64,000 nt of DNA from the NCBI GenBank assembly GCA_051313645.2, contig JBNRSN020000029.1, forward strand, positions 23,126,001-23,190,000, given 5' to 3'. The stretch's first letter is position 1. Every line of letters begins with the position of its first letter. A program made the translations under genes and the position numbers. The notes under the pieces were generated by a model that was given only the letters and a program-made list of their open reading frames with translations, had not been told where the DNA came from and ran no database searches. This document shows positions 1-64,000 of this stretch, piece by piece. The DNA is from Centroscyllium fabricii. Taxonomy: Eukaryota.

Positions 1-99
1 CCACGTGGTGAGGGTAGTTCCACAGTGCTGTGAGGTCCATAGCTGGTGCCGAGATCAATGCCAGGTGCTCCATTCGGTTTAATTCTTATTATTGTGTTT

Positions 100-385
100 T
101 GTCGTGACTTGTTACAACGGAATGGCTTGCTAGGCCATTTCAGCATCAACTAGATTTCTGTGGGCCTGCAGACACATATTGGCCAGACCAGGTAATGGCC
201 GCAGATTTCCTTCCCTGAAGGACATTAGTGAGACAGATCGGTTTTTATGATGACCTGATAGTTTTCCTTTTTATCCCGGATGTATTTAATTAACTGAATT
301 TAAATTCCCCAGCTGTCATGGTGGCGATTTGAACTTGCGTCTCTGGATTACTAGTCCAGTAAAATTGCCACTCTGCTACCATTCC
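100..385 (-). mobile_element. tRNA-derived SINE fragment (same family as 51470-51875)
   Basis: The reverse complement (..TTACTGGACTAGTAATCCAGAG..GTTCAAATCGCCACCATGACAGCTGGGAATTTAAATTCAGTTAATTAAAT..GGAAGGAAATCTGC) matches the copy at 51470. Confidence 0.65.
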
Positions 386-1114
386 CTACTTGTTACAAAC
401 TGAGTGCAATCTATCTGAGAACTGAGTTAACACAACGTTTCAAAAGCTGGATCTACAAGATGTCCAAGACTGACAGGACAGGGAATTCTATTATATCGCA
501 GGGTCCACTTCAACCATCCAGGGCAGTGACCCCCTGAGATGTTGGATTATAACCGATGGGAAAATTCTGATAATCTGCTATTGTCACGAGTCAAAGCAGC
601 ATTGTTACTTTAACATCACTTCAATCAAACTCAGTGGCAATCCGATCTCCAAAGGGAAACGTCTCCTTAAAGCTGACGGTGTCGGCAGTTCTGCAGCTCA
701 TTTCTCACTGCGAGCGTGTCAGAATGAAAAGCTTTAACAGCTGCCGATGTTCCACAAAGAGAGACCTCACCAGACCAAAGGACATTGGTGGAGTTTAATG
801 GGCTGGTTTTGTCACTGAGCTACAGGAGGCTATTTTTAACAGAAGGAAAACTGGTCACAGCAAACAGGCACTAACAGACTCCCTGATCCACTCTAACCCA
901 TGCCTCTCTCTCACTATTGATGGACACTGCTGCAGTAATTGCTCCTCTGACCTTTCCTCTCTCATCCCTCCTACATCCCTAAAACACAGCCAGACACAAT
1001 CTACCTCCACCTACATCCTCACTGTGCTGAGATCCACACCAGACTCCCCATCTGCTCCTTGTTCACACCATGGATCCTATAACTGCTGATCTCAGTCTTC
1101 ACATCCTACATAAG

Positions 1115-2580
1115 AAGCATAAGTATTAGGGGCTCGAGTAGACCACTCTGCCCTTCGAGCCTGCTCCGCCATTCAATAAGATCATGGCTGATCTTCTATC
1201 TCAACTCCACCATCCCGCACTATTCCCATATCCCTTGATTCCCTCAGAGTCCAAGAATATATCAATCTCTGTCTTGAATATATTCAACGACTGAATCTCC
1301 ACAGCCCTCTGGGGTAGAGAATTCTAAAGATTTACAATACTCTGAGCGGAGAAATTTCTCATCTCAGTCCTAAATGGCCGATCTTTTAATCTGAAACTGT
1401 GACCCCTACTGCTAGACTCACCAGCCAGGGCAAGCATTATAAAATCAGAATGGTTACAGAATGGAAGAAGGCCACTCGGCCCGTGCCAGCTCTCTGCAAG
1501 AGCACTTCAGCTAGTCCCACTCCCCTGCCCTTTCCCCGTAGCCCTGCAATTTTTTTCCTTCAGATACTTATTCAACTCCCTTTTGAAAGCCATGATTGAA
1601 GCTGCCTCCAATACCCTTTCAGGCATTGCATTCCAGATCCTAACCACTCGCTGTGTACAAAAGTCTTTCCTCATGTCACCTTTGGTTCTTCTGCCAATCA
1701 TCTTAAATCTGTGACCTTTGGTTCTCCACCCTTCTGCCAATGGGAACAGTTTCTCTCTCTCTACTCTGTCCAAACCCCTCATGACATTGAACACCTCGAT
1801 CAAATCTCCTCTCAATCTTCTCTGCTCTAAGGAGAACAACCCCAGCTTCTGCAGTCTATCCACGTATCTGAAGTCCCTCATCCCTGGAATCATCCTCTCA
1901 GTATCTAGCCTGTCAAGCTGCTTAAGAATTGTATATGTTTCAATGATATCACCTCTTATTCTTCTAGTATGCTCAATCTCTCCTCATAGGACAATCCCCT
2001 CCTCCCAGGAACAAGTCTAGTAAACCTGTGTTACATTCCCTCGAAGGCAGTATATCCTTCCATGGGTTAAAGAGACCAAAACTGTACACAGTACACCAGG
2101 TGTGGCCTCACCGAGGCCCTATATAATTGGAGTAAGATTGTTTTACTCTTATACTCTAACCCTTTGTAATAAATGCTAACAGGCCATTTGTTTTCCAAAT
2201 TGCTTTGCTTGCATGTTAACTTTCTGTGATTCTTGTAGATGGACACCCAGGCCCCTCTGAAAACATCAATTCCCAGTTTCACATCATTTCAAAAATATTC
2301 TGATTTTCCATTTTTCCTGCCAAAGAGGATAACTTCACATTTTTCTACATTATACTCAATCTCCCACCTTCTTGCCCACTCACTTAACCTGTCTACATCA
2401 CTTTGCAACCTCCTTGAATCGTCCTCACAACTTACTTTCCCATCTAGCTTTGTGCCATCTGCAACCTTTAACACATTATACTCGGTCCCCTCATCTAAGT
2501 CATTGATTGATTATAAATAGTTGAGGCACAAGCACTGATCCTTGTGGCACCCCACTAGTTACAACCTAGCAACCCGAAAA
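1115..2580 (-). mobile_element. Stacked CR1 LINE 3' fragments (three pieces)
   Basis: ORFs 1507-1893, 2067-2282 and 2289-2474 give CR1 RT C-terminal motifs (LGLFSLEQRRLRGDLIEVF, VRPHLVYCVQFWS, ADGTKL). A CR1 3'UTR tail lies at about 1115-1200. Confidence 0.85.
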
Positions 2581-3152
2581 TGGCCTACTTATTCCTACAC
2601 TTTGATGTGAAACAGCGATTTACTTGTTCTTCTTTCAATTTAGTGTACTGTATTCTCTGCTCACGATGTGGCCTCCTCTACATTGTGGAGACCAAACAGA
2701 GATTGGGTGATTGGTTTGCAGAACACTTTCGTTCAGTCTGCATGATGCACAATCAATTACTACCAGTCGATGGTCAGATGTAATCGAGGCTTTTATTGAC
2801 ATAGAAATGGACACAGGTCTGACGATCGTCCAAGCCGAAGTGAAAGCACTCAGGTGTGCTGGCACTCTTATACTCAGTGGGCGGAGCCTGGGGAGGAAGC
2901 CAAAGAGCGGGGTCCTCCCAGGTGAGTTCTCCCTGGCAAGAAGGCGTTACAGTACAGTTACAGGGAGGGGACACAAGGGGGAGACATATATACAATATAT
3001 ACAAGACAGTGGTTTAAAAAAATGACGGCGGGGGTGAAGAATCTTTATTTTCAAAGGTTAAGTCTTTCTGGTGGTCTGATCTGCTGAAGCGACCGTCACG
3101 GTGCAGGTCTTGGAGTCGATCCTGGGGTTGCCGGCCGTGCTGGCTCTAGCGG

Positions 3153-4211
3153 TTATAGGACTTCCGGCTGTGTGGTGTCCTCCAAAGTCGGTGGTGGTGC
3201 AGTCGTGGAGGGGTGGGTGTTGTGCATCGTTCGATCCCGGGTCTCCGGCGTGCCATCTATAGGAGCTGTAAAAGAACCAGACGACAGCGTCTCGTGAAGG
3301 GGAACGGTGGTGGGGGTGGGGGGGGCCGCGGTCTCTGGGGCACCCGATGGCGCAAGATCTCGAATGGAGACTGTGTCCTCCCGCCCGTCCCGGAATGCCA
3401 CGTAGGTGTACTGGAGGTTGGCGTGGAGGTGCTGTACCCTTTCTACCAGGGGATCTGTCTTGTGGGCCCTCACGTGTCTCCGGAGCAAGACAGGCCCTGG
3501 GGACGTCAGCCATGCTGGCAGCGAGGTCCCAGATGCAGACTTCCTGGGGAAGCAAAACATCCGCTCGTGAGGGGTGGCATTGGTGGCGGTGCAGAGCAGT
3601 GACCTAATGGAGTGGAGGGCATCTAGGAGGACCTCCTGTCAGCGGGAGGTGGGGAGGCCACTGGACCGTAGGGCGAGGCTGATGGCCTTCCAGATGGTAC
3701 CGTTCTCCTGCTCAACCTGCCCGTTGCCCCGGGGGTTGTAGCTAGGGGTCCTGTTCATCGCAATCTCTTTGGACGTCAGGTACTGGCGCAGCTCGTCACT
3801 CATGAACAACGACCCCCTGTCTGTGTGGATATAGTTGGGGAAGCCGAACATGGTGAAGATGCTGTGCAGACACCTGATGGTCATGGCTGTGGTCATGTCA
3901 GGGCAAGGGATTGCGAAAGGGAAGCGTGAGTACTCGTCAATGACTGTGAGGAAGTACCTGTTCCTGTTGGTGGAGGGGAGGGGGCCCTTGAAATCGACGG
4001 TCAGTCGTTCGGAGGGGCTGGTGGCCTTGACCAAACTGGCTCTGCTTGGTCGAAAAAAATTTGTTTTGCACTCCGCACAGGTCAGGCAGTGCCTGGTGAT
4101 GTCCCAGACGTCCAAAACGGAGTAGGGCAGGTTGCGGAACTTCACAAAGTGATAGAGCCGGGTGACTCCGGGGTGGCAGAGGTCATTGTGGATGGACTGC
4201 AGTCTATCCAC
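3153..4211 (-). pseudogene. Gypsy integrase (broken into two ORFs)
   Basis: Shows HHCC (HNDLCHPG..CLTC) and the core motifs VDFKGPLP, HTDRG and GNGQVEQEN. Confidence 0.92.
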
Positions 4212-4281
4212 TTGTGCACTGGCTCAGGTTCCATGGGATAGTGCCGGACCGGTACAAGATGTCATAATTATAGGTGGACAG

Positions 4282-6036
4282 TTAAATTCTCCACTGGAGG
4301 ATTTTGTCATTTTTTATTTTACCCCGCTGTTTGTAACTAAACATGAAAGCCACCGACCGCTGGTCAGTGAGCAGGGTAAATCTTCTACTGGCCAGGTAGT
4401 GTCTCCAGTGCCGCACCGCTTCCACGATGGCCTGGGCCTCCTTCTCCACTGATGAATGCCTGATTTCAAGGGCGTGGAGGGTGCGGGAGAAGAAGGCTAC
4501 CGGCCATCCAGACTGGTTGAGAGTGGCGGCCAGGACAAAGTCAGAGGCATCACTTTCCATCTGGAACGGGGCGGATTCGTCCACAGCATGCATGGTCACC
4601 TTGGCGATGGCTGCCTTGATGCTGTCGAAGGCTGTACAAGCCTCGTTCGACAGGGGAAAAGAGGTGGATATCAGGAGGGAGCGGGCTCTGTCAGCGTACT
4701 GGGGAACCCATTGGGCATAATACGAAAAGACGCCCAGGCACCTTTTCAGGGCCTTTGGGCTCTGTGGCAGGGGAAGCTCCATGAGGGGGCACATGCGTTC
4801 GGGGTCCGGGCCAATTACCCCGTTTGCCACGACGCACCCCAGGATGGCAAGGCGGATGGTGCGGAAAATACATTTTTCCTCATTATAGGTGAGGTTGAGG
4901 CGCTTGGCAGTCTGGACGAATCTGGCCAGGTTCGCATCGTGGACCCTCATGTCGTGGCCACAGATGGTGACGTTGTCGAGGTAGGGGAAGGTAGCCAGCA
5001 GCCCGTTTTGGTCCACCATCCGGTCCATCTCCTGCTGGAAGACCGACACGCCATTGGTGACTCCAAAAGTGACCCTCACGAAGTGGTAGAGACGGCCATT
5101 CGCCTCAAAGGTGGTGAAGTGGCGGTCTCCAGGGTCGATGGGGAGCTGATGATATGCCGACTTCAGGTCAATCATAGAAAACACCTTGTACTGTGCAATC
5201 TCATTGACCATGTCTGAGATGCGAGGCAGGGGGTATGTGTCCAATTGGGTGAAACGGTTGATCGTCTGGCTGTAGTCGATGACCAGGTGGTGTTTGGTGC
5301 TGGTCTTGACGACTACAACCTGGGCTCTCCAGGGGCTGTTGCTGGCCTCGATGATCCCCTCCCTCAGTAGCCGCTGGACCTCAGACTTAATGAAAAGTCT
5401 GTCCCCCGTGCTGTAGCGCCTGCTTTTTGTAGCTATGGGATTACAGTCGGGGGTGAGGTTAGCAAATAGTGAGGGAGGGGCGACCTTAAGGGTCGAAAGG
5501 CTGCAAACGGTGTGGGGTTCACGCTGTGCAAACTGCTGGCCACAGATGGTCAACAGGGGGAGGGGGCCACTGTATTTCATGATTACGCTGTCGAGATGGC
5601 TCTGAAAATTAAGGCCCAGTAGGACGGCAGTGCAGAGGTGAGGGAGGACCAACAGTTTAAAATGGTTATACACAGTACCCCGCACCTTAAGTGTAACCAC
5701 GCAAAGACAAACGACTTCCGTCGTCGCGGTGTTGGAAGCGATTAGAATCCACTGGCGTGTGGGGAGTACCATGAGGGAAAGCCTCCGTACCATGTCCAGA
5801 TGTATAAAACTTTCGGTACTCCCCAAATCAAAAAGGCAGTTAACCGCCCGGCCATTTACCTCAATGTCCATGGTGGATCGCGCCAGTTGGTGGGGCCGGG
5901 TCTGATCCAGCATGATCGATGCGAGTTGTGGGAGTTGCAAGTCGTCCCGTGGATCACTCCCAGTAATCAAGTGTGGCAGTGTCCATCGATCGCACGCAGC
6001 TGAGTAGGCCTCAAAATGGACGCCCTGTGGGAGCAA
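4282..6036 (-). pseudogene. Gypsy pol: protease-RT-RNase H
   Basis: Motifs are LFDLGS (protease, degenerate), IDLKSAYHQ, YLDN (RT), ESDASD and LLTDQ (RNase H). A frameshift precedes the integrase. Confidence 0.92.
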
Positions 6037-6149
6037 ACGCGGTGCTGATGCAAAATGGTTGCCTCCATGTTCGCTGTGTGGAGGGGGGAGGGTGTAAGAT
6101 GGCCGCCTGACCCAAAATGTCCGCCCCCACGTTCACCACGTGGAGGTGA

Positions 6150-6935
6150 GTGCTGGCTGCCCCAAAATGGCCGCTCTGGGAGGGGGAGGGGATGGTTTGC
6201 TCTTGCAGTCTGCTGCATAATGTTCCTTCTTCTTGCAGCTGGAGCACAGCGCATCTTGTGCAGGGCAGCGCTGCCTGGGGTGTTTCGTCTGCCCGCAGAA
6301 ATAGCACTTCTGGGATCAGGCCACTGCTGCGGACGTGAGTGGGGGTGCAGCGGTGGTCGTCTCGACGGCCCACGGGGTCAGCGCCCGCGCCCCATGCTGG
6401 TCGTAGGCCTCTCTTGCATGTGCGCCATCTCCAGCGATTCCGCTAGCGCTTCAGCCGCTGCCAAGTCTATATTGCTCTGCTCCAGCAGCCGCTGGCGAGT
6501 ATAGGTTGACTTGAGTCTGGCCACCAGTGCATCCCTGAGGATTATGTCCTGGTGCTGGTTGGCCGTTAGCGGCCTACAATTGCAGGCGCGCATGAGCGTT
6601 CGCAACGCTGCCATAAAGTTCATGAAGGACTCACCAGGCTGTTGTTTCCTGTTTATTAGTAGATGCCTGGTGTAGATTTCATTCATCGGGGCGGTAAAAC
6701 AAGCTTTTAAGATGTCCAGGGCATTCCTGTAGGTCGTTTCGCCCTCGATGAAGCTGAAGAGTTCAGGGCTGACCTGGGCCCGCAGGACTTTGAGTTTCCA
6801 CTGTTCTGTGTCCACGGTCAGGCGGGATTCTTCGAGGAAGGCTTCAAAGCAGGAGACCCAGTGCGTGAAGGCCCGCTCAGTGCCTGCTGATCATGGGACG
6901 AGGTCGAGTCTTTCGGGTCTCAGGAACTTTTCCAT
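6150..6935 (-). pseudogene. Gypsy gag (interrupted)
   Basis: The start reads MEKFLRPERLDL followed by an in-frame stop. ORF 6378-6815 is capsid-like, and a zinc-knuckle remnant (C..CKKKEHYAADC) lies near 6210-6250. Confidence 0.8.
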
Positions 6936-7879
6936 CTTCTTATTTTTTGTAGAAACTATGTCAATAAAATTGATGCACAATCAATTACTACTAGTCGATG
7001 GTCAGATGTAATCGAGGCTTTTATTGACATAGAAATGGACATAGGTCTGATGATCATCCAAGCCGAAGTGAAAGCACTCAGGTGTGCTGGCACTCTTATA
7101 CTCAGTGGGCGGAGCCTGGGGAGGAAGCCAAAGAGCGGGGTCCTCCCAGGTGAATCCTCCCCGGCAAGAAGGCGTTACAGTACAGTTACAGGGTGGGGAC
7201 ACAAGGGGGAGACATATATACAATATATACAAGACAGTGGTTTACCACACTGCAACCTTGACCTTGAGATTCCAGTCGCCTGTTACTTTAATTCTCCGCT
7301 ACACTCCCAGCCTGACCTCTCTATCCACGGCCTCCTGCACTGTTCCAATGAAGCTCGAGTAAACTTGAGGAACTGCTTTCACATCTTTCAATTTTGCACT
7401 TTATCGCTTTCTTGACTCAGCATCCAGTTCAACAATATCAGATCATACCCCATTATTTCGGCAGCAGCTGTTGTTAATGATTCTGCTATTGCCATAAACA
7501 CCTCCCCTAGACCTAACTTTGGTTTCTTTACTTGTCCCACTACCATCCTCTTGTGTCTTGCATCATCATCCCCTTTGTAATTTCATCTCTCCTGTCTTCC
7601 ACTCTATCACAGACCTTCGCTATTGTTCTTTCCTCTTCTAACCCCTTTCCCTACCTCTGCACCCACTTTCCCTGCTTCTGTATTTGCTTAAAACTTGATG
7701 CATCTCTAACTTTTACCAGCTCTGATGTAAGATCAATAAGATGAAAGATTAACTCTGTTTCTCTCTCCACTAATGCTGCCTGATCTGCTGAGTATTTCCA
7801 GCATTCTCGGTTTTTATTTACTCTGTCCCTCTTCCTCTGACACTGTCACTCGTCTTATGCTCTTCCGCTCTCTTTCTCT

Positions 7880-8290
7880 CAAAAAAAACATTCTCCATTC
7901 ACTCATGGGACTTTCAATGGCGGGACTGTTCCCCAGCATGCTGCGCGGGGGAGAATATGCCCCCCAATATTTGGAGCATGCAGTGTGACTGTGATCAGGG
8001 CCGTGTTTGAGTTGGAAGTCGAGAGCGGCTGCAGACGTGTTTATTACGAATCAGGAGGTAAAGCACCCGGCGGGTGGGTTTCATTAGTACCTGGTGTCGG
8101 CCGAAAACTCCAAATAAGAACCTACAGGTTCCGCGTTTGGAATTGCGCGGCTTGTTCCCGGTAACATGCACTGCTTAACGGTCGATATCTTTGTAAAGGA
8201 AAGCTGCTCGGTTCAGCTTGGCGCCATCTTGATACATCGAGTGGTAGAGTTCATGCGCTGCCATCTTTGTAAAGGATCAAGGAGTTGGGG
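7880..8290 (+). promoter_or_regulatory. CpG-rich putative promoter/first non-coding exon of the downstream ZNF locus
   Basis: CpG-dense stretch with YY1-like GCCATCTT twice (~8223, ~8260) and a candidate donor GAG|GTAAAG near 8057. This call is inference only. Confidence 0.3.
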
Positions 8291-8329
8291 GGGACCTCAG
8301 TGTCCCAGAAACCTGGAGAGAAAGTTATT

Positions 8330-9092
8330 GGCCGAAACATTTGGGTTAGAGGCTTCCCACGAGTGCAAGCCTTCCAGCGACACTTAGGGAGCACGCCTGC
8401 CGTTCCCTAATTCCACCGCTTCAAATCCTGACCCTGGGATTTGCGACAGATCGACGCACCGCGATCGTGCCTCTGAACGTCCGAGTGAGTGCGAGGAACG
8501 CATGGGATCACGTGGGCCACGGGGAGCCAATCGGAGCAAAGAATGCTCCATTCATGAGTTTGACAGGAAGACCTCACAGGAAGACCTGAAACTTATGAAT
8601 TACTACAGCCCCAAAACCACACTCATTCGTTAAAAAAAAAATTTAAGTCACATTTTTAAAAATGACTATCAATCACATAAATTAGCTATTTTAAACATAA
8701 AATTAAAATTGTAAAAACATTATTTAAGTATTTAACGGGTCTAAAACCAATTTACCTTTAAATTATTTAAAATTGAAAAATCTGTGGATTTTTTTTTTCA
8801 AATTGAATAAAATAAAGACTTACCTGATGAAATCCACTCTTTGCGCTTGAAAATATCAGCCGTAAAGTTTTCAAATGCTTACCCTGATACAAACCTGTGA
8901 AAAAAATCGGAAGTGCATTGCGCACCCACTGGTGCGCACACGAACGCATTCGGACATCTGACCCCTTCTGTCCCTGGATCAGAATTGCCGGCTTCACACG
9001 CATGCGCGCTGCATGCCGGAATCCGGCAATTCCGATGGGCCCGCGCATGAGTGCACCATCCGTACTCACGTTGGGCCGTGAATTTCTGGACC
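8330..9092. mobile_element. Non-autonomous TIR element (PIF/Harbinger-like MITE), copy 1
   Basis: Flanked by ATT at 8327-8329 and 9093-9095, with degenerate GGCC.GAAA/TTTCTGGACC ends. Homologous to 9104-9827 and (inverted) 47422-48141. Confidence 0.7.
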
Positions 9093-9103
9093 ATTGATTC
9101 ATT

Positions 9104-9827
9104 GGGCCAGAGACTCGGGTTGGAGGCTTCCCGCGAGTGCAAGCCTCCAACCCACACTTATGGATAGCGTTATGTATTCCAACATTCTGAAGTCCTGATC
9201 CAGGAGCCTGCTGAGAGAGTCCCGCGCCGCGCTGCCACATCTTAACATCGGAGATAGCGCAACGCTCCATGGGGAGCCAATCGGAGAAAAGAAAGCTCCA
9301 TTCATAAGTTTGACAGAAAGACCTGTCAAACTTATAATTTACTACAGGCCCCAAACCGCACTAAACATAAAAATATATATTTTTAAATCACACTTTTAAA
9401 AATAACTATACATGACACAATAAAGCTATTTTAAACAAAAATTGTGAGAAAATAATTAAAGTCTTTCACGGGGCTACAAATCAACTTACCTGTCTTTAAA
9501 GTTTAAAAAAATGAAAAACCTGTAGGAAAAAATGTTTAAATTGAAATAAATAAACTTACCTGATGAAAAGGGATCTTTAGGGATGAAAGTATCAGCCTAA
9601 CTTTCCCGATACATACCCTGATAAAAAATGGAGAAAAACATTTGGAAGTTCATTGCGCACCCCCTGCCGCACACGCAACATGCCGCGCCTCCTGACCCCT
9701 TCTGACAGGGATTCGAATTGCCGGTTTCGCACGTATGCGTGATGCATGCTGGAAACCAGAAATTGCGATGGCCCAACGCGTGAGTACACCATCCGTACTC
9801 ACGCGTTGCTGGCCGAATTTCTGGGTA
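9104..9827. mobile_element. Harbinger-like MITE, copy 2 (head-to-tail with copy 1)
   Basis: Begins ATT|GGGCCAGAGACTCGGG and is colinear with copy 1 throughout. Confidence 0.7.
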
Positions 9828-10139
9828 AATGGTTTTATTCTCTCTCTGCACACAGGGGCTTTCTCACCATCTTTTTGAAGCCGCAGGGAAGGGCCGGGTT
9901 ATGGTTGCAGCCCACAGAATTGTAAAACATGGGCCCCAAACGTGGCCCCCTTGTGCTCAGAAAAGATCCCTGAGACCAGTCTTATTTCAATAAGGCGAGC
10001 AGAAGAAGTTGAGGTGAAAAGACAGCGACCTGAAACGTTACCTCTGTTTCTCCCTCCATAGATGCTGCCTGAGTATTTCCAGCAGTGTCTGCTTTTTCTT
10101 CAATTTTCCAGATGCCGCAGTATTTTACTTTTGTACCAG

Positions 10140-10345
10140 TATAGGACTGAACCCAGCCAGGGTCAATACCTTCAGGGGAGGAGAGAGAGGTGAACCAGTG
10201 AGTGTAAAACTGAACCCAGTCAGAGTCAGTACCTTCAGGGGAGGAGAGAGAGGAGAACCAGGGAGTGTAAAACTGAACCCAGTCGGAGTCAGCACCTTCA
10301 GAGGAGGAGAGAGAGGAGAACCAGTGAGTGTTGAACTGAACCCAG
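10140..10345 (+). repeat. ~60-bp tandem repeat (3-4 units) in a probable 5' exon of the ZNF locus
   Basis: The unit is AACTGAACCCAGTCAGAGTCAG(T/C)ACCTTCAGGGGAGGAGAGAGAGGAGAACCAG. A candidate donor CTG|GTAACG follows near 10367. Confidence 0.7.
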
Positions 10346-10554
10346 CCAGAGTTGGTGGTGAAAACTGGTAACGGAGGACAAACAGCCGTGAGACATGCAA
10401 TGTGTTTGAATTTTAGAATAGGGAGGAGGGTCAATGTGCGGGATGGTAATTTACAGCTTTGGAGGAACGAGAGGAAAGAATAGAAACTAGAATTGTCTTT
10501 TTTGAATTTCTGTCCCGTACTTAAACTGATGACTTTTGTAAACTCAATTTACAG

Positions 10555-11578
10555 GGTATTAGAAGGGGAAGATTTGTAGTTGGGAAACTCAAACCAAACA
10601 TCACGTCAAGATCTGACAGAATCACTCGAATCATCAGGACATGATTGTCGTCATCATTTGAATGTGGAAGGAGAAATGTTTGTCTGTTGGAAAATATTTC
10701 AAACTTCAGTGCGACTGAAAAAACACAGATAGAAACCCGATTGAGAGTGTTCCAGTGCACTGACTGTGGAAAGAGCTTCAACCAGTTAGACAGATTGAAA
10801 AGATATGCAAGATTCACTGTGGGGAGAAACTATACACTTGTTCTGTGTGTGGGCGAGGTTTCAACCAATGGTCCAACCTGGACAGACACAAGGACACCCG
10901 AACCACGGAGAAACCGTGGGAATGTGGGGACTGTGGGAACGAATTCAATTACCCATCTGAGCTGGAAACTCATCGACGTGCTCAAACTGGGGAGAGGTGG
11001 TTCACCTGCTCTGAGTGTGGAAGGAATTCGTTCAGTCATCTGCCCTGCTGACACGCCAGCGAGTTCACACTGGGGACAGACCATTCACCTGCTCTGAGTG
11101 TGGGAAGGGATTCGCTCAGTCATCCATCTTGCTGAAACACCAGCGAGTTCATACCGGGGATAGACTGTTCACCTTCTCCCTGTGTGGGAAGGGATTCATT
11201 CAGTCATCTACCCTGCTGATACGCCAGCGAGTTCACACTGGGGAGAGGCAGTTCACCTACTCTCAGTGTGGGAAGGGATTCCTTTTGTCATCCAGATGGC
11301 TGGCACACCAGCGAGTTCAATCTGGGGAGAGACCGTTCATTTGCTACATTTGAGGGAAGGGATTCACTGAGTCATTCCAGCTTGTAAATCACCAGTGAGT
11401 TCACAATGGGGAGAGGCCGTACACCTGCTCTGCGTCTGGGAAACAATTCACTTAGTCATTCGACCTGCTCAGGCACCAGCGAGTTCACAGTGGGGAGAGA
11501 CTGTTCATCTGCTCTCAGTGTGGGAAGTGATTCACTCGGTCATCCAACCTGCTGAAACGCCAACGAGTTGATGAGTGA
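10555..11578 (+). pseudogene. C2H2 Krueppel-type zinc-finger pseudogene
   Basis: Acceptor TTTACAG|GGTATTAG, then roughly 10 fingers with [16 protein letters not shown] linkers. There are several frameshifts, stops and lost Cys/His residues. Confidence 0.9.
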
Positions 11579-12454
11579 CTGCAGGGGTTGGATTCTGCTG
11601 TTGTTGCTGCTGCTAATCACATCCAGGACTGAACCGTGTTCATTCTGACAGCTGGAGTTTGTTTCTGCTGATGTTAATAACCCCTATAAATGGGCTGGTG
11701 TTTAATATTTTAATATTTCAATTAACATGTGTGTCGATATTTGATGCCTCCAAGATAAGAGGATACTAATCAATGACGTGTTTCATTTTTGGACCTTTTT
11801 CTCCTTTCGAGCTCTAGATTATTTCAGTTCTCATACCTTCAGTTACTCTCATGGACAAGTCCCAGCTCCCCACAGTTTCCAGAGTGCCTCTCCTAGCCTT
11901 GATATCCAGGAAGGCCTCAGTAACATGCCCGGGATCACTAAATACAAAACTCTGTTAATCACTTTCAGCTACTGGACTTAACGTCTGCCCCACAACATCT
12001 ATCTCACCTTCATTTTGTGAAGAGTGCATCACACCTGCAAACATGGTTTCAATTTAAATGTGAATCCACTCAGCAACTGTATTGAATACAAAATATGTAC
12101 AAGGCAACAGATCACATCAGATAATTGGCAAAGGTTCAGAGTCAACAAGATGAACAAGTAAACACATCATGGCCAAAATACCCCAGCTATGTAGTCACAG
12201 GAGAAAGTCTGCTATCTAACTCCTCAAGTGGACAGAATAGAGAAATATACCAACCCTAAGAACATCTAAACATTTTTGTAAATACCTTTCCATTCCTGAC
12301 TGGTACAATCTGTCATTTTCCTTTCAATTGAAACGAACGGAAGTTGAGAGCGGGTTGGAGAGTAGAGGTGAAAGAGAAGTTGGGGTGAGGAAGGGGATTT
12401 GGAGAGTAGGGGTGAAAGTGGAGTTGGGTTGTAGCAATAAACCATATGTTTGTT

Positions 12455-12982
12455 TGTATTATAATAGTCCCTGTCTCTGTTCATGTTATACTAGACCGCA
12501 ACTCTGTTAATATTATACTAGTCCCCGTCTCTGTTAATATTATGCTAGTCCCTGTCTCTGTTTGTATTTTACTAGACCAGGTCTCTGTTTATATTACACT
12601 AGACCCTGTCTCTTATATTATACTAGAACATGTCTCTGTTTATATTATGCTAGTCTCTGTTTATATTATACTAGACCCTGTCTCTGTTTGTATCACACGA
12701 TACCTTGTCTCCGTTTATATTGCACTAGACCCTGTCACTGTTTACATTACACTTGACCCTGTCTGTGTTTATATTACACTAGACCCTGTCTGTGTTTATA
12801 TTACACTAGACCCCGTCTGTGTATATATTACACTAGACCCTGTCTGTGTTTATATTACATTAGACCCTGTCTATGTTTATATTAAAGTAGACCCTATCTC
12901 TGCTTATATTATGCTAGAACCGGTCTCTGTTTATATTACCCTACAATGTCGCTCTTCTTATATTACACTAGTCCCTGTCTCT
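12455..12982. repeat. 27-bp minisatellite (TTATATTACACTAGACCCTGTCTGTGT)n
   Basis: About 19 diverging units. They translate spuriously as YITLDPVCV repeats. Confidence 0.92.
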
Positions 12983-13800
12983 GTGAATCCCTTCCCACAC
13001 ACACAGCAGGTGAATGGCCTGTCCTCAGTGTGAGAATGCTTGAGTGTCAGAAGGTGGGATGATGGATTGAATCCCTTCCCACACACGGAGCAGGTGAACT
13101 GTCTCTCATCAGTGTGAAATCGCTGGCGTTTCAGCAGGTGGGAGGATGGAGTGAATCTCTGCCCAGTGTTAAGTCGCCGGTTTTTCAGCAGGTGGAATGA
13201 TGGAATTAATCTCTTCCCAGTGTGAACTCACTGGCGTTTCAGCAGGTGGGATGATGGAGTGAATCTCTTCCCAGTGTGAACACGCTGGTACTTCAGTAGG
13301 CGGGATGATGGCGTGAATCGCTTGCCACACACGGAGCAGGTGAACGGTCCCTCCCCAATGCGAGTGCGCTGATGAATCTACAGCTCTCATGGGTAATTGA
13401 ATCCCTTCCCACTGTCCACATTCCCACGCTTTCTCCATGGTGTTGGTGTCCATGTGTCTCTCCAGGTTGGACTATCAGTTGAAGCATCGTCCACAGACAG
13501 AACACGTGTATGATTTCTCCCCGCTGTGAACGGTGCGACGATTTTTCAGGTTGTGTACCTAGTTAAAGCTCCTTCCACTGTCCTTGCACTGGAACACTCT
13601 CTCTCCAGTGTATCCCTTGGTACTTTTCCAGTCACAGTGGGGTTTGAGATCTTTTCCCACAGATAGAACTGACCAACATGTCTCCATCAAAATTCAAAGG
13701 CCGATGATAATCAGGTCCTGGTGAATCGAGTGACTGTCGAATCTTGACGTGATGTTTGTTTGGAACTTTCCCCATGTGCAAATCATCCCTTCTAATACCA
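12983..13800 (-). pseudogene. Second C2H2 zinc-finger pseudogene, convergent with the first
   Basis: Has the same leader (GGTATTAGAAGGGATGATTTG..) with the acceptor mutated CAG to CAT. EKAWECG and HTG linkers are present, with frameshifts. It ends at the minisatellite. Confidence 0.88.
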
Positions 13801-14059
13801 TGTAAAAGTAGTTTAGAAAAGTCAATAGATGTACTAGATAGTAATTCAGGACATTATCTAGTCCTAGTTCCTGTCTCAAGATGGCTGTGCATGTGCCATG
13901 CAGCGCCAACATCCCTGTTTAACCCGGGCCTCTCACTGATAATAAAACCCGCAGTTAACGCCTTGCTTGTCAAACAAGACAACCAATGGTGCAATAGATT
14001 CCCTGGTGCCCACCCCGCGCCCAGTGCTTGTGCTCTGACGTCACAGACCCCGAGCTTCC

Positions 14060-15890
14060 AGATATGTGAAGAGAAAAAGATTGGTGAAGACAAGCATAAG
14101 TCACTGGCAGTCAGAATCCGGGGAATTTATAATGCGGAACAAAGAAATGGTTGACCAATTCAATACATATTTTGGTTCTGTCTTCACAAAGGAGGACACA
14201 AGTAATCTCTCAGAGATGTTGGGGATCATAGGTTCTCATCAGAGGGAGGAACTGAATAATATCAATATTTGTAGGGAAACGGTGTTAGGGAAATTGCCTG
14301 GATTGAAGGCTGATAAATCCCCAGGGCCTGATAATCTACAGCCTAGGGCACTTAAGGAAGTGGCCCTTTAAAATAGTAGATGCACTGCTGGTCATCTTCC
14401 AAAATTCAATAGACTCTGGGATGGTTTCCATGGGTTGGAGGGTAGCTAATGCAACCCCACTATTCAAAAAAGGTGGTAGAGAGAAAACAGGGAATTATAG
14501 ACCAGAAAGCCTGACATTTGTAGTGGGGCAAATGCTAGAGTCCATATAAAGGTTGTAATAGCAGAGCACTTGGCAAGCAGTGACGGAATTGGACAAAGTC
14601 AACATCGATTTACAAGAGGTAAATTGTGCTTGACTAATCTACTGGATTTTTTTCAGGATGTAACTGGTAGAATAGATAAGGGAGAACGAGTGGATGTGGT
14701 GTATTCGGACTTTCAGAAGGCTTTCAATCAGGTACCGCATATAGCATATAAAGTTAAGGCACATTTGATTGGGATAAGGTACTGACTTGGATAGAGATCT
14801 GGTTGGCAGACAGGAAGCAAAGTGTTGGAATAAATGCGTCTTTTTCTGAGTGGCAGGCAGTGACTAGTGGGGTACTGCAGGGATCTGTCCTCCGAACCCA
14901 GCTATTCACAATGTTTATCAATAATCTAGACGAGGGAACTAGGTGTAATATCTCTAAGTCTCCAGATGGCACAAAGCTGGGTGTACACGTGTGCTGTGAG
15001 CAGGATGCCGAGAAACTCCAGTAGGATTTGGATAGGTTGGGTTATTGGGCAAATGCATTGCAGATGCAGAATAATGTGGACAAATGCGAGGTTATGCACT
15101 TTGGTGGCAACAAACAGGAAGGCAGATTATTATCTGAACGGCAATAGATTGGGAGAAGGGGCAGTGCAACGAGTCCTGGGTGTTCTTGTGCACCAGTCGC
15201 TGAAGGTAAGCATTCAGGTGCAGCAGGCAGTAAAGAATGTAAATCCTAGGTTGGCCTTCGTTGCGAGAGGGTTCGAGTACAGGAACAAGGATGTCTTGCT
15301 GCAGTTGTACAGGGGCTTGGTGCGACCACACCTTGAGTATTGTGTGCAGTTTTGGTCATCTTATCTGAGGAATTATGTTCTTGCCATCGAGGGAGCGCAG
15401 CAAAGATTCACCAGACTGATACCTGGGGTGGCAGGAATGAAGGATGAGTACAGATTGGTTCGATTGGGCTTATACTCGCTGGAGTTTAGAAAAATGAGAG
15501 GGGATCTCATTAAAACTTATAAAATTCTAACACGTCCACACTGACGAGATGCAGGAAGAATGTTACCGATGGCGGGGGATTCCAGTACCAGGGGTCACAG
15601 TGTAAGGATAAGGGGAAAGCCGTTTAGGACGTAGAGGAGGCGGAATTTCTACACGCAGAGAGTGGTGAACCTGTGTAGTTCTCTACCAAAGAGGGCAGTT
15701 GAGGCCAATTCATTAAATGTATTCCAGGAGGAGTTAGTTCTATTTCTTAAGGCTAAAGGGATCAAGGGATATGGGAATAAGGCAGGGACAGGGTACTGAA
15801 TTTGGATGATCAGCCATGATCTCATTGAATGGCAGAGCAGGTCCGTGGGGCCAAATGGCCTACTCCTGCTCCTATCTTCTATGTTTCTAT
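14060..15890 (+). mobile_element. CR1 LINE ORF2 3' part plus 3' tail, degenerate
   Basis: Motifs KSPGPD, DFQKAF, SGVLQGSVL and VRPHLEYCVQFW, with the tail GCCTACTCCTGCTCCTATCTTCTATGTTTCTATG. Confidence 0.92.
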
Positions 15891-16149
15891 GAGCTGCCAT
15901 GTTACATGACGCAACCACCCATATTGCCAGGTTACTGATATCATAAAGCCAGTGTTGCTGATGTACATGACATCACTGGTCCTGAGGTGGTTTGAGAGTC
16001 CTGGCTTTTCAAATCAAGTGCCATGCGACCCAGAGCCGTTGGCCTCAGACTGAAAAGTTGAGCGGGGCGGGACAGGTGCTGGAGTGCCAGGCCCAATTTG
16101 GTGGGCGAGCTGTCAATCAACTCTTGCAGCTAATAGCAGGGGCCGATAA

Positions 16150-16250
16150 CACTGAAATGGTCAGCGCACTCTGAAGCTGCACTGCGCATTTCCCGGATAC
16201 CCGGGTGATGGCGGTTGCTGAAGGAAAACAAAATGGCAGAAAGTAAGTGA
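16150..16250 (+). promoter_or_regulatory. CpG-rich candidate first exon with strong donor
   Basis: ATG at 16208 in a GATGGCGG context and AA|GTAAGT donor at 16243. No downstream exon was identified. Confidence 0.3.
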
Positions 16251-16504
16251 GTGAATCCAAGAGAACGAAGCCGGAATGGATTGGCTGGAGGACACGTGGC
16301 CTCGCGGGTTGAGTGTGAATATCCTCGGACACAGCCGCTGCTCAGTGTCTGCAATGGGCGCAGCCCGTGTGGGGACGAGAGGGGCTGAGTGTGAGCCGGA
16401 CCCTCATCGTTCCAAAAATGTGGGCCCCATGACTCCAGCTGGGACTGAACCTGAGTTTGACCCAGGTCCAGCAACGTGGTCGGGTCCAGTCCTCTATTCA
16501 CCAA

Positions 16505-19500
16505 CCACCCTCTGTCGCTCTCCCCTCGCCCCCTCTGTCACTCATCCACTCCCTGTCCCCCCTCTGTCACTCTTCCCCCCCCTCTGTCGCTCTCCCGCTC
16601 CCACCTCTGTCACTCTCCACGTTGCTCTCCCTAACTCCACTCTGTCGCTCTCCGCTTCACCCCGCTGTCGCTCTGCCACTCCCCCATCTGCCTCTGTCTC
16701 CGCCCCCTCTGTCGCTCTCGCCCTCCCCCCTCTGTTGCCGTCCCGCTCCTGTCGCTCTCCTTCTTCCCCCTGTGACTCTCCCCTCCCACTCTAACGCTCT
16801 TCCCATCCCCCTCTGTCGCTCTCCCACCTCCCCACCCTATCTCTCCCCCTCAGCCCCTGTCTCACTCCCTCTCACCCCGCTGATGCTCTCCGCCTCTGTT
16901 GCTCCCGCGCACCCCACTCTGTTGCTCTCCCCTCCTCCTCTGTCGCTCTCCCCCTCCCCCCTCTTTCGCTCTGCCCCTTCTGTCGCTCTTCCCGTCTCCC
17001 CTTTCGCTCTCCCCCGCCCCCCTCTGTCGATATCATCCACCCCCTCTGATGCTCTCCCCCTCCCCCTCCCCCTCTGTCGCTATGCCCCTTCTGTCGCTCT
17101 CCCCCTCTCCCCCTCTCCCCTTTCGCTCTCCCCCTCCCCCCTCTGTCGATATCATCCACCCCCTCTGATGCTCTCCCCACTCTGTCGCTCTCTCCCTCTG
17201 CCGCTCTCCCCGCTCTGTCGCTCTGCCCCCTCTGTCTCTCTCCCCCTCTGTCGCTCTCACCCTTCTGAAGCTCTCCCCAGCCCCCTCTGTCCGTACACCC
17301 CTATGTCGCTCCCCCTCCCTTCTCTGTTGCTCTTCTCCTCCCATCTAATGGTCTCCCCACACACCCCTCTGTCTCTCTCCCTCTCCCCCACACTGTCACT
17401 CTCCCCCACCCACTCTGTCGCTATTATTACTCCCAACCTCAGTCACTCTGCCCCACCTCTGTTGCTCTCCCCTCCCACTCTGTCACTTTCTTCGCTCCAC
17501 CCTATATCACACTCTCGCTCTCCCCTCTGCTGATATTCCACTCCCCCTCTATTGGTCACCCCTTCCTCACTCTAGCGCTGTCCCCCTCTCCCTCTGTCGC
17601 TCTCCCCCTCTCACCTCTGTCACTCTCCCCATCAACCTCTGTCGCTCTACCCCCTTCTGTCGATCTCCCACCCCACCCCCCGTCAACCTCCAGCCTCCCT
17701 CTCCACATTTGTCACTCTTCCCGTCCATCCTCTCTCACTCTACCCCCTCCTCCTCTATTGCTCGGTCGCTCTCCCCTCCCCCTCTGTCGCACTCCCTCTC
17801 CCCGTCTGTCGCTCTCCCACGTCGGACTGCCCTTTCCCCTTCTATCGCACTCCCCCTCCCACCTCTGTTCCTCTAACCTCCCCCTTAACTTGCTCTCTGT
17901 CTGCCCCCTTGTTGCTTTCCACTCCCCCTTACCTTGCTCTCCCTCTCCCCTCTGTCGAACTCCCCCTCCCCCTGTCGCTCTCCCTTTGACCCCCTCTGTA
18001 GTTCTCCCCAACCCCTCTGTCGTTCACCCCTCCCCCTCGGTGTCTCTCCCCTACCCTCTCTGTTGCACTCTCCCATCGATCGTCTGTCACTCTCTCATTC
18101 CGCCCCTCTTTTGCACTCCCCCCACCCTCATTCGCTCTCCCGTAACCCCTCTGTCGCTCTCGCATTCCCCCTCTGTCACGCTCGCCTCCCTCTATTCACC
18201 AACTCCCCTTGTCGCTCTCCCCTCCCCCCTGTTGCTCTCCACCTGTCGTTCTCCCCCTCACCCTCTGTCGATATCGCTCTCCCCCTCTGTCGCTTTCTCT
18301 CCTTACTCGCTGTAACTCTCCCCTCTCCCCCTGTCCCCACCACCCTCTGTTGATCTCCGCCTCCCCCCACTGTCACTCTCCCCACCCTCTGTCATTCCCT
18401 CCTCTGTCTCTCTCCCCCTCCCCATCTGTTGGTCTCACCACTCCCCCCTCTGTCTCCCTCCCTCTCCCACCTCTGTCATTCTCCCCCCTCCCCACTCTGT
18501 CGATCACCCTCTTCCAACCCTCAGTCACTCTCCCCCACCTCTGTCACTCTCCCCTCCCTCTCTTCACCAACTCCCGTCTGTCTCCCTCCATCTCCCACAT
18601 ATGTAGCTCTCCTCCTCCCCACTCTGTCGCTCACCCTCCTCCCGCCGTCAATCATTCTCGCCCCACCTCTGTCACTCTCCCTTCCCTCTCTTCACCAACG
18701 ATCCTCTGTCTCTCCCCCTCCCCCTATGTCGCTCTCGCCCTCCCCCACACTGTCGCTGTCTCCCCCTCTTTCACTCTCCCCTCCTACCCTTCTGTCACTT
18801 CCCGCTCCCCTCTGTCGCTCTCCCCTCCCCCGTCTGTTTGTCTCACCCTCCCGCCTGTGTCGCTCTCCCCCTCCCAAATCTGTAACTGTCCCTCGTCCAC
18901 ATCTGTCGCTCTTCCTTCTCCACCTCCCCCTTCTGTCGCTCTCCCCTCCCGCCTCTGTCAGCCACCTCGCTCTGTCCCTCTCCCCCTCACCCCTCTTTTG
19001 ATCTCCCCCTTCCCCCTCCATCGCTTTCTGCCTCCCCATCTGTCGCTTCCCCCTCCTCAGCCTGTCGCTCACCAGCCCCTATCTGAGGGCCTCCCTCTCC
19101 CCTTCAGTTGCTCCCCTCCCCAACTGTCACTCCCTCCCTCCTCCCCTCTGTCGCTCTCCCCCTAACCCCCTGTCGATATCCCCCTCCACACTCTGTCGCT
19201 TTCCCCAATCTGTCGCTCTCCCCCGCCCCCTCTGTCGCTCTCCCCCTGCCCCGATGTCGCTCTCCCCTGCCCCGCTGTCACTCTCCCCCTGCCCCCACTG
19301 TCACGCTCCCCCTCCCCGCTCTGTCGATCTTTCCCTGTCCCCTCTGTCGCTCCCGCCCAACCTCTCTTGCTCTCCCCCTCTCTTTTTCGTTCTCCCCTCC
19401 CCCTTCTCTCGTTCTCCCCCTCCCCGCTCTGTCGGTCTTCCACGCCCCCTCTGTCGCCGACCCCTCCCCCTCTGTCGCTCTCCCCCTCCCCCTCTGCCTC

Positions 19501-19532
19501 TCTCCCCCACCCCCTCTGTCACTCTCCCCCTC
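16505..19532. repeat. Polypyrimidine CT-rich degenerate satellite (core CCCCCTCTGTCGCTCTCC)
   Basis: About 3 kb of variable ~18-22 bp units. It resumes at 28862 after the ERV. Confidence 0.92.
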
Positions 19533-20759
19533 TGTAAGCATAAACTGAACAAACAGACTCAGGTATCCACCAGATCAATGGTTTTATTACACGTGCACAT
19601 GGGAGAACAATTTTAGCTACCCACAGCTGGAGACATTTTATTCTCAAAGGGCAAACAGTGGCAATAAAGCTTGGTTTATACAGTTTATTAGGCAGCACAC
19701 ACTTATTACTAATGAGGATGTATACATGGAAGTTTTGATACTTCATTGGTTTGCATGATTAATCAGTCAATTATTAGGATTATCCTTTGAACTCGACTAC
19801 CCTCTGGATATGTCAGTAAGGAGCGAATGGACTGCAGAGGTTTCATTCTAACTTCTGTATCTCTGAGCAATCTCTTACTCTTGTTATCAGTATGGGAAAA
19901 TATTTTCAGCAGAGACATGGCTGGAAGACTACAGAGCCACAGTGAGTTATGTAGCCTGCTAACTACTCTCTAAGTCCTTACTTGCTGCTATTCATTAATT
20001 GTGCCTTTGTACTCTTATCTCTTCCAAGAACAAGTTCTTTCTAAACAGTTACTCAGTGTAACCACAAGCCACACTTGAGAATGTCTTTGGTCAGCTAAAT
20101 TTATTTATGTTAGTTTAAAAAAGGGTTAATATCCCACTGTGTGTTGCGTTTGTTTTCCAGCCTAAGAAGAGTGAATGGTACATTTCAGACATATTATCCC
20201 GGTCAAATATTGAGGCCCAACCCTTTATGTCCCTTAAACCACATTTTATGCATCAATCCTCACTTTTGGCCCTTTGCTAAATCCATGGTAGCCAACCTTT
20301 CTATTAAGACTAAAGGGATCAATGGATATGGGGAGAAAGCAGGGACAGCGTACTGAATTTGACTGATCAACCATGATCGCATTGAATGGCGGAGGAGGCT
20401 CGAGGGACCGAATGGCCTACTGCTGCTCCTATCTTCTATGTTTCTATGTAACCCTTATCCGTCACCCATGGTTGCCCATAGGTATGCCCCGCTTGGTGTT
20501 GCTCTCTTGCAAGCACCTAGGCATCTCTTGGATATTTACATATGCAAGATGCTGTACCTCATCTCACCAGGTTCCCTTTGCGGTGGCTACCATTCCGGCT
20601 GGAAGAGATGCAGAACATCTGATATTCCTATTAAACTATGATTGTCTCCACTTCTATATGTTCCTTACCCCGTTAGATACTCCTCCCGGTACCACTCAGC
20701 CGTGTTCTTTGTTGAGATCAAAGAGACACTGAGGACATTCTCGCCCAGGCTCTGTTTTA

Positions 20760-22190
20760 CTGCCTTTGCCAACCTTTTCATCCTCTGCCTACGACATTTA
20801 TTACAGGCCATGAAAATCAAAAAGCACATTACAAACAAACTGAACTACTGCGAATACATGTGAGATTAATCTAATCCACGGATGGATCTGTTTTTTCAGT
20901 CCCGAACTCCAGATATCATCCTACCAAGTGGTGACTTTAATTTGAGCAAAGTCATACTTAATGTTTTTATTGCTCTGTTGCAGGTTATAATAAACCTTCT
21001 GGGAGAGGCGTAGCTCCATTCGCAATACTTTCAAGTGTTCAGGTGATGGGGGTATCAGATACCCAATTGTATTCTGATAGTCCTTTCAGTCTTTCTTGAT
21101 ATATTCCAAAACTTGTAAATTAGTGAGGTTATACTAGTTTATCTCCACCAATTCCTCGTGTCCAATCCATACCAGGATTTCAAGAGTGAAGCAGAACTCT
21201 GGACTTGGTATATCCAAGTTAGATTGGCATATTTAAACATTTTCAAATTAGTTGTAACACAATATTCACCCTTTCCGGCATATGCCACTTGAGTAGGTTT
21301 TAATCTGACTCTATGGCCTCCATGTTACAGTTAATATCCTGATTGGTACCAGTAGTGCTAACCCACACTGTGCTTCTGGACTGTGTCCAATACTAGATAC
21401 AGTGCTAGCATTTCTTCTAACACATCCCTCCAATTTCATTCCAGCCAAATTTATTTTAATCTTTACAGCATACGGTAACCTCTTGTGAAAGGATTAGGGC
21501 ATTCCGTTCTTCACTACCCCAATATTCTGGATTCGGTACACCTCTCGCCCGTATTACCAATACTAACCCTAGAAGCCTTCCCCTGTCAGGTTTACACCCG
21601 AGCCTTTGCTCTCAACTGGCATGCCGTCAAGCTACTGCCTGCAAACATTTGTTTAGAGCTACCGTTCCCCTTGTACCAACCGGTCAGGTTTGCCCTCAAT
21701 TGTTAATTCAATATCCATAAGGGTAATTCCCCTGCCTGTATCTGGGCCAGGTTCTCTCGGGTTTGTCCCACAATCCAGTTGCTACATATGTCATTAGCAG
21801 CCACCTGCTGAGATGCGTTGTATTCTTCCTTTATTAATTTATTAATGGTTTGGGCGTGTGTTTCTAGCATGTTAGCTCTCCTTTGCAAATGTATGGTCAA
21901 CTTTTGATCCTCAGATAATTCCTTATCCGTATTTTCATTGTTTTTTGTAATACAGCTTATATTGCGAGACCCAAGGTCTCTAACCTTTAGATCCCGTGTC
22001 GCCAAATCAACAGTATTAACAACTGAGGGACCCACATTAAAGGCAGTTGCTGCATCTTTTCTCACCGACCTTTTACGTCTCCATATTTGTTTATCTCTTT
22101 TTCTGTGCCCAGCACCACCCCTTGTCGTGCCATGTTTTAACACTTGAGTTAGAAGGTGTTGATATAATTGGTGAGTTTTCTTAGAACATC
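20760..22190 (-). pseudogene. ERV env remnant
   Basis: Furin site RRKR followed by SVRKDAATAFNVGPSVVNTVDL and a heptad region (ORF 21703-22143). Later pieces are VAYAGKGEYCVTT..FCF (~21180-21300), TTW*DDIWSSG and the TM-like HPWIRLISHVFAVVQF followed by a basic tail (~20770-20935). Confidence 0.75.
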
Positions 22191-22520
22191 ATTAGAGTTC
22201 AGAAGAATGAGAGGCGATCTTATTGAAACGTATAAGATCGTGAGGGGCCTTGATCAGGTGGATGCGCTAAAGATGTTTCCAATGATGGGGAGACCAGAAC
22301 TAGGGGGCATAGTCTTAGAATAAGTGGGGGGGGGGGCTCTTTTAAAACTGAGATGAGGAGAAACTTCTTCACTCAGAGGGTGGTTAATCTATGGAATTCG
22401 CTGCCTCAGGGAGCTGTGGAAGCGGGAACATTAAATAAATTTAAAACGGAAATAGACTGTTTTTTAGCGGACAAGGGAATTAAGGGTTACGGGGAGCGGG
22501 CAGGGAAGTGGACCTGAGCT
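22190..22520 (+). mobile_element. CR1 3' fragment inserted in the ERV
   Basis: TTAGAGTTCAGAAGAATGAGAGGCGATCTTATTGAAAC..TTCACTCAGAGGGTGG. Confidence 0.8.
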
Positions 22521-23529
22521 ATTGTTAGTATAGTGTCACAGGGTGCCTGTTCCTTTAAGAATGAAGAACAGTTTTTGCTGTGCTTCACAGCTGTTTTGAG
22601 GACTGGGTTCCCTTGTTATGTCATTAATTGTTCTATTATCTGTCTATTGCTAGTTGTGTCCTGCTCTCATTGCCTCCAAGTTATTGGCTATCACCAAATG
22701 GTTTGCTTGCTGGTTTTAGTTCATAAACTAGAGGTAGGCTTGAGAGCAGCGCGGGATCATTGTATTGTATTGCATTGTAATGTGTTACTGAACTGGACTT
22801 CTACCACACATTCTTCAGGCCACTGGACGAAGTGGTTCCTGCTGCTGAGCTGAGTGGCCGTCAGAGGCAAGGAGGTTGGAGATCGACTGACTCAGCCTTT
22901 ACTTTGCACTCTGCTATTTCAGGTGCTCAGGCTGAGTTGCCCGACAGGGGCATTGGGGTGGAACTCATATCACTCTGCCTTGACAGTGCGCCCTGCCTAT
23001 CGGGAACCCAGCAATGGACAACTCATATGTGGAGTAAGGGCGTTCCCCTGCTTGTGGATCTGAATCCACTACTTGGACATTCGTTTCTTCATCCGAATCC
23101 AGGTTTGGACATTTGATACCTGTATGCAGAAGCTGTTCCCAAATCCTCTACGAAGTAGGTGGATTGTGATGTCATACTCGCAGAGGAGGACTTGTTCGTT
23201 TCTCTTTAAGTATTTTGGATTGTGGTTGTCCTGCTTCTAGAGGAGAGCTCGTTTAAGTTGGACAGTTATGCCTGGACTAGTATTCCTCGGGAGAATGACG
23301 CGCTTGGTTGCGTGGCACCCCTCTATCCATTACTCACTATTTTGGGAAGTTTGTGCCAGTCTTTAGATAAGACTTGTGTTCAATATGTTTCTTATATAAT
23401 TGTATGTTATGCTATTTTATGGGGTTGTGTAATAAAGGAGTTTAGTTATATAAGATGTTTCAGTGTCTCTGCATTTGGGCCCCGCCTGCATTCCGTTTAC
23501 ATCTACCCGTTACAGTATAGTAAGACCTG

Positions 23530-23880
23530 AGTGATCTCCTGGACAAGTTTCGATCGCCTAGATTGGGGTCGGAGAGGAATTTCCCGGATTTTTTTCCCAA
23601 ATTGGACCTGGGTTTTTATCCGGTTTTTCGCCTCTCCCAGGAGATCACATGGTTCTTTGGGTGGGATGAAGGGTGATAGTGGTATGAAGGTTAGGGTAGG
23701 ATCAGCCATGATCTTATTGGGTGGCGGAGCGGGCTCGGGGGCCGATTGGCCGACTCCTGCTCCTATTTCTTGTGTTCTTATGTTCTTATGTTCAGCCATG
23801 AATGCATTAAATGGCGGTGCAGGCTCGAAGGACCGAATGGTCTACTCCTGCACCTATTTTCTATGTTTCTATGTTTCTAT
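23530..23880 (+). mobile_element. CR1 3'UTR fragments (two tails) inserted in the ERV
   Basis: Two TCAGCCATGA..GGCTCG.GGG.CGA.TGG.C.ACTCCTGC tails ending in TATGTTCT/TATGTTTC repeats. Confidence 0.75.
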
Positions 23881-23959
23881 CACGTAGGTAAGGCCGTATC
23901 TGTCAAAACTAGCACGACAGGTACAAGTACATGTTGCTCATTATCATACAATACATTTT

Positions 23960-24355
23960 TCCCTTTGATTTTGGTAGAGGTCCAGTAAAGTCTATCTGCA
24001 ACTTTTACCATGGGCCTCTTGGTCTCGGCTGATGTCCCCACTTTACCTTGACAGGTTTCCCTGTGTTATACTGTGCACATATGGGGCAGTGACGACAGAA
24101 TCTCTCCACAGCTTGTTTCATTCCAGGCCACCACCAGCATCGCTGGAGGTTGTTTAACATATTGGATATAGTTGTGTGTTGTCTACCATGGTACATTTTC
24201 ATTAATTCCTGTAGTATACAGCTTGGTGTACATATTTGTTGCTCTTTCCTCCATATTCCCCCCGTCCTCTCTCTTGCACCCGTTCGTTCCCATCGCTGCT
24301 TCACCTCCTGGGATACTTCCCTATCTAATTTGGGTCTGGCTCTACCCTCTGGCAA
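23960..24355 (-). pseudogene. ERV integrase N-terminal part
   Basis: H..H/CPIC zinc finger (WWWPGMKQAVERFCRHCPIC), then PRGPW and LQIDFTGPLP. Confidence 0.85.
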
Positions 24356-24429
24356 TGCAGTTAAAGCAGCTAATGTCTATCTGCGTTTCTGGTTCTGTTT
24401 CACTCTTGTTTACCGCTGCAATGTCTTAC

Positions 24430-24910
24430 TCTACCATTTTCCTGGCTGCATGATCTACGGCTTTATTTCTGTTTTCTGTGGATTGGGGTCCCGAACATGA
24501 AACACTATTGTAAAGTTAAACAAGCACTCTTAAGTGCTCCTGCCCTGGGATTACCAGACCAGAATATCTCGCTGATGGGCTTTTACCTTTATTACCGGTG
24601 TTTCACTAGGTAACCCTGAGGCGGCAATCAATGTCTTTAATAAGTCCTCATGCTGTATGGGTTTGCCCCCCGAGGCAATATACCCTCTTCTAATCCAAGC
24701 TGCCATATAATCATGTACGATGCCCAAAGCATAGCGGCTATCGGTATAGAAATTCACCCTTTTTCCTGCTGCTAATTTTAATGCCTCTGTCAATGCCGTT
24801 AGCTCGGCAACTTGTTTTGAACGATCACCTGGGAATCTTGCTTCCCTCTGGACAGTGCCATTTCCCATCATCACCTCGAAGTGTTCCGTTAACATATTTA
24901 TGGGATCCAT
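24430..24910 (-). pseudogene. ERV RNase H copy 2
   Basis: SKQVAELTALTEAL..FYTDSRYA..IKVKAHQ, with the C-terminal NKAVDHAAR after an inverted insert. Confidence 0.85.
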
Positions 24911-25469
24911 TCACGATTAGCTCTAGGTCTGCCTCTGTTAAATGTAATTCTCTGATCCTGTCTACATACTCTAATTATTCCTCACTGGTGCAACAGTGTT
25001 CCTCTCCTTCCATTCTCATCATAGCTGCTGGGTTCTGGCTCATATCTCTAACTATCTGTATAGATTCAGCTTTGGGTAACAAGGCAGCCTCCCAAGCAGC
25101 AAATAGTTTACAAGACAACTTCCATATAACAAAAGAAAGAGGATGATCCATTGTGACTCTGTTTGGAGCCCAATGGGTTAATTTATTAAACCATAGTTTT
25201 CCTGCTGTCACTGCGGGGAAACATTAACTGAACATTAAGAAACTAAAATTTAATAATGTACATTATCTTTAAATGTCATACTAAACGTGTTGCTTGGTGA
25301 ACTTCAACAGCTGTCAGTGGGAAGGTTTAGCTCCTATGCAGACTGTAAGAAGGTGGAGAAAAACATCAGCGTCACGCAATTGCGTCACTTCACGTAAATA
25401 AAAAATAATTCTCGATCGGAAAAGGCAGTTATGTTTTCACACATTAACTAAACACGAACACTTGGGCTT

Positions 25470-25850
25470 CATTGGTCAGATTACCTTTCTCAGCTACCCG
25501 CGTGGCTGCCTCATCTGGGCATGCATTGCCCTGTTGGTGTCGGTCAGTAAACTTCTTGTTTGCTTTAATTTATTATTGCGCACTGTTGGGGAAGGAGAGA
25601 GGCTCCTTCGAATTCCTCGGTTATATTCTCGTGTCTTATGGGTCCTCCTCCTGATGTCAGATATACTCGACTCCTCCAGGCTACCATGTAATCAGGCACC
25701 ACCCCAAAGGCATAACGACTATCTATATATGTTTACAGTTTTTCCTTTGGCTAGCCTCAAGGCTTCGGTGAGAGCCACCAAGTCTGCTACCTGAACCGAT
25801 AGGCTTCCTTCTGGCCGACCTTCCGTTTTAACCTGTCGGTTGCCATTGTA
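25470..25850 (-). pseudogene. ERV RNase H copy 1
   Basis: Manual translation gives [54 protein letters not shown]. Confidence 0.8.
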
Positions 25851-25879
25851 ATGATCCTTACTGTGCTAGGTATAGATGT

Positions 25880-26345
25880 GGAATGGCATATTCTGGTCTG
25901 GTAATCCCGGGGCAGGAGCATTTAAGAGGGATTGTTTAACTTTACAATAGCTGTTTCATGTTCGGGGCCCGAGTCCACCAGCTCCTGGAATGGTTTCCCC
26001 CATTTAATCAAATCCTGTAGGGGAATTTTCCTCGCAACTTTAGCCTTTTGTATTTACCACATCTTCCAGATCAAAATCTGACATAGCTGCTTGTAAGCAC
26101 GGGAGACTATAACAACTGTGAGAAATCAAAATACGGAGCCAGTGTTTGCATGCTGCTCCTGCTAGATGTCCTGTCTGTCCTAGAGCTCATCCCATGACCA
26201 CACGTCGCACTGATTCTGATTATTTATCCCTGGCTCTCAAGGTACTGTTCTTTATGTATTCAAGGTAGATTACTTCGTCCTTCCCTACCTGTACCTTTCT
26301 AAGGTTTACTTTTAGTCCCGCATTCTGTAGGGCTCCCATTACCAT
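25880..26345 (-). pseudogene. ERV reverse transcriptase C-terminal fragments
   Basis: ALQNAGLKVNLRKVQVGKDEVIYL and GPEHETAIVKL..APAPGLPD. Confidence 0.7.
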
Positions 26346-28108
26346 AGTCAATTAAACATTGTAGAGGTAACTGCCACTATTGGATATTCTCATGAAGCGG
26401 AGTTATCTTGTTCAGTGCAGACTACACAAATTTACACCAAACAGAATTTCACCGTGGCCTCAATGAAAGCTTGGTTTTAATAGGTTAATTATCCTCATAA
26501 CTTCAATTTAAACCAGCTCAATGTTTTAAACTAACTAATGTTACATGGAAAAGATAGAAGGAAGTCACATTAATAAAAAAACAATCACTCATGCCTTATA
26601 AACATTCACATTCAAATTCCTTTTCTTCCAGGCACACTGGCAACTGTAACTCCAGGCTGAACCTTATCTTTTGTAAAATAATGTACAGACAAAACAAAAG
26701 AAAATAGCACATTCTTGCAGAAAACAGTAAGTTGTGTCATATTTCCTATTGTCCTTTCTTCGGACGTCTTTCCAAAATACTGTAAACACATTGAATACAA
26801 CTGGAGATAAAATAGTTTTTCACATTTAAGCAAATCAAATCAAATTGCTTTGGAAGATTTCACCACAACAACCACAACTCCAAATTTAAATCTTAGACTG
26901 AAACTTAATCATTTGTTTAAAAAAATGCTGTTGCTCTTCTCAGTTTTTACACAGCAGCTTAACTTAAATTGTAGTCGTTTTTTTTTCATTCTGGGGGCAG
27001 AATCTTATTCGAACATTATTAAAACTTCCAGAATCCAAGACAAGACTGTAGCTTTAAATGCCTTTTTAAAACAGAGACATGCGTGGAGGTGAAACACACA
27101 CATTTCTTTGTGTTTTGTAAGGACAGACTTTCAGAAAGAGGAATACTGTAACTTCTTGAACCTCCATAGTCAGGAAAACTTTCACAGTTTAACATACACT
27201 GTCACACAAAATAAAATTCCAGCAGTTTTTAAGGGTCCTTTCACTCAGCAAATGTTGTGTTATTTTGTCTTGGCACAGATGTTAATAACTTCCATGTCGG
27301 TAAAACTTTAAATGTATCTTTTTTTTCTTTGTTACATCAGTGACTCAGCAGCTTTGCCAGGATTTTAGCTTCTGACTTAATTCTTAATGGTTCTTACGTT
27401 ACTCTATCATTCACCCAAACACACTTATTTTGCGCGCACTCACTCATAACGGGATCCCGATCCCGTGGTGTTTGTAGTTCCCTACACCTAATTGATCCTG
27501 GCTATCATGTGGGACTAAATCCTCTTAATTCAGACTCAGGCTAGGTGTTTGAGATAGCCCACCATCCTTGTCTGTGTCGATCACCCCTGACTATCAAGGA
27601 TCCAATCTTATACTTTATCAGAACAATGACACAAAACTTACACTGTAAATAGTAAAGCACTTATACTCTAAACACCCTTAAATTGAATCACTGCAGATCG
27701 TTACTCATTATTTTTATATTCTATGTTTCTAAAGCAGTTTCCTTGAGGGTTTCTAAATCCTCTAGCGCTTTCCCACCTGGGTTTCTAAATGCTTTAGCAC
27801 TTTCCCTCCCGAGAGTTTCTATACTCCTCGGGTCAGTTTGTTCCCACTTAGTACATCAACCGCGGCTTTATAAATTAAAATGCATCGTATTGGTCCACAC
27901 CTGAAGCCTGTTGTTCCTTCAGTCGCTGTTCTTTGTTTATACTACCGCTACCCCAATCCACCTTGCGGGCTTTTGCATTAAGGGTGAATATTACTACTTA
28001 CCCTACTGTGTATGTCATTGTGGAGGATCGATCAGCAGTTCGGCGATATTCCACTTCTGACACCAAGTTGTAAGAGAGGAAAATCAGGAAGGAAACGCAG
28101 AGGGTATA

Positions 28109-28123
28109 CCACTTCTGACACCA
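28109..28123 (-). other. ERV primer-binding site (tRNA-Leu type); duplicate at 28051-28065
   Basis: The minus strand reads TTACA-ACT-TGGTGTCAGAAGTGG, complementary to the vertebrate tRNA-Leu 3' end ..CCACTTCTGACACCA as I recall it. Confidence 0.75.
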
Positions 28124-28861
28124 AGTTGTAAGCGAGGACATTCTGGAAGCAAAACCAGAACTAACAGACTCAGGTGTTTCCCAGATCAATAGTTTATTTT
28201 TACGAGTGCACACAGGAGAACTATCTCAGCTACCCTTAGCTGGAGAAATCTTTCTCAAGGGAAAAAGTGGCAATATAGCTTAGTTTATGCACTTTATTAG
28301 ACAACACCCATTTATTACTAATATGGGTGTATACATGATAATATTGAAACATCATTGGTTTATATGATTAATCAAACACCTATTCGGCCTATCCTTTGAA
28401 CTTGAGTACCCTGTGGATATGTCACTAAGACGCTTATGGGCTGCAGAGGCTTCATTCTAACTTCTGTATTTCTGAGCTATCTCTTACTCTTGTTATCAGT
28501 ATGGGAAGATATTTTCAGCAGAGACATGGCTGGAAAACTACAAAGTCACAGTCAGTTATGTAGCCTGCTGACTACCGTTCAAGTCCGAACTTGCTGTTAT
28601 TCATTAATCGTGACTTTGTACTCTTATCTCTTGCAAGAACAGATTCTTTCTAAACAGTTACTCAGTGTAACCACAAGGAACACTCCAGAATGTCTTTGGT
28701 CAGATTCATTTATTTGTTTGCTTAAAAAGGGTTAACATTCCACGGTACTTTGCACTGGTTTCCAGCCTAAAAATACTGAATGGTACTTTTCAGACATATT
28801 ATACCGGCGAAATATTGAGGCCCAACCCTTTATATCCCCTAAACCAAATGTTGTCCTAACA

Positions 28862-29677
28862 TCCTCCCACATCTGTCACGCTCCCCCTCCCGCTCTGTCA
28901 CTCTCCCACTCCCCCCTCTGTCACTCTCCCCTACCCACTTCTGTAACTTTCGCCCTCCCCCCTTTGTTGCTCTACCCACCCTCCCTCTGTCGTTCTCCCC
29001 CTCCTCGCCTCTGTCACTCTGACGCTCCCCAACACTTTCGCTCTCCCCCTCCCCCATGTCACACACCCCCTGCCCCACTCTGCCGCTCACCCTCTCCCCC
29101 CTCTGTCACTCTCCCACTCCCCCCTCTGTTACTCTCCACTCCCCCCTCTGTTGCTCTCCCCCTCCCCACTTTGTTGCTGCCCCCTGTCGCTCTCCCCCTC
29201 CCCCTTCGGTCGCGCTCCCCTCCCAGCCTATGTCGCTCTCCCCCTCCACTCTGACGATCTCTACATCTCACATGTCGCTCTCCCCCACCACTCTCTGTCA
29301 CACTCACCCTCCCGCTCTGTCACTCTCCCCCCCTCCGGCGTTGTCCCCCTCCCACCTGCTATTGCTCGCTTCCTCCCTCGCTGTCACACTCCCCCCAGCC
29401 ACCGTCGCTCTCCCCCTCACTCCTGCCATGCTCTCCCCCTCCCAATCTGTCACGCTCCCCCCGACCCATGTTGTCTCTCTACACCCCCTACTCCAAGCCA
29501 CCGCCATCGCTCTGCTCCCTCTAAACCCTCTTCCCCATCTCTGCCCAGTCCCCCCTCTCCCAGTTCTCACCTCTCACCCTTCCTATCGATCAGCCCATCC
29601 CGTCGCTCGCCCCTCCCGTCGTTCCCCCCTCCCGTCGCTTGCCCCCTCCCATCGCTCTCCCCACTGTCATCGCTCCC
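28862..29677. repeat. CT-rich satellite, continuation
   Basis: Same CCCTCTGTCACTCTCC/CTGTCGCTCTCC core. Confidence 0.88.
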
Positions 29678-30990
29678 ATAAGAACATAAGAACATAAGAA
29701 ATAGGAGCAGGAGGCACTAATCGGCCCCTCGAGCCTGCTCCGCCATTCAACAAAGTTCATTGCTGATTTGAACCTAACCTCAATTTTACTTTTACTCTGC
29801 ATCCCGCCTGAACCCATGTGATGACGCGGGAGAGGCGAAAAAGCAGATGAAAAACCCAGTGGCCAATTTGGGAGACAAAATCTGGGAAATTCCTCTCTGA
29901 CCCATCTAGCTGATCGAAAACTGGTCCAGGAGATCACATGGCCGATCTGAACCGAGCCTCACGTCTACTTACCTGCCCGCTCACCATAACCCCTAATTCC
30001 CTTTACTTCCAGGAAACTGTCTATCTCAGTTTTAAATGTATTCAATGTAGTAGCTTCCACAGCTATCTGAGGCAGCAAATTCCACAGCCCCACCACCCTC
30101 TGAGTGAAGAAGGTTCTCCTCATCTCAGTTTTGAAATGGCAACCTCTTATTTTAAGATTATGACCCCTAATCCTAGTATCACCCACCATTGGAAACATCC
30201 TCATCGCATCCACCCGATCAAGCCCTCTCACAATCCTCTATGTTTCAATAAGATCATCTCTTATTCTTCTGAACTCCAATGAGTAGAGGCTCAATCTACT
30301 CAACCTCTCGTCATATGTCAGCCCCCTCATACCCGGAATTAATGCAGTGAACCTTCTTTGCACTGCCTCGAGAGCAAGTATGTCCTTTCTCAAATATGGA
30401 TACCAGAACTGCACGCAGTACTCCAGGCGTGGTCTCACCAATATCTTGTACAACTGCAGCAAGACCTCGCTGCTTTTATACTCCATCCCCTTAGCAATAA
30501 AAGCCAACATTCCATTGGCCTTCCTGACCACCTGCGGCACCTGCATACTAACTTTTTGTGTTTCCTGCACCAGGACCCCCAGATCGCGTTGCACTGAAGT
30601 ACTTTACAGTTCCTTTCCATTTAGATAATAACTCATTCTATTATTTTCCTTCCAAAGTGCATAACTTTACACTTTCCAGTATAATAATCTATCTGCCAAA
30701 TCTCTGCCCACTCACTTAGCCAATCTATATCCTTTTGCAGGTTTTTAATTTCCTCCTCACTCATCGCACTCCCTCCCATCTTTGGGTGATCCGCAAACAT
30801 TGATATGTTGCACTCGGTCCCCTCCTCCAAATCATTCATACAGATTGGAAAGAGTTGGGGTCCCAGCACCGACCCTTGCGGAACAGCACTAGTCACTGAC
30901 TGCCAGGCTGAGACCGAACCATTTATCCCAACTCTCTGTTTTCTGTTAGAAACCCAATCCTCCACCCATGCCAGAATATTACTCCCAATG
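29678..30990 (-). mobile_element. 5'-truncated CR1 LINE with complete 3' end
   Basis: ORFs 29965-31022 (VPQGSVLGPQLF, FADHPK, VRPRLEYCVQFW) and a (TTATGTTC)n tail at 29678-29700. Confidence 0.92.
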
Positions 30991-31129
30991 CTGTGATTTT
31001 TATCTCCTCTCCGACCCATCACTCTGATGCCCCTTCAATCACTCTACTGCCCCATCCCGTCGCCCTCCACCCCTCCCGTCACCCTCCTCCCACTCACCTC
31101 GCTCCCCCTCACTACCCTTCGCTCTCACC

Positions 31130-31608
31130 CTCCCATCGCTCTCACCAATACATCGCTCTAAACCCTCCCATCGCTCTCACCCTCCCATCGCTCTAAACCC
31201 TCCCATCGCACTCACCCTCTCATCGCTCTAAACCCTCCCATCGCTCTGAGCCCTCCCATCGTTCTAAACCCTCCCATCGCTCTCACCCTCCCATCGCTCT
31301 CACCCTCCCATCGCTCTAAACCCTCCCATCGCTCTAAACCCTCCCATCGTTCTAAACCCTCCCATCGCTCAAAACCCTCCCATCGCTCTCGCCCTCCCAT
31401 CGCTCTAAACCCTCCCATCGCTCTAAACCCTCCCATCGTTCTAAACCCTCCCATCGCTCTAAATCCTCCCATCGTTCTAAACCCTCCCATCGTTCTAAAC
31501 CCTCCCATCGCTCTAAACCCTCCCATCGCTCTAAACCCTCCCATCGTTCTAAACCCTCCCATCGTTCTAAACCCTCCCATCGTTCTAAACGCTCCCATCG
31601 CTCTCACC
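31130..31608. repeat. Homogeneous 18-bp minisatellite (CCCTCCCATCGCTCTAAA)n
   Basis: About 25 units. The minus strand translates spuriously as RAMGGF repeats. Confidence 0.93.
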
Positions 31609-32203
31609 TGTAACGGTTGTAGGTTGGGCCCAAATGCAATACACCGAAAACATACGTAGAAGTAAACTCCTTTATTTCTGAGCAGTCAAAGACATAGGAA
31701 ACAGTAGGTCAATAACGGCAGAAAGTCCACGGGAGCGACAAATCGAAAACAGAGTTCAAGCGGAAGAGAATCCAAATTCAGAAACAGTATAATACCGGGT
31801 AGTCCGTCCACGGGAGCGACAAATCAAAAACAGAGTTCAAGCAGAAGAGAATCCAAATTCAGAAACAGTATAATACCGGGTAGTCCGTCCAAGGGAGCGA
31901 CAAATCCAAAACAGAGTTCAAGCAGAAGAGAATCCAAAATTCCAGGAAGCAGGTCAGTATCTCGAACAGACAGGGTCAGAGAGCTAGGAACTAAACACAG
32001 GTATCACAGTCAGAAAGAATAAACGATCTGGCAACCTCTAGGTGGAAAGTAGGAGCTTATATACAGCTCTTGATTACTACTGGTTAATCTGGGCTGTTCA
32101 ATCAGGTGTAGGCAGTAGCTAACGAGGTGATAACCAGTTAAAGGGGAAGAGCCAACCTAGGAGTTAAAGGGGAATAGCCAACCTATGACAGAACCCCCCC
32201 CCC

Positions 32204-35200
32204 TCAAGGGACTGCTCCCGACGTCCCAAACCCCAAATGCCGGAGTCGGGTGGGCGGAGGGGGGCGGAGGAGGGACCAACATTCCTCAGGAGCCTCATCC
32301 ACGTCCATTTCATCACAAGAATGAAGGGAATTCTCCTCATCAGAGGATTGCACCTCCTCGTTCAGGGTTTCAAGAGAATGCACGGAACCGGGCCCTTGCC
32401 CAGATTCCCCAGGGGGCGCAGTCCTCCTACTCGGCTGGTCGGGATGCCTTCTGTGGAAGTCGGCCATAAGCTGAGGATCAACTTTGTGATGAGCAGGAAC
32501 CCAGGACCTCTTCTCTGGACCATACCCCTCCCAGTTCACCAGGTACTGAAGTCCTCTCCCTCGACGATGGGAGCGAAGTAGGCGATGAACAGTGTAGACC
32601 AACCCACCGTCGAGCATACGAGGAGGCGGAGGGGGCGTGGCAACAGGCACCAAAATACTCTCTTGTGCTGGTTTGACCAGTGACACATGAAAAGTGGGAT
32701 GAACCCGCATGGATCGACGAAGCTTGAGTCTCACTGCCGCTGGGTTGATGACCTTCTGGATCTCGAAGGGCCCGATAAATCTGGGAGCTAGCTTCTTAGA
32801 CTCCACCTGGATGGGCAGGTCCTTAGTGGAGAGCCACCCCCTCTGCCCAGCCTGATAGTTAGGAGCCTCCGAGCGACGACGGTTGGCAGCAGCCGAGTAG
32901 CGGTCCGCCGAGCGAAGCAACGAAGTCCGTGCCTGGTCCCATGTCTGGCGACAACGATGAATAAATGACTGGACGGACGGACAGGAAACCTCCCTCTCCA
33001 GGTCCGGAAACAATGGGGGCTGGAATCCATAGGCGCACTGGAACGGGGAGAGTCCGGTGGCGGAACTGGTCAGGGTGTTGTGAGCGTACTCTACCCACAG
33101 GAGTAGCTGGGACCAGGAAGAGGGATTCTGGGAGACCATACATCGGAGAGCCTTCTCCATCTCCTGATTTATACGTTCAGACTGCCCGTTGGACTGCGGG
33201 TGAAAACCCGACGACAGGCTGACTGTGGCCCTGATCAGACTGCAGAACTCCCTCCAGAATACTGAAGTAAACTGAGGACCCCGATCAGAGAATACGTCGA
33301 CAGGAAGACCATGAAGACGGAAAACATGTTGCAGCATAAGTTCAGCCGTCTCCTTCGCCGAGGGCAGTTTAGGCAGAGGTATGAAATGGGCCATCTTGCT
33401 GAATCGGTCCACCACTGTCAGGATAGTGGTTAGTCCCTTGGATGGGGGCAGACCGGTAACAAGGTCCAAGGATATGTGGGACCAAGGACGATGTGGTACC
33501 AGCAGAGGTTGCAGAAGACCAGCGGGAGCCCGATGAGACGGCTTGTGTTGATTGCAGACCGAGCAGGCGTTGACAAACACCCGGGTGTCTTCCTCCAGAG
33601 TATCCCACCAGAACCTCCGCAGTATAACCTCCTTGGTCCTTTGAGCCCCCGGATGGCAGGAAAGCTTGGAAGCATGGGCCCACTGGAGAACATCAGGTCG
33701 AAGGTTCTTGGGAATGAATAGACGGTCGCGAGGACAACCGCTGGGTCCAGACCGATCTTCCATGGCTGATCTCACCCTCTCCTCGATCTCCCACGTAACA
33801 GCAGCAATCAGACAAGGAGCTGGAAGAATGAGGTCAGATCCAGGAGCGGAACTCTCCTCCTTCTGGAACTGGCGGGACAGAGCATCAGGCTTGATGTTGC
33901 GAGAACCAGGCCGGTAGGAGAGTGTGAAGTTGAAACGGGTAAAGAAGAGGGACCACCTAGCCTGCCGTGAATTCAGCCTCTTGGCCGTTCGAATGTATTC
34001 AAGGTTTTTATGGTCTGTCCAGACTAGGAACGGCAGCTTGGTCCCCTCTAGCCAATGGCGCCACTCCTCCAATGCCATTTTGACCGCCAGTAACTCCCGG
34101 TTCCCGATGTCATAATTCATCTCAGCCGAGGACAGGCGTTTGGAAAAATAGGCACAGGGATGTAGCTTTTGGTCGGAAGCCGAATGTTGGGACAGAATAG
34201 CTCCTACTCCAACATCTGATGCGTCCACCTCTACCACGAACTGCTGATCCGGATCAGGCACCTGGAGGATGGGAGCAGAGGTGAACCGGGACCTGAGACC
34301 TCAAAAAGCCTCCTCCGCTGCAGAAGAGCACAGGAACAGCACGTTAGAGGAGGTAAGAGCCAATAACGGGGCCGCTACCATGCTGTCGCTGCGAATGAAC
34401 CGTCGATAAAAATTAGCGAATCCCAGAAACCGCTGTAGCTGTTTACGTGTCTCTGGAATAGGCCATGACGCGACAGCTGACACCTTCTCTGGATCCATCT
34501 GCACGCTCCCCTGCGCAATGATGTACCCCAAGAAAGATACGGTAGTGACGTGAAACTCACACTTCTCCGCCTTCACAAATAATGAGTTCTCGAGAAGCCG
34601 TTGCAGGACAGTCTGGACATGGTGAACATGCTCCTCACGAGACTTAGAAAAGATTAAAATGTCGTCCATGTACACGAACACAAACCGGTTCAGCATGTCT
34701 CTTAATACGTCATTAACCAAGGCTTGGAATACCGCCGGGGCGTTGGTTAACCCGAACGGCATTACGAGGTATTCATAATGTCCAGAGGGAGTGTTGAAAG
34801 CAGTCTTCCATTCATCGCCCTCTCGGATCTGGACCAGATGATAGGCGTTATGAAGGTCCAGCTTAGTAAAGATGGTCGCCCCCTGTAGCAACTCAAAAGC
34901 AGAAGGGATGAGAGGAAGAGGATACCGGTTCTTTATCGTGATGTCATTAAGACCCCTGTAGTCGATGCATGGTCGCAGCGACCCGTCCTTCTTACGCACA
35001 AAAAAGAATCCAGCCCCAGCAGGTCATGAAGAGGAACAGATGATCCCCGCCGCCATGGAGTCGCTGATGTACGTTTCCATGGCCTCCCTCTCAGGTGCAG
35101 ACAAGGAATACAGGCATCCCTTGGGTGGGGAAGACCCTGGCAGCAGATCAATGACGCAGTCATAGGGGCGATGTGGAGGCAGAGACGTGGCTCTAGCTTT

Positions 35201-35758
35201 GCTGAATACCTCCCTAAAATCGTGTTATTCAGTGGGAACCACTGAAAGATCTGAAACGGGATGAGGTGTTAATGGCTGTTGGAGGACGGTAGCCTGTTTC
35301 AGACAGACCTGGTGACAGGAGGAACTCCACCCCAAAATAGCTCCCGTGTTCCAGTCAATGTGGGGGTTGTGGCGGCGAAGCCAAGTGTGTCCCAGAATCA
35401 AAGGAAGCCGAGGTGATTTCAGGATATGAAACTGAATACTTTCATGATGATTACCAGACATAAGCATGTGAACCAGTGAGGTCTGATGTGTCACCGTTCC
35501 CAGGAGGTGACCGTCGAGGGCATTGGCAGGAACCGGCTGCGGCAGTGGAACCCGGTCAATCTCCAGCTGTGTGACAAGATCCTCATCAATAATGTTAACG
35601 TCGGCTCCAGAGTCAATAAAGGTGACGAGAGTCTGGGATCCCCTGGGAAGAAGAAGTCTGGCCTGGCACAAGGGTCGTGGATTGGGAGAGAGTCTTGTAG
35701 GAGTTCGACTCACCAGTACGACCCCATCTACTGGTGAGTCTGGCCTTTTGCTGGGCAT
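32204..35758 (-). pseudogene. Element A pol (PR-RT-RH-IN-chromodomain), fragmented
   Basis: FIDSGA, YMDD, EVDASD, HPG..CSVC, SDRGPQF and chromodomain [17 protein letters not shown]. Stops or frameshifts separate ORFs 35225-35758, 34301-34999 and 32204-34261. Confidence 0.93.
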
Positions 35759-36268
35759 TGGGAAACAAAATGGCCGGCCTGGCCGCAGTACAAACAGAGA
35801 TTCCCCTGGTGGCGTCGTTCATGCTCCACCAATGAGAGACTGGTGTGACCCAACTGCATTGGTCCGCGGCCCACTGGCTGTGACCCTGCTGTCGCAGTAG
35901 ACCTGGGCACCACGAATATCTCTTGAGACCATTTCGGAGGAGGTTGACCAGTCGTTCCCAGTCATCTCTCACGTCGACGCGCCTGGATACGGAGATCGAT
36001 CCTGGTGGCAAGACTAATTCGTTCATCCAGGGTGGAAGGGAGATCATAGGAGACCAGTTCATCCTTGATGTACTCTGCAAGCCCATGAAAAAAAAGTCAC
36101 ATAATGCAGCAGAGTTCCAATCACACTTACGAGCTCTGATTCGGAAGTCTATGGAATAGTCGGCCACTGTCTGATTACCCTGGCTCAGATTCCTGAGTCT
36201 CCGAGCTGCTTCAGAGTCGTAGGTCACCATGCTGAACACCTTTCTTAATTCGATGGCGAACCTCTGGA

Positions 36269-39200
36269 TGTAAGGGATCGGTTTAGGACCCAAACGCAGA
36301 AACACCGGAAGTCCGTAAACAGACACAAAATACCTTTATTCCCAGGACAAAATCTATATATATATATATATAACGATATGATAACCACAGTGTAATAAAC
36401 AATGAATGAATATAGTCAATCACAAAGAAAGCAATAGTCCAATGTCCCGAGAGCCGGTAAGCAGGAGCTCAACAATCCAAACCCTAAGTGTTGGTAGTTG
36501 AAAAGCAAGGCCCAAAATCTGGTGCAGAAGTACTTCCAGTCCCAACAGTCCAGGGAAGATGGCTCCTGTTGTGAACACAGCAAGTAATCCAACTTGACCG
36601 AAACAGGTAGTCCAAAAGCAAACTCGAATAGAAACTTAACAGTAATATATAACAAAATAACAGGATGAAGAAAACAATAGAACACTCTTACTCTCACAGC
36701 ACCAGAAACCAAAACGAACTGGCAATGAACAGGTGAAGACTGGAGGCTAATAACCCTCTCCAGCTAATTGTATAATAGGGGCTAACCAATCCAGAGAAGG
36801 ACATGATAATTGGAGTAACGACTCAATAAACTGAAAAGAACCCCTATGAACTTAAAGGGACAGTCCCAAAACCCTAAAGAAACCTCTATAAACTAAAAAG
36901 GACAGTCCACCCCATGACAGAACCCCCCCCCTCAAGGGGGCGACTCCTGACGTCCCAAAGCCTCAAATGCCGGATCAGGCGGGTAAAGAAGTGTGGAGGG
37001 GAACCAATAGTCCTCGAAACACTCCTCTATGTCCGTCTCGTAATCTGACTGAGAAGAATCCTCTTCGTCTGCAGATTCCCACTCATCATCAGGTTCCTCC
37101 TCCTTGGTCAGGCTCTCCTGTAACTGAATGGCTCCGATGACTTGCCTAGACCTCTCAAGAGTCGAAGTCTCCTTGTCTGGCTGATCGAGGTGGCTCGAAT
37201 GGGAGTCGCTAATGGGTTGCGTTTCCCCTATATCTTGAGTAGGACACGAAAACCTCTCCGCTGGGTCAAACTCCCTCTGCCCAACCTGTCTCTCTGGAGA
37301 CCCAGAACGACTATAGTTGGCAGCAGGCGGGTCTTGGTCCGTCGCGCGAAGGCCAGAAATCTGAGCCCGTCTCAGACAGCCCTGGTGACAGGAAAGGTTC
37401 CAGCCCAGAATATCTCCAGTGTTCCAATCAATGTGCGGGTTGTGGCGACGAAGCCAAGCGTGTCCAAGAATCAACGGAATCTGTGGTGATCGTAAAATGT
37501 GGAACTGGATACTCTCCTGATGGTCTCCAGACATCAGCATCAGCACAGGTGAGGTCTGGTGTGTCACCGTTCCCAAAATATGACCATCAAGGGCATGGAC
37601 AGGATACGACTGTGGTAGTGGCTCCTGGTCAATCCCCAGTTGCGTGACCAGATCCTCATCAATTATATTCATGTCCGCTCCAGAGTCAATACATATAATG
37701 ATGCTCTGGGATCCCCTGGGGAGAAGAAATCTTGCTTGACACAAGGGTCGTGGGTTGGAAGAGAAGCCATCAGGAGCTCGGCTCATCATAACGACTCCAT
37801 TGGTAGGTGAGTGCGGTCCCTTATACCTTGCTGGCCGAAACCCGGTGCGGCCCAACTGCATAGGCTCAGGACCCCCTGGCTCTACCCCTGCTGCAACCGT
37901 CTCTCTGGATGGCCCGAATCTTCCTTGGTTGCGACCCCATTGCATTGATTCGGGGGCCACTCGCTCAGGCCTAGCAGTCGCAGTCCCCCTGGGTGTCATG
38001 AATACCTCTGGAGTTTGACTAGGAGGATGTCGACCAGACCCTCCCAGACGTCTCTCACGTCGACGCGCCTGGATGCGAAGATCGATCCGGGTGGTCAGAT
38101 AAATGAGTTCATCTAGGGTGGGAGGAAGGTCGTAGGAGACTAGGTCATCCTTGATATACTCGGACAGGCCATGAATAAACACCTCCCTTAAAGCGGCCTG
38201 ATTCCACTCACTCCGACGAGCCCTGATACGAAAATCTATAGCGTAATTCGCCACCGTATCGTTTCCCTGGCTTAGACTCATGAGTCCCTGGGCTGCTTCA
38301 GAGTCGAATCTCACCCTGCCAAACACCCTTCTCAATTCAGTGGAGAACGCCTCGAAAGAAAAACAAGCCTGAGTATTTCTCTCCCACTCGGCGGTTCCCC
38401 AAAGCCGGGCTCTATCCGTGAGGTGATTAATTACGAAAGCTACTCTTGTCCTCTCATTGGCAAAGGTGTGGGGCTGTAATGAAAAAAGTATGGAGCAGCT
38501 GTTGAGAAAAGGCTCACACTGCTCGGGATCACCGGCATATCGCTCTGGTACCCCGACACGGGGTTCGAGTGCGGGAGCTATTAGTTGATGCATGGGTGCT
38601 AGCCCCCCCTCTGAATCCGTGTGTGGTGGAAGCGAGACCCCTGCCGACTCCGACACTTCTCGCTGGCTCCAGGCGGTAGTCAACCCCTCTATCTTGGAAA
38701 TAACTTCCCCCAAGGCCAGACCTTGGTGTGCCAGGGCCCCCTCCACATGTATCAGACGTTTCAGTGCCTCTGCTGGGTCCATGGTGGCCAGTTCGTTCTG
38801 TAAGGGATCGGTTTAGGACCCAAACGCAGAAACACCGGAAGTCCGTAAACAGACACAAAATACCTTTATTCCCAGGACAAAATCTATATATATATATATA
38901 TAACGATATGATAACCACAGTGTAATAAACAATGAATGAATATAGTCAATCACAAAGAAAGCAATAGTCCAATGTCCCGAGAGCCGGTAAGCAGGAGCTC
39001 AACAATCCAAACCCTAAGTGTTGGTAGTTGAAAAGCAAGGCCCAAAATCTGGTGCAGAAGTACTTCCAGTCCCAACAGTCCAGGGAAGATGGCTCCTGTT
39101 GTGAACACAGCAAGTAATCCAACTTGACCGAAACAGGTAGTCCAAAAGCAAACTCGAATAGAAACTTAACAGTAATATATAACAAAATAACAGGATGAAG

Positions 39201-39449
39201 AAAACAATAGAACACTCTTACTCTCACAGCACCAGAAACCAAAACGAACTGGCAATGAACAGGTGAAGACTGGAGGCTAATAACCCTCTCCAGCTAATTG
39301 TATAATAGGGGCTAACCAATCCAGAGAAGGACATGATAATTGGAGTAACGACTCAATAAACTGAAAAGAACCCCTATGAACTTAAAGGGACCGTCCCAAA
39401 ACCCTAAAGAAACCTCTATAAACTAAAAAGGACAGTCCACCCCATGACA
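36269..39449 (-). mobile_element. Young non-autonomous LTR element B (gag-protease only)
   Basis: The 651-bp LTRs 36269-36919 and 38799-39449 are nearly identical. TSD CTGGA sits at 36264-36268 and 39450-39454, and a PPT is present. Confidence 0.95.
36932..38782 (-). CDS. Intact 616-aa Gag-aspartic protease fusion (sushi-type Gag, no RT/IN)
   Basis: Capsid PERYAGDPEQCEPFL..LTDRARLW, protease [23 protein letters not shown], and an acidic tail. Uninterrupted from the PBS to the PPT. Confidence 0.88.
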   Translation of the reverse strand: MDPAEALKRLIHVEGALAHQGLALGEVISKIEGLTTAWSQREVSESAGVSLPPHTDSEGGLAPMHQLIAPALEPRVGVPERYAGDPEQCEPFLNSCSILFSLQPHTFANERTRVAFVINHLTDRARLWGTAEWERNTQACFSFEAFSTELRRVFGRVRFDSEAAQGLMSLSQGNDTVANYAIDFRIRARRSEWNQAALREVFIHGLSEYIKDDLVSYDLPPTLDELIYLTTRIDLRIQARRRERRLGGSGRHPPSQTPEVFMTPRGTATARPERVAPESMQWGRNQGRFGPSRETVAAGVEPGGPEPMQLGRTGFRPARYKGPHSPTNGVVMMSRAPDGFSSNPRPLCQARFLLPRGSQSIIICIDSGADMNIIDEDLVTQLGIDQEPLPQSYPVHALDGHILGTVTHQTSPVLMLMSGDHQESIQFHILRSPQIPLILGHAWLRRHNPHIDWNTGDILGWNLSCHQGCLRRAQISGLRATDQDPPAANYSRSGSPERQVGQREFDPAERFSCPTQDIGETQPISDSHSSHLDQPDKETSTLERSRQVIGAIQLQESLTKEEEPDDEWESADEEDSSQSDYETDIEECFEDYWFPSTLLYPPDPAFEALGRQESPP

Positions 39450-40433
39450 CTGGAAGGAAGAGCAAGCCAGAGTCTCTCTCTCCCTCTCGGCGGTTCCCCA
39501 GAGACGAGCTCTTCCTGTAAGGTGGTTAATAGCAAAGGCTACCTTTGCCGCCTCATTGGCAAAGGTGTGGGTCTGCAATGAAAAAAGAATGGAACAGTTA
39601 GTGAGGAAGGGATTGCATTGCTCAGGTTCACCGGCATAACGCTCCGGGACCCCGACCCGGGGTTCGGGTGTGATGCCTTGTGGGTGAGGCATGGTTGCCG
39701 ACACCGATGCTGGAGCAAGAACTGGTGGTGGTAGGGTCCCTGCCGATTCGAAGCTGCCTGTTGGATCCGGGCGGCGGTTAGCTGCTCCAATTGAGTGAAT
39801 AGCTTCTCCAAGGCCTGACCCTGGTGCCTTAGGGCGCACTCGACCTGTGTCAGACGATTCAGTGTGTCTGCTGGGTCCATTTCTGGCCAGATCGTTCTGT
39901 AACAGTTGTAGGTTGGGCCCAAATGCAATACACCGAAAGCATACGTAGAAGTAAACTCCTTTATTTCTGAGCAGTCAAAGACATGGGAAACAGTAGGTCA
40001 ATAACGACAGAAAGTTCACGGAGGCAACAAGTCCAAAACAGAGTTCAGGCAGGAGAGAATCCAAATTCAGAAACAGTAATATACCGGGTAGTCCGTCCAT
40101 GGGAGCGACAATCCAAAACAGAGTTCAAGCAGAAGAGAATCAAAATTTCCAGTAAGCAGGTCAGTATCACGAACAGACAGGATCAGAGAGCTAGGAACTA
40201 AACACAGGTATCACAGTCAGAAATAAATAACGATCTGGCAACCTCATGGTGAAAAGTAGGAGCTTATATACAGCTCTAGATTACGACTGGTTAATCTGGG
40301 CTGTCCAATCAGGTGCAGGCAGTAGCTAACGAGGTGCTGACCAGTTAAAGGGGAAGAGCCCACCTAGGAGTTAAAGGGTATATCCAACCTATGACGCTAT
40401 CCATGTAACTGTAAACCTTCAATCCTGGAGCAT

Positions 40434-43400
40434 GGGGAATCTCTGTTTGTACTGCGGCCAGGCCGGCCATTTTGTTTCCCAATGCCCAGCAAAATGCCGG
40501 ACTCACCAGTAGATGGAGTCGTACTGGTGAGTCAAACTCCTACAAGACTCTCTCCCAATCCACGACCCTTGTGCCAGGCCAGACTTCTTCTTCCCAGGGG
40601 ATCCCAGACTCTCGTCACCTTTATTGACTCTGGAGCCGACATTAACATTATTGATGAGGATCTTGTCACACAGCTGGAGATTGACCGGGTTCCACTGCCA
40701 CAGCCGGTTCCTGCCAACGCCCTCGACGGTCACCCCCTGGGAACGGTGACACATCAGACCACACCAGTTCACATGCTTATGTCTGGTAATCATCATGAAA
40801 GTATTCAATTTCATATCCTGAAATCACCTCGGCTTCCTTTGATTCTGGGACACACTTGGCTTCGCCGCCACAACCCCCACATTGACTGGAACACGGGAGC
40901 TATTTTGGGGTGGAGTTCCTCCTGTCACCAGGTCTGTCTGAAACAGGCTACCATTTTCCGACAACCATTAACACCTCTTCCCGCTTCAGATCTTTCGGTG
41001 GTTCCCACTGAATACCACGATTTTAGGGAGGTATTCAGCAAAGCTAGAGCCACGTCTCTGCCTCCACATCGCCCCTATGACTGCGTCATTGATCTGCTGC
41101 CAGGTTCTTCCCCACCCAATGGACGTCTGTATTCCTTGTCTGCACCTGAGAGGGAGGCCATGGAAACGTACATCAGCGACTCTATGGCGGCGGGGATCAT
41201 CCGTTCCTCTTCATCACCTGCTGGGGCTGGATTCTTTTTTGGACATTATGAATACCTCGTAATGCCGTTCGGGTTAACCAACGCCCCGGCGGTATTCCAA
41301 GCCTTGGTTAATGACGTATTAAGAGACATGCTGAACCGGTTTGTGTTCGTGTACACGGACGACATTTTAATCTTTTCTAAATCTCGTGAGGAGCATGTTC
41401 ACCATGTCCAGACTGTCCTGCAACGGCTTCTCGAGAACTCATTATTTGTGAAGGCGGAGAAGTGTGAGTTTCACGTCACTACCGTTTCTTTCTTGGGGTA
41501 CATCATTGCGCAGGGGAGCGTGCAGATGGATCCAGAGAAGGTGTCAGCTGTCATGTCATGGCCTATTCCAGAGACACGTAAACAGCTACAGCGGTTTCTG
41601 GGATTCGCTAATTTCTATCGACGGTTCATTTGCAGCTACAGCACGGTAGCGGCCCCGTTATCAGCTCTTACCTCCTCTAGGCTGCCGTTCCTGTGGTCTT
41701 CTGCAGCGGAGGATGCTTTTCGAGGTCTCAGGTCCCGGTTCACCTCTGCTCCCATTCTCCAGGTGCCTGAGCCGGATCAGCAGTTCGTGGTAGAGGTGGA
41801 CGCATCAGATGTTGGAGTAGGAGCTATTCTGTCCCAACATTCAGCTTCCGACCAAAAGCTACATCCCTGTGCCTATTTTTCCAAACGCCTGTCCTCGGCT
41901 GAGATGAATTATGACATCGGGAACCGGGAGTTACTGGCGGTCAAAATGGCACTGAAGGAATGGCTCCATTGGCTAGAGGGGACCAAGCTGCCGTTTCTAG
42001 TCTGGACAGACCATAAAAACCTTGAATACATTCGCACGGCCAAGAGGCTGAATTCACGGCAGGCTAGGTGGTCCCTCTTCATTACCCATTTCAACTTCAC
42101 CCTCTCCTACAGGCCTGGTTCGCGCAATGTCAAGCCTGATGCTCTGTCCCGCCAGTTCCAGAAGGAGGAGGTTTCCACTCCTGGATCTGACCTCATCCTT
42201 CCAGCTCCTTGTCTTCTTGCTGCTGTTACGTGGGAGATCGAGGAGAGGGTGAGATCAGCCGTGGAGGTTCAGGCTGGACCCAGCAGTTGTCCTCCCGACC
42301 GTTTATTCATTCCCACGAACCTTCGACCTGATGTTCTCCTGTGGGCCCATGCTTCCAAGCTTTCCTGCCATCCGGGGGCTCAAAGGACCAAGGAGGTTAT
42401 ACTGCGGAGGTTCTGGTGGGATACTCTGGAAGAAGACACCCGGGAGTTTGTCAACGTCTGCTCGGTCTGCAACCATCACAAGCCGTCTCATCGGGCTCCC
42501 GCTGGTCTTCTGCAACCTCTGCCGGTACCACATCGTCCTTGGTCCCACATATCCTTGGACTTTGTTACCGGTCTGCCTCCATCCAAGGGACTAACCACTA
42601 TCCTGACAGTGGTGGACCGATTCAGCAAGATGGCCCATTTCATACCTCTGCCTAAACTGCCCTCGGCAAAGGAGACGGCTGAACTTATGCTGCAACATGT
42701 TTTTCGGCTTCATGGTCTTCCTGTCGACGTAATCTCTGATTGGGGTCCTCAGTTTACGTCAGTATTCTGGAGGGAGTTCTGCAGTCTGATCGGGGCCACA
42801 GTCAGTCTGTCGTCGGGTTTTCATCCGCAGTCCAACGGGCAGTCAGAACGTTGGAATCAGGAGATGGAGAAGGCTCTCCGATGTATGGTCTCTCAGAATC
42901 CCTCTTCCTGGTCCCGGCTACTCCTGTGGGTAGAGTACGCTCACAACACCCTGACCAGTTCCGCCACCGGACTCTCCCTGTTCCAGTGCGCCGATTGATT
43001 CCAGCCACCATTGTTTCCGGACCTGGAGAGGGAGGTTTCCTGTCCGTCCATCCAGGCATTTATTCATCGTTGTCGCCGGACATGGGACCAGGCACGGACT
43101 TCGTTGCTTCGCTCGGCGGATCGCTACTCGGCTGCTGCCAACCGTCGTCGCTCGGAGGCTCCTAAATATCAGGCTGGGCAGAAGGTGTGGCTCTCCACTA
43201 AGGACCTGCCTCTCCAGGTGGAGTCTAAGAAGCTTGCTCCCCGGTTTATCGGGCCTTTCGAGATCCAGAAGATCATCAACCCAGCGGCAGTGAGACTCAA
43301 GCTTCCTCGATCCATGCGGGTTCATCCCACGTTTCATGTGTCACGAGTCAAACCAGCACGAGAGAGTACTTTGGTGCCTGTTGCCACGCCCCCTCTGCCT

Positions 43401-44150
43401 CCTCGTATGCTCGACGGTGGGTTGGTCTACACTGTTCGTCGCCTACTTCGCTCCCGTCGTCGAGGGAGAGGACTTCAGTACCTGGTGGACTGGGAGCGGT
43501 ATGGTCCAGAGGAGAGGTCCTGGGTTCCTGCTCGCCACATAGTTGATCCTCACCTTATGGCCGACTTCCACAAAAGACATCCCGACCAGCCGAGTAGGAG
43601 GACTGCGCCCCCTGGGGAGTCTGGGCAAGGGTCCGGTTCCGTGCATTCTCTGGAAGCCCTGCACGAGGAGGTACAATCCTCTGATGATGAGAATTCCCTT
43701 CATTCTTGTGATGAGATGGACGTGGATGAGTGTCCCGAGGAATGTTAGTACCTCCTCCGCACCCCTCCGCCCACCCGATTCCGGCATTTGGGGTTTGGGA
43801 CGTCGGGAGTCGTCCCTTGAAGGGGGGGGGGGGGTTGTCATAGGTTGGATATTCTAGCTCTCTGATCCTGCCTGTTCGTGATACTGACCTGCTTACTGGA
43901 AATTTGGATTCTCTTCTGCTTGAACTCTGTTTTGGATTGTCGCTCCCATGGACGGACTACCCGGTATATTACTGTTTCTGAATTTGGATTCTCTCCTGCC
44001 TGAACTCTGTTTTGGACTTGTTGCCTCCGTGAACTTTCTGTCGTTATTGACCTACTGTTTCCCATGTCTTTGACTGCTCAGAAATAAAGGAGTTTACTTC
44101 TACGTATGCTTTCGGTGTATTGCATTTGGGCCCAACCTACAACCGTTACA
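40434..44150 (+). mobile_element. Inverted 5'-truncated copy C of the element A family
   Basis: Runs from the gag knuckle to the 3' LTR (43836-44150, internally deleted). Highly similar to 32190-35810 in reverse. Confidence 0.93.
40482..43748 (+). pseudogene. Copy C pol (PR-deleted RT-RH-IN-chromodomain)
   Basis: ORFs of 838 aa and 245 aa. There is an in-frame RT deletion (AGFFF|GHYEYL), a YTDD motif and a break at ~42998. Confidence 0.92.
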
Positions 44151-44830
44151 GATAGACTGGAGAAGGTGAGGTTGTTCTCCTTCGAGCAGAGAAGGCGAAG
44201 GGGAGATATGATAGGGTTGTTTCACATCATCAAGGTTTCAGAGAAGAAATAAAGATAAACTGTTTCCAATCACTGAAGGGTCGATAACGAGTGGGCACAG
44301 ATTTAAGGTGATTGGCAAAAGAACGAGAGGCTGCATGAGAAAAACTTGTTTATGCAACGAGTGATCAGGATTTCGGATGCATTGTCTGAATGGGTGCTGG
44401 ATACAGATTCAATAATAACTTTGAAAACACAATTGGATCAATAATGGAAGGGAGAAATAATTACAGGGATACGGGGAAAGAGTGGGGGAGTGTGACTAAC
44501 TGGATTTCTCTTCGAAAGAGCTGGCATAGAATTGATGGGCCGAATGGCTTGCTTGTGTACTGTACTGTTCTTTGATTCTATGATGTTAAACACCTCAGTT
44601 ATATCACCAGTTACTCCTTTACATATAAGGGAATACTTATCTAGTCTCTGCAACCTGCTCTCATAATTGAGCCATTTTAGCTCTGGTGTCATTCTGGTGA
44701 ATGTGCACTGCTCCCACTCCAAGGCCATTCCGTTGGCCTTTTTCATTTTTGTTGTAGCTGTCCATTACCTTTTCGTGATTCTTGTATTGGACCCGTAAAT
44801 CTGTCTGGTCATGCACAGTTCCTAGCATAT
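44151..44830. mobile_element. CR1 fragments (+ 44151-44580; - 44590-44830)
   Basis: GATAGACTGGAGAAG..TTCGAGCAGAGAAGG..; paralogous to 57150-57236/58620-59330. Confidence 0.75.
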
Positions 44831-45138
44831 CGACGTTTAGAGAAATGTATGTGTTTCTGTGTTGTCTCTGTGTCGATTTGTATGACTGTGTATGTGTCTG
44901 TATACGTTTTGACATATGTCTGTGTACATGTTTGTGTATGTGTGTCGGAGGGTGTGTATGTAAGTCTATGTGTACGCAAGTGCCTGACAATGTATCTGTG
45001 TTCCAACTTCCCGTTGTTCCGTTCCTTTCTAAATACTGTTCAGTACCAATGTGTTTGGGCCATTCACCTCCCCTAGAAGTGCTGAATGTTCTGCTTAAAT
45101 TGGTATATTCTGATCAATTTGGGTTTGTTATTCAACAG

Positions 45139-45450
45139 CAGCAAACAACTCCTGTAAACCCTGACCAACTGAATCTGTATTTGGAATAGTTCACCAGTCC
45201 CCGCAACTGCTCCCACTCACCCTATGTATCTGTCTGTCCCACTATCCTTCCCCGGTGAATTCGGATGTTGCAGACAGAAACAGTGAAGTATCCAATGACT
45301 GATCCCCATCAGCCCGAGCCTTCCATGTTCTCACTGAATGAAATCATCCTTCACATTCACAGGAAGCAGGCTCTGTTTGATTGCTAAGGCCCTATAACCC
45401 CTGACTCTGTATTACTGCTGTCAGAATAATGGGCTGGTCTCAGAAATAAA
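45139..45450 (+). pseudogene. Defensin-like last exon plus 3'UTR, paralog 1 (pseudogene)
   Basis: Acceptor TTCAACAG, premature TGA at 45162-45164, terminal frame ..GEFGCCRQKQ* (stop 45284-45286). The 3'UTR is colinear with 63311-63480, with AATAAA at 45445-45450. Confidence 0.7.
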
Positions 45451-46409
45451 AATTACTGCATTGATTCAAAGGCCGCATGGATGAACTACAGAATTTGTTC
45501 ATCCCAGTTTGACATAAGAATAAAACAAAAAGAGTGACTCAATCGTGGCAGAGAAAGGAAATTAGGAATAGCATAAGATCCAAGGAGAGGGCAGATAAAT
45601 TGGCCAGAAAAGTGGTAGGCCTGAGGATTTGGAGCAGTTTAGGATTCAACAAAGGAGGACAAAGGGATTAATTAAAAAGAGGAATATAGAATATGATAGT
45701 AAGCTTGCAAGGATCATAATAACTGAGTATAAGAGCGTTTATCGATATGTGAAGAGAAAAAGATTAGTGAAATCAAGTGTAGATCCCTTGCACTCAGAAG
45801 CAGGGTAAGTTATAATGGAGGCCAAATAAATGGCAGACCACTTAAATGCATATTTTAGTACTGTCTTCACAAATTAGGATACAAATAACTTCCCAGAGAT
45901 GTTGGAGAACATAGGGTCTGATGAAATGGAGGAACTGAAAGAAATCAGTATTTATAGGGAAATGGTGTCACGGAAATTGACGGAATTGAAGGCCGATAAA
46001 TCCCCAGGGCCTGATAATCTACACCTAAGGGTATTATGGAAGTGGCCCAAGAAATAGTAGATGCGTTGCTGATCATCTTCCAACATTCGCTGGAAACTGG
46101 AACTGTACCCATGGATTGGAGGGTAACCAATGTTACCCCACTATTCAGGGTGGTAGAGAGAAAGCGGGTAATTACAGACTGATAAACCTGACATCGGTAG
46201 TGGGGAAATTGCTAGAGCCCATTATAAAAGATTTAATAGCTGAGCACTTGGAAAACTGTGACAGGATCGGACAAAGTCAACATTGATTTACAAAAGGTAA
46301 ATCGAGCTTGACTAATCTACTGTAATTTTTTGTGGATATAAATGGGAAAATAGATAAGGGAGAACCAGTAGATGTGTTGTTTTTGGACTTTCAGTAGGCT
46401 TTCGATAAC

Positions 46410-46812
46410 ATAGAAACATAGACACATAGAAACTAGGAGCAGGAGTAGGCCATTCGGCCCTTCGAGCCTGCTCCACCATTCAATGAGATCATGGCTGATC
46501 ATCCAAACCCAGCACCCTGTCCCTGCCTTGTCCCCATATCCCTATCGAGCCTACATCAACACATATCCCACCCCATCCCCGTAACCCCACATATTCAATT
46601 GCCCTAACTCTAAGGGTCAATTTATCATGGCCAATCAACCTAACCCGCACATCTTTGGACTGTGGGAGTAAACCAGAGCACCCGGAGGAAACCCACGCAG
46701 ACACGGGGAGAATGTGCAAACTCCACACAGATAGTACCCAAGGCTGGATTTGAAACCGGGTCTCCAGTGCTGTGAGGCAACAATGCTAACCACTGTGCCA
46801 CCGTGCCGCCCC
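46410..46812 (-). mobile_element. HE1-type V-SINE copy 1
   Basis: GGCGGCACGGTGGCACAGTGGTTAGC head, V-domain TGTGTGGAGTTTGCACATTCTCCCCGTGTCTGCGTGGGTTTCCTCCGGGTGCTC, and a CR1-type tail. Confidence 0.88.
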
Positions 46813-46821
46813 TTTTTTTTA

Positions 46822-47202
46822 AGATAGGAGCAGGAGTCGGCCATTCGGCCCCTCGAGCCTGCTCCGCCATTCAATGAGATCATGGCTGATCATCCAAACC
46901 CAGTACCCCGCCCCTGCCCTCTCCCCATATCGCTCGATCCCTATCGAGCCTGCATCGACACCCTATCCCCGTAACCCCACATATTCAATCCCCCTAACAC
47001 TAAGGGTCAATTTATCCTGGCCAATCAACCTAACCCGCACATCTTTGGACTGTGGGAGGAAACCGGAGCACCCGAAGGAAACCCACGCAGACACGGGGAG
47101 AATGTGCAAACTCCACACAGATAGTCACCCCAGGCTCGATTTGAACCCGGGTCTCCAGTGCTGTGAGACAACAGTGCTAACCACTGTGCCACTGTGCCGC
47201 CC
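46822..47202 (-). mobile_element. HE1-type V-SINE copy 2 (tandem)
   Basis: Same head, V-domain and tail as copy 1. Confidence 0.88.
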
Positions 47203-47421
47203 ACATAAGAGATTCGCATGTAAAGTTAAGGCACATGGGATTGGGGGCAAAGTATTGACTTGGTAGAGAACTGTTTGGCGGACAGAAAGCAGAGATTAGG
47301 AATTAATGGGTCTTTTTCTGATTGGCAGGCAGTGACTAAAGGGGTACTGCAGGGATTGGTCCATGGACCCCAGCTATTCACAATATACATTAATAACCGA
47401 GATAAGGGAACTAGATTTAAT

Positions 47422-48141
47422 GGGTCAGAAATTCGGCCCACAATGCGTGAATATGGACGGGGTACTCGTGCGTTGCCCCATAAGAATTGCCAGTTTCCGG
47501 CATGCACCACGCATGCATGTGAAACCGGCAAATCCGATCCCCTGAAAAATGGGGTCAGGGGCCGGAATGCGTTCGCGGGAGCGGGTGCGCAATGCACTTG
47601 CGATTTTTTTCACAGGTTTTAATCAGTGTAAGTAAGAAAAAAGTGAGGGCTTGTTTTTTCATCCGTAAAGAGTGGGTTTCAGCAGGTAAGTCTTTTCATT
47701 TAAAAAAAATAATTTAAAAAAGGTAAGTTGATTTTTAGCCCCGTTAAATACTTAATTTTTTTTTTCAAAACTTCTATTTTTTGTTTAAAATAGCTGATTT
47801 ATGTAATTGATAGTAATTTAAAAAAATGTGATTATTTAAAAAATATATATTAAGATTTATTGTGGTTTTGGGATTTTAGCATTCATAAGTTAGACGGGTC
47901 TTCCTGCAAAACTATAAATGGAGCATTCATTGCTCTGAATGGCTCCCCGCGGACAACGTGATCCCGTGGGATGATTCGCACTAACTCCGATGTTCAGATG
48001 CAACAGCGCAGCACACCGGCATATCACGAGGGCTCAACATTGGGATTTCATGCGGGTGGAATGGAGATCGGCAGGCGCGGTCTGTAAGTGTGGGTTGGAG
48101 GCTTGAACTCGCGAGAAGCCTCTAACCCGATTTTCTGGCCC
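47422..48141. mobile_element. Harbinger-like MITE copy 3
   Basis: TIRs GGGTCAGAAATTCGG/CCGATTTTCTGGCCC. The 3-bp TSD AAT (47419-47421, 48142-48144) restores the CR1 sequence when the element is excised. Confidence 0.85.
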
Positions 48142-49085
48142 AATATCTCCAAGTTTGCAGATGACACAAGGCTGGGTGGGCGTGTGTGCTGCGAGGAGGA
48201 TACCGAGAAGATCCAGGATGATTTGGACAGGTTGGGTGATTGGGAAGAAGCATGGTAGATGCAATATAACGTGCATAAATGCGAGGTTATCCACTCCTGT
48301 GTCAAAAACAGAAAGGCAGACTATTATCTGAATAACAATAGATTGAGAGAAGGGGACATGCAACGAAACCTGGGTGTTCTTGTGCACCAGTCGCTGAAGG
48401 GAAGCTTGCAGGTGCAGCAGGTGGTGGAGAATGCAAATAGTATGTTGCCCTTCATAGCGAAAGGGTTTGAATACAGGAATAAGGATGTCCTGCTGCAGTT
48501 GTACAGGGCCTTGGTGAGACCATACCTTGAGAACTGTGTGCAGTTCTCGTCGCCTTATCCAAGGAAGGATGTTCTTGCCATGAAAGGAGTTAAGCAAAGA
48601 TTCAGAAAGCTGATAGCTGGGATGGCAGGAATGATGTATGAGGAGAGATTGGGTCGATTGGGCTTATACTCGCTGGAGTTTAGAAGAATGAGAGGGGATA
48701 TCATCGAAACTTATAACATTCTGACTGAACTGGACAAACTAGATGCAGGAAGAATGTTCCCGATGGTCAGAGAGTCCAGAACAAGGGGTCATAGACTAAG
48801 GATAATGGGTAAGCCATTCAGTACAGAGATGAGGATGAATTTCTTCACCCAGGGAGTGGTGAAACTGTGGAAATCTCGATCATAGAATGTAGTGGAGGCC
48901 AAGTCATTAAATAGATACAAGAAGGAGTTAGATACATTTCTTAGAGTTAAACGTATCAAGGGATATGGGGAGAAAGAAGGTACGGGGTACAGAGTTTGGA
49001 TGATCAGCCATGATCTCATTGCATGGCTCAAGGGGCCGAATGGCCTACTCCTGCTCCTATTGTCTATGTTTTTTAATGAGATATT

Positions 49086-49961
49086 GGGCCATGTCTTCCT
49101 GTGGCCCGATTGCTGCGGGTGCGCGCCGACGTGCTCCTGCGGCGCACGCGCACGTAATTTTTTTTTTCTGTCACGTGAACTTCCTGTGCAAAAAGCCGGG
49201 TTTTTTTCGTGCGGAGGGGTCGTGTTTTTTTTGGTGCGGGGTGCAAGCCACGCGCACTGAGGTCGGCTTTCCCCCGCACAAAGCACAGAATCGGCCTGAG
49301 GATGAAGAAGATCGGGTAGGGAAACACCTTTTTTTTGGTTTTTTTCAGTTTCTAGGAAGCTGTTTTTTTTAAGTTTCTGCCTTTTTCTGCTGTTAGGGAT
49401 TTTTTTTGCTCCAGTGAAAAAGACACGTTTAAATTTAAAAAAAAATTGATTCCTTTGGAGATATTTGTCTGTGGTCTTTCAGCTTGTAAATGGGTAGGGT
49501 TTTATATCTTTTGGTGAAAGTGAAAAAAATCGGGATTTGAACGCGATGTCAGCCGAAAACAACAGTAATCAAATCCCGATTTTTTTTCACTTTCACCAAA
49601 AGATATAAAACCCTACCCATTTACAAGCTGAAAGACCACAGACAAATATCTCCAAAGGAATCAATTTTTTAAAAACTTTAAACGTGTTTTTTTCACTGCT
49701 CAAAGCTGCCTGCAGCCTCTTAAGACTGCTTTTTATATGTGCAGCAAAAGAGAGGCTTCCCCACGTGATACACCCGCATTTTGAGCAGCTGCCTACAGGA
49801 AGTCTGCAGCTCAAAGTCTTCCTGGGTAGGAAACGGAAGCCCCTTGCCCATCAACACAGGAAGTTCACGTTTCTGGTAATCACCCGCTGCACCCCCACGA
49901 GGCATTTCTGACCCCCCTTCGTGGGGGTGCAGCTCTTCTGGAGCACAGGAAAACAGGGCCC
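49086..49961. mobile_element. Second Harbinger-like MITE family with internal palindrome
   Basis: TIRs GGGCCATGTCTTCCTGTG/CACAGGAAAACAGGGCCC, with TSD ATT. Confidence 0.8.
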
Positions 49962-49964
49962 ATT

Positions 49965-51460
49965 AGGGCAGATGACCAAAAGCTTGGCCAAAGAGTTAGG
50001 TTTACGGAGTGTCTAGAAGGTGTAAAGAGAGGTAGAGTGCGGAGAGGCTAAGTGAAGGAATTCCAGAGCCTCGGGCCTTGGCAGCTGAATGCACGGCCAG
50101 CAATAGTTGAGTAATTAAAACCGGAGATTGTCAAGCGGCCAGAATTAGAGGAGCGCAGATATCTCAGTGTTGTTTGTCTGGAGGAGATGGGGAGGGGCGA
50201 GGCCATGGGGAATTTGAAAACAACAGTGAGAATTTTACAATAGTTGTGTTGCTTAACCGGGGTCCAATGTTGGTCAGCGAGCACAGTGGTGATGAATGAA
50301 TTGGACTTGGTGCTTGATAGGACACGGGCAGCCGAGTTTTGGATAACCTAACGTTTGTGTGAGAGGTCAACCAGGAAAGCGAAGGAGTAATCAACTCTGG
50401 AGGTAACAATGGCATGGCTGAGGGTTCCAGTAGCAGATGAGCTGAGGCAGGGGTGGAGTCAGGCAATGTTCAAGAGGTGTTAATAGACAGTTTTAGTGAT
50501 GATGCAGATTTGTGGTCGGAAGTTCATCTCGGGTCAAATACGACGCCAAGCTTGCGAACAGTCTGGTTCAGACTCAGATGGTTGTCACTGGCTTGGGGAC
50601 GGAGTTTGTGGCGGGACCACCGCTAATGCTTTGGTGTTCCCAATATTTATTTGGAGTAAATCTCTGCTCATCCAGTACTGGATGTTGGACAAGCAGTCTG
50701 ACAATTTAGAGGAGTGGAGGGATCCAGAGGTGTGGTGGTGATGTAGAGATGGGTGTCATCAGTGTACATGTGGAAACTGACGCTGTGTTTTCGGATGATG
50801 TCACCAAGAGGCAGCATGTAGGTGAGAAATAGGAGAGTGCCAAGGATAGATCCTTGGGAATTGCAGAGGTAATGGAGTGGGAGAAGAGAAAACAAGACAT
50901 TGCAAGTGATTCTTGGGCTACGACTGGATAGACAAGACTGGAATTAGACGAGCGCAGACAACAGCAACTTGTATTTATATAGCACCTTTAACGTATAGCA
51001 TCCCAAGGAACTTCACAGAAGTATTATAAGACAACAAAATTGACACTAAACAACATAAAGAGCTGTGAGGGCAGATGCCCGAAAGCTTGGTCAAATATGT
51101 AGGTTTTGAGGAGCGTCTTAAAGGAGGAAGGGGAGGTAGAGAGGTATAGGAAGGGAATTTCAGAGCTTGGGGCCTAGGCAACAGAAGGCTACCAAAGGTA
51201 AAGCAAATATAAGCAGGGATGCTCAAGAGGCCAGAATTAGAGGAGTGCAGAATTCTCTGGGTGGGTTGGAGGCAGGTTGTGGGGCTGGTGAAGATTACTG
51301 AGATAGGGAGGGGCGAGGCAAGGCCATGGTGGGATTTGAAAAGAAGGTTGAGAATTTCGAAATCAAGGCATTGCTTAACTGGGAGTACTTGGTCAGCGAG
51401 CCAGTCCCACCGAGCTGGACGACGGTGGAGTGACATTGGTGGAGGATGGTGTGGTCAATC
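49965..51460 (-). mobile_element. L2 LINE fragments
   Basis: [50 protein letters not shown], and the L2 tail GTTAAAGGTGCTATATAAATACAAGTTG. Confidence 0.85.
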
Positions 51461-51469
51461 GGGTATGGA

Positions 51470-51875
51470 GGCATAGTGGTTATGTTACTGGACTAATAAT
51501 CCAATGGCGTGGACTAATGCTCCGGAGACATGAGTTCATAATTCCACCACGGCAACTGGGGACTTTAATTTCAGTTAATTAAATAAATCTAGAATAAAAA
51601 GCTAGCATCAGTAATGGTGGTCATCAAACCACCGGATTGTTGTACAAAACCCCTCTGGTTCAATAATGTCCTTTAGTGAAGGAAATCTGCCGTCTTTACC
51701 CGGTCTGGTCTATATGAGACTCCAGACCCATAGCACTGTGGTTGACTCTTCACTGCCCTCTGAAATGGCCCAGCAGGCCACTGGGTTGTAGAAGACAGCT
51801 CAGCAACTCCTTCTCTAGGGCAATTAGGGTTGGGCAATAAATGCCTGCCTTGCCGGAGACGCCCACATCCCATGA
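51470..51875 (+). mobile_element. tRNA-derived SINE sharing its 3' tail with the LINE at 52190-54230
   Basis: A-box GGCATAGTGG and B-box-like GAGTTCATAATTCC. The tail GGGCAATTAGGG.TGGGCA.TAAAT..GACGCCCACATCCC also occurs at 54153-54210. Confidence 0.75.
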
Positions 51876-52189
51876 GCGAACAAATACAAGCAAAGTATCA
51901 AAGGCTGCAGACAGGTCACGGAGGGATAGTATACCTTTGTCAGAGTCACATAGGATGTCACTTGTGACTTTGATAAGAGCCGTTTCCTTACTGTGGCATG
52001 GATGAGAACCTGATTGGAGATATTCAGGCATGCAAAAAATGTCACAGACGCGGGAGCCGACAATAAGTTCAAGTACTTTGGACAGGAAAGGGTGGTTGGA
52101 GATGGGGCAGTAGTTTGCAAGGACAGATGGATAAAGTGTTGTTTCCTTGTGGGGGTGATAACAGCAGATTTGAAGGTGAGGAGGACAGT

Positions 52190-54230
52190 ACGGCTACAAC
52201 ACAAGACTATTTGCAAGCCAAACAACAGAAGCAACATGCGATAGACAGAGCTAAGCGATCTCACAACCATCGGATCAAATCAAAGCTCTGCAGTCCTGCC
52301 ACAAGCAGTCGTGAGTGGTGATGGATAATTAAACAGTGAACAGGAGGAGGAGGCTCCAAAAATATCCCCATCCTAAATGATGGTGGAGCCCAGCACGTGA
52401 GTGAAAAGACAAGGCTGAAGCATTTGCAACTATCTTCAGCCAGAAATGCCGAGTGGATGATCCATCTCGGCCTCCTCTTGAGGTCCCCAGCATCACAGAT
52501 GCCAGTCTTCAGCCCATTCAATTCACTCCACGTGATGTCAAGAAACGGCTGAAGACACTGGATACTGCAAAGTCTATGAGCCCTAACAACATTCCGGCAA
52601 TAGTTCTGAAGAATTGTGCTCCAGAACTAGCTGCGCCCCGAGCCTAGCTGTTCCAGTACAGCTACAACACTGGCATCTACCCAGCAACGTGGAAAATTTC
52701 CCAAGTATGACCTGTCTAGAAAAAGCAGGACAAACCTGATCCGGCCAATTACCATCCCATCAGTCTACTCTCAATTATCAGCAAAGTGATGGAAGGTGTC
52801 GTCAACAGTGCTATCAAGTGGCACTTACTCAGCAATAACCTGCTAACTGACGCCCGCTTTGGGTTCTACCAGGGCCACTGAGCTCCTGACCTCAGTACAG
52901 CCTTGGTCCAAACATGGATAAAAGAGCTGAACTCAAGAGGTGAGGTGAGAGTGACTGCCCTTGACAGCAAGGCAGCATTTGATCGAGTGTGGCATCAAGG
53001 AACCCTGGCAAAGCTGAAGTCAATGGGAATCAAGGGGAAAACACTCCACTGGTTGTAATCATACCGAGCAGAACGGAAGTTGGCTGTGGTTGTTGGAGGT
53101 CATTCATCATAACCACAGGACAGCACTGCAGGAGTTCCTCAGGGCAGTGTCCTAGGCCCAACCATCTTCAGCTGTTTCATCAATGACCTTCCCTCCATCA
53201 TACGGTCAGAGGTAGGGATGTTCGCTGATGATTGCAAACTGTTCAGCACCATTCGAGACCCGTCAGATACTGACGCAGTCCGTGTCCATATGCAGCAAGA
53301 GCTGGACAACATTTAGACTTGGGCTGACAAGTGGCAAGTAACAATCGCACCACACAAGTGCCAGACAATGACCATCTCCAACAAGCGAGACTCTAACCAT
53401 CTCCCCTTGACATTTAATGGCATTATCATCGCTGAATCCCCCACTATCAACATCCTGGGGGTTACCATTGATCGGAAACTGAACTGGACCAGCCATATAA
53501 ATACTGCGGCTACAAGAGCAGGCCAGAGGTGAGTGTCTCACCTCATGACTCCCCAAAGTCTTTCCACCATCTACAAGGCACAAGTCAGGAGTGTGATGGA
53601 ATAATATCCACTTGCCTGGATGAGTGCAGCTCCAACAACACTCAAGAAGCTCGACACCATTCAGGATAAAGCAGGCCGCTTGATTGGCACTATGAGAGTA
53701 GGTTGGTTGTTAGGATCAGATCAGCCATGATCATATTGAGTGGCGGGGCGGGCTCGAGGTGCCGATTGGCCTAATCCTGCTCCTATTTCTTATGTTCTTA
53801 TGTTCTTATCCACCACCTTCGACATTCACTTCCTCCATCACCGGCGCACTGTGGCTGCAGTGTGTACCATCTACAAGATGCACTGCAGAAACTCGCCAAA
53901 GCTCTTCAACAGCACCTTCCAAACCCGCGACATCTACCATGTAGAAGGACAAGGGCAGCAGAGGCATGGGAACAGCACCACCTACAAGTTCCCCTCCAAG
54001 CCACACACCATCCTGACTTGGACCTGTATCGCCGCTCCTTCTCTGTCGCTGGGCCAAAATCCTGGAACTCCCTTCCTAATAGCATTGTGGGTGCACCTAC
54101 ACCATATGGACTGCAGCCATTCAAGAAAGCGGCTCACCACCATCGTCTCAAGGGCAATTAGGGATGGGCACTAAATACAGGCCTAGCCAGCCAGCGACGC
54201 CCACATCCCATCAATGGATAAATAAAAAAA
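52190..54230 (+). mobile_element. CR1-clade LINE of a second family, degenerate
   Basis: LDTAKSMSPNNIPAIVLKNCAPELAAP, GVPQGSVLGP, FADD, and an A-rich 3' end. Confidence 0.85.
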
Positions 54231-54234
54231 GTAC

Positions 54235-55080
54235 GAGTGGGAACTATTCACAATATCAGCTAATATGAGAGCCAGGTAAGGAAGTTGGGTGGTGAGCCGC
54301 TGAGTTTGAATAGGGGCGACGTAGCAGGAAGTGGGTCACATGGATAATATGAGCTCGGAGAGGGCATGAGGGGAGACTGAAGAAGGATGCTAGGGCAGGG
54401 TGTAACATTAGACGAGGCTTCGCCTGGTTGGGTGTGGGAAATGGCAGAGGCAACTGATCGGTTGGTCTCAATCTTACTGCTAAAGAGGTCCATGAGCTCC
54501 TCAAACGTTTTGATGGAGGTTAGGGTGGAGGAAACACGGGAGAAGTGTTTAACAAGGCGGTTGCAGTAGAGAGAATAAGCCGGTGTTATCTTTTAATTGC
54601 AGAATGATTCTGTAATTGTGAGCAGTTTTGGCAGACGGGAGCAGGATCCGATGGTGTTTTATGTGGTGCAGCCGGATCTGGCGGTGAATTGATAAACCAG
54701 TTGTTCACCATATCCGTTCAAGTCTGCGTCCCGTAAACTTAAGGGAGCGAGGATGTGGGCCGTGCCAGGGCATCGGCCATGGTGAGAGAGAGAGAGAGAG
54801 AGAGTAATGGTTTTAGTGGAAACTGGGGCATCAAATATGAGGCTGTGGTTCAGCAGATCAGTAGTTGCAGAAATATAATGGTGAATGGAGGGCCAGAGGC
54901 CAGACAGTTGGGATTTTGAAAGTTCAGATTTAAGTGAACTAAGAGAGAGGTTTTTCCAGGTGCATACACAGAGGAATTCGGGCTGGGAGGGGGAAGGGCG
55001 AAGTGAATGAAGAACAAAACAAGGATGTGATCAGAAATTAACTATCTGTGAATGACACGATGGGAGCCGCGAGGCCCCAT
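54235..55080 (-). mobile_element. L2 ORF2 upstream fragment (continues 51900-52190)
   Basis: MDLFSSKIETNR..YYPCDPLP. The piece at 51900-52190 gives HSKETALIKVTSDILC..DLSAAFDT. Confidence 0.7.
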
Positions 55081-55089
55081 ACGATGGCA

Positions 55090-57236
55090 AAAGAGAAGGC
55101 TGCAGGATGATCTAATGGAGATCTTTTGAATTTATGAACTGGTTTGATAGTGTAGATGCAGAGACGATGTTGCCACTAATGACGAGTCTAAAACTAGGGG
55201 TCATGAATAAAGGATTGTCACTAATAAATCCAATAACTAATTCAGGAGCAACCTTGTCACCCAGAGAGTGATTAGAATGTGGAGCTTGCTGTCACGTGGA
55301 GTATTTGAGGTGAATAGCAGAGTGTCTTTAAGCGGAAGCTTGATAAATGCATGAGGGAGAAAGGAATAGACGGATATGATGATAGGGAGAGGTATAGTCA
55401 GGTGGGAGGATGCTCATGTGGAGAATAAACACCAGCTTGAACCTGTTGGGTTGATTGGCCTGCTTCTGTGCTGTAAATACAATGCAATTCAACAGTGAAT
55501 TCTGAAAAGACACGGTAGAGTTCTCGAAACAATCCTCAGCAAGGGGCTGGGTGTCAGCGTCAACATTCCAACCTTCTCCTCGCCCCCTTCACTACCGATC
55601 TGAAGGTCTTGTGTAAAATGAATGGGGAGTTCAGATACAGTTCCTGGTGAGTAGACAGATTAGTGCCAAACTAGCTCTAAATCGGCAGACTGGCTGTTAC
55701 ATACGGAAGAAGTGATTTCAGAAGCCTGTTTGCAATCTTTGTCACTGATCTCAATCCAGCGACAACATTAATCCTCTCCCTCCTGCTCAGCCTGTATGTG
55801 TGTCTGTAATTTCTGTCTGCTCCCGTGTCCATTCGAATTGGGGCTTGGGTAGGCGGTGCATAGAAACATAGAAGATAGGAGCAGGAGTAGGCTATTCGGC
55901 CCCTCGAGCCTGCTCCGCCATTCAATGTGATCATGGCTGATCATTCAATTTCAGTACCCTGTCCCTGCCTTCTCCCCATATCCCTTGATCCCTTTAGCTG
56001 TAAGAAATATACCCAACTCCTTCTTGAATATATTTGATAAATTGGCATCTATGGCTTTCTGTGGTAGAGAATTCCACAGATTCACCACTCTCTGGGTGAA
56101 GAAATTCCTCCTCGTCTCTGTTGAGAGGAATTATCCAGATTTTTTTTCTCCCAAATTGGCTACTGTTTTTTTAAAATCTGTTTTTTTCGCCTCTCCCAGG
56201 TGATCACATGGGTCTGGGCGGGGTGGAGAGTGAAAATAAAATTGAGGTTAGTATCAGATCAGCCATGATCTTGTTGAATGGCGGAGCAGGCTCGAGGGGC
56301 CGGTTGGCCTACTCCTGCTCCTATTTCTTATGTTCTTATGTTCTTATCCTTAGTCTATGACCCATGGTTCTGGATTCCCCGACCATCGGGAACATCCTTC
56401 CTTCATCTAGACTTTTCAGTCCTTTTAGAATTTTATAATTTTCAATTAGATCCCCTCTCATTCTTCTAAACTCCGAGTACGATCCTCATCGACCCAATCT
56501 CTCCTCATACGTCATTCCTGCCATCCCAGGTATCAGCCTGGCGAATCTTTGCTGCACTCCTTCCATGGCAAGAGCATCCTTCCTTAGATAAGGCGACCAA
56601 AACTGTACACAATACTCAAGATGTGGTCTCACCAAGGCCCCTTACAACTGCAGCAAGACATCCTTGTAAAGGGCACAATTTCAAAATTTGCAGCTGGCTT
56701 GAAACCTTGCAGTGTAGAAAACAGTGAGGAAGACAGAAATAGACTTCGGGAGGGCATGATGAGGCTGGTGGATTGGGCGGACACATGGAAGATTAAATAC
56801 AACACTGAAAAGTGCAGGTGATTGTTTAGTATGAAGAATGAGAAGAAACCATACCAAAATGATACACTTTTAAAGGGGGTGCAAGACCCCAGATCTGGGG
56901 GTGCTTGTCGACAAATCTTTGGTGGCTGGACAGGGTAAGAAATAAGTTGTAGTTAACAAAGCATGTGGGATGCTGGGCGTTATAAATAGAGGCGTATAAT
57001 ACAAAAGCCAGGAAGCTGGGCGAAAACAATATAAAACACGAGTTCGGCCCCAGCAAATTCTGGGCACCATACTTTAGGAAGGACGTGAAGGCTTTGGAGC
57101 GGACAGGGAAGCGATTGACTAGAATGGTTTCAGGGATTACAGTGACGTGGATAGACTGCAGAATCTGGGAATGTTCTACTTCGAGCAGAGAAGGTTAAGA
57201 GGACATTTGATCGAGGTGTTTAAAGTCATGAAGGCT
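55090..57236. mobile_element. CR1 fragments (+55090-55470; -55860-56660; +56665-57236)
   Basis: CR1 RT C-terminal and 3'UTR motifs. Confidence 0.75.
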
Positions 57237-58315
57237 TTCAATTCAATTCAAATTGCTTTATTGGCATGACAAGATACATCCTATGTTGCCAAAGCACAGA
57301 AAAAGAACATATACAGTTGGACATACAAATGCATAACCAGACGTATTGAATGAATAACTATGCATACACATACACATAAAAACCCGCATATAGATCTAAA
57401 AAGAACATATACAGTTGGACATACAGATGCATAACCAGACGTATTGAATGAATAGCTACGCAAACACATACATATATACCCGCATATAGATCTTGTATGC
57501 TCTTCCTTGCTTCAATAGTCACTGGTTGTCCCTCTGCTTATGGTAAGCTGTGACGTAGTTTGCCGCTAATTTTATACAGTCCCTCTGTTCCCCCAATAGA
57601 TATGTGAGTTTTTGGTGGTCGTTCAAATTTTTGAATTCAGGGCATGTTGTTGCAAACTTTGGGAAGAAATTTCCCCTTATTCCCTGATAGTTTTCGCAAG
57701 TTGTGAGGAAGTGCAGCTCTGTCTCCACCACTCCCTGACTGCAGTGGGAGCACAGCCTTTCCTCTCTGGGCAGCCAAGTCTTTCTGTGGCTGCCTTTTTC
57801 GATGGCTAGGTTGTGCTCGCTAAGTCTGTACATTGTCAGGGGTTTTATCAGCTTGCTATCTTTCACCATGGTCAGGTAATCAGCCATGGTGTACTGTCTG
57901 TTTAGGGCCAAATAACAATCTAGTTTGTTTTGGGTTTTTGTCATTTCTGTCCAGTAATTCAAGTATTTTTCTTTTTGTTTAGTAATAATTGTGTTGGGTC
58001 CGATTCAGAGTGCTAGGACGTCACTGTCCTGGGGCTGGTTATTACCAGTAGTGTTAGTAGTTACTCCGCTCACTTGGTTGTTACCAGTAGTGTTAGTAGT
58101 TACTTCGCTAAGTCCCAGGACTAGTTGGCTGAGGGGACTTCTCTTTATGTTCTCTTCTTGGCATTTCAGGGTTTAGTAGTGATAGCTGTGGGGGTTGCTC
58201 AGTTTTAGATGTTTCCCGAATTTGATTGCTCTTTTTTGGATATTAATTAGTAGTGGGTATTAGCCTAACTCTGCCCTGCATGCATTGTTTGTGGTTTTCC
58301 TTTGAGTCCGGAGGA
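57237..58315 (-). mobile_element. RTEX-like non-LTR retrotransposon 3' end
   Basis: ORF 57519-57962 has YRLSEHNLAIEKG..PREERLCSHC..ETELHFLTTC (CCHC). The 3' end is AATAAAGCAAT(TTGAA)n. Confidence 0.7.
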
Positions 58316-58329
58316 TACTTTCGATAGAG

Positions 58330-59330
58330 TAAAGAACAACGTAGAAAAAGTCCCAACACACTTCACAGGAGCGTTATCAAACGAAATTTGACACCGAGCC
58401 ACATGCTATTATGGCAGATGACTAAAAGATTAGCCAAAGAGCTAGGTTTGAAGGAGCACCTTAAAGCAGGCAAGAGCCGGCGAGGTTCAGGGAGGGAATT
58501 CCAGAGCTTAAGGCCTTGTCAGCTCACGGACCAATGGTGGAGTTATTAAAGTCAGGGACCTTAAGGCCAGAATTAGAGGAGCGCAGATATCTCGGACTGT
58601 ATATCTCAGCGTAATATCGTGTAACTTTTTCCAGTGGCTGAAGTGTTCATGACCAGAGGGCAGAGATTTAAGGTGATTGGCAATAGAACCAGAGGTGACG
58701 CAAGGAACAACTTGTTTACACGTCGAGTGGTTATGCTTTGGAATGCTCTCCCTGATTGGCTGGTGAAAGCAGATTAAATGGTAGCCTTCAAGAGGGAATT
58801 GGATAATTACTTGAAGGAGAACCAATTGTGGGATATGTGGAAAGAGCGGGGGAGAGGGACTGACTGGATTGCTCTTTGAAAGAGCTGGCACAGATTTGAT
58901 GGGCCGAATAGACACCTTGTGATTCTATGATTCTCTGCTCTTAAACATCTCAATTATATCACCAGTTAATCCTTTATATGTCAGGGAATACTTATCTAAT
59001 CTCTGCAACCTGTTCTCTTAATTGAGCCCTTTTAACTCCGGTGTTATTCTGGTGAATGTTCGCTGCACCCACTCCAAGGCCAATATATCCTTCCTGAGAT
59101 GTGGTGCCCAGAACTGAATTCAGTTCTTCAGGTGGGGTCTAACCAAAGCTCTGTACAGCTGAAGCATCTCTTCATCCCCTTAGTATCCCAGCCCTCTTGA
59201 CATAAAGGGTAACATATGCCCTTTAACATGTTTTATTAGTTCTTATACCTGTCCACTAGGTTTAGTGATTTCTATTATTTGGCACCTAAATCTCACCGCT
59301 CATCTACAGTTCCTAACTTCTCATCATTTT
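58330..59330. mobile_element. L2 3' fragment (58330-58610) and CR1 fragments (58620-59330)
   Basis: Similar to 50980-51240 and 44260-44830. Confidence 0.7.
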
Positions 59331-59628
59331 AGTGACATGTCTTTATGTGTCTGCGAGTGTATTCCTGTCAGTTGATGTGTGTGGCTGGTTATACATCTGT
59401 GTGTATTTATGTTTGTGTTTGTGTGCGTGTGTGTGAGTCTGTGTTTCTGTGGGTGGGTTTGTGTGAGTCTCTCTCAGTTTTTCTGTGTGTGTTTCCCCTT
59501 CATCTTGTTCTGTTCCTTTCTAAATACTGCTCCGTACCTATGTGTCTGGGCCATTCACTTCCTCAGAAAGCGCAGAATTTACTCTTTAAAGAGGGCAGGC
59601 TGATTAATTTGATTCTGGTATTTAACAG

Positions 59629-59780
59629 CAGCAAACAACTCCTGTAAACGCTCAGCAACTGAATCTCTATTTGGGATAGATCATCAGTCCCGGCGTCTGC
59701 CCCAATGCACCCTACGTATCTGTCTGTCCCACTATCCTTCCCTGGTGGGGTTTTGGTGTTGCAGACTGAACAGTGAATGA
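59629..59780 (+). pseudogene. Defensin-like last exon, paralog 2 (open frame, five Cys)
   Basis: Acceptor TTTAACAG. The phase-1 frame reads AANNSCKRSATESLFGIDHQSRRLPQCTLRICLSHYPSLVGFWCCRLNSE*. Downstream 59780-60110 is colinear with 63311-63650, but AATAAA is lost. Confidence 0.6.
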
Positions 59781-60239
59781 TCCAGTGAACGATTCCCACC
59801 AGCCAGAGATCGCCACGTTCTCACTGAATGAAACCTTCCTTCACAGGAAGCAGGCTCTGTTTGATTGTTTAGGCCCTGTAACCCCTGACCCTGTATTACT
59901 GCTGTCAGAATAATAGGCTGTACTCAGAATTATAACTTACTGCATTGATCACAGCTTCACTGCCGTGTCTTGTGTCTCTTAAGGATCAGTCTGGCGGAGG
60001 TGGTGGGGATTGAAATGTGTCTGGGAGAAGATTTGGGAATCGCAGCAAATGGGAAGAGGAAACTACTGCAGGGAATCTCTGCAAGAGTCTAATAACACAT
60101 TCTGAAAGGTACTGAGATAAGACAGGTGTCCCAGAGTATCAGGACTCTGACCGTTCGGTTTTCAAGATAACTCACTTGGACGGGTCTCTTCAGGCAGATT
60201 GGAAATAAACATCTATTGCATCAGAGATATGGAGATCGG

Positions 60240-61306
60240 GCTTTTAGCACGATTTTGTTATGGTCCCACATGGCAGACCGGCCAGAAAAGTAAAAGCTCA
60301 TGGGATCCAAAGGAAAAGTGGCAAATTGGATCCAAAATTGGCTCAGTGGCAAGAAGCAATGGATAATGATCGATGGATGTTTTTGTAACTGGAAGCCTGT
60401 TTCCAGTTGAGTTCCGCAGGACGCAGTACCGGGTCCTTTGCTTTTTGTGGTAATAATCAATGATTTAGATTTCAATGTAGGGGACATGATTAAGAAGTTT
60501 GCAGATGATGCAAAAATTGGCCGTGTGGTTGATGGTGAGGAAGAAATCTGTAGACTGCAGGAAGAGATCAATGGACTGGTCACATGAGCAGGAAAGTGGC
60601 AAATTGAATTCAATCTGGAGAAGTGTGATGTAATGCATTTGGGGAGGACTAACAAGACAAGAGAATATAAAATAAATGGTAGGATACTGAGAAATATAGA
60701 TGAGCAGAGGAATCTTCGAGAGCATGTCCACAGAGCCCTGAAGGTAGCAGGCCAGGCAGATGAGGTGGCTAAGAAGGCATACGGGATATTTTCCTTTGTT
60801 AGCCGAGGCATAGATTATAAGAGCAGGGAGGTTATGCTTAAACTTCATAAAACACTAGTTAGGCCACAGTTAGAGTGCTGTGTACAGTTCTGGTCACCAC
60901 ATTGCACGAAAGATGTGATCACACGAGAGCAGCTACAGAGGAGATTTACGAAGATGTTGCGAGGACTGGAGAATTTTAGCTATGAGGAAAGATTGGATAG
61001 GCTGGGGCTGTTTAGTTTGGAACAGAGGAGGCTGAGGGGAGATTAAATTAAGGTGTTTAAAATTATGACGAGCCGAGATAAAGCGGTTGGGAAGGTCCTA
61101 TTTCCCTGAGTAGAGAGGATAATAACCTAAAGTAAACGGTAGGATTGGAGGGGAGTTGAGAATATTTTTCACCCAGAGGGTGGTGGGGATCTGGAACTCA
61201 CTGCCTGAAAGTGTGGTAGAGGCAAAACCACTCATCACATTTAAAAAGTACTTCGATAATTACGTAAAGTGAAGTAACCTACAAGGCCTCGGAGCAAGAG
61301 CCGGAA
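60240..61306 (+). mobile_element. CR1 LINE 3' fragment
   Basis: FADDAK, MHLGRTN, VRPQLECCVQFWSP and LGLFSLEQRRLRGD. Confidence 0.9.
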
Positions 61307-61637
61307 TACCACGCCAGCCGAATCCCACTTTCCGGCTCTTGCTCCGACGCCTTGCAGGTTACGGCACTTTACGTAATTATCGAAGTACTTTTTAAATGTG
61401 ATGAGTGTTTTTGCCTCTATGTTTCTAATACTGAGAGGTTTTAATGGATTAAATGTTCTGTGTCTGTATCTGGTTCATCAGGCCAGCTGAGCTCATGAGT
61501 TAAGACCTGGAGTTGGGCCCAAACACAAAACCTTGTTTTCTGAAAGTTCGAGAACTGCCAAATGGGTCCAGCTGCCAACTGATCCATGTCTCACAGAACG
61601 GAAACACCTTTTCCCACGATATCATCAAGGAGCAGAG

Positions 61638-61664
61638 CCACGCCCCGTGTGCTTGCTTATAAAT
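61638..61664 (+). promoter_or_regulatory. Defensin core promoter: Sp/KLF box plus TATA box
   Basis: CCACGCCCC at 61638-61646 and TATAAAT at 61658-61664, about 80 nt before the ATG. Confidence 0.7.
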
Positions 61665-61741
61665 GCAGCAGATGCTGAGTCCGGATTCAGAACATTTCCA
61701 CTCCAGCCGCCTGATACTGATTCTGGAAAGTGGCGCAGAAG

Positions 61742-63310
61742 ATGATGATGAAAGCTCTGCTCTTGGTTCTTGCATTCCTGGTGCTGACTGAGTCCAGCCC
61801 TGCTGTGGGAAAGATTCGATATGGTAAATTTATCCGGTCTATCAGCAGCCAGTTTGCAAACAGTTTTATTTTTAAACTATTTTACTCTCTGTTTGAATGT
61901 CACGGTTTGATTGGTTGAGTAAAGATGATTTTGAAATTGTAAAAGTCTGAAGAATTTAATCTGAACCAGTTCCACGGGTAAATCCCCCGATTGTTCAGCG
62001 GGTGCCTCAGTGGGTCGAGGGAATGGTGGATGTTTGCTGATCCAAACAGAGCAGCAATAAAAACAAATTACTGGCCGAGTGGGCGGATCTCAGCCGGAGC
62101 ATGGACCCGGTTGGGAGAGTCTGTAATTGGCCTCAGTACCCAGGTGCAACGGAGGGGAAACTCCCAGTTGCTGCTCCCGATGACTGCTACCCGCTACAAA
62201 GTGAGAGAGTGCGGACTCAGTGTGAGGACAGGAGCGGGATCTCCTTCAGTCCCTTTCCCCCGCACTCACTGTCCAGTCTCACAGATGAAGAATGGTGAAT
62301 TGGGAGCGATAATGGAGGTCTGTGTTGAACTGGGCCCCAGACAATTATCAGCTTTTCATAACAGGAGGGCAGGGAATGGGATCAAAAGTGTTTCTAAACA
62401 GGTTTACTTTATTGGAATAATTCGGAAACCTTCATAGAGCTCGGAATGTGAGAACACAGACTAAGTAGAGGAGGCAAGCGGTGAAATGATCAATTGTCAG
62501 TAGCTGGGAGTCAGTATGAGTCAGTTGGGAGTTGAGTGAACAATTTGTGGGTTGATGCCCCAGTCCACTACATATAGGCCAGCACTGCGGGAGTGCTGCA
62601 CTGTTTGAGGTGTCATATTGTGGATGTTACTTTAAACGGAGACCCTGTCTCCCTGTTCATGGAGCAGGTAAAATCTGGTGGCATTATGTGAAAAGCTGGG
62701 AGTTCTCCCGGTGTCTTGGGCTGACATCGCTCTCTCAGCCAACATGATCAGAGACTTCCCATCCTGTACAATCACAGTTGCTGTTTGTGGAACTTTGCTG
62801 TGAGCAAATTTGCTGCTGTGTTTCCTACAAAACAGTGTCGGCACTTCAGAAACAATCCATGCTCTGTGTTGTTTTTGGCCCTTCTTGTGCTGGTAAAATT
62901 TCTATGTCAATGTCAGATCTTTCCGCTCTGTATCTCTAGGCTCAGATTGCGGGTGTGGTGGACTCCATTCTGAGGAACGTCCCTTGTGCTGTCCTTCAGG
63001 ACAAAGAGTGAGTCTGTGCAGGTCGGGGGAGGGGGAGCAGTGGGCTTTCATGAAGTATAAAAGAGTGATGGTTCATGTGTGGTCCAGAGTCAGTCGCAGT
63101 AACACTGACTGGCTCGGCTTCATGTATTCTCATTGTTCTCCCTCCCTGTGTGTACAGAACCATCAATCAATTCATTCTTCATTTTGGACTTTAGAGTTGT
63201 GCCATTGGCGTGTTGGAATATGTCGTGAGTCCGGCTGTAGGACAGGCGAGGTGTTTGCCCAAGAAAGAATCTGCAGACTTGGATACGAATGTTGCCTTCC
63301 GAAACAGTGA
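61742..63310 (+). CDS. Beta-defensin-like secreted peptide, 2 exons (61742-61823, 63195-63310), 65 aa
   Basis: The spliced product is MMMKALLLVLAFLVLTESSPAVGKIRYELCHWRVGICRESGCRTGEVFAQERICRLGYECCLPKQ. The intron is phase-1 GT(61824)..AG(63194). The Cys pattern is C-x6-C-x4-C-x11-C-x5-CC, with a GxC motif. Confidence 0.9.
62545..62850 (+). mobile_element. Deu-domain SINE (SacSINE1/AmnSINE-like) in the defensin intron
   Basis: GGGAGTGCTGCACTGT..GAGGTG..; GAGTTCTCCCGGTGTC.TGG; TTGCTGTTTGTGG.A.TTTGCTGTG..CAAATT.GCTGCTGTGTTTCCTACA. Confidence 0.65.
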
Positions 63311-63463
63311 AAGATCCAGTGATGGATTCCCACCAGCCCGAGCTCTCCGCGTTCTCACTGAATGAAACCTTCCTTCACAGGAAGCAGGCTCTGTTTGGTT
63401 ATTTAGGTCCCGTTTCCCCCTGAACCTGTATTACTGCTGTCAGAGTAATGGGCTGCACTCAAA

Positions 63464-63469
63464 AATAAA
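63464..63469 (+). terminator. Polyadenylation signal of the defensin gene
   Basis: AATAAA about 155 nt after the stop, followed by GT/T-rich sequence. It is conserved in paralog 1. Confidence 0.7.
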
Positions 63470-64000
63470 AGTTACCGCATTGATCATAGTTTCACCTCCG
63501 TGTCTTGTTTCTCTTCTGGATCAGACTGTCCAAGGACACGGTGTCTGGGGGTGGGGTGAGGCTGAGAGAAGAGGTGGGAATGCAGGAAATGGGAATAGGA
63601 AGCCACTGCATGGAATCTGCAAGTGCCTAATAACACATTCAGAAAGGTACAATCTTTAAATATTGCTCATGAAAGTGCTACCTTGATGCTTTTGAAAACC
63701 TCACTGAGAAATAATTAGGTGACTCGGAAAATGATTTAATCCACAAATTGCGCCCAGGTCAGCCATCAAATTGGGCTTGTTCATTGTCAACATGAGAAAA
63801 GCCAAGACGCCGATAGAGTTCCTGGATTTACACTTGAGAATGGCCTCAGGCAATGCTCCATTATTATGCACATTTCATCCCGAGTGCTATTTATTACTGG
63901 GGCTTGCCAATGACATTAATCTCTACAACCCTCTTATTCTCTCTCAATCTCTCACTTTCTCTCTATCTGTCTGTCTCTCTCTGCCCCCATTCTCTACGTA

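Follow-up and report, generated by a model that had tools for sequence, protein, structure and literature searches.

The window analysed here, a 64-kb stretch of DNA, carries on its forward strand a small two-exon gene whose promoter, both splice sites, six cysteine codons, stop codon and AATAAA are intact, in order and in frame. A GC box (61638..61645), an Sp1-type site in reverse orientation whose function is suggested by its consensus, stands 19 nt before a TATA box (61657..61663); both this box and an initiator-like hexamer (61686..61691) were read directly from the sequence, and the hexamer is presumably an initiator, judged by the consensus BBCABW. Transcription is predicted to start at the A at 61689, 31 nt after TATA, a position that would exclude two upstream ATGs, at 61663 and 61672, from the mRNA. 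Coding exon 1 (61742..61823) begins with the ATG at 61742 and contributes 82 coding nt, that is, 27 codons plus 1 nt, and the intron is therefore in phase 1. The peptide encoded by this exon has a basic n-region, a hydrophobic core at residues 5-15 and then a few mature residues, and a simple listing by the -3/-1 rule gives candidate signal-peptidase sites after residue 18, 21 or 23.

The donor of exon 1 (G/GTAAAT, cut after 61823) opens a GT-AG intron of 1371 nt (61824..63194) with a modelled acceptor, TTTAG, ending at 63194; branch-like motifs lie 16-24 nt upstream of this acceptor, with no AG between the motifs and the site. A competing acceptor AG at 63156-63157 (exon start 63158) lies 37 nt upstream of the modelled one and has 16 pyrimidines in 20 positions versus 15 in 20 at the modelled acceptor; its use would yield an out-of-frame product of 50 aa that is not a defensin. 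Coding exon 2 (63195..63310) contains all six cysteines and ends with the stop TGA at 63308-63310; it makes up the last part of a longer ATG-started frame, 86 aa in length, whose start lies in the intron. The 3' UTR (63311..63469) ends in AATAAA at 63464-63469, with the six cysteines, the stop and the UTR contiguous in one exon, and the segment 61420-63279 has no repeat copy anywhere in the window. A preliminary description of this DNA had assembled the same elements, from GC box, TATA box and signal exon through the phase-1 intron and six-cysteine exon to the stop and AATAAA, into a 65-aa peptide; each element lies where it had been placed, and the frame assembles as proposed.

The spliced frame gives a 65-aa precursor with cysteines at 30, 37, 42, 54, 60 and 61, a pattern of C-x6-C-x4-C-x11-C-x5-CC (spacers 6, 4, 11, 5 and 0), and the intron falls two codons ahead of the first cysteine (C1). 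The cleavage candidates predict a mature peptide of 42-47 aa with only 6-11 residues between the cleavage site and C1; with eight Lys and Arg, five Asp and Glu, a net charge of about +3 and a computed pI of 8.7, it is mildly cationic, as had been suggested. Across its six frames the window has a single instance of the strict cysteine motif, and 60 order-3 Markov windows have none; a broader beta-defensin pattern likewise has a single instance in the window, and 250 order-4 simulated windows together produced one. A scan of both strands for candidate first exons required an ATG, a hydrophobic core and a donor in phase 1. Six sites passed, in 13 rows; exon 1 of the gene scored highest and belongs to the two of these six sites that have an upstream TATA.

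Published family features used throughout are taken from the accessible portions of PMC6795676, PMC8231796, PMC3978493, PMC7203481, PMC10707392, PMC12278569, PMC3636224, PMC8116387 and PMC11541337. The hallmarks of fish beta-defensins given in the available text of the triggerfish paper are Gly-hydrophobic-C2, Arg or Lys after C2, Glu at C3+4 and GxxG before C4. The peptide has residues G35-I36-C37-R38 and E46, whereas residues 50-53 are Q, E, R and I, and GxxG before C4 is hence absent; PRRY is absent as well. The joint chance of Gly-hydrophobic-C2, Arg after C2 and Glu at C3+4 (four positions) is about 1e-4 from the codon make-up of the window, a value to be read with the qualification that the features were picked from the paper and that one further feature failed.

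Family assignment was also sought by direct searches. In the ESM Atlas the best cluster was Defensin_beta (PF00711) with a score of 0.81, which we treat as a lead only; all ten of the ten best named matches belonged to the Defensin_beta family or clan, and the unnamed clusters searched gave no match. Neither of the two exons nor the in-frame stretch matched any Pfam family at E<=10, and a genuine fish defensin, according to the part of its report available, likewise gave just an insignificant Pfam match. Twelve PDB sequence matches (E<=10), none of them a defensin, were rejected as chance; they comprised a designed filament and B30.2/butyrophilin domains aligned to a short W-x-V-G-x-C-R stretch. 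Two phmmer matches among 1.84 billion representatives were likewise rejected, both being unrelated tandem-repeat proteins. A word-index search of 5.8-billion clusters found nothing for exon 2 (35-114 aa) or exon 1 (31-102 aa), and the shark coverage or the reach of this index seems thin, since it offered merely four candidates for the leader of a shark zinc-finger gene in the same window. Exact look-up found none of three peptide pieces, which is weak evidence because the pieces are not whole proteins. Two single-sequence AlphaFold models were of low confidence (pLDDT 74 and 60, pTM 0.42 and 0.36), the second including four non-native intron-encoded residues; four fold searches with them (Foldseek, VIA) gave no significant match, the best rows having E 9.4 and Z 2.3, and we consider these blanks uninformative because the models were single-sequence and of low confidence. 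The direct searches gave no name; the family case rests on features taken from papers. The beta-defensin identity put forward in the preliminary description is nevertheless supported by the spacing, the fish hallmarks and the Atlas lead, and the gene is apparently unannotated in the protein collection searched.

Two partial copies of the 3' end of the gene are present on the same strand. Copy B (59757..60112), an orphan duplicate, comprises the last codons, the 3' UTR and the downstream flank; it matches the intact gene at 82% over 351 nt (E 6e-95; matching segment 59769-60112), and its poly(A) hexamer is altered. Copy C (45256..45465), also an orphan, comprises the last ~9 codons and the 3' UTR with AATAAA, matches at 80% over 211 nt (E 3e-48), keeps the CC and the KQ-stop end, and is interrupted downstream by a repeat. 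Similarity to the intact gene sets in only about nine codons ahead of the stop, near 63280; it reaches 84-87% in the UTR, with the flank represented in B only. B and C have about 700 nt further in common, 75% alike. Upstream of about 63280, the DNA scores of B and C were reached by 1609 and 978 of 2000 shuffles, respectively, and the scores of a frameshift-aware protein alignment by 18 and 101 of 300; these scores are no better than those of shuffles and thus give no support to full homology of B and C with exon 2. That they are third exons of teleost-type genes was rejected, as no AG directly precedes the CC codons. A search for an exon with C1-C4 upstream of B or C gave GT-repeat artefacts only, and no six-cysteine frame, first exon or promoter copy was found for either in the window. 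Both copies are open for 37 codons in the frame of the gene with Trp at position 4, and copy C has Cys at the positions of C1, C5 and C6. From their sequences, B and C are best read as members of a tandem cluster, either partial duplicates or paralogues that decayed long ago, and the common 3' end may have been donated by the intact gene or gained by it through unequal exchange. Since both neighbouring copies have decayed, the cluster does lose members. A separate observation at copy B is a 49-codon open frame after a possible acceptor (59631-59780), with five cysteines (x20, x4, x11, CC) and an end near the defensin-like stop; it has no Pfam match, no first exon was found for it, and its counterpart in copy C is broken.

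The window around these copies consists mostly of LTR-retroelement and LINE-like pieces together with broken zinc-finger genes, and 60% of its length recurs elsewhere in the window, mostly as mobile-element pieces. Two broken C2H2 zinc-finger genes, about 70% alike, lie in opposite orientation at 10555-11570 (+) and 12983-13850 (-). The leader at 10583-10729 gave two matches among the four candidates, both UniRef proteins of the sawshark Pristiophorus japonicus at 70% identity (one carries the annotation of a histone H2A-like fusion), and these matches support a cartilaginous-fish origin, in line with the earlier impression of a shark-like genome. On the reverse strand, an LTR retroelement at 2743-7244 has 274-nt terminal repeats 97% identical and a protease-RT-RNaseH frame at 4282-6132, and a retrovirus-like remnant at 19531-28852, broken up by other repeats, lies between 83%-identical 700-nt direct repeats (19531-20247 and 28142-28852) and includes an integrase zinc-binding piece at 24005-24373. 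Each of these direct repeats adjoins one of two long C/T-rich minisatellite arrays with a 22-23-nt unit (16500-19535 and 28863-29680). A nest of Gypsy-like LTR retroelements at 31600-44150 contains an inverted pair (32172-34784 versus 43854-41240) that is 95-99% alike, a 651-nt direct repeat 99.8% identical (36269-36919 and 38799-39449) and an 867-codon pol frame at 40395-42998, and by eye part of 49420-49700 seems to be repeated inverted around 49510-49590. At 61217-61419, at the tail of a LINE-like fragment and about 240 nt upstream of the TATA of the defensin gene, there is a near-perfect fold-back inverted repeat whose arms, 94% identical, are about 90 nt long; folded as DNA it scores -93.7 kcal/mol, with a z of -22.7. 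Each arm carries TTACGTAA, a C/EBP-like palindrome; the repeat could be a source of hairpin RNA or a part of the promoter, and neither it nor the window as a whole has an Rfam match.

Taken together, these features indicate that the locus is probably a real, functional beta-defensin gene of a shark, a new member of a well-known family, a reading to which we give a probability of roughly 0.8. The gene's anatomy, the rarity of its motif, the family hallmarks, the paralogous fragments and the shark-like host are observed, whereas transcription, the choice of splice sites, the cleavage site, fold, disulfides and activity are inferred. Under this reading, the GC-box/TATA promoter would drive a transcript of two exons, removal of its phase-1 intron would yield the 65-aa precursor, and signal peptidase would take off about 18-23 residues. 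The secreted peptide of 42-47 aa, about 5 kDa and net +3, is predicted to fold on the disulfides C1-C5, C2-C4 and C3-C6 and could attract leukocytes and act on microbial membranes with moderate potency at the surfaces of skin, gill, gut or reproductive tract. Teleost beta-defensins that match it in size and charge make such an antimicrobial and chemotactic role in barrier tissue the most likely one. Of the small tandem cluster seen in the window, this gene would be the sole intact member, the other two copies being 3' ends only.

An alternative interpretation, possible although rather unlikely, is that the peptide has the beta-defensin fold and a main job other than microbe killing, in the reproductive tract (sperm coat, egg case or oviducal gland), in receptor signalling or in gland secretion. 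The low charge with five acidic residues is consistent with such a role, as is the loss of the GxxG hairpin motif, which the available parts of the literature link to membrane interaction; the same sources describe fish beta-defensins as moderately active and some as testis- or pituitary-specific, and they describe a reuse of the fold in snake crotamine. However, teleost peptides of equal charge and size have shown antibacterial and chemotactic activity, and the spacing is unlike the eight-cysteine motif of lizard ovodefensins.

It is improbable that the locus is a recently silenced copy with its frame still open, or a mis-spliced one in which the upstream acceptor leads to the 50-aa non-defensin product. 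The decay of both paralogous copies, the extent of mobile-element duplication in the window, the strong pyrimidine tract at the upstream AG and the absence of the peptide from the protein collections searched would fit this interpretation, but promoter, splice sites, cysteines, stop and AATAAA are all intact, the segment 61420-63279 is free of repeat copies in the window, and the modelled acceptor has branch-like motifs of its own with no AG before the site. As for the missing protein record, small genes are commonly missed by annotation. Convergence or chance, by which an unrelated six-cysteine secreted peptide would have come to show beta-defensin spacing, is very unlikely. Although the family was not confirmed by any search with profiles, sequence or fold, and the intron lies two codons before C1 rather than 10-12 as in sea bass genes, the blank fold searches came from low-confidence single-sequence models and the Atlas features point to Defensin_beta. 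The peptide also conforms to beta-defensins in spacing, four secondary hallmarks, intron phase, size and charge.

The preliminary description regarded cartilaginous-fish defensins as poorly described, and the literature searched, largely open-access, agrees. A 2019 review, in the part available, counts transferrin, squalamine and kenojeinin among the antimicrobials of sharks and skates but mentions no defensin for these fishes; no description of a shark, elasmobranch or chondrichthyan defensin appeared among the literature matches listed, mostly from non-subscription journals; and in the accessible text of a shark skin-mucus proteome paper the word defensin appears solely in a carp reference. 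The shark gene leaves the general picture of beta-defensins unchanged. It can serve as a query for the family in shark and ray genomes, whose members similarity searches from bony vertebrates would miss, and the peptide suits tests at the high salt and urea levels that prevail in the body fluids of sharks.

Comparison with known systems places the peptide close to teleost group 1 (sea bass BD1 and cod Defb) in form. These precursors are likewise 65-66 aa long and share C1-x6-C2, a C3-C4 spacer of 11, a C4-C5 spacer of 5, G-X-C2, Glu at C3+4, a net charge of +1 to +3 and a phase-1 first intron (sea bass exon 1 is 55 nt); the available texts place the cysteines of BD1 and Defb at 31, 38, 42, 54, 60 and 61, so that C3-C6 coincide at 42/54/60/61. 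Precursor length, mature length, pI and charge of the shark peptide agree with the values given for fish beta-defensins in the excerpted sources (60-77 aa, 38-45 aa, near 8 and +1 to +5, respectively). The preliminary description had seen in the 11-residue third spacer and the low charge possible marks of a lineage-specific subtype. These grounds fail, because an 11-residue spacer and a modest charge are the teleost norm: BD1 and Defb have the same 11, lizard spacers range over 8-14, and the charges of BD1 and Defb are +1.8 and +1 in the passages available. The earlier comparison used the mammalian x9 pattern only.

The real departures from teleosts are the two exons, the intron two codons before C1 and the absence of GxxG before C4. 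Teleost group-1 and group-2 genes, as far as the accessible text describes them, have three coding exons, with C5-C6 in exon 3 and the split between C4 and C5, whereas the shark gene has two; the sea bass intron, from exon sizes, lies 10-12 codons before C1. The shark peptide lacks both the teleost hallmark GxxG and the PRRY of group 2, its C2-C3 spacer is 4 versus 3 in BD1, its intron is 1.37 kb versus about 0.1 kb, and the searches run found no sequence similarity to teleost group 1. The sea bass paper, in its available part, hypothesizes a two-exon ancestral vertebrate gene with an intron gained in fish and birds. The two-exon shark gene agrees with this hypothesis, a single gene being compatible with intron loss as well, and it offers an outgroup test of an idea that is published but, for sharks, untried. 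We tentatively propose, at less than even odds, that the gene is the first member of a chondrichthyan beta-defensin subfamily so far undescribed, and that this subfamily keeps the form the gene had in the ancestor of jawed vertebrates: two exons, an 11-residue C3-C4 loop and a phase-1 intron that, as in invertebrate big defensins, directly borders the cysteine domain. Its cluster would then evolve by birth and death, with 3' ends exchanged or duplicated independently of a peptide exon that changes fast. If true, this would provide outgroup evidence that the second intron of teleosts was a later gain and that the shorter mammalian loop is derived.

With mammalian beta-defensins the gene shares two exons, six cysteines that are all in exon 2, a long intron and a prepeptide without a long pro-piece. 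The third spacer of mammalian beta-defensins is about 9, versus 11 in the shark, the shark peptide lacks the Gly two residues before C4, and the best-known cationic mammalian members carry a higher charge. The spacing also fits the lizard beta-defensin consensus given in the accessible source, C-X6-7-C-X3-5-C-X8-14-C-X5-7-CC, and tandem clusters are a further likeness, as is the two-exon structure of some lizard genes, whereas the second conserved Gly of lizard peptides is absent and lizard ovodefensins have an eight-cysteine motif in place of the six cysteines found here. Beta- and big defensins, in the portions of the literature available, have in common a phase-1 intron ahead of the cysteine domain, and the shark gene resembles the C-terminal domain of invertebrate big defensins in having such an intron at the 5' end of its cysteine-rich region, while differing from them in having neither an N-terminal hydrophobic domain nor a pro-region.
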